A DNA stretch of 64,000 nucleotides from contig CAVRCI010000015.1 in the NCBI GenBank assembly GCA_963719495.1, positions 96,001 to 160,000 of the forward strand, given 5' to 3'. A program made the translations under genes and the position numbers. Position 1 is the first letter of the stretch. Every line of letters begins with the position of its first letter. Below, piece after piece: positions 1-64,000 of this stretch. The DNA comes from an uncultured Verrucomicrobiae bacterium. GTDB taxonomy: Bacteria; Verrucomicrobiota; Verrucomicrobiia; Chthoniobacterales; JAATET01. The notes under the pieces are model-generated. The model was given only the letters and a program-made list of their open reading frames with translations. It was not told the origin of the DNA and did no database searches.

Positions 1-35
1 GTAGAGCGGATGGGGATTTGCCGGAGGCGCGGGTG

Positions 36-81
36 GTGAGGTGAGATGTCAGAGATGCTTCGCTTCGCTCAGTATGACAGG
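36..81 (+). repeat. REP-like palindromic element, family A (AGAGATGCTTCGCTTCGCTCAG.ATGACAGG)
   Basis: Near-identical 46-nt copy at 23229-23274; related copies at 33341-33377 (inverted), 33450-33522 and 59502-59574. Confidence 0.8.
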
Positions 82-335
82 GGGGGAGCGGAGGCCTGGT
101 GGTGGGCGGTGGTTTTCCTCCCAAGTCTCCCCGGCGTCGACCGATAAAACGTAACGACCGTTACGTTTTATCGGGGGCGGATGCATTGCGGCAGTTCTCA
201 TTTTGGGGTAGCGGCGGACAGGGGGGAGATGTGAGAGGGTTGGAGCAAAGGGATGAGCGTGGAGTGGCCGCCGAGATTCGGGGTGGACTGTCGGGGTGGA
301 CTTGATTTGCCGAACGGGATTGATAGCGTTCTCCA

Positions 336-1016
336 GTGATTGGCAACGGGATATTGGGCGGTCAGGCCTTGGGTGGCACGGCTTCCCGAACGCGATTGGT
401 TGGATGGCTGAAAGAGCGGCTGGTCTCGGATTGCCTCCTCATTGGGGAAATCGTGGTTGGGCCTGGCCTCACGATCAGGCACCGCGAAGAAGGTCGGAAC
501 GAAGGGCTCACCGTTTACACGAATGCGAACGACGCGCTTGAGATCGCGAAGTATGATTCCGCGGGGGCTTACCGACCCTTGAAGACGGCACCGAATTTGG
601 TGCGAGGTTGGAAATTGCGGCTGGAGACGGTGGAAGAGCTCAAGCTGGCGTTGGATTTTTTCTATCCGGCGGCGATTGGGACCTGGCTGGCGGCGGAGCG
701 GGGCGAGCTCGAGGCGGTGCCGCTGCGGGAGACTTTGGGGCGTCAGACCGGGATGTATCGGGTGACTCGCTTGATGAACGATGAGCAGGCGGATGAGTTG
801 AATCGCACGGCGTGCGATCGGGCGACCGGGTGTCTGCGGCGGAATTTGTGGCCGCTGGATGTCGGGCGGGATGCGCCGTTGACGGAATCTTTGGCCGCCG
901 TGCGGGCGAGTGTGGCTGGGACGACGGAGGTGCCGATCCTTTGCGCGGAGGCGTGCAATTTGTTGGTGGCGGCGGCGCGGCCCTTGGGGAAGGCGAACCT
1001 GCCGCCGAAGGGGTGA
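336..1016 (+). CDS. DR2241-family protein (putative 4Fe-4S domain)
   Basis: Motifs AKYDSAGAYRPLKTAPNLVRGW, ALDFFYPA, LRETLGRQTGMY; Cys cluster C..C..CAEAC; start uncertain (GTG 336). Confidence 0.75.
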   Translation: MIGNGILGGQALGGTASRTRLVGWLKERLVSDCLLIGEIVVGPGLTIRHREEGRNEGLTVYTNANDALEIAKYDSAGAYRPLKTAPNLVRGWKLRLETVEELKLALDFFYPAAIGTWLAAERGELEAVPLRETLGRQTGMYRVTRLMNDEQADELNRTACDRATGCLRRNLWPLDVGRDAPLTESLAAVRASVAGTTEVPILCAEACNLLVAAARPLGKANLPPKG

Positions 1017-1084
1017 TGTCGACGCTCGCGACGAGACCGAATTTGGAAGTTCGCATGGAATCGGCTTTCCGTCGATTTTGGGTG

Positions 1085-1111
1085 GGTGATCGGCTGGAAG
1101 CCGATGGCACG
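1085..1111 (+). repeat. REP-like hairpin, family B (GGTGATCGGCTGGAAGCCGAT..CACG)
   Basis: Further copies at 39021, 40840, 52291 and 55082. Confidence 0.8.
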
Positions 1112-1137
1112 AGCGTGGAAAGCTGGTTTGATCTTCG

Positions 1138-2349
1138 ATGATCGCGCACCGGGCGCGGGTGGTGATCACGATGGACGGGCCGCCCATCGAGGATGGAGTG
1201 GTCGTGGTGGCGGGGCCGACGATCGAGTCGGTCGGGCGGTTTCGGGATTGGGATGGCGGTGGCGAGGTGGTCGATCACGGGGAGGTGGCGCTCCTGCCCG
1301 GATTGATCAACGCGCATTGTCACCTGGACTACACGGCGATGCGGGGTGCGATCCTGCAGCGGTCGAGCTTCGCGGCTTGGGTGCGGAGGATCAATGAGCT
1401 GAAGCGGACGATGTCGGACGACGATTATTTGGCGTCGATCGCGACGGGATTTGCGGAATTGGCGCGCTGGGGGACGACGACCGTTCTCAACGTCGAGGCG
1501 TTTCCGGAGTTGATGGGAAGGCTGCCGACACCGCCGCTGCGGACGTGGTGGTTCTACGAGCTGCTGGATCTGCGGAATCGGATTCACACGGACGAGGTGG
1601 TGCGGGGGGCGCTGTCGTTTTTTGAGGAGCGGCCGGATTGGCGCGGCGGGTTTGGGCTTTCGCCGCACGCGCCTTATTCGACCTCGGTGGAGCTTTACCG
1701 GCTGGCGCGGGCCTGCTCGGAGTCGATGGGGATGCCGTTCATGACGCACCTCGCGGAGTCGGAGGAGGAGTCGCGGATGTTCGGCGACGGGGAGGGGGCG
1801 ATGTTCGAATTTTTGTCGAAGCTGGGCCGGGACATGAGCGACACGGGCGGGCGGACGCCGATCCAGCATCTGCTCGAGGCGGACGCGCTGCCGGTGGGCG
1901 CGATGCTGGTCCACATGAATCACGTGACGGGTGCGGACCGGATGGCGCTCGCGCGGCGGGCGGGGGATTTTCACGTGATTCATTGCCCGGGTTGTCACGC
2001 TTACTTCGACCGGCCGCCTTTCCCTTATGCGACGCACCGCGAGTTGGGTTTCCCCGTTTCGCTCGGGACGGACAGTCTGGCGAGCAACGGGGCGCTGAAT
2101 CTGTTCGCGGAGATGCGGACGTTTCGGCGGAATTTCCCCGACGTGCCGCCGGACGAGGTGCTGGCGATGATCACGACGAATCCGGCGGCGGCCGTGGGGA
2201 TGGCGGGGCGGCTGGGAGTGCTGCGCCGGGGGGCGCTCGCGGATTGGGTGGCGATCCCGTTCGCGGGCTCGGCCGGGGCGGCGGTCGAGGCGGTGGTGGA
2301 GAATCGGTCGGTGCCGAAGTTCGTGATGCGGGACGGTCAGAGCGCGTAG
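1138..2349 (+). CDS. Metal-dependent amidohydrolase (SsnA/MtaD-like deaminase)
   Basis: LLPGLINAHCHLD, LSPHAPYS, THLAES, LGTDSLASN metal-binding motifs. Confidence 0.85.
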   Translation: MIAHRARVVITMDGPPIEDGVVVVAGPTIESVGRFRDWDGGGEVVDHGEVALLPGLINAHCHLDYTAMRGAILQRSSFAAWVRRINELKRTMSDDDYLASIATGFAELARWGTTTVLNVEAFPELMGRLPTPPLRTWWFYELLDLRNRIHTDEVVRGALSFFEERPDWRGGFGLSPHAPYSTSVELYRLARACSESMGMPFMTHLAESEEESRMFGDGEGAMFEFLSKLGRDMSDTGGRTPIQHLLEADALPVGAMLVHMNHVTGADRMALARRAGDFHVIHCPGCHAYFDRPPFPYATHRELGFPVSLGTDSLASNGALNLFAEMRTFRRNFPDVPPDEVLAMITTNPAAAVGMAGRLGVLRRGALADWVAIPFAGSAGAAVEAVVENRSVPKFVMRDGQSA

Positions 2350-4487
2350 TCGGCGGTGGTGGCGGGGAGGTCGATCCGGCGGAGGTTGTCGTCGGCGGCG
2401 AGGAGGTGGCGGGTGAGTTGCTCGTAGCGACCGGTGTAGCCCATCAGGCGGACGGCGTCGGGGAAGGGGGCGTCGGCGGAAAAGATCCACGAGCGAACGC
2501 GGAGGCTCCATTCCCGCCACTCGGCGAGGAGGTTGGTGAGCTTGGAGCGGTCGCTTTTCGGCGGGCGGTTTTCGGCGAGGCTTGCGTGTTGTTCGGCGAG
2601 GTTGGCGGTGATTGCGGACGCGAGGCGATCGAGCAGCGCGTGGCCTTCCCCGGCGAGTTCGCCCGGTAGGATGGGGCGGAGGAGGCCGGCGCAGGCGAAG
2701 AGGTCGCTCGCGACTTGGCGGAGACTTTCGAGGTAACTCTCGAGGGCGGGCGTCCCGGCGGCGGGGAGGTTCGCGAGGGCGGTCCGGCATTCCGCTGGAA
2801 CGAGGGCCATGCGAATGCGGTCGGCGAGCGGGGTCCCGGGGACTCCGACCGTGGAGAGAACGCGGCAATGGCCGACGAATTCGACGAGCCGGTCGCGGAG
2901 AACGTGCTGGGGGAGGACCGGCCAGAGAAGTCGTTGGACGAGTGCGCTGATGACGAGGGCGAGGGTGAGGCCGAAGAAAATGTCGGCGATTTGTTGAAAT
3001 TCGACGGGTTGTTGGGCGTTCAGGCCGAGGACGCCGACGGTGAGCAGCATGGCGATCTGGTGCGGCATTCCGATGCCGGAGCCGAGTCGGAATCGGCTGC
3101 CCCACAGGAAGAGGGCGGTGAAGAGGAAGACGTTGAGAACGGCGTAGCTGGAAAAGAGCGGAGCGGCGACGAGGAGGGCGAGGCAGGCGCCGGCGGTGAC
3201 GAGCGAATAGAGGGCGGCGAGGTGGAGGGCGCGCCGGTCGCCTCCGCCGCCCGGGGAGAGCGGGGAGAAAACGGTGAAGATGAAGGCACCCAGGACCATG
3301 AGCTGACCGCCGGGCGGGTCGAGCCAATCGAGGAGGATGAGCGACGAGCCGACGGCGACGGCGGCTTTGAGTCCGGTGCGAATCGCGAGGGTGGGCGGGA
3401 CGAAGGATTGCGGCGTCGTGCCGGCTCCGACCGCGCGGGGCGGCGGAGCGTCGAGCCGGTCGAGGAATCCGTGGAGTTGACCGACGAGGCGGATGATTTC
3501 GTCGAGCGCCAGGGCGTGGACGCCGAAGACAAGGGCTTCCTCCGACGAAACCTCGGCGGCATCGGCCCGAGCGCGCAGTGAGCGCACTTTTTCCTCGAAT
3601 TTGGCGTAGGCCTTCGGGAGGTCGGATCGGTCCGGGGCGTCGTTTCGCTCGGCGGCGGCGGCGAGGTTGCGGAGTGCCGTCGACAGCGCGGCGTGGAGAG
3701 CGATGAGTTCCGCGTCGACCTTGCCGCGGTAGAAAGACTGGGCGGGAAGCGGCTCGCCCAGGGTGCGGATGGCACCGGCGATCCGGCTGATGCCGCTCAC
3801 GATCTCGGAGTAAACGTCGATGCGGGCGCTGAAGTAGCGGCTTTCACGGGCCCCGTATTGCAGGAGGGTGCGAAGGCCGGTGAGCCGGAGCGGAAAGGTG
3901 GCGACGCGGGCACGGTCTTCGGCGGAGACGCTTCCGTGCAGGACGGGACGGTGCTCGTCGAAACTGGCGGCGAGATCGAGGAAGGCTTCGGTCATCCGAT
4001 TTCGAAACTCGACCCGGGCATACCGGGGCCACAGGAGGAGGCTCACCAGCATCACGACGACGATGCCGAGGATGATCTCCTCGGCGCGGACCAGCGCAAT
4101 GCGCCACGAGAACGCCGGGTCGCCGAAGCCGTCGGTGATGACGACCACGGCGGTGAGTCCGGTGAGGAGGAACGCGTAGGGCGCGTGTTTCTGACCAAAC
4201 ATCGCGACGCAAAACGTGACGAGGAGTCCGACGACGAGCAGGAAGAGTGGCGGCTCCTGCTGCAGACTGTCGAGCACGAGGTAACCGAGCGCGCCACCGA
4301 CGACGGTCCCGATCACTCGGAAGACGGCCTTTTCGGCGATCTCACCGACGTAGGGCGCGATCATGAGGACGAAAACCGTGAAGAGTGCCCAGGTGGGTTG
4401 GCCGAGTCGGAGGACGAGGGAAAGGTGGATGGCGAGCAGACCGGCGACGCCGAATTTCAGGCCGGTGCGGAAGGCGAGCTTGTCCAC
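2337..4487 (-). CDS. FUSC-family (AaeB/FusC-like) efflux membrane protein
   Basis: Two hydrophobic modules; KAVFRVIGTVVGG, YAFLLTGLT, RAEEIILGI..LLWP; GTG start inferred at 4487. Confidence 0.8.
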   Translation of the reverse strand: MDKLAFRTGLKFGVAGLLAIHLSLVLRLGQPTWALFTVFVLMIAPYVGEIAEKAVFRVIGTVVGGALGYLVLDSLQQEPPLFLLVVGLLVTFCVAMFGQKHAPYAFLLTGLTAVVVITDGFGDPAFSWRIALVRAEEIILGIVVVMLVSLLLWPRYARVEFRNRMTEAFLDLAASFDEHRPVLHGSVSAEDRARVATFPLRLTGLRTLLQYGARESRYFSARIDVYSEIVSGISRIAGAIRTLGEPLPAQSFYRGKVDAELIALHAALSTALRNLAAAAERNDAPDRSDLPKAYAKFEEKVRSLRARADAAEVSSEEALVFGVHALALDEIIRLVGQLHGFLDRLDAPPPRAVGAGTTPQSFVPPTLAIRTGLKAAVAVGSSLILLDWLDPPGGQLMVLGAFIFTVFSPLSPGGGGDRRALHLAALYSLVTAGACLALLVAAPLFSSYAVLNVFLFTALFLWGSRFRLGSGIGMPHQIAMLLTVGVLGLNAQQPVEFQQIADIFFGLTLALVISALVQRLLWPVLPQHVLRDRLVEFVGHCRVLSTVGVPGTPLADRIRMALVPAECRTALANLPAAGTPALESYLESLRQVASDLFACAGLLRPILPGELAGEGHALLDRLASAITANLAEQHASLAENRPPKSDRSKLTNLLAEWREWSLRVRSWIFSADAPFPDAVRLMGYTGRYEQLTRHLLAADDNLRRIDLPATTADYAL

Positions 4488-4565
4488 TTGATCCGGAAGC
4501 CAACACCGTTTGGGCGCGGAATTCAGCCTTTTGTTTGGCGGCGGATGCGGAGATTGTCTGCCTCG

Positions 4566-4787
4566 ATGGACTGGCTTGCCTCGTTGCACTCTCCGGAGAT
4601 CCGGCTCGGCGGATTCCTGGTCCCCTGGGGGATGGTGATTTCCGCGCTGGGGTTCCTCGCGGCGCTCGGGATCATGATCGGGCTCGAGCGTGGGGGGTGG
4701 ACCCGGCGGATCTGGCGGTTGCCGGTTTTTTTCGTGGGTTTGGCGGTGCTCGTGGGGTGCGGGTTGGGATTGTTGCTGGCGCCGTGA
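4566..4787 (+). CDS. DUF1656 (AaeX-like) small membrane protein
   Basis: 73 aa, PEIRLGGFLVPW...WTRRIWRLPVFF; stop overlaps start of HlyD gene (GTGA). Confidence 0.75.
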   Translation: MDWLASLHSPEIRLGGFLVPWGMVISALGFLAALGIMIGLERGGWTRRIWRLPVFFVGLAVLVGCGLGLLLAP

Positions 4788-5623
4788 AACGGGATTTGCG
4801 GGGTTACCTTCTCACGGGCGGGATCGTGCTGGCGGCGGTGGTCGTGGCGTTGCTGCTGCATGCGCGCTACACGTCGCGGCCCTGGACGCGGGACGCTCAG
4901 GTGCGGGCGAACGTCGTCGGGATCGCGCCCCGGGTGACGGGTCCGGTGGTGCGCATCGCGGTGCGGGATAATCAGGCGGTCGCGAAGGGCGATCTGCTGT
5001 TCGAAATCGATCCGGCGATCTTTCAGGCGCGGCTGGACGAGGCGAACGCGGCGCTCACTCGGACCGGTCGGGAATGGAAGCGGCAGACCGAGTTCTTCGA
5101 GACGAGTGTCACGGACGAACGGGCCAACGTGAACGGCCAGGACAATCTCGCCTCGGCGAAATCCCAGCTGGCCTCCGCGCGGGTGGCCGCCGAGGGCGCG
5201 AAGCTCGATCTCGGCTACACGAAGATCGTCGCGCCGGTCAACGGCTACATCACGAATCTGATGACGAGTCCGGGGACTTACGTCCGGGCGGGGCAGGAGT
5301 TGATGGCGCTCGTGGACCGCGATTCATTCTGGGTGGCGGCGTATTTCAAGGAAACCCAGCTCGCTCACATCACGGAGGGGCGGGCGGCTGAGATCACGTT
5401 GATGGGGCACGAGGCGTCGCCGTTTTCCGGAGAGATCGACAGCGTGGGGTGGGGTGTCCACCGGGCGGACGGTGCCGCGGCGGACGATTTGCTGCCGACG
5501 GTGAGTCAGACGCTCGACTGGGTGCGGCTACCGCAACGCTTCCCCGTGCGCGTGCGGATCACCGGTGAGCCGCCGGTGCCGCTGCGGATCGGACAGACGG
5601 CGTCGGTGGTCGCCGGCGAATAA
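4784..5623 (+). CDS. HlyD/AaeA-family membrane fusion protein
   Basis: PWTRDAQVRANVVGIAPRVTG, IVAPVNGYITNL, AYFKETQL, WVRLPQRFPVRV. Confidence 0.9.
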   Translation: MKRDLRGYLLTGGIVLAAVVVALLLHARYTSRPWTRDAQVRANVVGIAPRVTGPVVRIAVRDNQAVAKGDLLFEIDPAIFQARLDEANAALTRTGREWKRQTEFFETSVTDERANVNGQDNLASAKSQLASARVAAEGAKLDLGYTKIVAPVNGYITNLMTSPGTYVRAGQELMALVDRDSFWVAAYFKETQLAHITEGRAAEITLMGHEASPFSGEIDSVGWGVHRADGAAADDLLPTVSQTLDWVRLPQRFPVRVRITGEPPVPLRIGQTASVVAGE

Positions 5624-5791
5624 GGCGGTCGGGGGCGGGAGGCTGGCCGCAGCGCTGGACGGTCGTTGGCAAGTTACGTCTTCGCCACGCGGGCAAAGGT
5701 TTTGTCACAGGCGGCCCCTTTACGAGGTGTCCGGCCGGACCTAAATCCGGGGTCCGATGACGACAACCCAATCCAATCAGCATCTCGACCA

Positions 5792-7879
5792 ATGAAAAAT
5801 TCCCTGATCAAGCGGCTCAGCCGCCGAACTCTTTCGATGGCGACGGCGGCTTTCGCCCTGGCCGCCCAGGCGGCGAGCGCGCAATTCACCCTGACCGTCC
5901 TCCACAACAACGACGGCGAATCGAAGCTGATCGGTAACGCTCCCGAAGGATTCGGGGGCGCGGCCTACTTCGCGACCGTCCTGAACAACGAAAAGACCGC
6001 CGCGACGAACGCAGGCAACGGCGTCGTGACCATTTCCTCGGGCGACAATTTTCTGGCTGGCAAGACGTTTGCGGCCAGCCTGACGAATGGCACGTTCTAC
6101 GACGCGCTGGCGATCTCGTCGGTCGATTACGACGCGATCACTCTCGGCAACCACGATTTCGATTTCGGGCCCGATACCCTCGCCGATTTCATCGACGCGG
6201 TCACCGCCGGCGTCTACGTCTCGGCCAACCTCGACTTCACGGCGGAACCCGGCCTGCAAGCGTTGGTCACGGGTGGGAAAATCGCCCCGAGCGTCGTCGT
6301 CACGAAGAACGGCGAACAGATCGGGATCATCGGGCTCACGACCCCGACGATCACCAACATTTCGAGTCCCCGCGCGGTGGTGGTCGACAACGACGTCGCG
6401 GCGGCGGCGCAAGCCGAGATCGACCGGCTCACCGGGCTGGGTGTGAAGCACATCATCCTTGCGAGTCACCTCCAAGGGATCGAATCCGAGAAGGCTCTCG
6501 TTCCCCTGCTCTCCGGCGTGGACGTCGTCATCGCCGGTGGCGGCGACGAGATTCTGGCGAATCCGGGCGCGCTTTTGCTGCCCGATCAGGCTCCCTCCGA
6601 CCCCTACCCAGTGATCGTGAAAAACCGGGACGGCTTCGACGTTCCCATCGTGACGACCAACGGAGAATATCGATACGTCGGACGACTCGACGTCACCTTC
6701 GACGCAAACGGCGTGGTCGTCGGTGCCACGGGTAATCCGGTGCGCGTCGCCCGCGAAGACGCTCCGACGCCGACCGCGGACTCGGTCGCCGCGGACCCAG
6801 CGGTCAAAACGAACGCGGTGGATCCCGTCGTCGCATTCGTGGCGAACTTGAACGCCAACGTCATCGGGTCGAGCCAGAGCAATCTGGACGGACGGCGCAA
6901 CTCGATCCGAAGCGTCGAAACGAACCTCGGCAATCTGGTCGCGGACGCGTTTCTGAACGTGGCCCAGAAGCGGGCCGCGGTTTTTGGGGTGAACCCGCCG
7001 GGGGTCGCGCTCACGAACGGCGGGGGTATCCGGAACAACACGATCCTCCCTCCCGGGCCGCTGTCGGAAGGGACAACTTTCGACGTGAATGCCTTCAGCA
7101 ATTTTCTCGTGGTCGTGCCAGGCGTTCCGCTCGCGACTCTTCGATCGATCCTCGAGAATTCGCTCTCGCAGACGGTCGTCGATGGCGATGGCATGATTGT
7201 GCCGCAGGGTTCGAATACGGGTCGTTTCGCCCAGATTGCCGGTTTTCGGGTGGTTTACAACTTACAGGCTCCCGGTTCGCTCCTTTCGGCGGATGGCTCG
7301 GTCCTCAGCGATGGATCCCGGGTGAAGGATGTCTTCCTCGACAGCGGGCAGGCGCTGATTCTGGACGGGGTCCCCGCGCCCGGAGCGCCGACCACGGTCG
7401 ACGTCGCGACGTCGGCATTCCTCGCGGGTGGCGGTGATGGCTTCCCGTTTGGAGGAGTGCCCTTCACAACGCTCGGGATCACGGATCAACAAGCCCTGCT
7501 GGAATTCATCCGAAACGATCTCGCGGGGACGGTGACGGCGGCAACTTACGGAGGGCCCCGAGGTCGGATTCTTTCGGTTTCCCAGGCGTTGCCGCCCGAG
7601 CTGATCCCGCCGACTCCGCCGACCCCGCCGCTTCTCTCGGTGGCCGATCGCAACATCGTCGTCCGCAACGGGCGCAACGGCGTCAAGATTCGCGGAACGT
7701 CGACGTCCAACGCGTTCTTCGTCCTTGTCGATCGTGAGGTTGCCAATGGCACGACGACGTTTCAGAAGCGGGTCAGGTTGAAGGAAGGCCGGCGCGTCAC
7801 GAAGTTCCGGGTGCGGGCCGTGAACTCCGCCGGCCAATTTTCGCGGACGACCGTGGTGCGGGTGCGGCAACGCAAGTAG
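5792..7879 (+). CDS. Secreted bifunctional metallophosphatase/5'-nucleotidase with C-terminal extension
   Basis: Signal peptide (..AQAASA); LHNNDGES, SSGDNF, LGNHDFDFG, ETNLGNLVADA, NGGGIR, FLAGGGDGF. Confidence 0.9.
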   Translation: MKNSLIKRLSRRTLSMATAAFALAAQAASAQFTLTVLHNNDGESKLIGNAPEGFGGAAYFATVLNNEKTAATNAGNGVVTISSGDNFLAGKTFAASLTNGTFYDALAISSVDYDAITLGNHDFDFGPDTLADFIDAVTAGVYVSANLDFTAEPGLQALVTGGKIAPSVVVTKNGEQIGIIGLTTPTITNISSPRAVVVDNDVAAAAQAEIDRLTGLGVKHIILASHLQGIESEKALVPLLSGVDVVIAGGGDEILANPGALLLPDQAPSDPYPVIVKNRDGFDVPIVTTNGEYRYVGRLDVTFDANGVVVGATGNPVRVAREDAPTPTADSVAADPAVKTNAVDPVVAFVANLNANVIGSSQSNLDGRRNSIRSVETNLGNLVADAFLNVAQKRAAVFGVNPPGVALTNGGGIRNNTILPPGPLSEGTTFDVNAFSNFLVVVPGVPLATLRSILENSLSQTVVDGDGMIVPQGSNTGRFAQIAGFRVVYNLQAPGSLLSADGSVLSDGSRVKDVFLDSGQALILDGVPAPGAPTTVDVATSAFLAGGGDGFPFGGVPFTTLGITDQQALLEFIRNDLAGTVTAATYGGPRGRILSVSQALPPELIPPTPPTPPLLSVADRNIVVRNGRNGVKIRGTSTSNAFFVLVDREVANGTTTFQKRVRLKEGRRVTKFRVRAVNSAGQFSRTTVVRVRQRK

Positions 7880-7904
7880 CGCCGACGCTTTCCAGGAAAC
7901 TGGT

Positions 7905-7940
7905 AACACCGTCCCGCACCTCGAGGCGGGGCGGTGTTTT
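7905..7940 (+). terminator. Rho-independent terminator
   Basis: AACACCGTCCCGC-loop-GCGGGGCGGTGTT followed by Ts, just downstream of the nucleotidase stop. Confidence 0.6.
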
Positions 7941-8041
7941 GCGTTTGGCGGAGGTGTCCGCCGACGGCTCGCGGGAGCCTTGCCCCCTTGGTGACAGATG
8001 GGCCCCGGGTTGGGGACTCGACTCCCGGCAAATCGCGGGCG

Positions 8042-8503
8042 CTATTCGCCCGGAAAGGCCGGCAATCCGCCGACGGACATCCCAGGGTAGATCCCGGCTC
8101 GACCGAAATAGCCCTGCGGCACCTCGATCGTGTAGGCGATGCTCGAGAACTCGCTGTCGACCGGCGTCTCGTCGAGCGGCTGGAGATCGTGAATCTCCAT
8201 GATGATCCCGGCCGGATTCACGTAGGCGATCGACAGCGGGACGGACGTGTTGCGCATCCAAAAGCTCACGGGGCCGACCCGGTCCATCACGAAAAGCATC
8301 GCCTCGCCGTCCGCCATCGTTTCGCGAAACATCATCCCCGTGTTGCGCTCGGCCGGCTCGTCGGCGACTTCGGTGAGTAATTTCTCCGAGCCAATCGTGA
8401 GAATCACCGTCGGGAGCGTCGGCTGAGGGGCGTCGGCACGTAAAACACCCGGGGAGAGCAACGCGCCGACGAAGAGGAGGAGCGAAAAAAATGCGGATCG
8501 CAT
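8042..8503 (-). CDS. DUF192-domain exported protein
   Basis: Signal peptide; EVAD...GMMFR...MLFV...FWMRNTSVPLSIAY. Confidence 0.85.
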   Translation of the reverse strand: MRSAFFSLLLFVGALLSPGVLRADAPQPTLPTVILTIGSEKLLTEVADEPAERNTGMMFRETMADGEAMLFVMDRVGPVSFWMRNTSVPLSIAYVNPAGIIMEIHDLQPLDETPVDSEFSSIAYTIEVPQGYFGRAGIYPGMSVGGLPAFPGE

Positions 8504-8684
8504 GGGGCGAAAGGCTATCGAATCTGTTGACAGTGGCGAACCCGATTTCGCAATTTGGGCGAGTTTTCGGCGGTGCGTGAAGTGCCCGGAAACCATCAGA
8601 AAAGTGATTGCTATAAGTTTTTTTAATACTAGGTTCGACCACCTCGCCGGGTGCCAAGATCACCTGGCTGCTTGACCCATCGAA

Positions 8685-9347
8685 ATGGCGAATTTTTTTC
8701 CGAAATGGACGAACTGGCTTCCGTTGAAGCTCCTGATCTGCGTGGGGGCAGTGGTGAGTTTTCTGGTAGCCGGGATCTGGTATTATTTCACCCCGAAATA
8801 CACCCGCGTCGGCTATGAGCCGAACCAGCCGGTGCCCTTCTCGCACGTCATTCACGTCGAGCAGCTCGGGATGGATTGCCGCTACTGCCACAGCTTCGTC
8901 GAGGTCGCCTCCCACTCGAACGTGCCGACCACGCAGACCTGCATCACCTGCCACGGCGAAGGCCGCGTCCAGCACAACAATCCGAAGCTCACGGCGATCG
9001 TTGACAGCTGGGAGACCGGTCGGCCGATGCACTGGAACCGCATCCACGAGGTGCCCGATTACGCCTACTTCAACCACGCGGTGCACGTGAATCGAGGGGT
9101 GAGCTGCTACAGCTGCCACGGCAACGTCACCGAGATGGACGTCGTGTATCAGCACGAGCCGCAGAGCATGTCTTGGTGCCTGGAGTGCCACCGCGCTCCC
9201 GAGAATCACCTCCGTCCGCCGGAAGAGATCTATAACATGAACTGGAAACCCGTCGCTGGCGGCGAAACCCAGCTCGAGATCGGCACCAAGTTCAAGGAAG
9301 AATGGGCCGTCAATCCTCCCGTCACCTGCGGAGGCTGCCACCGATGA
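8685..9347 (+). CDS. actA: Alternative complex III pentaheme cytochrome c subunit ActA
   Basis: N-terminal TM; five CxxCH motifs (CRYCH, CITCH, CYSCH, CLECH, CGGCH); QPVPFSH. Confidence 0.9.
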   Translation: MANFFPKWTNWLPLKLLICVGAVVSFLVAGIWYYFTPKYTRVGYEPNQPVPFSHVIHVEQLGMDCRYCHSFVEVASHSNVPTTQTCITCHGEGRVQHNNPKLTAIVDSWETGRPMHWNRIHEVPDYAYFNHAVHVNRGVSCYSCHGNVTEMDVVYQHEPQSMSWCLECHRAPENHLRPPEEIYNMNWKPVAGGETQLEIGTKFKEEWAVNPPVTCGGCHR

Positions 9348-12300
9348 AACGCATTTTACCCCACCCCGCCCGCGAAGAGCGCCCGACCATGTGGCGCAGT
9401 CTGAGCGAACTCGAAAACCGCCCCGACTTTGCCGAAGCCTTGGGACGTGAATTTCCCCGCGGAGCCGACGTCTACGAAGACAGCGGGCTGTCGAAACGCG
9501 ATTTTCTCAAGCTCATGGGGGCCTCGATGGCGCTCGCCGGCGTGGGTCTCAGCGGCTGCCGACGGCCCGAGTCGTTCATCGTTCCGCTCACCGAGGGCGT
9601 CGAGTGGACCATCCCGGGGAAATTTCTCTACTACGCGACGTCGATGCCGACCCGCCTCGGAGCGATCCCGCTGATCGCGACGACCTCCGACGGACGCCCC
9701 ACCAAGCTGGAGGGCAATCCGCTGCATCCCTACAGCAACGGCGGCACGGACGCGTTCGCCCAGGCGAGTATCCTCGACCTCTACGACCCGAATCGTTCGA
9801 AGGAAATCAAGCGGGACGGAGCCGTGGTCGGAGCCGACAAGCTCGCCGAATACCTCGCGAAGATCAGCCAGCAGAGCGGCGAAGGTCTCGCCATCCTCGC
9901 CGACGGTCAGCAGAGCCCGACCCGGGCGCGGCTCCGGGACGAATTGCTCGCCAAATACTCCGGCGCGATCTGGGCGGAATACGAGCCGCTCGGCGCTTCG
10001 GAGTCCGCCGCCGCGGTCGAGGCTTCCTTCGGAGCGAACGTCCGAGTCGTCCCGAATTTTGCGGAAGCCGACGTGATTCTTGCGCTCGATAGCGATTTTC
10101 TGAATCCCAGCGGCGTGGGTCCCGCTTACGCCCGGGACTTCTACACCCGCCGCCAGCCGGACGGCAACGAGATGAACCGTCTCTACGTGGTCGAGAATCA
10201 CTACTCGAACACGGGCGGTCTCGCGGATCACCGCCTGCGTCTGCGGGCTTCCGACATCGGAGCCTTCGCCGCCGCGCTGGCCGCGAAGGTCGGAGCCGAG
10301 GGGGGCACCGCTTTTGCCGCGCCGAGTGCTTCGCTGAACGAGGAATGGATCGACGGGGTCGCCAAGGATCTGCTCGCCCACAAGGGAAAATCCATCGTCC
10401 TGGTCGGACCGGACCAGCCCGCCGCCGTCCAGGCTCTCGGGATGGCGATCAACCAGGCCCTCGGCAACGTCGGCACGACGGTCAAGGCCATCCAGACTCC
10501 GCCCGCCGAGATCTCGTCGATCGCGGATGTCGCGGAGGCCATCCGCCAGGCGAAAGTGCGCAATTTGATCATCCTCGGCGGCAATCCCGTCTACGACGCA
10601 CCGGCCGACCTCGGGTTCGACCAGCTCGTCACCCAAGTCCCGAGCACGCTCCACCTTTCCCTCTTCGCCGACGAGACGTCGCAAGCCTGCGAGTGGTCCG
10701 TTCCCGCGACCCACTACCTCGAGGCTTGGGGCGACAGTTGGACGTTCGATGGAACCCACTCGTCGGTCCAGCCGATGATCATGCCGCTGTATGAAGGGAT
10801 TTCGCAGCTGGAAGTGCTGGCCCAGCTCCTCGGTCAGCCACGACCCGTGGGTCCGGAACTCGTCCGCAAAACGTTCGAAGACAAGACGGGGCAATCCGGC
10901 GAGGCGCTGGAATCGGCTTGGAACGAATTCCTCCGCTCCGGTTTCGTCGCCGACACCGCGTTCTCCGAAGCACCGCTGAGCTTCAACGCCGGTGCGGCTC
11001 AAGCAATCCCCTTCACGCAGCAAGAAGCGGGCGACATGGAGGTCGTCTTTCTCCAAAGCTCGAGCGTCGACGACGGTCGCTACGCCAACAACGCGTGGCT
11101 CCAGGAGACACCGGATTTCGAAACGAAACTCACCTGGGATAACGCCGCACTCGTCAGCCCGAAGACCGCCAAGGAACTCGGGATCAAGGACGGAGCGCTC
11201 CTCGAAGTGTCCTCCGCTGGCAAGATGATGACCGCCGCCGCGCTGATCGCGCCCGGTCACGCCGACCGCTCGCTCTCCATCGCGCTCGGCTACGGCCGCA
11301 CGAAGGTCTCCCACCTCATCGACAACGTCGGTTTCAACGCCTACCCGTTGCGCACCACCGGCGGGCTTCGCTTCCAGCCCGTCTCTTCGGTCAAGCTGGC
11401 CGGCGGCAAACTCTACGAATTCGCCCGCCCGCAGGAGGCCCGCGTCATGGAAGGTCGCGACCTCTTCCGCGAGGGAACGCTCGAGCGTTACGAAGAAAAT
11501 CCCGCCTTCGCGAAGACCATCGGGATGGACAGCCACATCCCGGAAGAACATTCCATCTACAAAAATCCCTACTTCGAAGGCGAGGGCACACCGCTCGAAC
11601 CCCAGCAGTGGGCGATGACGGTCGATCTGAACGTTTGCGATGGTTGCAACGCCTGCGTCGTGGCCTGCCAGTCGGAGAATAACGTCCCGGTCGTCGGCAA
11701 GGATCAGGTCATCAAAGGCCGGGACATGGCTTGGATTCGGATCGACCGTTACTTCGCGAATCCCTTGGATCTCAAGGACAAGAAGGGCGAACTCGCCGAC
11801 GATCCCGAGATGGTCGCGGAGGCGATCATGTGCCAGCACTGCGAAAACGCCCCGTGCGAAACGGTCTGCCCGGTCAACGCGACCGTTCACAGCGAAGACG
11901 GTCTCAATTTGATGACCTACAATCGCTGCATCGGCACCCGCTACTGCGCAAACAACTGCCCGTGGAAGGTCCGGCGCTTTAATTTCTTCGACTACAACGA
12001 GCGTCCCATCGACGAACTCTACTGGGGACCGCTGGCCAAGGAAGGCATGGCGGAAAGCCTCAAAATGTCGAAAAATCCGAACGTCACGGTCCGCATGCGT
12101 GGAGTCATGGAAAAATGCACGTTCTGCGTCCAGCGGATCGAAGAGGCCAAGATCGCCCGGACCGTCAAGGCGGGCGCGTCGAACAAATACGAGACGCCGA
12201 TCGCACCGTTCAAGACGGCCTGTCAGGCCGCTTGCCCGTCGGAAGCCATCGTCTTCGGCAACATGAACGATCCGACCCAGCGAATCCACCAGACGCGCCA

Positions 12301-12571
12301 GGATCCGCGGGGATTCGAGATGTTGAAATACCTCAACGTGCGCCCGAGGGTCACCTACCTGGCCCGCATCAAGAACCCGAACATGGCCATGCCGGGCGCC
12401 GCTCTCGTCGGCAACATCAATTCCCCGGATTACCACGGTCATCACGACGACCACGGGGCCGATCACGCCGACGCGGGACACCTCGAGACCGGAGCCGCCC
12501 ACGGCGCTGATGGCGGGGCGCCCGTCGCTCCTCACACCCAACCGGAAGGCGTCGCTCCCGCGACCCACTGA
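9344..12571 (+). CDS. actB: Alternative complex III subunit ActB (molybdopterin-oxidoreductase-like + 4Fe-4S domain)
   Basis: [29 protein letters not shown]; Fe-S motifs [38 protein letters not shown] overlap with actA. Confidence 0.9.
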
Positions 12572-12582
12572 TCAAGCTCACC

Positions 12583-14037
12583 ATGGCCGAAACCACCGCC
12601 GACACCTTCCACCCCGATCACGAGAGGCAGATCACCCGCCAGCCGCTGGTTCTCAACCAGCGCACCATGGGCTGGATCAGCAACTACATCTCTTCGATCA
12701 TCGAGGATAAGACCCCGAAGTGGTGGTATATCTCGATGGCCGTGACCGTGCCCGTGATGCTCATGTGCTTCGCGATGCTGGCCTACCTCATCGCCACCGG
12801 CGTCGGCGTTTGGGGCAACAACCATCCGGTCGGCTGGGCGTGGGACATCACGAACTTCGTGTTCTGGATCGGTATCGGCCACGCCGGAACGCTCATCTCT
12901 GCGATTTTGTTCCTCACCCGCCAGAAGTGGCGGACCTCCATCAACCGGGCGGCGGAAGCGATGACGCTCTTCGCCGTCGTTTGCGCCGGCCTCTACCCGG
13001 CGCTGCACGTCGGTCGCGTCTGGATGGTGTGGTTCCTCGCCCCGGTGCCAAACGCGAACGCCATCTGGCAGAATTTCCGGAGTCCCCTCCTCTGGGACGT
13101 CTTCGCGGTCTCGACCTACTTCACCGTCTCGATTCTCTTCTGGTACACCGGTCTCATCCCCGATCTCGCGACCATCCGCGACCGCTGCACGACGAAGATC
13201 AAGCGCTTCATCTACGGCTTTCTGGCACTCGGCTGGCGCGGCGGCAACCGCCAATGGCGTCACTACGAGATGGCCTACCTCGTCCTCGCCGGCATCTCCA
13301 CGCCACTCGTGCTCTCGGTGCATTCCGTCGTCTCGTTCGATTTCGCGACGTCGATCGTCCCCGGCTGGCACACCACCATCTTCCCGCCATACTTCGTCGC
13401 GGGAGCCATTTTCGGTGGCTTCGCCATGGTGCTCACGCTCATGATCCCCGCCGCGCAGATCTGGCCGGCCCTCAAAGACATGATCACCCCGGGTCACATC
13501 GACAAGATGTGCAAGATCATCCTGCTGACCGGTTCGATCGTCGGCTACGCCTACCTGATGGAGCTCTTCATCGCCTGGTACGGAGCGAATCCCTACGAGC
13601 GCGCGGCGTTCTGGTATCGGGCGACCGGTGACGGAGCCTGGTATTTCTACGCCCCGATGATGTTCTGCAACGTCGTCGCACCGCAGCTCTTCTGGTTCAA
13701 GTGGTTCCGGACAAACCTGATCGCGGTCTGGATCCTCGTCCAATTCCCGAACGCTGGCATGTGGTTCGAGCGATTCGTCATCATCGGAACGACCCTTCAG
13801 CACGACTTCCTGCCGAGTGCCTGGCAGCTCTTCCACCCGACCATCGTCGACATCTGCACGTTCATCGGAACGTTCGGGCTTTTCCTCACCTTGTTCCTGC
13901 TCTTCATCCGTTTCCTGCCGATGATCTGTATGTTCGAAGTCAAGGCCGTCCTGCCCGAAGCCGATCCGCACTACGACGGGGATCTGGAACAGACGCCCGG
14001 TGGAGGTCAGCCAACCGTGTCACCAACAGCCCACTAA
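12583..14037 (+). CDS. actC: Alternative complex III NrfD/PsrC-family subunit ActC
   Basis: [58 protein letters not shown]. Confidence 0.92.
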
Positions 14038-14634
14038 ATGAGCGCCACCACGATCACCGCCCCGCCGACCGTCGAGAAAGCCGGCGATCCGAACGCTCCA
14101 ATCTTCGCGATGGGCGCCGAGTTCACCAGCGCCCGCGACCTTTACCACGCCGCCGAGCAGGTCCGCGACGCCGGCTACAAACGCTGGGACGTCTACAGCC
14201 CATTTCCGATTCACGGGATGGATGACGCCATGGGCCTCAAACGCTCGTTCCTCGCGCAGCTCGTCTTCCTCGGTGGTCTCGCAGGGTTTCTGACCGCCAT
14301 CGCGCTCCAATTCTACCCATCCTCGATCCTTTATCCGCTCGTCGTGGCCGGAAAGCCCGTCGACATCATGACCGTTCCGGCGTTCTTCCCCGTCATGTTC
14401 GAGCTCACGATCCTGCTGTCGGCCTTTACCGCCGTCTTCGGAATGCTGATCCTCAACGGACTCCCCCGCTGGAACCACCCGTTGTTCAACTGGGATCGGT
14501 TCCGAAAGGTGACCGAAGACAAATTCTACGTCTGCATCGAAAGCCGAGACCCCCAATTCAGCGAGCGCGGCACCCGCGACCTCCTAGCCAAGCTAGGCGG
14601 CACCGAGATCACGATCGTCTACGAAGACGAGTAG
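14038..14634 (+). CDS. actD: Alternative complex III subunit ActD (DUF3341)
   Basis: DVYSPFPIHGMDDAMG, PVMFELTIL; abuts actC. Confidence 0.9.
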   Translation: MSATTITAPPTVEKAGDPNAPIFAMGAEFTSARDLYHAAEQVRDAGYKRWDVYSPFPIHGMDDAMGLKRSFLAQLVFLGGLAGFLTAIALQFYPSSILYPLVVAGKPVDIMTVPAFFPVMFELTILLSAFTAVFGMLILNGLPRWNHPLFNWDRFRKVTEDKFYVCIESRDPQFSERGTRDLLAKLGGTEITIVYEDE

Positions 14635-14798
14635 GGCAGTGTAACTTTTTCGGAGCGGATGCGGTGATGGCTGTGAGCGCTGACCGGTGTTTGTTAGGGT
14701 CAATGGAGTGGCACGCTCTCGATAAAAATTAATTGATGGCCTGAAAAGGGGCGCGCTGGCTCATAGGGGTTATCTGCGCATTGATGGGGGCGCAATAA

Positions 14799-14949
14799 CC
14801 TAAATCCGGGAATGGACAGGATTTACAGGATTGAAAGGATTGAATTTCCGTGACGTCGAATCACATCTCCGCCAATCACTGGGTGATCGATCCCTGCCTC
14901 GGAAGTCATTCCCAACCAATCCTGTGAATCCTGTCTGATTTTCCTTTTC
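14799..14949 (+). repeat. About 150-bp MITE-like dispersed element, copy 1 (ACAGGATTTACAGGAT...ATCCTGTGAATCCTGT)
   Basis: Aligns over most of its length with the reverse complements of 27701-27848 and 30187-30339. Confidence 0.75.
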
Positions 14950-15051
14950 GGGGTTAACGGCGGAATCGGATTGGATATTGATCTGGATTGATCTTCCACC
15001 TCTCAGTATCGAAATTGGGAAGGTCTTGAGCCTTCCCCCTAGACCCTAAAC

Positions 15052-15080
15052 GAAAAACGGGGCGGAAGGATCCGCCCCGC
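15052..15080 (-). terminator. Rho-independent terminator of the PEP-CTERM gene
   Basis: Minus strand CGGGGCGGA-TCCT-TCCGCCCCG-TTTTT. Confidence 0.7.
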
Positions 15081-15109
15081 TCTGTTCAAATTTTTGTTGA
15101 TTTGATGAA

Positions 15110-15871
15110 TCAAGTTGTGACCTTGCGGCGTCTCCGGATCGCGAAGAGCGTCGCCAAGCCGCTAACGGCCAGAAGAGCGACAGTGCCGGGTTCTGGGACG
15201 GCGGTGGCGTTGATTCGCAGGAGCGGATCACCGGGGTCGAAGGTGTTGCCGACGCCGGAGTGGGTCGCCTCGACTGTGGAGTCAATTCCGCCAAGGATGA
15301 TGCTGAACTCGGAGTTGCCGTTAATGGCATTGAGCAGAGTTGTCTGCGCCATGCCCGAGAGGGACAGGCTGTAGGTGATCGTCTCGCCTCCCGACAAACC
15401 GTCCGCGATGGCGGAGAACTGCTGCTGGCCGAGCGAGATTGGTTGATTGCTTCCGAACTGCGCAGGATCGATTCCGGCCGTGAAGTTCGGATCGAAGAAT
15501 AATCCGGCGTAACTGCTCGCCGGAATCGTGGTGAGGAAGAATTCGATGATTCCGTCGGTTGTGAAGCTGCGGTCGTTATAAGTGAGGTCGAGTTCAATGC
15601 TGTCGATCGAAGCGAGCAAGTTACCGAAGTCGCCGCCGGCGTCGAACCGGAATTCTGCGATTCCATATTCCTCGAACCCGGACCCATCGTTGCCCCCACC
15701 GTAGAAGTCGCTGTTTCCTAATGGGCCACTGTCGTGAATCGCGTCGCTGAGCGTGGCGATCTTCGATGATTCAATCGCACTTGCAGCACCGATCGTGAGA
15801 CCGCAGACGAGAGTCGAAATCGCGCTGATTGTTTCGAGGCGTTTTCTGAAGGGTATGTTTTTTTTCTTCAT
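15110..15871 (-). CDS. PEP-CTERM sorting-domain surface protein
   Basis: Signal peptide; C-terminal VPEPGTVALLAVSGLATLFAIRRRRK. Confidence 0.92.
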   Translation of the reverse strand: MKKKNIPFRKRLETISAISTLVCGLTIGAASAIESSKIATLSDAIHDSGPLGNSDFYGGGNDGSGFEEYGIAEFRFDAGGDFGNLLASIDSIELDLTYNDRSFTTDGIIEFFLTTIPASSYAGLFFDPNFTAGIDPAQFGSNQPISLGQQQFSAIADGLSGGETITYSLSLSGMAQTTLLNAINGNSEFSIILGGIDSTVEATHSGVGNTFDPGDPLLRINATAVPEPGTVALLAVSGLATLFAIRRRRKVTT

Positions 15872-16011
15872 GTCACGCTTACGAGAGCAATTGTCAGGCC
15901 GAGTTTAAAGACGCGTAATGAAAAAAATCATTAACAACTTCAATCTATTTCAAGCGATATTTTAAGCGGTATGCGGACGTCCATTTGAGCGGATTCCATG
16001 GATCGTGCGGC

Positions 16012-16270
16012 GTAAGCGTCACGTGAAGCGCCACTTGACCGGGTAGTCATAGATGTCGTTGGCGGAGCCAACGACATCTATGAATTAGGCAGCGCATTCG
16101 AGCGGGGCAGGCTGGTAGGCGGCGGCCCAAGCGGCGGGAGTGATGTCCTTGATCTGCCAGTTGGTCATCAACGGTAAGTGCGTGTGGACATCGCGAAGAT
16201 AGTCGAAGGGATTGATCTCACGGAGCCGCCAGCTCTCGATGATGGTGAAGAAATTATCTGATCGCCGATA
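16012..16270 (-). mobile_element. IS66-family remnant (TnpC C-terminal fragment plus terminal inverted repeat)
   Basis: Minus frame ending at 16085 reads ..FTIIESWRLREINPFDYLRDVHTHLPLMTNWQIKDITPAAWA.., like the IS66 transposase C-terminus; GTAAGCG.. end motif at 16012; 16-bp perfect hairpin at 16048-16082. Confidence 0.7.
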
Positions 16271-16688
16271 GCCGTGGATTAGATGGCATTTTCAACGGGG
16301 TTTTTGTCGATTTCGACGGTTTCAGGAACGAGGCAGGTTTGCAGATCGGCCGTCCCGCCGCTTGCGCGACACTCGCGCCCGACCATCCGAGTCGACCTTG
16401 AAAATCTCAGGGTCCCCGCTCACTTCCATAGGTTCCATATTGCCCGGTTTGACATTTACGGCGGAGTAAACCGATCGTAGCGAAAATACCGATAGCGCTG
16501 CGCCAAGCTTCTCGGGAACGGTCCGGGCGGTCCGCTTTGGGTTGATTCTGACATATCCCGCGAAACCCACTAAGACTGACTAAATTGATCCTGATCCTCT
16601 GATACCCCGAATTTCCTGCAATGGGGAATGGCTCAGAATGTATTCTAACAGCTCACGGGACACCATCCAGTTCCCTTTTCGAAAAGCT

Positions 16689-17366
16689 CTACCATTTGTA
16701 GACGTAGTCAGCTGCGGAGACGTAGTTAATCTCGTTCGCTGAATTTCGATAAAAAATCAATATCCAATTATCGTTGTCCTGGGTCTGAAAAGAGCCGATC
16801 CGCTTCCCGCCATCGAAAATGCCAAGCGGAGCCTGAACTGAAATCTCTACGGGTTCACCTGATCTGAGCGTCTGGACAACACCACCTCTGGGGTTTGGTT
16901 TTTCGTCGCGTGGCTCTGAAGCGAACATCAGTTCAACTGGAGTGGGTTCTCCGACATACACTACTCTGATCAGCGAAGCAGACTCTTTTGACGAAGCTGG
17001 AATAGAAGCTAGGGCGATTTGTTTCCTCGGGAGTCCCGACTCGTCAAGGGAGTCCTGATCGAGTACTAAATGGCCTACCAAAATTGGCGATTGATCGGCG
17101 GTCAGCGGAAGCTCGGTCTCCTTCGAAAACTCACCGTTTTCGACAGTGACTTTTACTGAGCTGCCGTCGAAACCTAATCCCCCGGCATTGAAGCCAAGTG
17201 CAAACGGCTCACCAATAGCTTTCCCATTCACTTTAAGCACGGTGGGCAGATCGGTTGCTATTGCGTTGACGAACGAAAAATACCTGGGTTCGGATTGTGA
17301 AGACGCTGTTATGACACATAGGCTCGCAGCAATAGGAATTGCGAGGAGAAGATTAATCCGATTCAT
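16689..17366 (-). CDS. Exported hypothetical protein, coupled to the Verru_Chthon cassette
   Basis: Signal peptide MNRINLLLAIPIAASLCVITASS; beta-rich sequence; start overlaps the 3' end of cassette protein A. Confidence 0.7.
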   Translation of the reverse strand: MNRINLLLAIPIAASLCVITASSQSEPRYFSFVNAIATDLPTVLKVNGKAIGEPFALGFNAGGLGFDGSSVKVTVENGEFSKETELPLTADQSPILVGHLVLDQDSLDESGLPRKQIALASIPASSKESASLIRVVYVGEPTPVELMFASEPRDEKPNPRGGVVQTLRSGEPVEISVQAPLGIFDGGKRIGSFQTQDNDNWILIFYRNSANEINYVSAADYVYKW

Positions 17367-20127
17367 ACAGGGTGCGGGTTTGAAGTGATGATATTTCTGA
17401 GGTGGCGGGATCACGAACGGGCTCCAGAAAGACATCCACAGTTGACCTCTGCGTGGCCACGGGAATGCCGTCCGAGTTTACCGCCTGACCGATGATGTGT
17501 ATCCGAAAGTTTCGTGAGCGGACCGTTGTCAGGTCATAAATCTGACGGAGATACTCTTCGGCCTCGGCATCTCTCCAAACCGTAGGTCGGTCAGCGGGAT
17601 TCTTCCACGATGCTGGATTACCCCAGATGAATTCCGCCGAAGCGCTTATCGGTGGTGCTAAGAGTCGACCCGCAAGTTCATGTTCGGAATAGAAGGGGCG
17701 GTTCGCGATGACGGCATCTGCGAAAACGTCTCCGTCTTCTCGGTCCGTTGAATTCACTGCCGTCGTCGGGCCGTAGATAGTCGCCGGATTACTCTCGGCG
17801 TTGTAGGGTTCGGACGTAGCAGTTCTCGTATACTCGGGGCGGTTCATCTGGATGCCAGCTCCGAGGCTTCTCAGCACTTCTCGGGTAGCTGTGTTGATGT
17901 TAACCAATCCCTTGGTTGATCTGGTCTCTTCGGTCGCGAATATTCCTAAAAGATCCGTGGCTTTCGCTCGAGCGGTAAAACGATCCGCGAAAGGAGTGTC
18001 AAACCGCTCAAATTCTTTCTTTCCGATTCGAAGCGACAGACCTCCGCCGAAGTGTCCGCTGCCAGGCGATGAACTTGAATCAATTTTGCTGAGCTTCGTT
18101 TTGACGGAACTGTCCAAGTTCGTTTGAGACTCTTGTCCTGGATACTGCTGCCACAAGGCGGGATCGTAGAGGTGGCCGAGCTCAGTGATTGAGCGATAGT
18201 TCGAATCTGGGTAGTTGGCGATGTGTGATGGGGCATATCTAGGATTCGAAGCCGTGGGTTGGACGGAAGTCGGAATCGTATTTCCATTTCCAACGAATCT
18301 GCCTGGGGCATCGTCGAATCCAGGATCAGCCCAATAGGATGGTTTCACCTCACCGTAGGTTTTTCCTTGAAGGCCTTGTCGAATCGTCCGGCCGCCGACA
18401 ACAGCTCGCGTGTGGTAGGCGCTTTCGTCTTGAGCTGCGCGAATGTAGTAGGCCGCACGCGGATCACCCGGATTACCGTTAATGTATCCGCTGCCGTTGT
18501 CGGGTTTGTAAATGAGTCCAGGGATGGCAGCGTTCCAGTCCGTGTTGTTGTTTGGGGCAGCGTCCGCTGAATAATCGAACGCGCTGTTATAACCAAACAC
18601 GCTCGCTCCAGGTTTGTCTACGAGCAGGAAATCTCCACCTCCCGCCAAATCCCTCCAGAATGCCATGTATTTACCGGTGCGCGTCTCTGGAACAGACACT
18701 CTGCTTCCTGGTGCGCTCGAAGTCGTCACGACATAGGTCGACGAGGCGGCTTCGAAGATCTGCTTCTGATTTGGTCCAAGTGAGACATCTTGTGGATTGA
18801 GAACGGTTGTCTCGGTGACGTTGTCTCCGGGAGTTCCAAAATTTAGGACAGTCCCGCCAACCGAACCGATGTAGCCGCTACGCCCTTCAAACCGCATTGT
18901 GCCCTCTGCCGTCTTATCGGATGGATTCCAGATTTCAACGAAGTGCCTGATTGTGAAGGTAGCTGAACTCGGAGATCGACCGGTATATGCAGTCATCATA
19001 AACCATTGTGTCACAAAAGGAAATGAATCGATGCCTCTATAAGTCGAGCCGTCAGTTGTTGTCTGTCCATCCGAGTCTGCGTAGTCGACCATATTCGCCG
19101 CCAAATTTTGCAAATAGGTTGTCGGGGCCATTCCTCCGCTTCGGACTGTCGCGAAATCTGGTAAATTCGTCGAGATCGCCGAACTGATTGTATTCACGGC
19201 GTCGGAGCCGGATATTGAGTCGTTTAGCGAAATCTTAGGCTCCCCCTCGTTGACGAATCCAAATCCTGTCGGTATGACCGCACGCTCTTCGGTCTCAAAT
19301 CCCAGGCCGGGGTAGAGGTGGAGCCGGGGGTCTTTTGACTCTGCGAGTGAAGCGTCTGTTTCATTTACGACTTGAAGAGTCGTCGCAGGAGTGAGAATGA
19401 TCGCTCGATCTTCCAAAACATCTTTGGCTTCGCTTTGGCCGTCATCAGACCTGGCTTTCCGATCGAACAGAGAATAAAGAGCTGCGTCGGAGCGTGCATC
19501 AACGTCCCCAAGGGTCTCGGCTCGAACATGTTTGCCCGCATTTTTTAAATTGCCCGCTACCTTGAGGTCGAGGTGTCCCTGCAGATCCTCGATCCAGTAT
19601 GCGAACCTTCCAACCTCGTCACCATCCGCATTATCAATCGGAACCCAGCGAACTGAGGGATTTTGGTTCGAGTAGTAATCGGTCTGATAGGACGGGAGAT
19701 CGATCTCTGCTGAATCTGGAAAATCAGGAGAAGAAATCAACGCTTGGTCTGGGAGTACGCCGGGAGGTTGTGGCGGAATTTGTCGATTTGCCCCGCTGAC
19801 AAGCGGAACATATTCCACCGTTCCGGCAGATGTCCTTTTCGAAATAAAATAGGTAGGCGGAGCCGCATTTATCGATGACGTGTAGTTCGTTTGAACGACC
19901 GAGTAGTCGTCGGTGCGCGTGCCTGTATTTGCCAGAAGCTCGAGTGCGTGTGCGCGACCGGCGGAAGTAGCAAGATCGGCTTGAAGAATGTTCCGGTAAC
20001 TTCGAGCGGTTTTCCGTTCGACGCTCATGCTTTGCAGAAAGGCCGTTACGATTATGGTTAAAACAACCACTGCGAGAAGGGTTGAGATAAGCGCGGATGC
20101 GGATTCGTATCTTCGGGAGCGGAACAT
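17353..20127 (-). CDS. Verru_Chthon cassette protein A-like (PilX/GspK-like large subunit)
   Basis: ASALISTLLAVVVLTIIVTAFL N-terminus; GRFAYWIED, VNINTATREVL, LTTVRSRNFRIHIIGQ. Confidence 0.75.
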   Translation of the reverse strand: MFRSRRYESASALISTLLAVVVLTIIVTAFLQSMSVERKTARSYRNILQADLATSAGRAHALELLANTGTRTDDYSVVQTNYTSSINAAPPTYFISKRTSAGTVEYVPLVSGANRQIPPQPPGVLPDQALISSPDFPDSAEIDLPSYQTDYYSNQNPSVRWVPIDNADGDEVGRFAYWIEDLQGHLDLKVAGNLKNAGKHVRAETLGDVDARSDAALYSLFDRKARSDDGQSEAKDVLEDRAIILTPATTLQVVNETDASLAESKDPRLHLYPGLGFETEERAVIPTGFGFVNEGEPKISLNDSISGSDAVNTISSAISTNLPDFATVRSGGMAPTTYLQNLAANMVDYADSDGQTTTDGSTYRGIDSFPFVTQWFMMTAYTGRSPSSATFTIRHFVEIWNPSDKTAEGTMRFEGRSGYIGSVGGTVLNFGTPGDNVTETTVLNPQDVSLGPNQKQIFEAASSTYVVTTSSAPGSRVSVPETRTGKYMAFWRDLAGGGDFLLVDKPGASVFGYNSAFDYSADAAPNNNTDWNAAIPGLIYKPDNGSGYINGNPGDPRAAYYIRAAQDESAYHTRAVVGGRTIRQGLQGKTYGEVKPSYWADPGFDDAPGRFVGNGNTIPTSVQPTASNPRYAPSHIANYPDSNYRSITELGHLYDPALWQQYPGQESQTNLDSSVKTKLSKIDSSSSPGSGHFGGGLSLRIGKKEFERFDTPFADRFTARAKATDLLGIFATEETRSTKGLVNINTATREVLRSLGAGIQMNRPEYTRTATSEPYNAESNPATIYGPTTAVNSTDREDGDVFADAVIANRPFYSEHELAGRLLAPPISASAEFIWGNPASWKNPADRPTVWRDAEAEEYLRQIYDLTTVRSRNFRIHIIGQAVNSDGIPVATQRSTVDVFLEPVRDPATSEISSLQTRTLYESD

Positions 20128-20131
20128 ATGT

Positions 20132-21016
20132 CTAGGGTTGAATGGTGGCGGCGTTTGCTGCCGTGCCGGCGGGCAGAAAAACACGAGTTGAGAAAGAGCG
20201 TGCGTTCTCAAGATACGTCGGAGTTTTGTCAGCAATTTCTTTTTTCCAGAGGGCTTGATCATCACCCCATCGATCGGCCGTGTCCTCGTTGACCGCAATG
20301 ATTAATATGTCCAGCGCATCGGGAAACGGAGTGTCGTTGTTCTGGGTAAATGGTTGGCCTGGTCGGACGGGATCACCCAACGCGTTCGTAAGTTGAATCG
20401 GCTCGATCTGGAATCTAACGATGTTTCTGGCAACCAGTTCGGCACCGGCCGGCGGAAGTGTTGCCGGATTGCCGTCTTTTAGAAGTGGATTCGTGCCTGC
20501 CTTCAATGCATCGAAAGTGTCGTCGCTGTTAACAATGTTGCGGTAAAGATTCAACGATGCGGTCCCCGTCGTCGACACCCGTCCCCAAGCAAGAAAATAC
20601 CCAACCGCGCAAAGGTCGCTTTTGGCTAGAGCGGCGGAACCTGACGAGATGGGCTGGGAGTCCTCGGCCAACAACGTCATGAAAAACAGAGCGTCACCAA
20701 TGTCGCCCTTGGCGGGTGATGCAACCAGCGCATCGAGCTCGGTATCCTCGACCGCGACCCTGAAAAATGCTTCATTTGGAGCGGCGTAAAGATTTTCCAA
20801 ATCTGCCCCGATCAAATTGAGTGCCGCCCGCGCTTCACGGTAACTGTCCACACGACGTTCGCTCTCCCGCCAGAGTCGAGTTGCCCCATCGACCATTGAA
20901 AGAAGGATGACGAGGAGCACCGTCAGCACCGACATAGCAACGAGAAGTTCGATTAGCGAAAAACCATCTGCGCTCGGGTTACAGAGCCGACGATCGCCGA
21001 ATGAATTTGCTTTCAT
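20132..21016 (-). CDS. Verru_Chthon cassette protein C-like (PilW/GspJ-like prepilin)
   Basis: GFSLIELLVAMSVL prepilin cleavage motif; W..SE.RVDSYREARAAL; SDLCAVGY. Confidence 0.8.
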   Translation of the reverse strand: MKANSFGDRRLCNPSADGFSLIELLVAMSVLTVLLVILLSMVDGATRLWRESERRVDSYREARAALNLIGADLENLYAAPNEAFFRVAVEDTELDALVASPAKGDIGDALFFMTLLAEDSQPISSGSAALAKSDLCAVGYFLAWGRVSTTGTASLNLYRNIVNSDDTFDALKAGTNPLLKDGNPATLPPAGAELVARNIVRFQIEPIQLTNALGDPVRPGQPFTQNNDTPFPDALDILIIAVNEDTADRWGDDQALWKKEIADKTPTYLENARSFSTRVFLPAGTAANAATIQP

Positions 21017-21023
21017 TCGCAAG

Positions 21024-21560
21024 CTAGTTAATAGAAACGATTGACGCGAACGAATAGTCCGTCCGACCTGGGGTGCCTGTGGCAGCGCCGACCGGAGTAT
21101 GGACATTTACGGTTACCTGGGAAAGTCCATCGCGTGGCGTGTCAACTTCCCAAGAGACTTCGACGGAAAAAGCCGCGAAATCAGATCCCGTGCTGTCGGA
21201 GTTGTGGGAACCAACGAGTTCCCCTTCCTCATTGAATTCGAGGGTGGTTGATCCGTTCACAGTCAAATCAACCGCTGTGACCTCTACGGTGGTTCGATCT
21301 CCGACCGGGTCAGCGTTATCAGCTGGGAGAAACGGAGGGGTTGCTGAGAGGCCCGCGAAGGTTGTTCTAGCAATAAACGTTGCCTGTGTCTCAGTCCGAC
21401 TGTCAGCGGCGTTGCTTAGAGCTACAGGCAACAGACCGAGGATGCCAACCAACGCGAATGACATAATTCCAACGGCTAGGACGATCTCGATCAGAGAGAA
21501 TGCTGAATTTAAGGCCTGTTTAGCTTTTTGCCGACTAGAAATTAGATTGACCAAGTGCAT
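21024..21560 (-). CDS. Verru_Chthon cassette protein B-like (PilV/GspI-like prepilin)
   Basis: AFSLIEIVLAVGIMSFALVGILGLLPVAL; TGATG overlap with the upstream gene. Confidence 0.8.
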   Translation of the reverse strand: MHLVNLISSRQKAKQALNSAFSLIEIVLAVGIMSFALVGILGLLPVALSNAADSRTETQATFIARTTFAGLSATPPFLPADNADPVGDRTTVEVTAVDLTVNGSTTLEFNEEGELVGSHNSDSTGSDFAAFSVEVSWEVDTPRDGLSQVTVNVHTPVGAATGTPGRTDYSFASIVSIN

Positions 21561-22252
21561 CACTGGGTTGCCGTCTGAGTGACGTCAAGGGTCGCACGTC
21601 CTGTGTAGCGGGCGAAAGCAATCCGCTCGAGGCCGTTGTGTTTTTTCTGAGCTACGCGGGCCTCGTTCCCGAAATCATCGCGAACTCCTTCAGTCACAAA
21701 AAGGGCCAATGTGCCGTTGTTCGGAAACGAGATAACGCCCGTCGGCTTGAATTGAACGTAAGAAAATCTGTCTTCGTCTGAAGATGTAGTCCCGGGTGGA
21801 TGAAAGGAAAAATCGGTCGGTTTGGCGGCGGTCGAAGCCGGAATGATGGTGTTCTGCTGGCTGTAAAAGAGCGTCTTTTCTGGAAGCTTGATCCATTTTG
21901 TGAGCTGCACGTAGTCCGATCCAGCCGGTCCCGAGTCCCAAGGAAGCCTCTCTCGAACCACCATGATGGAATCAACTTCGGGAAACGCCCTCCTCCAAAG
22001 AATAACGGTGACATTCGCTCCGCTTTCGAGGGCGGCGACTCGGGCTTGTTCGAAGGTGTTCATTAGGGTGGTGACGGCTCCTTTTCTTCCGGCGGTGCTG
22101 GCCATGTTGCCGATGGCGGGGGCCAAGAGGCTGAGCATGACGACGAGGATGGCCATGACGGCGATGAGCTCGACGAGGGAAAATGCCCGGGGCCGCGGTC
22201 GGCTGGGGCGACCGGGGTGGCTGGACGAAGAGTTGGCTTTGCCGATGAGCAT
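21560..22252 (-). CDS. Verru_Chthon cassette protein D-like (FimU/GspH-like prepilin)
   Basis: AFSLVELIAVMAILVVMLSLLAPAI, EQARVAA, YVQFKPTG, YTGRAT; start inferred at ATG 22252. Confidence 0.8.
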   Translation of the reverse strand: MLIGKANSSSSHPGRPSRPRPRAFSLVELIAVMAILVVMLSLLAPAIGNMASTAGRKGAVTTLMNTFEQARVAALESGANVTVILWRRAFPEVDSIMVVRERLPWDSGPAGSDYVQLTKWIKLPEKTLFYSQQNTIIPASTAAKPTDFSFHPPGTTSSDEDRFSYVQFKPTGVISFPNNGTLALFVTEGVRDDFGNEARVAQKKHNGLERIAFARYTGRATLDVTQTATQ

Positions 22253-22508
22253 CCCCAATCTCTTGCCGTCTGATGGGTGGGTTCGCAAAATACAAACTGT
22301 GACAACAGTGTAACTTGCTTCGAGAGAATGTCGATGGGTGGGATGCGTCCGGGAGGCTGACGCACGAGCACGGTGGTCGCGCCCGGCGGCGCGTGGACCG
22401 GTGGAGCGCGGAAGTTGAGTGGAGGACGAGAACATGAAGGATTCGATCGGGCGTTCTCCGGCGGATTTTTTCGGTCGGAGAACGAATTCGACTTGGTGGT
22501 GACGTTTC

Positions 22509-22525
22509 AGCAGTCGGCGTGCCAA
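22509..22525 (-). promoter_or_regulatory. Putative sigma54 (-24/-12) promoter upstream of the pilin-like cassette
   Basis: Minus strand TTGGCACG-CCGA-CTGCT; GG-N10-GC spacing, one mismatch to YTGGCACG-N4-TTGCW. Confidence 0.5.
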
Positions 22526-22744
22526 GGGGGCGCTTCGGGACGGTAGTCTGGGCGGTGATCGAGCGGTCTGATCCGTCGGAATCGAGGGGAATGTCGGTTG
22601 GGACTCTCGGCGCGCCTGAGTAGCTCGAGGTGCGAACGGATTACGTCCGTTTGCCCGGGCTGTTTCGAATAAGTCTTCGTCCGACGGTCGCTGGGGAACG
22701 TCCTCACGGTGGGATCGGGCATCAAACTCAAATACGACATCATC

Positions 22745-22999
22745 ATGGGCATCATTTCCTGGATCATCTTCGGCCTCATTGCGGGGGCTATCGCGAAACT
22801 CATCATGCCGGGGAAAGATCCGGGCGGCTGCATCATCACGATGATTCTGGGTGTCGTGGGTGCGGCTGTCGGTGGATGGATCGGGACGTTGCTCGGATTT
22901 GGTGGGGTGGATGGGTTCAATATCGGCAGCTTTGGCGTTGCGGTGTTGGGCGCGATTGTTTTGCTCCTGATCTACCGCCTGGTTTTGGGACGGAAGTAG
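22745..22999 (+). CDS. GlsB/YeaQ/YmgE-family membrane protein
   Basis: MGIISWIIFGLIAGAIAKLIMPGKDPGG..AVLGAIVLLLIYR. Confidence 0.92.
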   Translation: MGIISWIIFGLIAGAIAKLIMPGKDPGGCIITMILGVVGAAVGGWIGTLLGFGGVDGFNIGSFGVAVLGAIVLLLIYRLVLGRK

Positions 23000-23228
23000 G
23001 GGTTGGGGTGCGATCCCCGCGCGGTTCTCGATGGATGGGGGGATTGTTTTTAGGTCTTCGTCGGCGGGCTCCGCGGGTCGGTTGCCTTTGGGGGTGTCGC
23101 TCCCCGGGGTGTCGCTCCGCTCAACCCCGCGCTGCCGTCGCTGGGATACCTTCGGCATCCTTTTGATTTGGGGAGCCTTGGCTGGTGGCGCGGCTGGTTG
23201 GATTCCACTGGCTCCTGGTGTCTGGTGG

Positions 23229-23274
23229 GTGAGGTGAGACGCCAGAGATGCTTCGCTTCGCTCAGGATGACAGG
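23229..23274 (+). repeat. REP-like element, family A
   Basis: Near-identical to 36-81. Confidence 0.8.
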
Positions 23275-23300
23275 TTTGGTTGAACCGCTTACGCGGCTGA

Positions 23301-24266
23301 TCAGACGTCTTTGGGGCGGTAGATGATGATGCCGGCGTGGTCGCTCGAGCCTTCGAGGTAATCGGAGATGTTGGTGTCGAGGATGACTTTGCGACCCTTT
23401 TCGCGACTGGAGGTGGCGTGAAGGATGCGGGCTCGGTCGCCGTCGCGGACGATGAGGCCGACGTGGGAGGTGTAGCCGGAGGTGTCGCGGGAGGTGATGG
23501 CGACGACGTCGCCGGTGCGGAGTTGGTTCTCGATGCCGCGGACTTGGGCGCGGGGGATGTGGTAGACGGGGAGCGCGGAGACTTTTTCCTGGATGCGGGC
23601 CATTTCGGGAAGGAGTGACCGGTCGTTGCGGAGGTAGCGGTAGCTTTTCCACATGGCGGTCATTTCGGTGATGTTGCGGCGGAGGCGGACGCCGCCGAGG
23701 TCGCGGGTGGGGTTCGTGGAGAGGCCGCGGCGGGTGTTGTCGGCGAAGACTTCTTCGAGGAAGTGCATGCGGGAGAGGTAGCCGCCGGTGCAGCGGCCGT
23801 CGCGGTAGCGTTCGAGCTCGATCATGGCGAGGAGGTCGGTGGGGGCGTAGGGCGGGGGTTGCGCTCGGAGCATGCGGGCGAAGCCGAGGGAGATCTCGTA
23901 GAAGGTCCAGCAGTCGAGGCCGGTGAAGTCGGCGGAGGGGGCTTCGATGCGGTCGTCGATCTCGAGGGTGTAGTTCTCGTAGGGGGTGCCGACGAGGGCC
24001 TGGCCGACCTGGGCGGTGCGGGCTCCGATGGGGAGGGCGCGCCAATTCTCGCGGGTGGCTCGGGCGACGAGCCGGTCAAAGCGGTCGCGACCCTGGAAGA
24101 CGGTGTCGAGGGGGAGGCGGAGTTGGGAGGGGGTGCGGGGGGTGGTGCCGGCGGTGACTTGGAAGACGGTGGGCGCGCCAAGCAGCAGGGTGGCGAGGAG
24201 AAGGAACGGTTGGAAATTTTTGATACGGGGCCGCGGAAGAATCCGCCGGGTGGCGGGAAAGGGCAA
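23301..24266 (-). CDS. DUF1460 N-acetylmuramoyl-L-alanine amidase-like protein (NlpC/P60 clan)
   Basis: LVGTPY, GLDCWTFYE (Cys), RMHF, SHVGL (His), ILHATS; start uncertain. Confidence 0.8.
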   Translation of the reverse strand: MPFPATRRILPRPRIKNFQPFLLLATLLLGAPTVFQVTAGTTPRTPSQLRLPLDTVFQGRDRFDRLVARATRENWRALPIGARTAQVGQALVGTPYENYTLEIDDRIEAPSADFTGLDCWTFYEISLGFARMLRAQPPPYAPTDLLAMIELERYRDGRCTGGYLSRMHFLEEVFADNTRRGLSTNPTRDLGGVRLRRNITEMTAMWKSYRYLRNDRSLLPEMARIQEKVSALPVYHIPRAQVRGIENQLRTGDVVAITSRDTSGYTSHVGLIVRDGDRARILHATSSREKGRKVILDTNISDYLEGSSDHAGIIIYRPKDV

Positions 24267-24340
24267 GGGACGGCGCGTCGGGTCTTGTCATTTTTCGCGG
24301 AGGGGTGGATGGTCGTCGAAACCCCCAAATTCCAAGACTT

Positions 24341-24901
24341 ATGCCCGCAGAAAATTCCGGCAACTGGCAGCTCAAAAAATACGACGACGGCGAGATTTTC
24401 GGACCGGTCAACTTCGGGAAGATCCTGGAGTGGGCGGGGACGGCGCAGATCGCTCCGCAGGACATGCTCTCGGAGGACGGTCTCGTCTGGACGAAGGCTC
24501 CGATGATCCCGGCTCTGAAGATGGATTGGATCGTGAAGCTGGACGAGGGGCATTACTACGGGCCGACGACGGTGGGGGCGCTCCTGGAGTTTTTCCAGAA
24601 TTTCGAAATCTCTGAGAAGACGGTGGTGCTGGATTGTTGCTCGGGCAACGAGATGCCCTTCGGTGACTGCACGTTTTTCCCCCGCGAGAAGGAGGAGGTG
24701 ACGACGGAGGATTTGATGGCTCGGGCGCCGTCGAAGGGGATCATTCGGTTGAGTCTGCAGAAGCGGATTCGGGAATTGGAGGTGAATCTGCTCGAGAAGC
24801 GTCGGCAGGTCGATCTGGCGGCGGATACGATCCATCAACTCGAGAACCGGGTGCGGGAACTCGAAGCGCGGCTGCGCGAGGTGCAGGGGTTCGGCGGGTA
24901 G
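24341..24901 (+). CDS. Hypothetical protein with tandem GYF_2/DUF4339-like modules and a C-terminal coiled coil
   Basis: Two W....G..(F/Y)GP repeats (GEIFGPV, GHYYGPT); heptad-rich C-terminus. Confidence 0.6.
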   Translation: MPAENSGNWQLKKYDDGEIFGPVNFGKILEWAGTAQIAPQDMLSEDGLVWTKAPMIPALKMDWIVKLDEGHYYGPTTVGALLEFFQNFEISEKTVVLDCCSGNEMPFGDCTFFPREKEEVTTEDLMARAPSKGIIRLSLQKRIRELEVNLLEKRRQVDLAADTIHQLENRVRELEARLREVQGFGG

Positions 24902-24966
24902 CGGGATGGTCGGGGTCGGGTCGGGTGGGCGGCCCCTCGATTTCTGGCGAGTTGGGTTGATCGGTT

Positions 24967-25362
24967 GTGGCGCGGGTTTTTGTCTACGGAACGTTGCGGC
25001 GGGGGGAGTGTCGGGATCTCCGGGAGAACTTTGGCGGGGGCAGATTCTGTGGGCGCGGACGGGTGACCGGCGTGCTTTACGACCTCGGGGATTACCCGGG
25101 GCTGCGGATCGGAGGGGGGGGCGGGCGGGTGGTCGGCGAGATTTTCGAAGTCTCGCGGGAGACGCTGGTTTTGCTCGACCGGCTCGAGGGCTACGATCCG
25201 GCGAACGTGGCGGAGAGTGAATACACGCGGGTGCTCGTGCCGGTGGTCTGGGACGACGAGGGGATCGAGGGGTGCTCGACCTACGAGATTGCGGAGTGGC
25301 ATTGCGCGGGACGTGCGCGGATCGACGGCGGGGATTGGGTGCGGCATCGGATTGGGGCGTAG
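24967..25362 (+). CDS. Gamma-glutamylcyclotransferase (AIG2-like)
   Basis: VFVYGTLRRG, LYDLGDYPGL, VVGEIFEV, LDRLEG. Confidence 0.88.
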   Translation: MARVFVYGTLRRGECRDLRENFGGGRFCGRGRVTGVLYDLGDYPGLRIGGGGGRVVGEIFEVSRETLVLLDRLEGYDPANVAESEYTRVLVPVVWDDEGIEGCSTYEIAEWHCAGRARIDGGDWVRHRIGA

Positions 25363-25570
25363 CGTCGCGTGGGGATGCGGGATGGGCTGCGATCCCTCCG
25401 GGATCGGCTGTTGCGGGGGGTGGGAATCCGGGGGTCTGCGACCCCCGGCTACCGTGGCTGAAATCCCTTCGGGATTTGACGGCGCGTTTCGGGATTTCGT
25501 TTGATCCGGCGAGCTGTGGGCACGTTGGGCTTGCCTTCGTGGGGCGGCTCCATTTTGCTCTGTCTCACTT

Positions 25571-27556
25571 ATGAGCCTAGATTTCGATTCTCTCACTTTG
25601 GCCTGCCGCGACGCTCGTGGTTTGGCGATCGACGCCGTTGTGAAGTCCTCGTCCGGCCACCTCGGTCTACCGCTGGGGGCGACGGAGATCGGAGCTGTGC
25701 TCTACGGTCATTCGATGCGGCACAATCCGGCGGACCCGACGTGGATCAACCGGGACCGCTTCGTTTTATCGGCGGGTCACGGCAGCATGTTTCTTTACGC
25801 GTGGTTGCACATCGCCGGGTATGACGTGACGCGCGAAGACGTGGCGAATTTCCGGCAGCTGCACAGCAATACGCCCGGGCATCCGGAGCATTTCGAGACG
25901 CCCGGGGTGGAGGCGACGACGGGTCCGCTGGGACAGGGTGTGGCGAACGCGGTCGGCTACGCGATTGCGTCGAAGCTGGCGGAGGCGAAGTTCAACACGG
26001 CGGAGCACGCCATTTTCAATCACCACGTGGTGTGTCTGGCCGGCGACGGCTGTCTCCAGGAGGGGGTTGCGCAGGAAGCCTCGGCGTTGGCCGCACACTT
26101 GGATCTCGATAATCTGATTCTGTTCTACGACTCGAATAACGTGACGCTGGACGCGATGGGGCCGGTGTCGCAGAGCGAAGACACGGGAGCACGCTACGCG
26201 GCTTACGGCTGGGACGTGCACGAGATCGACGGGCAGGACCTCAAAGCGGTGGCGGCGACGTTCGAGCGGGCAAAGGCGGCGACTTCGGGCAAGCCACAGT
26301 TCATCATCGCCAAGACGCTGATCGGGAAGGGCATCCCGGAGGTCGCGGGCACTCAGAAGGCGCACGGTGAAGGGGGGGCGAAGTTCGCGGACGAGGCCCG
26401 GGCTGGTCTCGGGCTGCCGGACGAGAAATTCTTCGTTGCACCGGAGACCCGGGCGTACTTTGCGAGTCACCGGGAGACCCTGAAGGCGGTCTACGATGAG
26501 TGGACGGAGATGTTCAAGGCGTGGGAAGCCGCGAACGGGGATTTGGCGCGCGAACTTGCCGACGCGAAGGCGAACAAGGTACCGGATTTGTTGAGTGTCA
26601 TCCCGGAGTTTGATCCGAGCGAGAAGATCGCAACGCGGAAGGCGGGAAGCGTGGTGCTGCAGCCCATCGCTCAGGCCATGCCGCTATTGATCAGCGGGAG
26701 CGCCGATCTGCATGGCTCAACGCTGAACTACATCAAGGAGGGCGGGAATTTCGACCGGAAAGATCGCGGCGGGCGCAACTTCCACTTTGGCATCCGCGAA
26801 CACGCGATGTGTGGTGTGCTCAACGGCATCGCTTATGACGGAATCTTCCGACCGAGCGGCGCGACGTTCTTGGTCTTCAGCGACTACGCACGCGGGTCGA
26901 TCCGACTGGCGGCTCTCTCGAGTCTGCCGGTGGTCTTCATCTTCACGCACGATTCCGTCGGGGTTGGCGAGGATGGTCCCACCCACGAACCGGTGGAGAC
27001 GGTCGCCGCGCTTCGAGCCATCCCGAATCTCGACGTGATCCGTCCGGCAGACCCGGAGGAAACGGCCGGCGCTTTTGCGGCGGCGTTCGAGCGAGTGGAA
27101 GGACCGACGACGCTGGTGTTGTCGAGGCAGGGTGTGCCGACGTTGGACGAGATCCCGGTCGCGGAACGCCGCCAAGGCGCCTTCAAGGGTGGTTACATCG
27201 CCAAGCGGGAACGGGGAGAACTGACGACCATCCTGATGGGGAGCGGCAGTGAGGTCCAGCACGCCATGAAAGCGGCGGAAAGCCTGGGCGATGGCACGCG
27301 CGTCGTTTCGATTCCCTGTTTCGAACGGTTTCGACGTCAATCAGAAGCCTACCAGGAAGAAGTTCTTCCGAAAGCCTGCCGCAATCGCGTGAGCATCGAA
27401 GCCGGGGTCTCGGATCCTTGGTTCCGGTTCGTCGGATTGGACGGTAAGACGGTGGCGATTGATCGATTTGGCCTGAGTGCCCCGGGTGCAACGGTGATGA
27501 AGGAACTCGGCATGACCGCCGAGAACGTCGTCGAGGCGGCTGGTTCGCTCGGTTGA
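25571..27556 (+). CDS. tkt: Transketolase
   Basis: [61 protein letters not shown]. Confidence 0.97.
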
Positions 27557-27700
27557 CGGATCGAAGCTTGGGCTGGCGCAGAGGCGGATGCCGAGGGCCA
27601 GCTCGCGTGATCACCGAGGCTCCCGGTCCTTCGACTTCGGGCTAAACGATCGGATCGTTGTCGTGCCGGGCAGGATTCGAGGCCTCGGCGCATCGGTCCT

Positions 27701-27848
27701 GAAAAAAATGAGACAGGATTTACAGAATGATCGGGGATGACTTACGAGGCGGGGGGCGTTCACCCTGTGAGTGAGCGGGAATTTTGTTCGAAGTCGCTGA
27801 AATTCGATCCTTTCAATCCTGTAAATCCTGTTCATTCCCGGATTTAGG
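27701..27848 (-). repeat. About 150-bp MITE-like element, copy 2
   Basis: Reverse complement begins CCTAAATCCGGGAATGAACAGGATTTACAGGATTGAAAGGAT, nearly identical to 14799 onward. Confidence 0.75.
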
Positions 27849-28283
27849 ATGCTTGGACTCGCCGCGCGGGTGCGATCGGAATGAGAGGGCAAGGCCCCAG
27901 CCGAGCCGTGACCCCGCAGTCCATTCGGCCGTTTTTTGCTCCACGGCGGTGAGATGGAAATCGGCTCGGCAGGAGCCTCGCCCTCCGGGTTTGGATTTTG
28001 GCTTCCCGGCGATGGCTTCGAGTCTGGTTTTTCGCGTCCTTTTCATTCTTCAGCAACTGGTGTGATACCCAACATCGCTTTTGAGGAGACTCTTTGGGCG
28101 ATGGGTCTGTGAATTGATTCCCGCGCGCAACCGTTCTTCCGCTCAGAGCGCGCCACGGTCCGAACGAAGGCTGCTGGCTCTTCAAAAACTCATCGCTGGA
28201 AACATTCGTTACGTGAAAAGAAAATTGTCTTGGTTGGGGCGCTCTTCGAGGCTACAACAGTTGCGTCTCATCAAACAATTCTC

Positions 28284-28484
28284 ATGAATTCCTCACCGCC
28301 AGCGACCGACACCTCCACTTCAGCAAATCCCGGTTCCCATCCGGCCCTGACGCTATCCGTTTTTGCAGTCGTTCTGGTTCTGATCATTGGTGCCGGGAGT
28401 ATGGTCTCGAAGGAGCGCAACGGTGCCGCCGCGTCGGATGAGAAAGATCTACCAAGCCTCCTGAGCAAAATTCTTCCCCAGTGA
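28284..28484 (+). CDS. Small single-TM protein (paralog 1)
   Basis: 66 aa; SHPALTLSVFAVVLVLIIGAGSMVS resembles the neighbouring ORF. Confidence 0.55.
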   Translation: MNSSPPATDTSTSANPGSHPALTLSVFAVVLVLIIGAGSMVSKERNGAAASDEKDLPSLLSKILPQ

Positions 28485-28576
28485 ATCGATCAGCATTCAA
28501 TCCGAAAACCCAGGACTTGGCACAGTTTAAGCGAAGCAACTAACGTGTCAGCAAACGCAACTTAACCCGAGCTCAT

Positions 28577-28771
28577 ATGAACCAAAACAATTCCGAATCC
28601 ACCAATCAAACCGTTGCCGCTTCTCATCCGCTGAAGACGATGATCCTACTTGGCCTCACCATTGCGATGGTGGTCGGCTCGGGGAGTTACGTTTCTTCGC
28701 TGCGGCACGAGACCGAGCCGACGGTTCAGCGTGCGACCGGGCTGTTCGAAATGGTTTTCCAGAGCGAGTAG
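28577..28771 (+). CDS. Small single-TM protein (paralog 2)
   Basis: 64 aa; SHPLKTMILLGLTIAMVVGSGSYVS; followed by a terminator. Confidence 0.6.
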   Translation: MNQNNSESTNQTVAASHPLKTMILLGLTIAMVVGSGSYVSSLRHETEPTVQRATGLFEMVFQSE

Positions 28772-28853
28772 ATTAAACCGGGGCATCCGGTGGGTCGTGG
28801 GGTCTCGCCGGATGCCTGTCAGGTTTGCAAGGTCTCGAATCGATGTTTCGAGG

Positions 28854-28884
28854 AGAAGGCTTTCCGCGGAAAGTCTTTTTTTTT
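28854..28884 (+). terminator. Rho-independent terminator
   Basis: AGGCTTTCCG/CGGAAAGTCT hairpin plus a long T run. Confidence 0.65.
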
Positions 28885-29064
28885 GCTCTGGCTGGGAGAT
28901 CGATGCTGGGCAGGGGACCGCTTGCACGGTGGACGGAGGTGAGGGGGACCGGCGGCGGCTCGGGGAAGCGCTCGCCCTCCGCTAGCGAAGGGTCTCGAGC
29001 GGTTTCCCGATGCACTCACGCGGGCGCGATTGTGGTCGCGGGGAGGATTCGGTATCGGTAGCGG

Positions 29065-30021
29065 ATGTCGATTAGGAGATTTGGATGGGCGACCGCGGTG
29101 GTGGCGGCGTTTGGGGTGATGGGATGTGCGACGTTTGACCGGCCGGTCCCGGCGGAGGAGGAGGTCGGGCTTTCGGCGCGGGACCGGGTGGTGCGATTGC
29201 AGATCTTTTTGGATTCGGTCAATTTCGGGCCGGGAGTGGTCGACGGTCGCGACGGGGAGTTCACGGCGAAAGCGCTGGGCGAATATCGGCGGGTGATGGG
29301 GCGGGATCCGGACGTGGGAGGCGTGGTTCCGTACACCACCTATGTGATCACCGCCGAGGATGAGGGTCGCGTGGGGGCGGCTGCGTCGGGTCCGGAGGAC
29401 ATGGCGACGCGGAAGCGTCTTCCCTACGCGAGTCTGACCGAGCTGCTGGGTGAACGGTTTCACACGACGGAATCGTTCGTCCGGAAGCTCAACCCCGGGG
29501 TCGAGCTTGATCGGGCCGTGGCGGGGACGCGGGTGAAGGTGCCGAACGTGGCGCGGCCGCTTCGGGTGGCGAAGTTTCCGTCCGCCTACCCGGCGGCCGT
29601 GGCTTCCGCGGTGGCTCCCCGGCGAGTCGTGATCGATCTGCGCGAGCGGTTGCTGCGCGTGATCGGCGGGGATCGTTTGTTGGCGGTCTTTCCGATCACT
29701 CCGGGGTCGAGCGAGCATCCGGCTCCGGTCGGCGAGTGGAAGATCCTGGGCTTGGCTCCGTGGCCGTGGTTTCGCTGGGACGATGGGGTGCTCGAGCGGG
29801 GGGTGCGGACGGAGGTCGCGTATCAGATCCCGCCGGGGGTCAATAATCCGGTGGGGATTCTTTGGGCTGGTCTGAACAAGCCCGGGGTCGGGATTCACGG
29901 CACGCCGTCGCCGGAGACGATCGGGCGCTCGGGGAGTCACGGATGCATCCGGTTGTCGAACTGGGACGCGGCGACTTTTTACACGTTGGTGCCGAAAGGG
30001 ACAGCGGTGACGATCCGCTGA
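29065..30021 (+). CDS. L,D-transpeptidase (YkuD family) lipoprotein
   Basis: Lipobox-like VMGC; PG-binding LQIFLD..GPGVVDG; GIHGT...SHGCIRL. Confidence 0.9.
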   Translation: MSIRRFGWATAVVAAFGVMGCATFDRPVPAEEEVGLSARDRVVRLQIFLDSVNFGPGVVDGRDGEFTAKALGEYRRVMGRDPDVGGVVPYTTYVITAEDEGRVGAAASGPEDMATRKRLPYASLTELLGERFHTTESFVRKLNPGVELDRAVAGTRVKVPNVARPLRVAKFPSAYPAAVASAVAPRRVVIDLRERLLRVIGGDRLLAVFPITPGSSEHPAPVGEWKILGLAPWPWFRWDDGVLERGVRTEVAYQIPPGVNNPVGILWAGLNKPGVGIHGTPSPETIGRSGSHGCIRLSNWDAATFYTLVPKGTAVTIR

Positions 30022-30186
30022 TCGAGGATCGACACGGCGTGCGTCGTTTTGTTTGGCCGCAAAGAGGCGCAAAAGGCGCAAGAACGCTGACCCTTTCGGA
30101 GAATGGATGTCTTGCGAAGGTGCGAAGCCGTTAGGACGGAGGGGGATAAAATCGCTCGGGGCTTGGCGCGAGGCCATCGATCCCTT

Positions 30187-30339
30187 GAAAGGAAATTGAG
30201 ACAGGATTTACGGAATTGACGGGATTACGGTGAGGATGGGTCTATCAATTTCCCTCACTCATCGAGAATATGGGCGATTTTCCGGAAGTGACGGAAATTC
30301 AATCCTGATAATCCTGTGAATCCTGTCCATTCGCGGTTC
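30187..30339 (-). repeat. About 150-bp MITE-like element, copy 3
   Basis: GAGACAGGATTTAC ... AATCCTGTGAATCCTGTCCATTC termini match copies 1 and 2. Confidence 0.65.
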
Positions 30340-30361
30340 CAGGGTCTTTCGAGCGGTAAGT

Positions 30362-31393
30362 TTATTGGATCTTGTTGAACGACTTTGGGTCGAACGCGTC
30401 GCGGACGCCTTCGCCGACGAAGGCGGTGAGGAGGAGGGTGACGAAGAGGGCGGCGACGGCGGAGGAGGCGACCCAGGGCGCGTAGAGATTCTCGAGACCC
30501 TGCTGGATCATTTCACCCCAGCTGGAGGTCGGCGGTGGGAGGCCGAAGCCGAGGAAGTCGAGGGCGGTGAGCGACGAGATGCCGCCGACGATCATGAAGG
30601 GGAGGAGGGTGATGACGGGGGTCATGGCGTTGGGCAGAATCTGGCGGAAAAGGATGTTGAAGGTGCTGGAGCCGAGGTTGCGGGAGGCGAGGACGTAGGG
30701 CTGCTCGCGGAGTTTGAAGAATTCGCCACGGAGGTAGTAGGAAAGGCCGATCCACTGGAAAATCGCCATGACGAAGAGGAGGATCGTAAAACTCTGGCCG
30801 TAGATCGAGCCCATGAGGATGACGACGTAGAGAAATGGGAGGGCGGACCAGACCTCGATGAGGCGCTGGACGACGAGGTCGACTTTGCCGCCAAGGTATC
30901 CTTGGACGCCGCCGATCACGATGCCGAGGACGGTGCTGATCGCGGCGAGGGCGAGGGCGAAGAGCATGCAGATGCGGAAGCCGTAAATGAGCCGGGCGAG
31001 GACGTCGCGGGCGGCGTTGTCGGTGCCGAGCCAGTGTTGGGCGGAGGGCCGGTGGGGTGGCGCTCCGTCGAGGTCGAGGTAGGGGTGGAGCGGATCGTGC
31101 GGGATCGGGGGGAGGATCATCCAGCCGCCGGCTTCCTTGAAGGCGGGGTCGGTGCGGAGCTGAAGGTAGTTGGCTTCGGTGCGGTATGGGCCGCCGAAGG
31201 TCTGGCCGCTGTAGAATTTGACCGTGGGGAAGTGGAGCTTTCCTTCGTAGCCGAGGACGAGCGGGTGGTCGTTGACGAGTTGTTCACTGAAGAGCGAGAC
31301 GACGAAGGCGGTGGTGAGGATGAGCAGCGACCACCACGCCCGCTTGATGGAGCGGAACTTCCGGAATTTGTCGCGGGTGACGGGTGAGAACAC
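30362..31393 (-). CDS. Peptide ABC transporter permease (YejE/OppC-like)
   Basis: HWLGTD..RDVLARLIYGFR, EAA-like YVLASRNLG, LDFLGFGLP, GEGVRDAFDP. Confidence 0.9.
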   Translation of the reverse strand: MFSPVTRDKFRKFRSIKRAWWSLLILTTAFVVSLFSEQLVNDHPLVLGYEGKLHFPTVKFYSGQTFGGPYRTEANYLQLRTDPAFKEAGGWMILPPIPHDPLHPYLDLDGAPPHRPSAQHWLGTDNAARDVLARLIYGFRICMLFALALAAISTVLGIVIGGVQGYLGGKVDLVVQRLIEVWSALPFLYVVILMGSIYGQSFTILLFVMAIFQWIGLSYYLRGEFFKLREQPYVLASRNLGSSTFNILFRQILPNAMTPVITLLPFMIVGGISSLTALDFLGFGLPPPTSSWGEMIQQGLENLYAPWVASSAVAALFVTLLLTAFVGEGVRDAFDPKSFNKIQ

Positions 31394-31449
31394 GGGGTGG
31401 GATGGAGCGGTGAGTGGAGTGCGGCTTCGCCGATGGGTTGGGTCGGCGA

Positions 31450-31920
31450 TTACAAATCGCCGCTCCTCGAGGGGGGCCATCTTTTTGGGGTGACTTCGAG
31501 GTTCGTTTTCGCCGCTAGAGCGCGCTGGCGGCGATCGAAGGAACAGAATTCGGTGCAACGGCATTCCAGGGCGGCGGCTACGTGGAGGATGTCGAGGCTT
31601 CGGGTGCCAATGGCGGTGGCGTGGCTCAAGGACAATTCCTCGGCTCGGCCAAAGACTTGGATCAGGTCGTAGTCGGGTAGCCTGAGGCGTCCCGCAGCGG
31701 AATCCGCAGCGACGAGCCGGAAAATTTTTCGCTGTTCGGCGGCGGTCAACTCGCCGCGGAACGTCTTGAGCCGAATCGCGGTGAGAAGCTCGATCCGATG
31801 AATGTGCGTGAACGGGAGCGGAAGCGGAGCTTGCTCGACGAGGGCGATCGCGTGATCGGAGTCGAGCTCGTCGACATACAGCTTCACGAGCACACCGGTG
31901 TCGAAATAGGCGGTCACCAT
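31450..31920 (-). CDS. vapC: Type II TA toxin, PIN/VapC family
   Basis: AYFDTGVLVKLY..E, RSLDILHVAAA, SFDRRQ. Confidence 0.88.
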   Translation of the reverse strand: MVTAYFDTGVLVKLYVDELDSDHAIALVEQAPLPLPFTHIHRIELLTAIRLKTFRGELTAAEQRKIFRLVAADSAAGRLRLPDYDLIQVFGRAEELSLSHATAIGTRSLDILHVAAALECRCTEFCSFDRRQRALAAKTNLEVTPKRWPPSRSGDL

Positions 31921-32144
31921 TCCCCCCGGGCTTCGTCGATGGTCTCGCTGGTCCGGCCCGCCGCGGGTCGCACGAGGCGGGAGCGCAGGTCGGGCCAAGC
32001 GGCAGGCGAGGTTGTTCGCGGAGCGGGTGCGATGACCGCAAAGGGGCGGCCACGCTTCGTGATTTGAACCTTTTCGCCGGCTTCGATCCAACGGGAAACG
32101 AGTGGGAAGTCGTTGCGGAGATCGGCGACGGTGGCGGTTTTCAT
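31914..32144 (-). CDS. Type II TA antitoxin, Phd/YefM family
   Basis: MKTATVADLRNDF..GEKVQITKRGRPFAVI; overlaps the vapC start. Confidence 0.88.
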   Translation of the reverse strand: MKTATVADLRNDFPLVSRWIEAGEKVQITKRGRPFAVIAPAPRTTSPAAWPDLRSRLVRPAAGRTSETIDEARGEW

Positions 32145-32186
32145 ATGAGAGATTTAATCTCATTGTCGAGGGGCTGCAAGCGCGGC

Positions 32187-33194
32187 TCAATCGAAGCGGA
32201 TGCGGGGGTCGATGGCGACGTAGACTATGTCGCTGAAGAGGCGGCCGATCATGGTGAAGAAGCTGCTCAGAATGATGATGCCGAGGACGACATTGTAGTC
32301 GCGGCCGACGACGGAATTATACATGAGGAGTCCCATGCCATCGATGTCGAAGACCTTTTCGATGAGGAGGGCGGAGGCGAACATGGCGGAAAAAATGGAC
32401 CCGATGCCGGTGGCGATGGGGATGAGGGAGTTGCGGAAGACCTGCCGCCACACGGTGCGGCGGAACGAGAGGCCCTTGGCCATGGCGGTGCGGACGTAGT
32501 CGCGGTTGAGCTCGTCGAGGACGCTGTTCTTCATGAGGAGCGTGAGGACGGCGAACTCTCCGAGCATGTAGCAGAAGAGCGGGAGCACCATGTGGTGGAG
32601 GAAGTCGAGAACCTGATTGGTGGGCGAGAGGTATTCGAAATTGCCGGAAACGATGCCGCCGATCGGGAACCAATCGAGGTAACTGCCGCCGCCGAGGTAG
32701 ATGATGAGAAGGGTGCCGAGGGCGAAACCGGGGATCACGTAGGCGGCGAAGATGAGAATTGAACTGACCGAATCGCGGGCCGTGCCGTGGGACAGGGCTT
32801 TCCAGACGCCGAGTGGGATGGAGATGAGATAGGCCAGGAAGAAGGAGGTGAGACCGAAGAAGAGGGAGATCGGGATCTTGCTGGCGATCACGCCGAGGGC
32901 GGGTTGCTGGTAGACGTAGCTATTTCCGAAGTCGCCGCGGACGACGTTCCAGAGCCAGGTGAAGTAGCGAATGTAGGCGGGTTGATCGAAGCCGAAGTAG
33001 GCTTTGATGTTCGCGACTTCGGCGGCGGAGATGGTGGCACCGCCGGGGCGGGACGCGGCGGCGGCGCGGACTTTGCTGATGATCTCCTCGACGGGGCCGC
33101 CGGGGACGAACTGAATGAGAATGAAGCAGACGACCGAGATGCCGAGGAGCGTCGGCACCATGAGGAGGAGGCGACGGAGGATGTAGGTGGTCAT
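32187..33194 (-). CDS. Peptide ABC transporter permease (YejB/OppB-like)
   Basis: YILRRLLLMVPTLLGI, PGGPVE, YVRTAMAKGL, DPRIRF. Confidence 0.92.
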   Translation of the reverse strand: MTTYILRRLLLMVPTLLGISVVCFILIQFVPGGPVEEIISKVRAAAASRPGGATISAAEVANIKAYFGFDQPAYIRYFTWLWNVVRGDFGNSYVYQQPALGVIASKIPISLFFGLTSFFLAYLISIPLGVWKALSHGTARDSVSSILIFAAYVIPGFALGTLLIIYLGGGSYLDWFPIGGIVSGNFEYLSPTNQVLDFLHHMVLPLFCYMLGEFAVLTLLMKNSVLDELNRDYVRTAMAKGLSFRRTVWRQVFRNSLIPIATGIGSIFSAMFASALLIEKVFDIDGMGLLMYNSVVGRDYNVVLGIIILSSFFTMIGRLFSDIVYVAIDPRIRFD

Positions 33195-33340
33195 TTGCTA
33201 ATTTGAAATGCGGAATGCGGAATTAGAAATGAATGGGGAGTGAGGCTTCGCCTTGGGGTTGGTTCGGCAGCCGGAGCGAAGCGGAAACAGGCGAAGCCAA
33301 TTGCAAATCGCCGCTCGTTGAGTGGGGCGCTCCTTTTAAC

Positions 33341-33522
33341 AAACCTGTCATGTTGAGCGGAGCGAAACATCTCTGGCTTTTTGTATTTATGCGGCGTTTG
33401 TTGGAGAACCGGACGCGGGCGGATATGCGAGGGCTCTTTAAGTGTAAGCCAGAGATTGCCTTTTTGGTTGCTTGAAGAAGTGAAAGGCGGTCGATGGCTC
33501 TTCACTCCGTTCAGAATGACAG
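33341..33522. repeat. Inverted pair of family-A REP elements (MITE-like, about 180 bp)
   Basis: CTGTCATGTTGAGCGGAGCGAA ... TTCACTCCGTTCAGAATGACAG; 33450-33522 is nearly identical to 59502-59574. Confidence 0.7.
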
Positions 33523-33554
33523 ATTGGGGGACGGGGCGGCCTTCGGCTTTCTAG

Positions 33555-35342
33555 TTAATCCTGATAAGTGACTTGGGCGGGCTCGGCGGGGAGGTCGGTG
33601 TTGGTTTTCATCGCTTCCTTGAGGGCTGCGGCTTTCTTTTCGTCGAGCCACCAGTAGGTGAAGGCGGCGTCTTCTCGGTTGAACTTGTCCAGGACGTATC
33701 TCGGGGTGCCGTAGCGGTTCCAGTAGAGGAGGCGGGCTCCTCGGGATTGCCACATGAGGACGAACGGGGAGATCTCGACGAGGCGGGCGTCGATCTGGCG
33801 GAGGATGTCGTTGCGGACGGCGAGGTCGGGTTCGGTCTTCTGTTTTTCGATCAGGGCGTCGATCTGTGGGTCGGTGACGCCGGAGTAGTTGCCGGTGGCG
33901 ATCTCGTTGGCTTGCTCGGAGGACCAAGCTCCTTCGGGGTCGCGGAGACGACCGGCTCCAGTGGCGAGCCAGAAGACGTCGAAGTCCTGGGTGTCGGTGC
34001 GCTTGGTGAAGCTGGCGCGGGAGACGAGGTCGATCTTCGGGCGGATGCCGATGGCCTTGAGGTCCTGAACGTAAATGTTCATGTGGCGGAGGTCTTCGCC
34101 GTGAAAGAGGATGCTGAGGTCGAAGGGCTGACCGTCCTTGGCGAGGACGCCGTCGGCTCCGACTTCCCAGCCGGCTGCTTTCAGCAGGGCGCGGGCTTTT
34201 GACGGATCGTAAGGGATGGTCTCGATGGCGGGGTTGGTGTTCTCCGGGTAGAGGTCGGGGTAGTAGGAGTTGAGGAGGAAATACTGGTCGAACATGAGCT
34301 TCTCGTTCATGAGCGCCCGGTTGAAGACGAGGGCGAGGGCCTGGCGGACGCGGGGGTCCTGAAATTTTTCGCGGCGGAGATTGAGGACGAGGCCCTGGAC
34401 GCCCTTGGGTTCGCGGTTCTCGACTTCCTGGCGGACGACCCAGTTTTTCTGAACCTGCGGGAAGTTGGTTTTCTCGGCCCAGATCTGCGCGGTGTAGATC
34501 GGGTAGGCGTCGATTTCGCCTTTTTTGAAGACTTCGAGCATCTTGTTGCGGTCTTCCATGGAGATGAAGAGGAGGTGGTCGAAGTTGTATTTGCCGACGT
34601 TGTATTGCTTCACGCGGCCCCACCAATTGCCGCGGCGCTTGAGGCTGATCGAGCGGTTGGTCTTCACTTCTTCGATTTGGTAGGGGCCGCTGACGACGGG
34701 GAATTCGAAGTTCTGTTTGTTGAAGTCGACGTCCTTCCAGACGTGTTTGGGGAAGGCGGAGAGGCCAGCGGCGGTCCAGAAATTTCCCCAATGCGGCTCG
34801 GTCGCGGTGATGCGGATCGTATTCGCGTCGACGACTTCGGGGCGGGAGAAGCGTGAGAGGTCGACGCGAAAGAGGGACGTGAGATTTTTCTCGTTCATGA
34901 TGACGTCGTAGTAGAACTGGACGTCTTCGGCGGTGATGGGCTGGTCGTCGCTCCACCTGGCGCGCGGGTCGAGGTGGAAGGTGAAGGTTTTGCCGTCCTC
35001 GGAGGTCTCCCAGGAATCGGCGAGGAGGCCGATCGGCTCGTCCTTTGTCGAGTGGAGGGAGACGAGCGACTCGAACATGAGGTCGCAGACGTTCTTGGAG
35101 AACGAGTTGTAGTCGAGCCAGGCGTTGAGGGATTTCGGGAACGGGCCGCCCCAGGTGGCGAAGGTGCCGCCGCGCTGGGCGGTCGGGACCGCGATGGGGT
35201 CGGATTCGCCGGTGGTTTCGACCTGGACCGGGACGTCTTTGACGACCGGGGCGGCTGGCGTGGGCTGGTCGCCGCCGGGTCCGCAGGCGGCGAGGAGAAG
35301 CGTGGTGGCGGCGAGCAGGATGGGTGCGGCGTGGCGGGTCAT
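33555..35342 (-). CDS. Peptide ABC transporter substrate-binding lipoprotein (YejA-like, SBP family 5)
   Basis: Lipobox LLLAAC; GLLADSW, ARWSD..PITAEDV, SGPY, FQDPRVRQAL. Confidence 0.9.
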   Translation of the reverse strand: MTRHAAPILLAATTLLLAACGPGGDQPTPAAPVVKDVPVQVETTGESDPIAVPTAQRGGTFATWGGPFPKSLNAWLDYNSFSKNVCDLMFESLVSLHSTKDEPIGLLADSWETSEDGKTFTFHLDPRARWSDDQPITAEDVQFYYDVIMNEKNLTSLFRVDLSRFSRPEVVDANTIRITATEPHWGNFWTAAGLSAFPKHVWKDVDFNKQNFEFPVVSGPYQIEEVKTNRSISLKRRGNWWGRVKQYNVGKYNFDHLLFISMEDRNKMLEVFKKGEIDAYPIYTAQIWAEKTNFPQVQKNWVVRQEVENREPKGVQGLVLNLRREKFQDPRVRQALALVFNRALMNEKLMFDQYFLLNSYYPDLYPENTNPAIETIPYDPSKARALLKAAGWEVGADGVLAKDGQPFDLSILFHGEDLRHMNIYVQDLKAIGIRPKIDLVSRASFTKRTDTQDFDVFWLATGAGRLRDPEGAWSSEQANEIATGNYSGVTDPQIDALIEKQKTEPDLAVRNDILRQIDARLVEISPFVLMWQSRGARLLYWNRYGTPRYVLDKFNREDAAFTYWWLDEKKAAALKEAMKTNTDLPAEPAQVTYQD

Positions 35343-35552
35343 GATGGCGGTTGGGATCTTTCGCATGTTTGGCGGGTGGCGGCAAGGCGTTGGGGTGGGT
35401 GGGTGATTGGTGATTGGTGAGCACCGGAGCCTGGGAAGGCTCGGGGCAGACTGCGTCGGCTCTGCGACGCAGCCCGAAGGGCGAGACAAGCGGGAGCGAG
35501 CGAGTCAATGGTGAATGGTGAATGGGAAGGTGAGTTCGCTGCGCCCACTTTG

Positions 35553-35662
35553 GGTTGGTGCGGCGGTTGGAAACCGCCGTTCCTTGAAGGGTGTGGTCGG
35601 CGGTTGGAAACCGCCGCTCCTTGAAAGGTTTGGTCGGCGATTGGGAATCGCCGTTCCTCGAG
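35553..35662 (+). repeat. Three tandem REP-like hairpins with 37-nt period (GGCGRTTGGRAAYCGCCGYTCCT)
   Basis: Copies start at 35562, 35599 and 35636; related solo copies at about 31436-31472 and 57062-57098. Confidence 0.75.
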
Positions 35663-35721
35663 TGGTGGCTTGCTTTGGGGGTGGGGTGTGGTTGACTGGT
35701 CGGTTTCCACCAATTCGCCAA

Positions 35722-37041
35722 ATGAACGTTTTTCTCGAACCCAAGCCCAATTGCATCTCCACCCTCCGCGTCGAACTTCCACCCGATCAGGTGGAGAAGG
35801 AATGGCAGACGACGGCCAAGGCTTTTCAAAAGCAGGCGAAGATCCCCGGGTTTCGTCCCGGCAAAGCTCCGGCGGCCGTGATCGCGAAGCGCTACGAGGA
35901 CGACATTCGCGAGGAGGTGAAGAGCCGGCTGCTGCGTTCGTCGATGAACGAGGCGATCGCGCAGAAAAAGCTCAAGGTGATCTCGGTCGCGAAGGTGGAC
36001 GACGTCGAAATCGGCGCGGACAAGTCGATGAGCTACTCGGCGACGCTGGTGACGGCCCCGGATTTCGAAGTTCCGGAATACAAGGGCCTGGAAGTGGAGA
36101 TCGCGAAGAAGGACGTGACGGAAGCGGACGTCGAGGAGGCGCTCAAATCACTCGCCGAGCAGCATTCGGAGTTCGAGACCGTCGAGGGGCGGGCGCTGGC
36201 GATGGATGACTTCGCCGTGCTCACCTACGCCGGGACGTTGGACGGAAAGCCGCTCGCCGAGGCGGTCGAGAACTGCCCGCCGCTGTTGGCCGGGAAACCG
36301 AATTGGTGGATTCGGATGGCCCCCGCGACGCTGGCACCGGGATTTTGCGAAGCGCTCGTGGGGTTGAGCGTCGGCGAAGACCGGGCGTTCGACGTCGCGC
36401 TCCCGGAGGAGTTTCCGTTCGAGCCGCTGCGTGGGAAGACCGTCGCTTACACGTCGACGCTGCACGAGATCCGCGAGCGGAAGATGCCCGAATTCGACGA
36501 CGAACTCGCGTCGAAGATCGAGCCGGGCAAGACGATGCCGGAGTTGCGTGAGCGCATCAAGACGGAGCTCGACCGCTACGCCGATAACGAATTCGAGAGC
36601 GGGAAGCGGTCCGGGGCGATGAAGAAGCTTCTCGAAGCCGTGCGTTTCGATCTGCCGCAGGACATGGTGCGCAACGAGATGTCGGGCATCATGCGCGACA
36701 TCGTGCAGGAGAATCAGGGCCGCGGCGTGAGTGACGAGGAGTTGCAGGCGCACGAGAACGAGATCCAAGGCGCGGCCGAGCAGACGGCGCAGGAGCGGGT
36801 GCGCTCGACCTTCGTGCTGCTGCAGATCGCGGAGAAGGAGAAGATCACCGCGACGCAGCAGGAGCTGGCTTTCCACGTTACGCGGATGGCGGAGCGCTAC
36901 CAGATCCCGGTCAATAAGATGATCAAGGACCTGCAGAAGCGGAACGCGATCGGCAACATTCAGGAGCAGATTGTGGTCGGCAAGGCCCTTGATTTCGTTG
37001 CCTCCAATGTTACCGTGCGCGAGCCGGCCACAAAGGCGTAG
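35722..37041 (+). CDS. tig: Trigger factor
   Basis: [10 protein letters not shown] signature; FKBP-like middle region; precedes clpP-clpX. Confidence 0.95.
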
Positions 37042-37067
37042 GCCCTTCACTTCGAGAGACCGATTTT

Positions 37068-37688
37068 ATGCTGATACCCACCGTTATTGAACAGACTGGC
37101 CGCGGCGAACGCGCCTACGACATTTACTCGCGGCTCCTGAAGGATCGCATCATTTTCATCGGCACGGGGATCGACGACAACGTCGCGAACATCGTGATCG
37201 CGCAGTTGCTCTTCCTTCAGATGGAGGATCCGAAGAAGGACATCAGCATTTACATCAACTCGCCGGGCGGGTCGGTCACGGCTGGGATGGCGATTTACGA
37301 CACGATGCAATTCGTGACGTGCGACGTGAACACCTACTGCATGGGCATCGCGGCCAGCATGGGAGCGGTCCTCATGGCCGCCGGAACGAAGGGCAAACGC
37401 TACGCGCTGCCGAATTCCGACATCATGATTCATCAGGTTTCGGGCGGTGCGCAGGGACAGGCCAGCGACGTCGAGCGGCAGGTCGAGTTCATGTATAAGC
37501 TCAAGCGCCGGCTGAACAAAATCCTCGCCCACCACACCGGCAAGCCGGTCGAACAGGTCGAGAAGGACGCGGATCGCGATTATTACATGACGGCGGACGA
37601 GGCGAAGGAATACGGGCTGGTCGACGAGGTGGTGCAGTCGCGTAAGGAAGTGAAGCACCCGCTGGGCGACCACAAGCCGAGCGAATAG
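37068..37688 (+). CDS. clpP: ATP-dependent Clp protease proteolytic subunit
   Basis: [29 protein letters not shown]. Confidence 0.97.
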
Positions 37689-37697
37689 GACCGATTC

Positions 37698-38960
37698 GTG
37701 GCGCGGCCGTCCAACCTCACCATGTGCTCTTTCTGCGGGAAGAGCCACGCGGAGGTGCGCAAACTGATCGCCGGTCCCGGCGTTTACATTTGCGACAGCT
37801 GCATCACGGTCTGCAAGGGGATCCTCGATAAGGAGATCGGGGAGGAAACGCGCAAGACGGCGGCGGCGATCCGCGTGCCGAAGCCAGCGGACATCCGGCG
37901 TGAGCTCGACGCGCACGTGATTGGACAGAACACCGCGAAAAAGGTGCTCTCGGTCGCGGTGCACAATCACTACAAGCGCATCACTCAGAATGACGGCGGA
38001 GCGGTCACGCTCGACGAGCTGGCCGAGGTCGAGATCGAGAAGAGTAACATCCTGCTCATCGGACCGACCGGGTCGGGGAAGACGCTGCTCGCGCGGACGC
38101 TGGCGCGGGTGCTCGACGTGCCTTTTGCCATCGCGGACGCGACGGCGATCACCGAGGCGGGTTACGTTGGCGAGGACGTCGAGGGGATCATCCTGCGGTT
38201 GTTGCAGAGCGCGGATTACGACGTGAAGCGGGCGGAAGTCGGGATCATCTACATCGACGAAATCGATAAAATCGGACGGAAAACCGAGAACGTGAGCATC
38301 ACGCGCGACGTTTCCGGCGAGGGGGTGCAACAGGCGTTGCTGAAAATTCTCGAAGGGACGGTCTGCAACGTGCCGCCGCAGGCTGGGCGGAAGCACCCGC
38401 AGCAGGATTACATTCAAGTCGATACGCGGAATATTTTGTTCATCTGCGGCGGTGCGTTCGTCGGATTGGACAAGATCGTGCAGCGGCGTCTGGGTGCGAA
38501 GTCGATGGGTTTCCACGTGCGAGGGGGCGTGGCGGCGGACGAGGTGAGCGCGGCGGTGCATGCGGCCGAGCCGGAGGATTTGCTGTCGTTCGGGTTGATT
38601 CCCGAGTTTATCGGGAGGTTGCCGGTCGACGCAGTGCTCGATCCGCTCACCGAGGATGAGTTGGTGCAAATTCTGACCGACCCGAAGAATGCGATTGTGA
38701 AGCAATACGTGAAGCTGCTCGCGATGGACGGGGCGAATCTCAACGTCACGAAGGACGCGCTGCGGGCGCTGGCGGCGGAGGCGGTGCGGAAGGGGACGGG
38801 AGCGCGTGCGCTGCGGGCGATGATGGAGCGGATCATGCTCGACGTGATGTATGACGTGCCAAGCCGTGACGACGTGGCCGAGATCACGGTGAACCGGGCG
38901 GTCGTCGAGGGGCGGAAGGCTCCGATGATTCGGAAGCGGGTGGAGAAGGAGGCGGCCTGA
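37698..38960 (+). CDS. clpX: ATP-dependent Clp protease ATP-binding subunit
   Basis: CSFCGK zinc finger, [31 protein letters not shown]. Confidence 0.97.
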
Positions 38961-39055
38961 TCTAATTTCGGATTTTGGATTTCGAATTTTTATGAGAGTG
39001 AGCGCTTCGCGCTTTTGGGTGGTGATCGGCTGGAAGCCGATGCTACGTTGACTTC

Positions 39056-39625
39056 ATGACGGCTTTGCTGGAGACGGAGGGGGCTTTGTCAGTTGAGGAA
39101 TACCTCGAAGGGGAGCTTTTTTCCGACGTCAAGCACGACTACCTCGGCGGTTACGTCTACGCGATGGCGGGGGCGAGCGATCCGCACAACGTGATTGCGA
39201 TGAATCTTTACGGTTCTCTTCACGCTCAACTGAAAGGGAAAAAATGCCAACCTTTCGGCTCGGACATGAAGGTGCGGTTGCGGCAGGCCGAAGATACCTA
39301 CTTCTACTATCCGGACGCGATGATCTCGTGTGATCCGACCGACAGCGGAGACGGGTGGAAGGAACGGCCGACAGTTTTGTTTGAGATCCTGTCACCAAGC
39401 ACGCGTCGGATCGACGAGCGGGAAAAGCGGTTGGCGTATTCAAGCGTGCCGGGTCTGGAGGCCTACGTTCGAATCGAGCAAGACCGGGCATCGGTGACGG
39501 TGGATTGGCGGACGGAGTTCGGGTGGAAAGCGGAGGTTGCTTCGGGACTGGACGCCGTCGTTTCGTTGCCGGGAGTGGGCGTCGAGTTGGCGCTCGCCGA
39601 TCTCTACGAGCGACTCGAGTTGTAG
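39056..39625 (+). CDS. Uma2-family endonuclease
   Basis: YAMAGAS..H, YYPDAMISCD, EILSPST..D..EK. Confidence 0.9.
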   Translation: MTALLETEGALSVEEYLEGELFSDVKHDYLGGYVYAMAGASDPHNVIAMNLYGSLHAQLKGKKCQPFGSDMKVRLRQAEDTYFYYPDAMISCDPTDSGDGWKERPTVLFEILSPSTRRIDEREKRLAYSSVPGLEAYVRIEQDRASVTVDWRTEFGWKAEVASGLDAVVSLPGVGVELALADLYERLEL

Positions 39626-39629
39626 GGCC

Positions 39630-40805
39630 GTGGGCGGGTTCGCTTATTTGTTCGAACGGTTTCCGGCGTTTTCGCAGACGTTTTGTTTTCGAGAGGTCGC
39701 GGAGATGCGGCGGCAGGGCGTGGAATGTCTGGTGTCTTCGATTCGCGATCCGGATGGGCAGACGCGGCAGGATTTCCCGGAGGAATTGACCGGACTGACC
39801 CGGTATCTGCCAGGTTCGTTCGACGAGCGGATTCGGACGGATGGGCGGTTTCGGCGGGCGGCTCGAAAGGGGCAGGCAGAGATGGAGCGGGATTGGGGCG
39901 ACGTCTCGGAGAAGCGGCGGATCTACGAGGCGCTTTGGCTTGCGGAGGAATGGAAGGCGCGGAAGGTGAAGCACGTTCACGCGCACTTTGCCGGGATGGC
40001 GGCGCGGACCGCGTTTTGGCTGAAGCGGTTGGCGGGGATTTCGTATTCGTTCACCGCGCACGCGGATGACGTGTTCTGCGAGCGGGCGGAATCGCACCTG
40101 GCGGACCTGGTCGACGGGGCGGATTGGATCGCGACGGAGACGGATTTCAGCGCGCGATTTCTGCGCGAGAGATTTCCGAGCGCGGCGGGGAAGGTGCATC
40201 GAGTCTTTAATGGCATCGAATTGAAGCCAGAGCGGCGGGCGGCGGTCGCTGGTGACGAGCGACCGTTGATTCTCTCGATCGGGCGATACATCGAGAAGAA
40301 GGGGTTCGGCGATTTGATTGCGGCTTGCGAGCGGTTGGGCGAGCGGGATTTCGAGTGTCAGATTGTCGGGCAGGGGCCGATGGAGGGGGAATTGCAGAGG
40401 CAAATCGACGCGACGGAATTGGGGGAGCGGGTTCGGTTGACGGGGCCGAAGAGTCAGAGCGAGATCGACGAGTTGCTGAGCCGGTCGGCGGTGTTTGTGC
40501 TGGCTTGCCGGAACGCGGCGGATGGGGGGAGTGATAATCTGCCCACGGTCATCATGGAGGCGATGGCGGCGGGGGTGCCGGTCGTGTCGACGCGGGTCGC
40601 GGGAGTGCCGGAGATGGTCGACGATGGGGTGACGGGGTGGTTGTTGGATGAAGGGGACGTCGACGGAATCGCGGAGCGGGTGGGATTGCTTCTGGGCGAC
40701 CGGGATGCGGCGCGGCGGATGGGCGAGGCGGCGCGGGTGGCTTGCGAGGCGCGGTTTTCGGTTGGGCGGACGGTAGGGGTGTTGCGGGGTTTGCTGGGGG
40801 TTTGA
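39630..40805 (+). CDS. Glycosyltransferase family 4 (WcaL-like)
   Basis: FP..SQTFC.REV, HVHAHFA, GRYIEKKG, DNLPTVIMEAMA. Confidence 0.88.
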   Translation: MGGFAYLFERFPAFSQTFCFREVAEMRRQGVECLVSSIRDPDGQTRQDFPEELTGLTRYLPGSFDERIRTDGRFRRAARKGQAEMERDWGDVSEKRRIYEALWLAEEWKARKVKHVHAHFAGMAARTAFWLKRLAGISYSFTAHADDVFCERAESHLADLVDGADWIATETDFSARFLRERFPSAAGKVHRVFNGIELKPERRAAVAGDERPLILSIGRYIEKKGFGDLIAACERLGERDFECQIVGQGPMEGELQRQIDATELGERVRLTGPKSQSEIDELLSRSAVFVLACRNAADGGSDNLPTVIMEAMAAGVPVVSTRVAGVPEMVDDGVTGWLLDEGDVDGIAERVGLLLGDRDAARRMGEAARVACEARFSVGRTVGVLRGLLGV

Positions 40806-40868
40806 GCGGGAAAGTTCGAACGCTTCGCGCTTTTGGTTTGGTGATCGGCTGGAAGCCGATTCCACGTC

Positions 40869-41792
40869 CTAGCTGACGCAGCGGAAGCTGAGGTGGCCGG
40901 CGGAGGTGTCGGGTGTGTTGGACGTGCGGGCGGAGCAGCGGTAGCGGTTGCAGTAGCTGGCGTGGCAGAGGTAGCTGCCGCCGCGCATGGCTCGGCGGTC
41001 TTCGTGGGGCGGGTTGTGGAAATGGTCGGCGGTCCATTCCCAGGTGTTGCCGGTGACGTTGTGGAGGCCGTAGCCGTTGGGTTTGAACGAGCGGGCGGGG
41101 GCGGTGCCGCGGTAGCCGTCCTCGCCGGTGTCGGTCTTCGGGAACTCGCCCTGCCAGATGTTGCAGCGGTGTTTGCCGCCGGGGTGAAGGTCGTCGCCCC
41201 ACGGGTAAAGCTGCTGCTCGAGGCCGCCGCGGGCGGCGTATTCCCACTCGATCTCGGTCGGGAGGCGCTTGCCGGACCAGGCGGCGAAGGCCGTGGCATC
41301 GTTCCAAGTGACGTGGACGACGGGATGGTCGAGGCGCTGGAGGCGCTCGACGTCGTCGTTGCCGCCGAGGGGGGTGCGCCAGAACGCGCCGGGAACGCCA
41401 AACCACCATTCGAGTCCGGCGACGCGGCGGTCGGCGAGTTTTTTTCGCTGCGACTTGGGGATCTGACTGTGGTGAACGAAGGACCAACCGAAGCGCTCGG
41501 TCTCGGTGACGAAGCCGGTGGCGTCGACGAAGGTGGCGAAGGCGCGGTTGGTGACGGCGGTCTCGTCGATCCAGAAGGGGGCGACTTCGACGGGGCGGAC
41601 GGGGCCTTCGCGGTCGGCGGGCCAGGTTTCGGGGCCTTCGGCTCCCATGAGGAAGGAGGCGGCGGGGAGGGGCCGCATGGCGGCATGATTGGTGATTGGT
41701 GATTGGTGATTGGTGGGTGAGGCCGGCGGGGGTTGGTTGGGGGATTCGGTCGCAGGTGGGCGGGTGGGGGTGCAGCAGGTGGGGGTGGTCAT
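40869..41792 (-). CDS. Formylglycine-generating enzyme (SUMF1-type)
   Basis: HPVVHVTWNDA, RLPTEIEWEYAARGG, catalytic RGGSYLCHASYCNRYR; start 41792 or 41678. Confidence 0.9.
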   Translation of the reverse strand: MTTPTCCTPTRPPATESPNQPPPASPTNHQSPITNHAAMRPLPAASFLMGAEGPETWPADREGPVRPVEVAPFWIDETAVTNRAFATFVDATGFVTETERFGWSFVHHSQIPKSQRKKLADRRVAGLEWWFGVPGAFWRTPLGGNDDVERLQRLDHPVVHVTWNDATAFAAWSGKRLPTEIEWEYAARGGLEQQLYPWGDDLHPGGKHRCNIWQGEFPKTDTGEDGYRGTAPARSFKPNGYGLHNVTGNTWEWTADHFHNPPHEDRRAMRGGSYLCHASYCNRYRCSARTSNTPDTSAGHLSFRCVS

Positions 41793-41843
41793 CGCGACGG
41801 GGCTGATCTTTGCCAATGGAGCGGGCGGATGCAAATCGGCGTT

Positions 41844-43430
41844 TTAGACGGTCAGTTCGGAATCGTCAGCGGCGGCTGCTGCCGCTTCGGGGGTGCGGCG
41901 GCAGTGGTGGGCGGCGACGAGGGTGACGAGGCTGATGGCGGTGATGGCCGCGAGGTCCCAGCCAGGCGGGATCGTGGCGCGGCCGCCGTATTGGCCGAGC
42001 CAACTGATGGTGAAAGTCGCGGTGAAAAACGGGAGGAGCCAGGCGGTGGAGCGCCATGCCATGCCGGTGCGGGAGGCGCGGGGGTTGCGGGCCATGACGA
42101 CGAGGAGGATGAAGGCGCCCGCAACGAGGATGGCGAGGATGGAGTTGGTCCGCCAGCCGGCCCAGTAGACGACGAAGTTGCTGAGGACGAATGACACGAC
42201 AGCGATGGTCCGGCCCGCGGGGAGGCGGAAGGAGCGGGGGCGGTTGGGGAATTGCCGGCGGAAGGCGAGGAGTCCCATGGGGCCGAAGCCCAGGGACAGC
42301 ACAATGGCGCTGGAGATCATTCCCATGAGGCTTTGCCAGCCGGGGAAGGGGAGGAGGAGAGCGATGCCGAGAACGAAGTTCAGCCAGATGCCGCGACCGG
42401 GCACGCCGTGGCGATTGAGACTAATGAGAAAGGCGGGGAAGGTCCCGTTGCGGGCCATGGCGCGTCCGACGCGGGCGGCGACGCCGGTGTAGATGAGTGC
42501 GGTGCCGCCGGGTGAGATGAGGGCGTCGATGAGGAGGACGGTTGCGAGCCAGCCGAGGCCGAGCTGAAGCGCGATGCTGGCGATGGGGCCGGCGTCGGTG
42601 TTGGCGGCGAGGGCGGACCAGCCGCCTTCGAGATCCGTGCGAGCGAGGGCGCCGACGAAGGACAGGTCGAGCAGGAGGTAGAGGACCATGCAGAAGAGGA
42701 GGCTGCCGATCATGGCGAGCGGGATGTCGCGACCGGGTCGGCGGACCTCTCCGGCGAGCTCGAGGACGCTGCGGAACCCGAGGTAGGCGACGACGCAACC
42801 GCCGCTGGCGACCGCGCCGAGGACGCCGTCGATACCTCCGGGTGCGAAGCCGCCGAAGTCGGTGAAATTTCCAAGGTCGAACCGCGTGAGCGCCAGTGCG
42901 CCGATGGTGACGGCGGGGACGGCGAGCTTCCAGACGGCGAGGGGGACGTTGAGTTTGGCGACCAGTTCGATGCCGCGGAGGTTGAGGACGACGAGGGCGA
43001 GGAGGAGCGGAATGGCGACCGTGAGACCGGCGAGGGAGAGTTCTTTTTCGCCGTGCGCGGTGACGGTGAGCCACGGGAAAATGTCGGCCGAGTATTCGAT
43101 GAGGGCGGTGACTTCGAGCGGGGCGATGGCGACGTAGGCGATCCAGTTGAGGAAGCCCATGATGAAGGCGGTGACGCCGCCGTGGGAAATATTCGGCAGC
43201 CGGGCGGAGCCTCCGGTGAGTGGAAACAGGCTGGCGATTTCGGCGAAGACCAGGCCGATGAGCAGGATGATCGCGCCGCCGATGACGACGGAGAAGACAC
43301 CCGCCGGACCGGCTATTTGCGAAGTGTAGAGCGCGGCGAAGAGCCAGCTCGAGCCGACCATCGACGAGATGGCGATGAGGATGAGTTGGAGCGTTCCGAT
43401 GGAACGAATCGGCCCGGTCGGGGCGCTCAC
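41844..43430 (-). CDS. APC-family amino acid permease
   Basis: SMVGSSWLF, AEIASLFPLTGG, AYLGFR..LELAGEVRRP.RDIP; many TM segments; GTGA overlap with upstream gene. Confidence 0.88.
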   Translation of the reverse strand: MSAPTGPIRSIGTLQLILIAISSMVGSSWLFAALYTSQIAGPAGVFSVVIGGAIILLIGLVFAEIASLFPLTGGSARLPNISHGGVTAFIMGFLNWIAYVAIAPLEVTALIEYSADIFPWLTVTAHGEKELSLAGLTVAIPLLLALVVLNLRGIELVAKLNVPLAVWKLAVPAVTIGALALTRFDLGNFTDFGGFAPGGIDGVLGAVASGGCVVAYLGFRSVLELAGEVRRPGRDIPLAMIGSLLFCMVLYLLLDLSFVGALARTDLEGGWSALAANTDAGPIASIALQLGLGWLATVLLIDALISPGGTALIYTGVAARVGRAMARNGTFPAFLISLNRHGVPGRGIWLNFVLGIALLLPFPGWQSLMGMISSAIVLSLGFGPMGLLAFRRQFPNRPRSFRLPAGRTIAVVSFVLSNFVVYWAGWRTNSILAILVAGAFILLVVMARNPRASRTGMAWRSTAWLLPFFTATFTISWLGQYGGRATIPPGWDLAAITAISLVTLVAAHHCRRTPEAAAAAADDSELTV

Positions 43431-44614
43431 TCGGGGAAGTAGGTGATGGTCGAGCCAACCCAGGAGTCCGAGCCGCGGACTTCGTTGCTCATGTCGCCGG
43501 CGAAGACGCGGGGCTTGATGCTGACGACGGTCGGGGATTCGTCGTGGTCGGGCCAGAGCAGCATCACGCGGGCCTCGATCTTGCGGGGTCCGGCGGGTGT
43601 TTGGAACGCGGTGGCGAATTCTATCCGGCGCTGGAGTAGCGTGTCTTCGGGACTCCGAATCGCCGCGAGGTCCGCCGGGGTAGGGTGGATGATGACGCCC
43701 TGGCTGCTGTGGCCGAAGGTCGGCTTGAGGATCCAATGATCGAGATCGGTCGGGCCGCCGTCGGCAAAGTCCGAGAGTCGGCGCGTCTCGGGAACGTAGG
43801 GCGACCCGAGGAGCGGCATGGCGACTTTGCTGATGCGGTAGAACCAGTCGGGGTGATCGGCCCATTCGACGTCGAGGTCGTCGGTGAACGCGAACTCGAG
43901 CGTCGCGCCCCGCTCGGCGATGTCCTCGGGCACGCAGCGGTTGTAGAGCCGGTGGATGGGGATTTCGTTGCCGTCGCGGAGGTAGAACAATTTCCGCCCG
44001 CGCTGGCGGACTTCGTCGATGGGGACGAGCGGGATGCCGAGGAGGCGGCAGGTTGCGAGTTGGTCGATGTAGCCGCCCTGTTGTTCCGGGGCGATTTCGG
44101 TGAGGACGACGTTTTCGGGACGATGATCGCCGAGGACGGTGCGGGCGAAGAGAGTCTCGGCGGAGTGGCGGTCGACGCCGGGCGGGTAGGCGGTTTGGCC
44201 CGCCGGGATGGGAAGGTGGCGGCGGTAGAAATCGTCGAACAGGAGGGCGAGCGCGTTGATCGACGGGCCGCCTTGCAGCTCGATGAGCGAGAGGGAGAAG
44301 GCCCCGTCGGCGCTGGTCGTCACGGCGTAGTCGAAGACCGTGAAGGTCGGGTGGCGGGTCGGCTGGGGGGCGTGAAATTCCGGCGGGATGGAGCTTTCCG
44401 TTTTCGCCAAAAATTCCGGTCCGCGCATTTGCGCGGACAGATCGAGGGTGGTGTCGATGGCGAGGCGGCTGAGCTCGCGCGAGAAGAACACGGGTGCGGG
44501 GAGCAGGCGGGCGGGCGGCTCGATACCGGTGTAGTCGCGAAAATCCGAGATGATGGCGGCGAAGGACTCCGGCGTGGCGGCCGCGATGAGTTGCTGCTGG
44601 AGGTTGTCGTTCAT
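43427..44614 (-). CDS. Circularly permuted ATP-grasp amide ligase (GSH-synthetase/Gsp-like superfamily)
   Basis: DYAV..LIELQG.PS, IHRLYNR, EWADHPDWFYRISK, WILKP..GHSSQGV, LQRRIEF, KIEARVM. Confidence 0.7.
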   Translation of the reverse strand: MNDNLQQQLIAAATPESFAAIISDFRDYTGIEPPARLLPAPVFFSRELSRLAIDTTLDLSAQMRGPEFLAKTESSIPPEFHAPQPTRHPTFTVFDYAVTTSADGAFSLSLIELQGGPSINALALLFDDFYRRHLPIPAGQTAYPPGVDRHSAETLFARTVLGDHRPENVVLTEIAPEQQGGYIDQLATCRLLGIPLVPIDEVRQRGRKLFYLRDGNEIPIHRLYNRCVPEDIAERGATLEFAFTDDLDVEWADHPDWFYRISKVAMPLLGSPYVPETRRLSDFADGGPTDLDHWILKPTFGHSSQGVIIHPTPADLAAIRSPEDTLLQRRIEFATAFQTPAGPRKIEARVMLLWPDHDESPTVVSIKPRVFAGDMSNEVRGSDSWVGSTITYFPE

Positions 44615-44622
44615 GGCGGGGA

Positions 44623-45744
44623 TCAGTCGGCGAGGTCGGCGTTTGTCCGGGCGTGGATGTCGCGGGTGACTTCGTGGAAATCGATGGTCTTGTCGTAGAT
44701 GTCGACCTGGCGATCCGCGCCGGTGCCGCGTCCCTTGCGGATGAAATCGTGGACGTATTCGACGTGTTCGCGGGAGCCGAGTCCGTCGACGACGTCGTCG
44801 ATGTAGGCGAACATTCGCTCGATGAGGTCGACCGTTTTCACCTCTTCGAGAGTCTCGAGATCGATCATCGTGCCGTGGACGCCGTCGATGGAGGCTCGCC
44901 AGCGATTTTCTTCGCCGTAGGCGCGGCGGCGCGGCGGCGAGATGGGGTGTCCGGCTTTGATGTCGCGGTCGAGAGTGGCGACGAGGGCTTGGATGACGGC
45001 GGCCAGCCCGATGGTGTCGCGCCAGTGGGTCTGCGCGTCGCAGATGCGGAATTCGATCGTGGGGAAAAACGGATGAATCCGGATGTCCCAGTAGGTGTTC
45101 TTGGCGTCGGCGATGCTGCCGACGCGGACGAGGGTTTCGATGAAGTCGTTGTATTCCTCAAGGGTATCGAAGTGGTGCGGCAGGCCGGTGCGGGGGATTT
45201 GGAGAAATAGCTCGGATCGGAAGGAGCGGAAACCGGTGTCCTGCCGGTCGTAGAACGGGGAGTTCGACGAGAGCGCGAGCAGGAGCGGGATGAATTGGTA
45301 GCACCCGTTGGCGATCTGGAGGCCGACGTGACGGTCCGGCATGGAGACGTGGACGTGGAGGCCGAAGATGACGCAGCTCCGAATGGCGTGGCGAAATTTT
45401 CGCAACATCTGGCTGTGCCGGTCGTCCTCGACGACGCCCTGTCTGCGCCAATCGGCGAAGGGGTGCGTGCCGCTGGAAGCGATGCCGAGATCCTTGCGGG
45501 CGAGCAATTCCGCGAGTTGCTTCCGCGAACTCCGTACGCTGTCCGTCGCGTCGTGGATGTTGGCGAGGACGTCGGAGGTGAGTTCGACCGTCGAGAGATT
45601 CATCTCGCGGTGGAGGTGGTCGTGGAATTCCTTGAGGCCGGTGCGGAGGAGCGGGGCGGGGACGGGTTTGAGGGCCATCGTCTTGAGGTCGACGACCGGG
45701 AATTCCTCTTCGATGCCGATGGTGTAGGGGTTGGGTTCGCTCAT
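44623..45744 (-). CDS. YbdK-type carboxylate-amine ligase (GCS2 family, glutamate-cysteine ligase-like)
   Basis: YTIGIEEEF, SGTHPF, IFGLHVHV, LLALSSNSPF, PRTGLP, WDIR.HPFFPTIEFRICD. Confidence 0.9.
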   Translation of the reverse strand: MSEPNPYTIGIEEEFPVVDLKTMALKPVPAPLLRTGLKEFHDHLHREMNLSTVELTSDVLANIHDATDSVRSSRKQLAELLARKDLGIASSGTHPFADWRRQGVVEDDRHSQMLRKFRHAIRSCVIFGLHVHVSMPDRHVGLQIANGCYQFIPLLLALSSNSPFYDRQDTGFRSFRSELFLQIPRTGLPHHFDTLEEYNDFIETLVRVGSIADAKNTYWDIRIHPFFPTIEFRICDAQTHWRDTIGLAAVIQALVATLDRDIKAGHPISPPRRRAYGEENRWRASIDGVHGTMIDLETLEEVKTVDLIERMFAYIDDVVDGLGSREHVEYVHDFIRKGRGTGADRQVDIYDKTIDFHEVTRDIHARTNADLAD

Positions 45745-45761
45745 GGGATGATGGGAGGAGG

Positions 45762-47132
45762 TTAAGTGGTGTCGATGCGCTGGGGGATCAAAAACGAGAC
45801 GCCGAGCATGAGGATGGCTGCGGCGAGGCCAACGAGGAAGGCGTTGGTGACGGATGCGGCGTGGACGGCGCCGTGGGCTCCCGGGCCGGACCCGAGCCAG
45901 ATGCCCATGATGGCGACCCCGACCGACGAGCCGATGTTGCGGGCGAAGAGGAGCGCGGACGTGCCCGCGCCGAGCGTGGTTTTCGGAATCGCGCTTTGGC
46001 AGCCGATGACCAGTGGCGGCAGGCAGAAGGCTCCGCAGAGTCCGATGGCCGCGGCCCCTCCGGCCATCCAGATGAAACCCTGGTTGAGGCCGGGCGTCAG
46101 AAACATCAAAAACCCGATGACGCACCCGGTCGCGCCGATCCACGTGGTGGTGCGAAAGCCCCAGCGGAGCGCGAGGAACGATGAGGCGGACGACAGACCG
46201 ACCCACACGATGCCGAGTGGCGTGAGGAGGTGGGCGGCCTGCTGGGTGCTGAATCCGGAAACGTGGCGCGCGTAGAGTGGCAGGTAGGCGACGGCTCCGT
46301 AGACGGCGACGCCGGTGAGGGCGATCACAAGATTCGACGCGGTGAAAAAGCGGATTCGGAACAACTCGAGCGGGACGAGCGGATCGGAGGCGCGGCGTTC
46401 GACGGCGAGGAAAATCCAGAGCAGCGCGGCGATTCCCGCAACGGCGGCGGCGAGGATCAGGGGATGATCGAGCAGGTATTGAAGTTGGCCGACGGCGACG
46501 AGGACACAGGCGAGCAGAGGCGCGAAGAGGGCGAGGCCGCGCAAATCCAGCGCCCGGACTTCGTTGGAGCGTTCGTGCCGGGGGACGGAAATCATGAGGA
46601 GGGCGAAGCAAAGGGCGAGGCCGGGCAGCGTGACGAAGAAACACCAGCGCCACGAAAGGGTGTGGACGAGGAAGGCGCCGAGGGCGGGACCGACGACGCT
46701 GGCGAGGCCGTTGGAGACGACGATGAGGGCCTGGACTTTGGGGCGTTTTTCCAGCGGCCAAAGATCGGCCATGATGATGGAGCCGAGCGCGGTGAACGCG
46801 CCGCCGAAGATCCCCTCGACAAACCGCCACCCGACGAGCATCGGCAGGCTGGTCGAAAATCCCGCGCCCGCCGTGGCCGCGGCGAAGCCGATGATCGAGA
46901 TCGCCACGCAGACGCGGCGCCCGTGGCGGTCCGCGAGTTTCCCCCAGAGCGGGACGGAGAGAGTCATCGCCGCGGTGTAGGCCGCGAAGATCCAGCTGAA
47001 CCACTGCACGCCGCCGAGTTCGCGCACGATGGTGGGGGCGGCGGTGCTGGTGACCGTCAGTTCGAATCCCGACGTGAAGCTGAGGAGGACGGCGCCAGCG
47101 GTCGCGGCGTAGCGGAGGTTTCTTCCGGGCAT
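45762..47132 (-). CDS. MFS transporter, DHA2 (EmrB/QacA-like) exporter
   Basis: WGKLADRHGRR, GPALGAFL..LSWRWCFF, DPLVPLELF; TGATG overlap with the methyltransferase. Confidence 0.9.
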   Translation of the reverse strand: MPGRNLRYAATAGAVLLSFTSGFELTVTSTAAPTIVRELGGVQWFSWIFAAYTAAMTLSVPLWGKLADRHGRRVCVAISIIGFAAATAGAGFSTSLPMLVGWRFVEGIFGGAFTALGSIIMADLWPLEKRPKVQALIVVSNGLASVVGPALGAFLVHTLSWRWCFFVTLPGLALCFALLMISVPRHERSNEVRALDLRGLALFAPLLACVLVAVGQLQYLLDHPLILAAAVAGIAALLWIFLAVERRASDPLVPLELFRIRFFTASNLVIALTGVAVYGAVAYLPLYARHVSGFSTQQAAHLLTPLGIVWVGLSSASSFLALRWGFRTTTWIGATGCVIGFLMFLTPGLNQGFIWMAGGAAAIGLCGAFCLPPLVIGCQSAIPKTTLGAGTSALLFARNIGSSVGVAIMGIWLGSGPGAHGAVHAASVTNAFLVGLAAAILMLGVSFLIPQRIDTT

Positions 47133-48151
47133 CAGTGGGGCTTGGCGGCAGTGATCAGCGTGCTGGGGCCGATGGGCATGCCGGTGATGATCGGGTCGGC
47201 GAATCCGGCTTCGAGGAGCCAGGTGATCGCCTCGGCGCAGGTCGGCGTGGTCACCCGGTGGCGGAGGATCACGTCGAGATTGAGGAGTTCTCCTTCCGGC
47301 GGTGGGTTGTCGGGACGTTCGCGGAGGATGTCGTGGATGACGACGCGACCGCCGGGGGCGAGGGATTCGAAAGCGCGCCGGAGAAGGGTGCGGGACACCT
47401 CGGCGGGAACGAAGTGGAGGACGTGGGAGACGAGCGCGAGCGTGTGGTCGTGACCGAAGTCAACGGTCTTGAAATCCCCATCGACGACGCGGATCCGGTC
47501 GGCCACGCCGTAGTCGGTGGCGAGCTTTCGGGCGGCGGTGGCCATCGCGCCGCGGTCCACGATGGTCCCGGTGAGGTCGGTTCGCTCGCGCGCCATGAGA
47601 AACGTGTAGTCGCCCGATCCGGCTCCGAGATCCACGACGCGCTCGTTGGGGCCGAGCTCGAGAAAGGGGAGGATGATGGGTGCTTTGAGGAGGGCGGCGG
47701 AATGGGCGGCGCGGGCGAGGGACTCGGGCGATTCGGCGACTCCGCCACTGGGGGCGGGCGTGAAATCGGGCTGGAAAATATCCGGGAAGCGGGGGGCGAG
47801 AGCCTGCGCGGCGTGGTTGTGGGCGAGGTTGCCGGTTTGGTCGAGCAGGCCGCCGGGGATGAGCGCGGCGCGGGAGGCGGGAGTGTTGGCGTAGCGACCG
47901 GAGTCGTCGCGGGTGAGGATGGACTCCATGGTGAGCAACTCGAGGAGACTGCCGAGCGGCTGGGGGTCGAGGCCGGTGCGCTGGGCGAGTTCCGCGGAGG
48001 TGGCGGGTGAGTTTTCCAATTCCGCGCAGAGATTGAGTTTCGCCGCGGCTTGCAGACACCAGGAGATCCAGTAAGCGGCGGAAAGGGAGCGGATGCGGAG
48101 GACCTCCGCGAGGAGTTCCTGGGAGGGAGTTTCCGGGGCCGGGTCGCTCAC
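47132..48151 (-). CDS. SAM-dependent O/N-methyltransferase with wHTH dimerisation domain (Methyltransf_2/ASMT-like)
   Basis: N-terminal AAAKLNL..L..SPATSAELA; VVDLGAGSG, GDF, SHVLH, LAPGGRVVIHD; GTGA overlap with the oxidase. Confidence 0.85.
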   Translation of the reverse strand: MSDPAPETPSQELLAEVLRIRSLSAAYWISWCLQAAAKLNLCAELENSPATSAELAQRTGLDPQPLGSLLELLTMESILTRDDSGRYANTPASRAALIPGGLLDQTGNLAHNHAAQALAPRFPDIFQPDFTPAPSGGVAESPESLARAAHSAALLKAPIILPFLELGPNERVVDLGAGSGDYTFLMARERTDLTGTIVDRGAMATAARKLATDYGVADRIRVVDGDFKTVDFGHDHTLALVSHVLHFVPAEVSRTLLRRAFESLAPGGRVVIHDILRERPDNPPPEGELLNLDVILRHRVTTPTCAEAITWLLEAGFADPIITGMPIGPSTLITAAKPH

Positions 48152-49707
48152 GGATCGAGGTAGTGGTCGGGGGCGACGAAGTCGGGCATGGCGAGTCCGA
48201 GATGATCCTGGAGCACGTGTTCGGCGGTGTGGAGCGCGCCTTGCACCCAGCCTTGTTCCTGAGAAAACGCTTCGCCGCAGATGTAGACCGACACGTCGTC
48301 GAGGGGCTTGCGGATGCGGGGCATGACTTCCTCGGAGCGCTCGTGGACGCGCCACGTGTGCCACGCGCCGCCGTAGGGATCCTGTTCCCAATCCATGTAG
48401 AGAGCGGTCGTCGGATCGGGGACGTCGATGCCGTGGATCGAGCGGATCTGGCGGCTGGCTTCTTCGGCGAGCGTGGCGGGGACGTCGCGCGGATCAATGA
48501 GCCGGATGTCGCCGTCGCGCCGGTAGCGGACGCGGTGCGGAAACGCCTGCCGCCCGAGGAATCCGGCGAAGAAGTCGACCGATGATCCGTCGTGGTAGCC
48601 GGCCATGAGGAGCGAGTGGGTGTTGGTGGGATCGGCTCCGGGTTGCTCGCCCTCGGTGCCGAAGTAGTAGCACTGGCGGACGGGAAGATCGGTGTCGCTG
48701 CGGCCCGAGGTGATCCCGAGTTCGCGCCACCACGGGCGGTCGTAGCCGAGGAAAATTTTAGCCGCGGGCTGGGGGACGACCGCGCTGAGGTCTTCGAGGA
48801 ATTGGTCGCTTTCGAAGAGGCAGCAGTCGCCGTCGAGCAGGGCGAGCGAGCGTTGCGGCAGGGCGAGGATGAGGTGCCGGGCGCGACGTTCGACGAGACC
48901 GTCGCGGTCGCGGATTTTGAATTCCATTCGCACGCCGTCGGCTTCCGGAGCAAATCGGACGAGTCGGTGGTCGAGGTTGATCCTGCCTCCCGTCGCTTCG
49001 AATCGGCGACCGAGTTCGCGGGGCAGGGCGTCGAAGCCGTCGACGAGGGTGAATTCCTCGAGGGCGACCGGGCCGAGGTGATGCGTGGCGAGCGCGATCA
49101 TGTCGGAGCAATTGATGTTGGCCACCGCGCCGTCGTAGCCGGCGGCGTCGCGGATGAGGTGGACGGCTTCGACGCTGAGCGAGCGGGCGAGGAGGTCCCA
49201 GACGCCGAGGTCGTGAATCGGAATGCCGTCGAGGTGAAAGCCTCCCTTGGCCTCCTGGAATTCGCGCGGGGTCATCGACAGGCAGCCGGGCGCGATTTTG
49301 GTGATGACGTCGCGGAGCAGCGAGCGGGGCACGCGACCGCGTTCGTGGGGTTCGAGGAAATAAGGGATCTTGTCGGGGTCGGTGAAGTCCGACGCGTGGA
49401 ATCGATGGCCGCGGAGGTGGCAGAGGTTGTTGTCGTCCCCGAGTGGGAACGGGCGGGCGGCGAGGCCGAGGGTGTCGACGAGACCGGTGACGAGGGTCTG
49501 GTGATTCAGGTAACGCATGCCGCCGACCTCGGCGCGGAGATGCGGCATGTTGTCGGGGACGACGGAGTGGAGCCGTCCGCCGACGCGGTTGCTGAGTTCG
49601 AACACTTCGGTTCGCCACTCGGGATGGGCTTCGCGAAGTCGCCACGCGGCGTAAACTCCCGACACTCCCGCGCCGATGATGGCGACGTCCAGATCCTCGT
49701 GCGACAT
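48148..49707 (-). CDS. Flavin-dependent amine/L-amino-acid oxidase
   Basis: IIGAGVSG, RVGGRL, EVGGMRY, KIFLGYDRPWW, CGEAFS..QGWVQGAL. Confidence 0.88.
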   Translation of the reverse strand: MSHEDLDVAIIGAGVSGVYAAWRLREAHPEWRTEVFELSNRVGGRLHSVVPDNMPHLRAEVGGMRYLNHQTLVTGLVDTLGLAARPFPLGDDNNLCHLRGHRFHASDFTDPDKIPYFLEPHERGRVPRSLLRDVITKIAPGCLSMTPREFQEAKGGFHLDGIPIHDLGVWDLLARSLSVEAVHLIRDAAGYDGAVANINCSDMIALATHHLGPVALEEFTLVDGFDALPRELGRRFEATGGRINLDHRLVRFAPEADGVRMEFKIRDRDGLVERRARHLILALPQRSLALLDGDCCLFESDQFLEDLSAVVPQPAAKIFLGYDRPWWRELGITSGRSDTDLPVRQCYYFGTEGEQPGADPTNTHSLLMAGYHDGSSVDFFAGFLGRQAFPHRVRYRRDGDIRLIDPRDVPATLAEEASRQIRSIHGIDVPDPTTALYMDWEQDPYGGAWHTWRVHERSEEVMPRIRKPLDDVSVYICGEAFSQEQGWVQGALHTAEHVLQDHLGLAMPDFVAPDHYLDP

Positions 49708-49804
49708 GCTTCGGAGGATGCCGCAGCCGGCGGGGTGGGACAAGGCGGGAGGCTGGCGATTCGTGATTGGTTGTTGGGAAACGGTGGGAGATGTTGGCGG
49801 GCTG

Positions 49805-50398
49805 ATGAAAAGCGAGGATCTGGGCGAGGAGATTGCGGTTGAGTTGCCGGCCGGGTGGGCGGCGGGTGATCGGCCGGTGGAGGTCGATCTGGGGTGTCAC
49901 CGGGGGACGTTTCTCGTGGGGATGGCGGAGCGGTATCCGGACGTTCGGTGGTTGGGCGTGGAAAAATTATCGGGGCGGGTGTTGCGGTGTCGGTCGAAGT
50001 TTGGGCGCTTGGGGTTGGCGAACGCTTGGGCGGTGCGGGGCGAGGGATTGACGGAGGTGCGGGAAAGTTTGCCGGGTGGGTGCGTGGCGGCGATTCACGT
50101 TTCGTTCCCGGATCCGTGGCCGAAGCGGCGGCATTGGCCGCGGCGGGTCGTGAATGCGGCGATGCTGGACGATGCTTGGGAGTTGCTCGCGGTGGGCGGG
50201 AGGCTGCGATTGATGACGGATGATGCGGGTTATTTTGCGGCGATGGGGGCGTTGGTTCGGGATTTTGGTCGGTTCGAGGAGGTGGATTGGGCGGACGGGC
50301 GGGAGGTGGTGGCGACGGAGTTCGAGCGGAAGTTTTCCGAGATTGGGCAGCGGGTGTTTCGGGTTTGCCTGGTGAGGGGGAGTGCGGCTTCGCCGTAG
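49805..50398 (+). CDS. trmB: tRNA (guanine-N7)-methyltransferase
   Basis: VDLGCHRG, FPDPWPKRRH..RR, LMTD..Y, TEFERKF. Confidence 0.88.
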   Translation: MKSEDLGEEIAVELPAGWAAGDRPVEVDLGCHRGTFLVGMAERYPDVRWLGVEKLSGRVLRCRSKFGRLGLANAWAVRGEGLTEVRESLPGGCVAAIHVSFPDPWPKRRHWPRRVVNAAMLDDAWELLAVGGRLRLMTDDAGYFAAMGALVRDFGRFEEVDWADGREVVATEFERKFSEIGQRVFRVCLVRGSAASP

Positions 50399-50399
50399 G

Positions 50400-51584
50400 T
50401 TACGGGCGGCGAGCTGGAAGCTCGCCTGATGCGGGCTGGAAGCCCGCGCTCCCCAGCTTGACCGCTTCGCGGTAGTGGGACTCCAGGGCGGTGATGGAGG
50501 CTGCCTGGGAGAATTTTTCGCGGACGGAGTTGGCGGCGTTTTGGGCGAGGGGTTCGTAGTTGGCGACGGTTTTGATCAAGGATTGCGTGAGGGCTTCGGA
50601 GTTACGTTCCGGGGTGAGGTAGCCGTCGTGGCCGTCGACCACGGCTTCGGGGATGCCTCCGTGTTGGGTCGCGACGACGGGGAGACCGGTCGCCATGGCT
50701 TCGAGCATGGAATTGGGCACGCCTTCCTGGTCGAGCTTGTCGGTGGTCTGGCTGGGGTGGATGAAAACGTGGGAGCGCTCGTAGAGGGCGCGGAGCTGGG
50801 GCTGGGTTTGGAAGCCGACGAAACGCACGGAGGTGCCGAGGCCGAGATCGGCGGCGAGTTTTTCCAAAGTCGGTCGGAGCTTGCCGTCGCCGGCGATGGT
50901 GAAGGTGGCGGCGGGGTGGGTTTTTCGGAATTCGCTGAAGGCTTCGAGCGCGTGGTCGATGCCTTTCTTTTCAATCAGGCGGGCGGCTTGGACGAGGTGC
51001 CAGGCTCCGTCGGCGGGGGCGGTGCGGGGAACGAATGGGAAGTCGTCGAGGGGGATGCCGGTGCGATTGAGGCGGATGCGGGCTGGGTCGGCACCGAGCT
51101 CGACGAGGCGCTGGGCGAGGGATTCGCTGCGGGCGAGGAGGAGGGTGACGGTGCGGAGGAGCTCGCGGAGGCGGTCGTTGTAACCGGGCTCGCGGTCGCG
51201 GAGCATGATGTCCATGCCGTGGAAGGAGACGACGGTGGGGCCGGGCCAGTGGCGGATGAAGGGGAGGAGGTGGACGCCGGTGTGGCCGAAGTAGACGTGG
51301 AGGAGGTCGGCGTGGCGGCGGGTGAGGACGGCGTCGAGCTGATCGTATTCGCCGCGGTAGAAGACGGGCTCGAGGCGGCGGAGGTATTTTTTTTCGAAAC
51401 GGGAGAGGAAATTGATGCGGGGCCGGGGGAGAACTTCGACGGCGTCGAAGGGGAAGCGGTCGGCGTGATCGCGGGATTTGGTGAGGACGAAGGTGTCGAC
51501 GTCACGCAGGCCGGTGATCTGCCGGTAGATGTGCAGCATCTCGGGCTTGAGAAAGGTGGTGCAGTAGCTGGCGACGGTGAGCAT
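50400..51584 (-). CDS. Glycosyltransferase family 4
   Basis: ARLIEKKG, DQEGVPNSMLEAMATGLPVV. Confidence 0.88.
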   Translation of the reverse strand: MLTVASYCTTFLKPEMLHIYRQITGLRDVDTFVLTKSRDHADRFPFDAVEVLPRPRINFLSRFEKKYLRRLEPVFYRGEYDQLDAVLTRRHADLLHVYFGHTGVHLLPFIRHWPGPTVVSFHGMDIMLRDREPGYNDRLRELLRTVTLLLARSESLAQRLVELGADPARIRLNRTGIPLDDFPFVPRTAPADGAWHLVQAARLIEKKGIDHALEAFSEFRKTHPAATFTIAGDGKLRPTLEKLAADLGLGTSVRFVGFQTQPQLRALYERSHVFIHPSQTTDKLDQEGVPNSMLEAMATGLPVVATQHGGIPEAVVDGHDGYLTPERNSEALTQSLIKTVANYEPLAQNAANSVREKFSQAASITALESHYREAVKLGSAGFQPASGELPARRP

Positions 51585-51593
51585 CGGGGGGTG

Positions 51594-51635
51594 ATGGTGA
51601 ATGGTGAATGGTGAATGGTGAATGGTGAATGGTGA
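51594..51635. repeat. Heptamer tandem repeat (ATGGTGA)x6
   Basis: Read directly in the 74-bp gap between the divergent GT4 and ECF sigma genes. Confidence 0.9.
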
Positions 51636-51658
51636 AATGCGGTCGGTGGTGACTACGA

Positions 51659-52249
51659 TTGAGCGAGATGTTGGATCCGACCCCCGAGGATGAGGCTGAT
51701 TTTGCGGCGATGCGTCGCGTGAAGGACGGGGACGCGGTGGCCTTCCGGGAACTCGTCGAACGGCATCAGAATCGCGTCGTTGGCACGGTGGCGAAGATGC
51801 TGGGGAACGACCGGGACGCGGAGGACGTGGCGCAGCAGGTGTTCGTGCGCGTGTGGAAATCGGCGGGGCGCTACGAGCCGCGGGCGAAATTTACGACGTG
51901 GTTGATGACGATCACGCGCAACCTGGTTTTTAACGAGGTGCGACGGCGCGACCGGGTGAAGCTGGTGTCCGTCGAGGCGGAGGAGGACGCGGTGGGGCGG
52001 CAGATCGTGGACTCTTCGGTGCGGATGGCATCGGAGGAGGTGCTGGACGCGGAGTTGCGGGAGGCGGTCGACGCAGCGATCCGGTCGTTGCCGGAGGCTC
52101 AGCGGATGGCGGTGGTGCTGCGGCGTTACGATGGGATGCCGTATGAGGAGATTGCGGTTGTCCTGAAGACGACGGTGCCGGCGGTGAAGAGTCTGCTTTT
52201 CCGGGCTCGGGGGGAGTTGAAACGGTTGCTGGCGGTGTATCTGGGGTAG
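51659..52249 (+). CDS. ECF sigma-70 factor (RpoE/SigW-like)
   Basis: AFRELVERHQ, DAEDVAQQVF, FTTWL..ITRN, LPEAQR..YEEIA..VKSLLFRAR. Confidence 0.92.
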   Translation: MSEMLDPTPEDEADFAAMRRVKDGDAVAFRELVERHQNRVVGTVAKMLGNDRDAEDVAQQVFVRVWKSAGRYEPRAKFTTWLMTITRNLVFNEVRRRDRVKLVSVEAEEDAVGRQIVDSSVRMASEEVLDAELREAVDAAIRSLPEAQRMAVVLRRYDGMPYEEIAVVLKTTVPAVKSLLFRARGELKRLLAVYLG

Positions 52250-52319
52250 CTGGGGGTAGGGGAGAGGGATTTGCGCTTCGCGTTTGGGTTGGTGATTGGC
52301 TGGAAGCCAATTCCACGGA

Positions 52320-52679
52320 TTAAAATTCGGTGAAGACGCGTTTGGCGACGGCCATGGCGTTGTAGGCGGCGGGGTAGCCGATGTAGATGGTCATTTGGAT
52401 GATGAGCTGCTCGATCTCTTCCTTGGTGAGGAGGTTGCTGGCGAGCGCTCCGCGGGTGTGCCACTCGAATTGCGGGAGACTCGCCGACGTGACGAGGGAG
52501 GCGAGGGTGATGAGCTTGCGGGACTTTTGGTCCAGCGCCTCGTTCGTATACATGTCGGCGAATCCGTGTTCGATGACGTGTTGGGTGAGCTGGGGTGACG
52601 CGGCCATGGCGGCGTCGACGCCGCCGGGGCCGAGGTGGAGGTCGGCGAGGGGTTTGCCTTTTTGGAATTGGTCGGTCAT
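52320..52679 (-). CDS. Carboxymuconolactone decarboxylase (CMD/AhpD-fold) family protein
   Basis: LDQKSRKLITLA, HTRGAL, EEIEQL..IYIGYPAA; no CxxC. Confidence 0.8.
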   Translation of the reverse strand: MTDQFQKGKPLADLHLGPGGVDAAMAASPQLTQHVIEHGFADMYTNEALDQKSRKLITLASLVTSASLPQFEWHTRGALASNLLTKEEIEQLIIQMTIYIGYPAAYNAMAVAKRVFTEF

Positions 52680-52691
52680 GGAGTGAAGTGA

Positions 52692-52789
52692 TTTTTGAAC
52701 AGAAGGTCGCAAAGGTCGCAAAGAAGGGAAGGATTCAATTCAGCTCCTTCTTTGTATTCTTTGCGCTCTTTGCGTTCTTCTGTTCAAAA
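52692..52789. repeat. Inverted-repeat element (TTTTGAACAGAAG..CGCAAAG / CTTTGCG..CTTCTGTTCAAAA)
   Basis: Self-complementary ends; half copy at about 54136-54168. Confidence 0.65.
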
Positions 52790-52792
52790 ATC

Positions 52793-54130
52793 CTAGAACA
52801 AACGGGCGTAGCGGTTGGTTTCCCATTGGCTGACGGTTTGGTGGTATTCGCGCCATTCTTCGCTTTTGTAGGTGATGAATTCTTTTCGGAGGTCGGGGCC
52901 GAGCACTTCCTCGACCCAGGGGTCGGCGGCGAAGGCTTTGACGGCTTCGTCGAGGGTGCGGGGGAGTTCGGCGATGCTCCGGGCCGCTAGATCCGATTCG
53001 CTCAATTCGTAGAGGTTGTCTTCCTGGGCGGGGCCGGGGTCGAGGTTTTCGCGGATGCCTTGGAGTCCGGCGGCGAGGGCGAGGGTGGCCGCTAGGTAGG
53101 GATTGCAGGACGTGTCGGCGTTGCGGGACTCGCAGCGGCCACCGCCTTTGGGAATGCGCACGGAATTCGTGCGGTTGTTGCGACCGAAGCTGTTGAAGAC
53201 GGGGGCCCAGGAGTAGTAGGACATGAGGCCGCGGCGGACGAGGCGCTTGTAGCTGTTGACCGTGGGGGCAAAGGTCGCGCAGAGGGCGGGGCCGTGCTTG
53301 AGAATGCCGGCGATGAATTGGTAGCCGAGTTCGCTGAGGCCGAGGCCGCGGGGGTCGTCGGCGGGGTCGCACTCGAAGAGATTCGCGCCGGTGGACGGGT
53401 CGAAGAGCGACATGTTGAAGTGCGCGCCGGAGCCGGTTTTGTCGGCGAAGGGCTTGGGCATGAAGGTCGCGAGGAGGCCTTCTTCGGCGGCGTAGTGCTT
53501 GGCCATGAGGCGGAAGAACGTGAAGCGGTCACAGGTGGTGAGCGCGTCGGCGTAGCGGAAGTCGAACTCGAACTGCGAGTTGGCGTCCTCGTGGTCGAAG
53601 GAGTAGAGCTCCCAGCCGAGGGAGTCGATGGCGGTGGCCATTTTGTCGAGCCACTGGTAGCGGTCGAGGAAGCGTTTGAGGTCGTAGCAGCTCTTCTCGA
53701 GGTTGTCGTCGGGGTTTGGGATCGCGAGGGTGCCGTCGGCGTTCTGGCGGACGACGAAGAGTTCGCATTCGATGCCGAGGTTGAAGCCGAAACCCATTTC
53801 GGCGGCGGCGGCGACTTGCTTCTTGAGCGCGACGCGGGTGGAGATTTCGTAGGGCTGGCCGTGGAAGTGGTTGTCGGCGGGGAACCACGCGACCTCGGGG
53901 TTCCACGGGAGTTGGATCATGCGCTCGAGGTCGGGGACGGAGCTGATCTCGTCGTCGTTGGGCGATTGGCCAAGGCCGTCGAGGGCGTAGCCGGTGTAGA
54001 GTTCGCTGCCGTGCGCGAAGTGGTCTAAGTGCGAGACGGGGACGACTTTTCCCTTCGGGACGCCGTGGATGTCGGGGTAGGCGCCGATGCAGTATTTGAC
54101 GCCTAGTTGGGTGAGGTCGGATTGGGTCAT
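52793..54130 (-). CDS. GS-like glutamate-amine ligase (GlnT/GmaS-like), copy 1
   Basis: [49 protein letters not shown]. Confidence 0.88.
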
Positions 54131-54204
54131 GGTGATTTTGAACAGAAGATCGCGAAGGTCGCAAAGGGGGGGAGGAATGCGGGTGAGGAGCTTTAATGCA
54201 GGAT

Positions 54205-55056
54205 CTATGCCGCTTTGAAGCGCTCGCGTTGGCGGTGGGCGATCCAGCGGTTGATTTGCCAGAGGTCGGCGACGGGTTTTTGCGTGAAGGGTTCGAGGTG
54301 GAGGTAGTTGTCGGGGCCGAATTCGGGGGTGAGGGTGGAATTGGCGTGACCGGCGGCTCGTTGGGCGGCCCAGATGGTGTCCCACCAGCGGTCGTGGTTC
54401 GCGAGGTTTTCGGCGTATTCGGGGGCGCGGGGGTCGGGGACCTGGGGACCCTGGTCGTAGCCGACGCGGGCGTGGACGTGGCGGCAGTTGCGGGCGCAGT
54501 GGGCGAGGAGGTCGGGGAATTCGTCGAGGATGGCGGAGCGTTCGGTGACGACGCACCAGTGGCTGAAATCGCACGTGAGCGGGAGGTCGGGGATCGCGTC
54601 GAGGAGGGCGGCGGTGGCGAGGGGGTGGAAGGTGGGGCGGCCGCGGTGGGTTTCGAAGCTGACTTCTGTGCCGTGGTCGGCGGCGATGCGGGTGGCTTCG
54701 CGGAAGAAGTGGATGCTTTCGGCGAGAGGCCAGAGGTCGCTGCCGGCCATGGCGGTGATTTTGAGGGGGGCCATCTCGAGCGCTTGCTCGAGGAGGGTGC
54801 GGAAGTCGGCGAGGTGGTCGGCGGGGGTGAGGCGGGGGGCGGGGACGTATTGGCCGGGGGTGCGAATGCCGGTGGAGATCTCGGCGATGAATTCGAGGTC
54901 GGATTCGGCGACGAGACGGGTGAGCCGTTGGCGGTCGGCTGGGGTTGCCGGTGGAGCGCCCTCGATGCCGTGGAATTTGGCATCGAGGACGTCGGTGATG
55001 GCGTCTTCGTGGGTGCCTTCGTGACCCCAGAGTTGCTTGAAGAGTTGGAGTTGCAT
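54205..55056 (-). CDS. Sugar-phosphate isomerase/epimerase-like TIM-barrel protein
   Basis: FETHRGR, DFSHW, HVHARVG, PEFGP metal-binding pattern. Confidence 0.8.
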
Positions 55057-55061
55057 CTTGA

Positions 55062-55793
55062 TTAGCGCTTCGCGTTGGGTGGGTCACCGGCTGGAAGCCG
55101 GTGCCACGTTGCGGCGATTCGGAAACCGAGATTGTCGGATTGGGTGGTGGTAGGTTGAGCGTCCCGGTTCGTGGCTCGGAGGAGGCGGGGGAGCTGGTCC
55201 CAGGCTCCGCCTCGGATGACGCGGTGGTCGGGGTCGCCGTTGGCGATCCACGCGGTGCCGTCGGTCGGGGCTCCTTCGTAGGTGCGGTGCCAGGGGTCGG
55301 CGGTCCATTCGTTGACGTTGCCGTGGAGGTCGTGGATGCCGAAGGGGTTGGTGGGGTAGGCCCCGATGGGGGTCGGATGGCCCGGGCCGACGCGGTGGCC
55401 TTGTTCGCTGTAGAGGTAGTTGGCGTCGGCGGGGGTCAGGTCGGCGCCTCGGGGGTAGGCGGTGCGCTGGCCCGCGGTGGCGGCGTATTCCCACTCGGCT
55501 TCGCTGAGGAGGCGGTAGGGTTGGGCGGTTTCGTCGCGGAGCCATTCGCAGTAGGCGGTGGCTTGGTGCCAGGAGACTCGGACGACGGGGTGGTCGGGGG
55601 CGGCGGTGGGATCGTGGGTCGCGTCGTGGGCGCGGAATTCGGCGTTGGTGATCGGGTGGACGCCGAGGTTGAAGGCGGCGATCCGGACCGGGTGGGCGGG
55701 GCGCTCGGTGGCGTTGGCGAATTTGTCGTCGGGGAGTTCGCCCATGGTGAAGGCCCCGGCGGGGATGGTGCGGGTGGCGGGGATGAGGATCAC
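55062..55793 (-). CDS. FGE-sulfatase (SUMF1/EgtB/PvdO)-fold protein lacking the FGE catalytic cysteines
   Basis: [45 protein letters not shown] overlap with the Rieske gene. Confidence 0.85.
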
Positions 55794-57115
55794 CGGCGGG
55801 GGGATTGCGCGGGGGCGGCGGGGTGCTGGATGGTCGGCCAGGTGCCGTCGGCGCGGGCGGCGAGGTAGCGTTGAAACAGCCATAGGGGCATTTCGAGATG
55901 GCTGAGGCGTCCGGGCTTCGACGTGCGTGAATGGAGTCCGCGCTGGACGGCGGTGCAGGCTTCCATGTCCTCGAGGTGAAAATCGACGAGCATTTGTTCC
56001 TGCGCGGCGCGGCGGGTCTCGTAGTCGGGGAGGATCTTCGTTTCCGGGTGGACGAGGACGGTGGTGAGGAGGCGGCTGCGGTCGGCGGTGACGGGGTCGA
56101 TGCGATACCAGATCATGCGGTCGGGACCGGCGAAGAGCAGGAAGCTGGGGTAGCCAAGGCAGGCGCTCCATTGGTCGCGATGCTCCGGAGGGAGTGAATC
56201 GATGAGTGGGAAATTCGTCGAGAGGGCGGGTTCCCGCTCGTTGATCGCCGGGTCTTTGAGCGGGAGGTTGAGGGCGATGGAATGGGGGCGCTCGGCGGCG
56301 GTCCAGGCGCCCTTGGCGGGCATGATGGGTTGGAGCGTTTTTGCGTGAGTGCCGAGGTGGTGGTAGGGCTCCATGAAGTTCTCGACGAGGACCTTCCAGT
56401 TGAAATCGCAGTCCCACTGGCGCTCGATGACGATGTCCATATCGGCGGTGCGCCAACCGGCGATGTCGGTGTCGAGGTCGTCGTATTGGTCGGCGAGGGG
56501 CTCGGCTTTTCCGTCGAGGTTGACGAAGAGGAAGCCGTTCCAGATTTCGGTGCTGAAAGAGGTGAGCGGATGGTCTTCGCGGTGGAAGTCGGTGGCCTGG
56601 TGCATCTCGGGGCAACCTTTGAGGCTGCCGTCGAGGTCGAAGCTCCAGTGGTGGTAGGGGCAGAGGAAGAGGCGGGTGTGGCCGTGATCGGGGGTCACGG
56701 TGCCGCGGGGCTCGGCGGGGCCGTGGTCGGGTTCGGCGAAGCTGGCGGGCATGATGTCCATGTTGCGGTGGGGGCAGACGCGGGAAAGGACGCGGTGCTG
56801 GCCGTCCTTGCCGTGGACGGCAATGAGGGGTTCGCCGAGGAGGTCGAGTTTGAGAAAGTCGCCGGGGGCGGGGATTTGCGAGAGGTGGCAGACGCCGAGC
56901 CACTCGGGGCGAAGGACGTTCTCGGTTTCCCACGTCAGGAAATCAGGGTCGGTGTAGACGGCGGGTGGGAGGGTGGTGGCTTGGTCGAGGGGGAGGTGGG
57001 CGGTTTGGCGGACTTTTTCCAGGAGGGTGGCGAGGTGGGGAGTGACGGCTTCGCCGTTTCTGGTTGGGTCGGCGATTGCACATCGCCGCTCCTCGAGGTG
57101 GTCCGGTGTGGTCAT
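55790..57115 (-). CDS. Rieske non-heme iron oxygenase alpha subunit (choline monooxygenase/CntA/GbcA-like group)
   Basis: CPH...CPYHHW Rieske motif; NWKVLVENFMEPYHH..H; EDMEAC..VQRGL. Confidence 0.9.
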   Translation of the reverse strand: MTTPDHLEERRCAIADPTRNGEAVTPHLATLLEKVRQTAHLPLDQATTLPPAVYTDPDFLTWETENVLRPEWLGVCHLSQIPAPGDFLKLDLLGEPLIAVHGKDGQHRVLSRVCPHRNMDIMPASFAEPDHGPAEPRGTVTPDHGHTRLFLCPYHHWSFDLDGSLKGCPEMHQATDFHREDHPLTSFSTEIWNGFLFVNLDGKAEPLADQYDDLDTDIAGWRTADMDIVIERQWDCDFNWKVLVENFMEPYHHLGTHAKTLQPIMPAKGAWTAAERPHSIALNLPLKDPAINEREPALSTNFPLIDSLPPEHRDQWSACLGYPSFLLFAGPDRMIWYRIDPVTADRSRLLTTVLVHPETKILPDYETRRAAQEQMLVDFHLEDMEACTAVQRGLHSRTSKPGRLSHLEMPLWLFQRYLAARADGTWPTIQHPAAPAQSPRR

Positions 57116-57207
57116 TTTCGGTTTTGGATCGGCTCGCTTCGCATTGCCGGGTGATGCGGCGGGACGCCGCATCTCGCACGCCGGGAGGCGTGCGCTCCCC
57201 ATGCGTT

Positions 57208-58629
57208 TCAGATGAAGGTGAGGCGTTGGGCGAGGTGGGCTTCGTTGATGGCGTAGAAGCCTTCGTTCCATTCGCGCATTTTTTGCTCGAGGTAGATGTC
57301 TTTAAAGTCGCCGAAGACGGTGTCGATGAGGGTGGAGTCTTCGAAGGCTTCGAGGGCGTGGAGCTGGGTGCGGGGGAGGAGTTTGACGCCGGAGTCGCGG
57401 AGTTCGCGGTGGGTGAGGTCGTAGCAATTGGTGTTGAGGGGAGTGCCGGGATCGAGCTCGCGTTCGATGCCGTCGAGGCCCGCGGCGAGTTGGACGGCCG
57501 CCGCGAGGTAGGGGTTGCAGCCGACGTCGGGGGCGCGATTTTCGACGCAGTAGCGGTTGAGGGGGAGGCGGAGCATGGCCGAGCGGTTGTTGCGACCGTA
57601 GGCGATCATGACGGGTGCCCAACTGATGTCGGGCATGTCGCCTTGGGCGATGAGGCCTTGGTAGCTGTTGTAGCTGGGGCAGGTGACGGCGGTGATGGCG
57701 GGGGCGTGGGCGAGGAGGCCGGCGGTGAAGTGGTAGGCGAGCTGGGAGAGGGGGATGCCGGTGCGGTCGGCGATGGGGTTGGATTCCGGCTCGGGAGCGA
57801 AGAGGTTCTCGCCGGTGGTGGTGCTGGCGAGCGACATGTTGAAGTGGTTGCCGGAGCGGAAATCGTTGGAGAACGGCTTGGGCATGAAGGTCGCGGTGGC
57901 TCCGATTTCTTCGGCGACCTGTTTGGCCATCAGGCGGAGGAAGGTGAAGCGGTCGGAGATCGTGAGGGCGTCGGCGTATTGGAAGTCGAACTCGAACTGA
58001 CCGTGACCGCCCTCCTGATCGAAGGAGTAGAGATTCCAGCCGAGTTCCTCGAAGTGGCGCGACATCGGGGCGAGGAAGTCGAGGGCGTCGATGGAGAGTT
58101 TGACGTCGTAGGCCGGGCAGGTGCCCTGGTAGCGGGTCGGGGTGACGGGGCGGCGTTCGCCGGTTTCCGGGTCGACGAAGAGGACGTAGAATTCGGGTTC
58201 GAAGCCGAGGTTGAAGGTGAACCCGAGGTCGGTGGCGCGGGCGAGCTGGCGCTTGAGGATCTGGCGGCTGTCGTGCGGGTAGGGCGAGCCGTGGTAGTAG
58301 AGGTCGCCGAAGAAGTAGCCGAGCCGGGAGTCCCACGGGCATTGGATCAGGGTATCGAGGTCGGGAACGGCGGCGCATTCGTCCTCCTGCGGACCGACGA
58401 GGCCCATGCCTTCCATGGCTCCGACGGTAAAGAGCTCGGAGCCGTGCGCCATCTTTTCGAGCGCGGAGAGCGGAGTCGTTTTCGCCTTCGGGACGCCGTG
58501 GATGTCGACGTAGGTGGAGTAGAGAAACTCGACGCCGCCGTCTTCGAGGGTGGCGCGGGTGGCGGCGAGCTTGGCGGGGTCGACGGCGAAGTCGGCGGGG
58601 ACGGCGAAAGTGGGCTCGTTGGCGGACAT
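57208..58629 (-). CDS. GS-like amide ligase, copy 2 (divergent)
   Basis: DIHGVPKAK, GFEPEF, QEGGHGQFE, FMPKPF, HFNMS, NNRS, ENRAPD. Confidence 0.85.
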   Translation of the reverse strand: MSANEPTFAVPADFAVDPAKLAATRATLEDGGVEFLYSTYVDIHGVPKAKTTPLSALEKMAHGSELFTVGAMEGMGLVGPQEDECAAVPDLDTLIQCPWDSRLGYFFGDLYYHGSPYPHDSRQILKRQLARATDLGFTFNLGFEPEFYVLFVDPETGERRPVTPTRYQGTCPAYDVKLSIDALDFLAPMSRHFEELGWNLYSFDQEGGHGQFEFDFQYADALTISDRFTFLRLMAKQVAEEIGATATFMPKPFSNDFRSGNHFNMSLASTTTGENLFAPEPESNPIADRTGIPLSQLAYHFTAGLLAHAPAITAVTCPSYNSYQGLIAQGDMPDISWAPVMIAYGRNNRSAMLRLPLNRYCVENRAPDVGCNPYLAAAVQLAAGLDGIERELDPGTPLNTNCYDLTHRELRDSGVKLLPRTQLHALEAFEDSTLIDTVFGDFKDIYLEQKMREWNEGFYAINEAHLAQRLTFI

Positions 58630-58727
58630 CTTGGGGAGACGATGCGCGCCGGGGTTGGGGAGGGGAATAGGAAGAACGGGCTACTTCGATTTATGATTTA
58701 CGATTGGTGATTTATGATTGGGGTGGG

Positions 58728-59435
58728 TCAGCGGAGGGCGGTGATGGCGGCGTGGCGGTTTTCGACTCCCAGCTTTTGGAAGATGTGATCGAGGTGGTTT
58801 TTGACCGTGTGGGGGCTGATGCCGAGGATGGTGGCAATTTCGTCGTTGGATTTGCCTTCGCTGAGCCAGTGGTGGACTTCGCGTTCGCGCGGGGTGAGGG
58901 CGGCGAGGACGTCCGAGGTGAGCGAGCGGACGTGGGGAATCGTGGTGAGCGCGTTGGGTGGGCGGGGGGCGGATCGGGCGAGATGGTCGATGCCGACGAC
59001 TCCGACGCAACGGCCTTCGGTGACGATGGGGGCGACCTCGCTGGTGATGCGGTGGATGGCGTTGTCGATGGGGTAGAAGTAGGGATCGACCGCGCAGAGT
59101 TCGGCGCGCTGCCGGGGCACCCAATACCAGGAGCCGAGGCGGCGTTCAGCGTATCCGGTGACGGGGTCGAGCTTGGCGTGGCCGCGAGTGCGGTGCCAGT
59201 GGGGGACGAAGCGACCGGTGGCGTCGTGGCCGGGGGCGTGGCGGTATTCCGAGTCGCGACCGTCGAGGGCCTCGGGTTCCCAGACGCTCCAGACGCCGTT
59301 GCAGTCCGCGTTGGATTCGAGGACGGAGCGCAGGATGGCGAGGTAGGTGGCGCGCTGGGTGACGCCGAGGCTGTGCAGATTTGCGAAAGTGGCGGCGAGC
59401 CGCGCGGCTGGGCGGTCGGTGTCGGTGGGTCGCAT
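58728..59435 (-). CDS. LuxR-family regulator with N-terminal Cache/PDC-like sensor domain
   Basis: C-terminal LTPREREV..GKSNDEIA.ILGISPHTVKNHL; N-terminal WEPEALDG..TGRFVPHWHR..DPYFY..PI...GVVGID. Confidence 0.8.
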   Translation of the reverse strand: MRPTDTDRPAARLAATFANLHSLGVTQRATYLAILRSVLESNADCNGVWSVWEPEALDGRDSEYRHAPGHDATGRFVPHWHRTRGHAKLDPVTGYAERRLGSWYWVPRQRAELCAVDPYFYPIDNAIHRITSEVAPIVTEGRCVGVVGIDHLARSAPRPPNALTTIPHVRSLTSDVLAALTPREREVHHWLSEGKSNDEIATILGISPHTVKNHLDHIFQKLGVENRHAAITALR

Positions 59436-59501
59436 GCGTGGTTGTCGGAAGGTTTTTAGCGGGAGGCGGCGGGGTGGGTGGCGTGGGGGGAGAGTGGAAG
59501 T

Positions 59502-59574
59502 CAGAGATTGCCTTTTTGGTTGCTTGAAGAAATGAAAGGCGGTCGATGGCTCTTCACTGCGTTCAGAATGACAG
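59502..59574 (+). repeat. Family-A REP-containing 73-bp element
   Basis: Nearly identical to 33450-33522. Confidence 0.8.
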
Positions 59575-59592
59575 GGGAGGTATTTCGATTTC

Positions 59593-60339
59593 TTAGGCGA
59601 GGGGTGGGTTTTCGATTTTGGCTCTTTCGAAGAGGTCGGCGAGGGCGTTTGCGATTTGGTCGAAGAGGATGGCGCCGGCTTCGGCGGTTGCGCGGCTGGG
59701 GAAGCCGGTGACGCCGTTCCGGCTGGTTTGGCTGACGGGATAGGAAAATACGGTGTCGGCGGTGCGGTCGGGGTCGTCGGCTTCGGTGAGGCGGTCGGTG
59801 TGGACGAACTCGGGGCTGAGGTGGAGGAGGAGGTCGGTCTCGGCTTTGTTCGCGTGGAGGTCGGCGGCGTCGGCGGTGTAGGCCGCCCAGATTTCGGGCG
59901 TGAGGTTGAAGACGTTGTGGGTGGCGACCTGGAGTTTGCCGAGGTGGGTGGTGCGGATCGCGTCGACGGCGACGCGGAGGGCGGCGTCGTTGCCGAAGTG
60001 GGAATTAATGAACAGGAGCCGCGTCCAGCCAGTGGCTACGGCCCAATCGGCGAGCTCGCGGACGGTTGCTATGAATGTCGCGTGGGTGAGCGAAAAAGTC
60101 CCGGGCCATTTGGCGGTGTGGCCTTGGGAAACAGTGTAGGCGAGGGCGGGGGCGACGGGGACGGCGAAGGTGGCGAGATCGGCGGCGGCGTGGCAGGCGG
60201 CTTCGACGATGCGACTGTCGGTGTCGATGGGGAGGTGGGGGCCGTGCTGCTCGGTGGCTCCGACCGGGACGACGAGGAGGCCGTTCGATTCCCTCTGCGC
60301 GGCGGGGATGTCGGGCCAGGCTTGGTGGGCTAGATGCAT
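59593..60339 (-). CDS. Creatininase-family amidohydrolase
   Basis: PVGATEQHGPHLP..TD, INSHFGN, DLHANKAET, NGVTG.PS.AT. Confidence 0.9.
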   Translation of the reverse strand: MHLAHQAWPDIPAAQRESNGLLVVPVGATEQHGPHLPIDTDSRIVEAACHAAADLATFAVPVAPALAYTVSQGHTAKWPGTFSLTHATFIATVRELADWAVATGWTRLLFINSHFGNDAALRVAVDAIRTTHLGKLQVATHNVFNLTPEIWAAYTADAADLHANKAETDLLLHLSPEFVHTDRLTEADDPDRTADTVFSYPVSQTSRNGVTGFPSRATAEAGAILFDQIANALADLFERAKIENPPLA

Positions 60340-60375
60340 TCTATTTATGATTTATCATTTACGATTGATGATTTT

Positions 60376-61269
60376 TTATTCGACGTCGTCGCCGGCGGCG
60401 ACGAGGCGGATGTTGGGGAGGGGTTGATCTTCGGTGTGGGGGTGGATGAGATGTTCGAGGCGGCGTTTGGTGGCTAGGTGGGGTCCCGATAAGAATTGCT
60501 CGGGATCGCGGGGGCGGGGGACGGGATTTTCGACGATCTCGAGGATGCGGGACGGATTGGCTCCGAGCACGAGGATGCGGTCGGAGAGGTGGACGGCTTC
60601 GTCGAGGTCGTGGGTGATGAAGAGGATGGTGACGTTCACGCTGCGCCAGATGTGCAGGAGGTAGGCCTGCATCTGCGCGCGGGTCTGCGCGTCGAGGGCA
60701 CCGAAGGGCTCGTCCATGAGGAGGATACGGGGTTTGTTCGCGAGGGCCCGGGCGATGGCGACGCGTTGCTTCATCCCGCCGGAAAGCTCGTAGGGGTAGG
60801 CGTTCTCGAACTTCGACAGGCCGACGAGGTGAATCCATTCACGGGCTTCGGCGGCGGCGTCGAAATTCGATTTGCCGCCGACGGTCATTCCGAACATGAC
60901 GTTGCGTTTGACCGTGAGCCACGGGAAGAGCGTGTAGCCCTGGAAGACCATGCCGCGGTCGGAGCCGGGCCGGTCGACGGCCTTGCCCTTGAGCAGGACT
61001 TCGCCCGACGTCGGAAAGTCGAGTCCGGCGACGATGCGGGCGAGGGTGCTTTTGCCGCAGCCCGACGGGCCGACGATCGTGATGAATTCGCGGCGGCGGA
61101 CGGTGAGCGAGATGCGGTCGAGCGCGGTAATGGCCTTGGGGCCGGTGCCGAAGATCTTGGTAACGCTGCGGCAGTCGAGGACGACGGGGCGCTCCTGGAT
61201 TTGCGCGAACCGGGCGGCGACCTCGGGGTCGAGATCGCGGTAATCGGGGAGATCGAGGCTGCTGATCAT
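60376..61269 (-). CDS. ABC transporter ATP-binding protein (NitT/TauT type)
   Basis: [34 protein letters not shown]. Confidence 0.95.
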
Positions 61270-62303
61270 GCTTTTGCCTCCTTGAGAGCTTCCTCGGCGG
61301 CTTGATTGAGCATCAGGCGGCGGAGCAACCCGGGCTTCGTCGACTTCACCCACGGGAAGATCTGGCGACCGAGCCAATCGAGGAATCGGTCGAACGTGAA
61401 CCCGATGATGCCGATCATGATGATGGCGGCGAAGACGTTGTCGTAGATGCGGTATTTTGCCTGCTGGTTGATGAAGTAGGTGATGCCGGACGAAGCGCCG
61501 ATCAGTTCGGCGACGATGAGATAGGTCCAGGCCCAGCCGAGCAGGATGCGCATGTCGTTGTAGAGATCGACGGCGATGGCGGGGACGATGACGCGGAAGA
61601 GGAGCTGACGTCGGTTCGTTCCAAGTGTTTGCGCGGCTTCGACGAGGGCTTGATCGACCTTGCGCGTCGTGTTCGCAATGACGAGGACCTGTTGGAAAAA
61701 CGTGCCGATGACGATGATGGCAATCTTGGGGGCCTCGTAAATGCCGACGACGGCGACCGCGAGGGCACCGAAAGCGGGGGCGGGCATGTAGCGGGTGAAA
61801 TCGACGACGGGTTCGGTGAGCCGGGAAAAAATGGGAAACGTTCCGCAGAGAACGCCGAGCGGAACGCCGATGATCGAGCTGATCGTGAAGCCCCAGAAGA
61901 TGACCTGGATGCTTTGCCAGAGGCTTTCGTGCAGCCATTTTTCGCCCTTGCGGCGTGGCGGTGCGGTGAAGCTTTTGTAGAAGGATTCGACGACCTCGTG
62001 GGGCGCCGGGAGAAAAATCGGGTTGGCCGGAACGCCGTCGGCGACGGCCTGATTGGTGTCGCGCATCTTCGCGTTTTCGGCCGTGAAGACCTTGCGGTCG
62101 ACGAGCGTGCCTTCGCGGAAGTAGGAGACATCACCGGGGACGGTGATTTTCACCAGCGGATGCCAGATGAAGGGGGTGTAGCTGACGATGGACCAGACGA
62201 CGAGAGGGAGGAGAAAGGACGCCCAGAGGAGCAGGGTCTGCTGGAGCGGTGGGACTTCGCCAAATGGCACGAACCAAGGTCTTCGCGGCGAGGTCGTCGG
62301 CAT
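61266..62303 (-). CDS. ABC transporter permease (NitT/TauT type)
   Basis: [34 protein letters not shown]. Confidence 0.92.
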
Positions 62304-62370
62304 GATTTTTCCTGGGCTGCGCCGAGGAGAAACGGGGATCGAACCCGTTTCTCCAACCGAAACGAGTGTC

Positions 62371-63369
62371 CTACAACTCGTTCGTGATGGACGGATCGAT
62401 GTAGTCGGCCGTCGGCTCGGGGTCGGTGTAGACCTGATTCGCCACGTTGAACTCGTCGACGATGACGTTCGAGCCGTAGACCGAACCCATCCCCTCCGTC
62501 TCTTTCAAACGCTCCTTCGCCTCGTCCAGTTTGAGGATTTTGGTGCCCTCGATGAACTTCGCGTATTCGGCAGGTTCGAGGTTCACGCGGGACGCCATGA
62601 TCGCGATGGCGTCATCGCGGGTGGCTGGATCGTAGAGGTAGTCGACCGCTTGATACCACACCTTGGCCACTTTTTTCCAATCCTCACGATGGGCGGAAAG
62701 GCTCGATGGGCTGACGGCGAGCACGTCGTAGATGAGGCCGGGGACGTCAGCGCTGGTGTAGATCGCCTTGGAGCCGGGGACGGCTTTGAGGGCCTGGCCG
62801 GAGTTCGGCTGCCAGGCACCGATGGCGTCGACTTCGCCGGACGCGAGCACCTTGGCGGTCTCGTTGGTGGGCACGTTGACGAGCTCCACGTCGGCCTCGG
62901 TCATGCCGTTCGCTTCGAGGGCCTTGAGCAAGAGGAGGTGGACGACGTAGCCGACTTCCACACCGACTTTTTTACCCTTCAGGTCTTTGATCGACTCGAT
63001 GCCGGGCTGACCGACAATCATGTCGTTGCCGTTCGAGAAGTCATTGATGATGATCGCGCGGCTGGGCGCTCCGGTCGCGCCGGTCACGAGCGCGTCGCCG
63101 TTCGTCATCGCGACGGCGTCGAGTTGGCCGGCGGCGAAGGCCTCCATGGAGGGGACGTATTCGAACCATTCGAACTGAACGTCCACGCCTGCTTCCTTGA
63201 ACCAGTCTTTCTGGATGGCGATTTCCCACGCGACCCAGCCCGGCCAATCGGAGTAACCGATCTTCAATGGCTCGGCCGACGCTGTCCCGAGCAGAGCGAG
63301 GGAGGCGGCGGCGGTCGTGATGGCAGCGAGGCTGCGGCGACGGAAGGAGTTTAGGAGCTTCATGGTCAT
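62371..63369 (-). CDS. ABC transporter substrate-binding protein (NitT/TauT; urea-carboxylase/guanidine-associated-like)
   Basis: Signal peptide; [36 protein letters not shown]. Confidence 0.9.
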
Positions 63370-63415
63370 ATTTGGATTGGGTATTACGATGAGTGCATCG
63401 AATAATACCGGTTGG

Positions 63416-63431
63416 AGCACGTGCCGTGCCA
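63416..63431 (-). promoter_or_regulatory. Putative sigma54 (-24/-12) promoter of the ABC/GS operon
   Basis: Minus strand TGGCACG-GCAC-GTGCT, GG-N10-GC, about 47 nt upstream of the start. Confidence 0.55.
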
Positions 63432-63461
63432 CGGGAATCCGGGTCGGGGTTCCCAAATACG

Positions 63462-63496
63462 AAAATGGGAGAAGCTCCGAGGAGCTTCTCCCATTT
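63462..63496 (-). terminator. Rho-independent terminator of the H1-like gene
   Basis: AAATGGGAGAAGCTCC-TC-GGAGCTTCTCCCATTT perfect stem. Confidence 0.75.
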
Positions 63497-63534
63497 CTGA
63501 ACTCGGACTCCGGTGGAACCGGAGGAGAGATCGA

Positions 63535-63903
63535 TTATTTCTTGCTCTTCTTGGCGGCTGCTTTTTTCGCAGGGGCCTTGGCGGCCTTCTTGGGGGCAGC
63601 CTTGGCTTTCGCGGCTGGAGCCTTCTTGGCGGCTGCCTTTGGAGCTGGAGCCTTCTTGGCTGCGGCTCTCTTAGGCGCGGCTTTCTTGGCTGGTGCCTTG
63701 GCCGCCGGTGCTTTCTTCGCCGGAGCGGCCTTTTTCGCTGGAGCCGCCTTGGCGGCTGGCTTCTTGGCGGCCGGCTTTGGAGTCACCGTTTTTTTGGCGG
63801 CTGGCTTCTTGGCTGGCGCGGCCTTGGCCACTGGCGCTTTCTTGGCCGGAGCCTTTTTAGCGGCTGGTTTCTTGGCTGCTGGTTTTTTCTTAGTTGCTGG
63901 CAT
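63535..63903 (-). CDS. Histone H1-like Lys/Ala/Pro-rich DNA-binding protein
   Basis: 122 aa almost entirely PAAKK/APAKK repeats; followed by a terminator. Confidence 0.8.
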   Translation of the reverse strand: MPATKKKPAAKKPAAKKAPAKKAPVAKAAPAKKPAAKKTVTPKPAAKKPAAKAAPAKKAAPAKKAPAAKAPAKKAAPKRAAAKKAPAPKAAAKKAPAAKAKAAPKKAAKAPAKKAAAKKSKK

Positions 63904-64000
63904 TCTGTATCCCCCCTTTCGGTCCGCGAGTGCGGAAAATGTGAAAACAATGTGAATAACTCACGTTTCATTGTGAATAAGGAGTTCACTGAAATGCGTC

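Follow-up and report, generated by a model that had tools for sequence, protein, structure and literature searches.

A sigma54-associated gene cluster of a Verrucomicrobiae bacterium as the probable import-and-processing half of a guanidine-use system

Which nitrogen compound would call for an ABC importer, two glutamine synthetase (GS)-fold ligases, a creatininase-fold hydrolase, and a Rieske oxygenase in a single run of genes? Such a run lies in a 64,000-nucleotide stretch of Verrucomicrobiae DNA (hereafter the window), and an earlier note had read it as an undescribed nitrogen-utilisation set working by glutamylation, oxidation, and hydrolysis. The first part of that reading holds: the set corresponds to none of the pathways for methylamine, putrescine, isopropylamine, and aniline, and our search of mostly open-access literature found no description of it, although gene-association tables in the original guanidine carboxylase and riboswitch papers could list these genes. 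The cluster is probably the import-and-processing half of a guanidine-use system, which would free guanidine from larger natural compounds by enzymes that appear to be uncharacterised so far. More specifically, we give a probability of about 0.55 to a sigma54-driven nitrogen-scavenging feeder operon of a guanidine carboxylase regulon, composed of three separable modules.

Cluster layout and gene content

The eleven ORFs are intact and consecutive on the minus strand from 63369 to 52320, with GC3 of 0.80‒0.88, and together with the promoter motif they bear out the earlier description of eleven genes behind a sigma54-like site (Table 1). "Several overlapping" genes reduce to two pairs (permease/ATPase and Rieske/FGE) under the start codons chosen here, the remaining gaps being 5‒157 nt. 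All listed families were recovered by Pfam/NCBIfam matches, that of the TIM barrel below its cut-off. The regulator called Cache-LuxR has the LuxR HTH, but its Cache match is weak (MCP-like_PDC_1, E 4e-4, 21.1 bits, under the cut-off of 27); its gene is accessory, occurring at 10 of 80 GS1 loci. The CMD-family gene was rejected as a core member, since none of 96 related loci carries it, and it is probably a local add-on. An AhpD/CMD-like gene different from that of the window occurs at 22 of 80 GS1 loci.

Table 1 Features of the cluster in window coordinates, in order from the first gene, with promoter elements last.
Feature	Position	Strand	Basis or remark
NMT1/SsuA-family substrate-binding protein (SBP)	62371..63369	-	Pfam/NCBIfam; GimA-like guanidinium pocket W42, W45, D116, W186, D215
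ABC permease, NitT/TauT type	61266..62303	-	Pfam/NCBIfam
ABC ATPase	60376..61269	-	Pfam/NCBIfam; 4-nt overlap with permease gene
Creatininase-fold metal amidohydrolase	59593..60339	-	PF02633 E 1e-59
LuxR-type HTH regulator, probable cytoplasmic Cache/PDC sensor	58728..59435	-	Pfam/NCBIfam
GS1, GS-fold ligase (Gln-synt_C), own clade	57208..58629	-	TIGR03105 428.8 < 469.6
Rieske non-heme iron oxygenase, alpha subunit	55790..57115	-	Pfam/NCBIfam; nearest solved relative CntA
FGE-fold (FGE-sulfatase) protein, closest to PvdO	55062..55793	-	4-nt overlap with Rieske gene
Xylose-isomerase-like metal TIM barrel (AP_endonuc_2)	54205..55056	-	28.8 bits, below 31.1 cut-off
GS2, GS-fold ligase (Gln-synt_C)	52793..54130	-	TIGR03105 622.5 > 469.6
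Intergenic hairpin, 113 nt, bearing genome-wide repeat	52680..52792		Repeat: 7 copies; another before GS2
CMD-family protein	52320..52679	-	Pfam/NCBIfam
Sigma54-type -24/-12 promoter element	63417..63431	-	Sequence motif
Palindrome GTAWTA-N16-TAWTAC, candidate NikR-like operator	63381..63408		Motif comparison

Promoter, importer, and guanidine carboxylase genes

The sigma54 element starting at 63431 is one of seven tight matches across the host genome, which contains an rpoN gene, and among 60 SBP orthologues, that of the window included, 54 have a loose form of the motif upstream, versus 212 of 3000 random 450-nt windows. Perfect copies of the palindrome occur only twice in the 4.54-Mb genome, at the cluster promoter and before a nikR-like-cgdA-cgdB-urea/guanidine carboxylase (uca)-allophanate hydrolase (atzF) locus on another contig, C9. 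With a consensus built partly from these two sites, the palindrome was found in 22 of 59 SBP upstream regions, versus 33 of 3000 in the background. It is a candidate operator for the NikR-like regulator encoded on C9. At three of the four nickel-site positions, which we take to be His/His/His/Cys in NikR, this protein has Arg, Gln, and Arg when compared with PDB 2BJ1, and so it lacks the nickel site expected of a nickel-responsive NikR. No guanidine riboswitch matched Rfam at the gathering threshold in the window or at the C9 locus, and neither palindrome nor sigma54 site was found at two stand-alone Rieske-FGE-TIM loci (L150 and L151).

Standard partner genes had been described as absent from the window. 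None occurs among the 55 window ORFs scanned with Pfam (16 + 39, part of all window ORFs), but Uca/Gca, CgdA, CgdB, and allophanate hydrolase all score above NCBIfam cut-offs on C9, outside the window, and the view that the cluster has no standard partner fails on the common palindrome and on relatives that carry both gene sets physically joined. CgdA is present in 18/18 sampled Verrucomicrobiota genomes with GS2, versus 42/401 sampled genomes overall, and cgdA, cgdB, and uca lie within 20 kb at 15 of 16 SBP-permease-ATPase-creatininase-GS2 loci. At a proteobacterial locus (L144), a guanidine-I riboswitch is directly upstream of an importer-creatininase-GS2 block, whose 70% identical SBP orthologue immediately follows the riboswitch. 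Since the palindrome is shared and the genes are joined in relatives, guanidino compounds are the likely substrates.

The importer points the same way. In an alignment that used 25 cyanobacterial matches in place of Sll1080, the SBP keeps four of the five GimA pocket residues, and the fifth is an aromatic swap, Trp for Phe; other NMT1 proteins often have three of the five as well. The reference pocket (W59/W62/D135/F205/D233) is a docking-model assignment for Synechocystis GimABC (PMC12704784), which belongs to the same family and has the same W, W, D, aromatic, D pattern. The cluster differs from it in an SBP only 33‒41% identical, in Trp for Phe205, and in linkage to carboxylase and ligase genes, whereas GimABC is linked to GdmH. 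The best cyanobacterial SBP matches adjoin an arginase-family gene in 5/5 loci examined. From these sequence comparisons, it is very probable that the cluster and the nikR-like-cgdA-cgdB-uca-atzF genes belong together and that the importer is of the guanidinium-binding type.

Ligases and creatininase-fold hydrolase

Both ligases share with GmaS (PDB 7CQL, 9QUR; PMC7948447) the fold, the metal ligands, and D177, E186, R312, and W300 (GmaS numbering). The Trp at W300, present in 121/121 sequences, replaces the Glu-flap glutamate of true GS (E304 in B. subtilis), as it does in GmaS; with TIGR00653 also below its cut-off, a true glutamine synthetase was rejected for either protein. Gln175 and Asn188 of GmaS are Ser and Asp in 41/41 GS2 and 80/80 GS1 sequences, versus Gln and Asn in 3/3 mgs-linked GmaS, and the amine pocket is enlarged and more acidic in 121/121 GS1 and GS2 versus 0/3. 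Quick trees place the ligases in separate clades, GS2 in a well supported group 42‒44% identical to mgs-linked GmaS, and mgsABC or mgdABCD partners were not found. On pocket residues and clade, neither ligase is a methylamine GmaS.

GS1 has further lost the glutamate-binding Arg (GmaS Arg288 to Gly), which is absent in 80/80 sequences, while it otherwise keeps the catalytic residues. Because of this loss, glutamylation by GS1 is doubtful. Its predicted structure is uninformative on the acyl donor, since the loop holding the change (residues 321‒338) has pLDDT <50. We consider it an even chance that GS1 is an active acid-amine ligase using a non-glutamate acid.

The company of GS1 recalls the aniline and 1-naphthylamine systems (AtdA1-A5, NpaA1-A5), in which a GS-like ligase, a hydrolase, and a Rieske enzyme form one cluster with an established ligase-hydrolase-Rieske logic (PMC11335346). 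By analogy, GS1 could acylate an unrelated amine, the Rieske enzyme oxidise the adduct, and the creatininase-fold enzyme deacylate it, the guanidine link being only shared nitrogen control. A creatininase-like gene is present at 72 of the 80 GS1 loci and a Rieske gene (of three clades) at 64. CgdA was not found in 8/8 alphaproteobacterial genomes that have GS1, creatininase, and another Rieske clade (overall 22/34), and only two of four such genomes tested have a GdmH-like gene, so that in some genomes GS1 may have a role other than guanidine release. Against this scheme stand the missing Arg288, Rieske-FGE-TIM sets without GS1 in two genomes (G005 and G249), several Rieske-less GS1 loci with MgdH-like and MgdL-like genes, and the palindrome, a dedicated element beyond sigma54 that is common to the carboxylase operon. 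The parts also differ from AtdA/NpaA: the hydrolase is creatininase-fold rather than GAT-like, the Rieske enzyme is nearer CntA, no GAT-like, beta-subunit, or reductase gene is among the eleven, and the NpaA1-type structure 8WWU (E 6e-38) scores far below GmaS. We regard this alternative as unlikely.

The glutamate site of GS2 is intact, and its best PDB matches are GmaS. Its genomes have a Rieske orthologue in only 3 of 18 cases, and a hydrolase gene recurs beside it, creatininase-fold or, at one locus (L146), alpha/beta. The earlier scheme of glutamylation, oxidation, and hydrolysis is therefore only partly tenable, given GS2-creatininase pairs mostly without Rieske, Rieske sets without GS1, and a GS1 without Arg288. 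The hydrolase itself was rejected as a true creatininase (EC 3.5.2.10), because it scores 107.8 on TIGR04448 (cut-off 235) and has Gly at the Glu122 position, which is Gly, Thr, or Pro but never Glu in 81 relatives; its MftE score is 144.9 (cut-off 172). A second creatininase cluster has Glu122 in 8/8 sequences, and its representative passes TIGR04448.

This separability of modules across genomes and loci would also suit co-regulated but chemically unrelated modules, in which environmental acylguanidines, formamides, or amidines serve the hydrolase as sources of guanidine or ammonia (ArfB/BrbF-type chemistry), GS2 does no more than fix the ammonia, and the oxygenase module has a non-guanidino substrate of its own. 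The creatininase family includes formamide hydrolases (PMC9478397), and RhGmaS can use ammonium, albeit at a far higher Km. The Trp of the GS2 glutamate flap in place of the Glu of true GS, the invariance of its pocket changes, and the persistent hydrolase neighbour argue against it, and we rate it somewhat below the aniline-like scheme. Least probable is a methylamine route, in which GS2 would be a GmaS that traps methylamine, supplied for example by methylguanidine or creatinine, and the resulting gamma-glutamylmethylamide would lose its methyl group to the Rieske enzyme, giving glutamine and formaldehyde: GS2 passes TIGR03105 and the Rieske enzyme is closest to C-N-cleaving CntA, but the N-methylglutamate pathway was rejected on the replaced Gln175/Asn188, on SoxB/MgdA not found in 19/19 Verrucomicrobiota genomes (two control genomes, G402 and G404, were positive), and on only large GltB frames with none of MgsC size in the host genome (98.6% complete), and the product would be a dead end in the GS2 genomes lacking Rieske. 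A SoxD search of the host genome was uninformative, as it matched no positive control.

Oxygenase module and proposed guanidine release

The Rieske residues C114, H116, C152, H155, H252, H257, and D383 are invariant in 23 sequences, in the ligand pattern of CntA/GbcA-type enzymes; we take them to be the cluster ligands and the 2-His-1-carboxylate iron site. A search of the host genome for a CntB-type reductase, a frame combining Fer2 and NAD-binding domains, found none; a ferredoxin and a reductase encoded apart could do its work. The FGE-fold protein, whose best structure match is PvdO, was found only with this Rieske clade (34/34 loci). Its 23-sequence consensus has no cysteine in the near-C-terminal segment, presumably the site of the copper-binding cysteine pair, unlike a formylglycine-generating enzyme. 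For the TIM barrel, sequence comparison with the PDB gave no relative, and its fold matches, 12‒16% identical, indicate no function. It was rejected as an MgdL homologue, having no sequence similarity and a different fold.

With L143 homologues as queries, neither MgdH (a 2OG/Fe dioxygenase) nor MgdL (a beta-barrel lyase) was found in the host genome. Among 24 hand-picked genomes, many of them incomplete MAGs and with an exclusion pattern that largely follows phylum, the TIM barrel occurs in 11, an MgdL-like protein in 11, and both in none; the Rieske orthologue occurs in 14, an MgdH-like protein in 6, and both in none. All four oxygenase-lyase pairings (Rieske or MgdH-like with TIM or MgdL-like) were observed. 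The mutual exclusion in the 24 genomes suggests oxidative guanidine release from an N-substituted guanidine. The TIM gene adjoins an O2-dependent iron enzyme in 7/7 proteobacterial genome loci (five MgdH-like 2OG, two desaturase family) and in 2/2 plasmid regions inspected. Most proteobacterial TIM-2OG pairs lie near amino-acid ABC transporters, with a guanidine riboswitch at 0/6 genome loci and 1/3 plasmid regions. By gene neighbourhood, the TIM barrel is a candidate lyase or hydratase acting on the oxygenase product.

The closest known arrangement is the extended operon of Vreelandella boliviensis (PMC12508155), in which an ABC importer, an oxygenase, and a second enzyme likewise feed Gca-CgdAB-AtzF for nitrogen scavenging, and whose MgdL/MgdH-like homologues take the TIM/Rieske gene places in related loci. 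The cluster has a Rieske enzyme for the 2OG/Fe oxygenase and a TIM barrel for the MgdL beta-barrel, adds two GS-fold ligases, the hydrolase, and the FGE-fold protein, replaces the riboswitch with a sigma54 site and a candidate NikR-like operator, and is spread with its pathway over two contigs. In V. boliviensis, MgdH/MgdL function without ligase or creatininase (PMC12508155).

In the feeder operon that we favour, an N-substituted guanidine would be the substrate of the Rieske enzyme and the TIM barrel, assisted by the FGE-fold protein: the carbon beside a guanidino nitrogen would be oxidised, and the oxidised product split into guanidine and an aldehyde, a sequence we hold slightly more probable than its negation. 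This would be the job of MgdH and MgdL on methylguanidine, and the TIM version may take a longer chain. Tentatively, at somewhat less than even odds, GS2 may couple glutamate with guanidine or a compound closely related to it, and the creatininase-fold enzyme would then hydrolyse the acylguanidine. This hydrolysis could be productive, passing nitrogen to glutamine and urea to Uca/AtzF, or could act as an AtdA2-like release valve. GS1 would work with the hydrolase and an oxygenase, its acid plausibly being a guanidino or amino acid without alpha-carboxylate. Released guanidine would enter Uca-CgdAB-AtzF and yield ammonia. It is rather improbable that everything holds jointly, namely gamma-glutamylguanidine as a third route for guanidine, a non-glutamate acid for GS1, a TIM lyase/hydratase serving three unrelated oxygenase classes, and a NikR-fold switch replacing the riboswitch.

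The sources of free guanidine and the guanidino compounds used by bacteria are stated open questions (PMC12623156, PMC12186494, PMC12508155), and the cluster offers soluble candidates for them: a binding protein, a pair of ligases whose pocket changes are diagnostic, and a putative lyase found alongside oxygenases of three types. For the GS fold, either an acyl donor other than glutamate or the acylation of guanidine would be chemistry beyond what is known of the family. If the proposal is true, gamma-glutamylguanidine hydrolysis would put guanidine nitrogen straight into glutamine, and TIM-barrel release from natural alkylguanidines would supply the environment with free guanidine by enzymatic means.

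The gene cluster and its counterpart on contig C9

The eleven consecutive minus-strand genes described in the earlier note are all intact (63369 to 52320) and encode, in order, a substrate-binding protein (SBP), a permease, an ATPase, a creatininase-fold hydrolase (Crea), a LuxR-type regulator, a first GS-fold ligase (GS1), a Rieske oxygenase, an FGE-fold protein, a xylose-isomerase-like barrel (TIM), a second GS-fold ligase (GS2), and a CMD protein. Overlaps, thought to be several, are confined to two gene pairs (4 nt each), and the presumed Cache-LuxR protein is a LuxR-type regulator whose Cache domain is a sub-threshold match. The suspected sigma54 site is a sigma54-type element at 63431, one of 7 tight matches genome-wide, and rpoN is present in the genome, which is 98.6% complete. 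A loose form of the motif lies upstream of 54/60 SBP orthologues, compared with 212/3000 random windows. The nearest relatives of GS1 are Verrucomicrobiota records (79-84%). An intergenic repeat precedes the CMD gene as a 113-nt hairpin (-52 kcal/mol), which may end or stabilise the transcript.

The absence of standard partners claimed in the earlier note holds among the 55 window ORFs scanned against Pfam; the guanidine carboxylase pathway sits on another contig, C9, of the same genome. Each gene of this C9 operon scores above its NCBIfam cut-off. The 4.54-Mb genome holds exactly two perfect copies of a palindrome whose consensus was derived partly from these two sites, one at the window cluster and the other at the front of the C9 operon; in both places a sigma54-type element starts 20-23 nt before the palindrome. 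With one mismatch allowed, 6 sites are found in the genome. Independent support comes from SBP orthologues, 22/59 of which have the palindrome upstream, versus 33/3000 random windows. The C9 regulator has a NikR fold in which three of the four nickel-ligand positions are occupied by Arg, Gln, and Arg. We infer that this NikR-like protein binds the palindrome, a candidate operator.

Features of the window, contig C9, and comparison loci (G000, the window's own genome; L103, its C9 locus; other L numbers, loci of comparison genomes)
Feature	Location	Description
Palindrome GTAWTA-N16-TAWTAC	window 63381-63408	downstream of the sigma54-type element at 63431
Other half of the regulon	G000:C9:194159-201790 (L103:6140-13791)	sigma54-type site, palindrome, NikR-like gene, cgdA, cgdB, urea/guanidine carboxylase, allophanate hydrolase
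Small FAD/NAD-binding reductase	G000:C9:188374-189048 (L103:375-1049)	~5 kb upstream of the nikR-like gene
Palindrome as above, two copies	L131:5435-13140 (plasmid NZ_CP015595.1)	beside sigma54-type sites; one before regulator-atzF-SBP, the other before permease-ATPase-2OG oxygenase-MgdL-like-SMR
Fatty-acid-desaturase-family gene	L148:4729-5745; L164:6570-7586	flanked by a TIM orthologue on one side and a second NMT1-type importer on the other
Histone H1-like protein	window 63535-63903	just upstream of the cluster; Lys/Ala/Pro-rich, HC2 family below cut-off, then strong hairpins
Intergenic repeat	window 52680-52792 and near 54165	7 genome copies
Same-strand gene run	window 44623-49743	GCS2-family ligase, MFS transporter, O-methyltransferase, flavin amine oxidase
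Genes with that run	window 40869-43865	amino acid permease, second FGE-family gene
Lower-GC region	window 14001-22000	GC 0.52-0.56 vs about 0.63; PEP-CTERM protein, pilin-type N-methylation proteins, 981-aa ORF with no Pfam match

Link to guanidine

GS1 is matched at E <= 1e-60 in 19 of the 401 Verrucomicrobiota genomes sampled. CgdA is present in all 19, compared with 42/401 overall, with kin among the 19 that are not independent, and the GS2 clade occurs in 18, the remaining genome (G123) carrying an outlier that resembles gamma-glutamylmethylamide synthetase (GmaS). At GS2-only loci, the SBP-permease-ATPase-Crea-GS2 block is complete in 16/16; cgdA, cgdB, and uca lie within 20 kb in 15/16, and a NikR-like gene is found in 15/16. 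GS2 or GS2-like genes occur in 7/401 Pseudomonadota genomes, and 4 of these 7 loci contain a guanidine riboswitch. In the comparison locus L144, one guanidine-I riboswitch lies directly above SBP-permease-ATPase-Crea-GS2 (SBP and GS2 each 70% identical), and a second lies above cgdA.

W42, W45, D116, W186, and D215 of the window SBP occupy the same alignment columns as W, W, D, F, and D of 25 cyanobacterial matches (identity 33-41%), which served as the reference for the pocket instead of Sll1080. The residue spacing of these matches agrees with that of the guanidinium site docked in GimA, the guanidine-binding protein of Synechocystis (W59, W62, D135, F205, and D233; KD 97 nM), as given in the available part of PMC12704784. 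Three of the five pocket residues are also common in other NMT1 proteins (31/32). All five cyanobacterial SBP-match loci retrieved have an arginase-family neighbour. Sequence comparison thus shows the cluster to belong to the guanidine carboxylase regulon, with an importer assigned to the guanidinium type.

Several observations count against this guanidine reading. CgdA occurs in 22/34 further genomes and was not found in any of 8 alphaproteobacterial genomes with GS1 beside a different Rieske clade; the palindrome was not found at stand-alone Rieske-FGE-TIM loci, and a guanidine riboswitch occurs in 0/6 proteobacterial TIM loci. The eight alphaproteobacterial loci (L067, L069, L072, L073, L075, L078, L079, and L081) combine GS1 with another Rieske clade; mostly they also carry the creatininase-fold gene, TetR, an NMT1 protein of a different kind, and Ldh_2/AKR/2-hydroxyacid dehydrogenases. 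They possibly represent a separate pathway. A GdmH-like gene was present in 2 of the 4 tested genomes of this group.

Ligases, Crea, and modularity

The metal ligands and D177, E186, R312, R327, and W300 of GmaS, as listed in the accessible text of PMC7948447, are kept in both GS1 and GS2, and therefore both ligases are likely active and are not true glutamine synthetases. Ser and Asp replace Gln175 and Asn188 in 41/41 GS2 and 80/80 GS1 rows, which include the window and one locus entered twice, while Gln and Asn are found in 3/3 GmaS adjoining mgs genes. This change suggests a larger, more acidic pocket, a reading that stays conditional because N188 also contacts ATP. In GS1, Gly substitutes for the glutamate-binding Arg288 in a gap-free segment (80/80), and an acidic residue lies three positions before W300 (80/80); GS2 retains Arg288. 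Quick trees of 43 and 33 selected rows separate GS1, GS2, and GmaS into three groups, each with support. A further GS2-like group (L146, L147, L148, L149, and L068; 49-53% to GS2) has the same Ser/Asp pocket and keeps Arg288, and an alpha/beta hydrolase adjoins the L146 gene.

As the earlier note had argued, the methylamine pathway can be rejected, since SoxB/MgdA, detected in two alphaproteobacterial controls, was not found in 19/19 Verrucomicrobiota genomes, and the glutamate synthase search of the window's genome returned large frames only.

Crea keeps its metal ligands, and Glu122 of creatininase is never present among 81 relatives. The creatininase family also includes formamide hydrolases, according to the available portion of PMC9478397. 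Four planctomycetal loci (L076, from the unpublished genome G956, L077, L082, and L086) have a homologue of the methylguanidine lyase MgdL and a second, Glu122-bearing creatininase beside GS1, with Rieske-FGE in 3/4, an arrangement that suggests a creatinine/methylguanidine link.

Because many of the 80 GS1 loci surveyed are cut by contig ends, their counts are lower bounds: Crea 72, any Rieske gene 64, FGE 34, TIM 27, GS2 24, carboxylase-pathway genes 24, LuxR 10, and window-type CMD 0. In these loci, FGE (34/34) and TIM (27/27) occur only alongside the window's Rieske clade. A Rieske orthologue was found in only 3/18 genomes of the Verrucomicrobiota GS2 set, and thus GS2 and Crea work without it; two comparison genomes (G005 and G249) have Rieske-FGE-TIM and a second importer without GS1. 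This separable occurrence defines three modules, namely importer, Crea, and GS2; Rieske, FGE, and TIM; and GS1 with its regulator, in place of the single linear glutamylate-oxidise-hydrolyse pathway first proposed.

Oxygenase module and proposed reactions

Both the cluster ligands and the iron ligands of the Rieske protein are intact, and the protein most resembles CntA. Searches for its partner did not find a fused ferredoxin-reductase; the small C9 reductase is a possible electron donor. TIM is confidently predicted (pLDDT 92) to share the fold of xylose-isomerase-like epimerases, dehydratases, and lyases, to which it is 12-16% identical.

The 2OG/Fe oxygenase MgdH hydroxylates methylguanidine, and MgdL splits the hemiaminal, which yields guanidine and formaldehyde (PMC12508155, available text). 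A recurrent hypothetical protein of related loci resembles MgdL, including the catalytic Asp-x-Arg, in a by-eye comparison with part of the supplement of that paper. Among 24 hand-picked genomes, TIM and the MgdL-like protein are each present in 11 and together in 0; 14 genomes have the Rieske orthologue, 6 have an MgdH-like 2OG enzyme, defined by similarity to the 2OG gene beside the MgdL-like gene in locus L143 and not to MgdH itself, and again 0 have both. Leaving out G956 gives 10/23 for MgdL-like and 13/23 for Rieske. This exclusion mostly tracks phylum; Planctomycetota have both states.

Paraburkholderia sprentiae has guanidine riboswitches on both sides of a pair formed by TIM (47% identical) and a 2OG enzyme. 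At seven Pseudomonadota genome loci, TIM adjoins a 2OG oxygenase in 5 and a desaturase-family enzyme, a third oxygenase class with TIM, in 2. Given these pairings, the substrate of TIM is very likely an oxygenase product. Its neighbours also include amino-acid ABC transporters, an agmatinase, and an arginine-deiminase-family gene; together with the desaturase pairing, they hint at a substrate chain longer than methyl.

We propose, with a probability slightly above one half, that Rieske and TIM would convert an N-substituted guanidine to guanidine and an aldehyde. The chances are about even that GS1 would activate a non-glutamate acid, e.g. a guanidino acid. More tentatively, GS2 might glutamylate guanidine or an analogue and Crea hydrolyse the acylguanidine, either productively or as a valve, for which AtdA2 is a precedent in the available text of PMC11335346.

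Our search, which covered few subscription papers, so that unseen gene tables may list these genes, found no published description of this gene set. Two guanidine degradation routes have been described, and the source of free guanidine is called unresolved in the accessible parts of PMC12186494 and PMC12623156. The cluster includes several uncharacterised enzymes.
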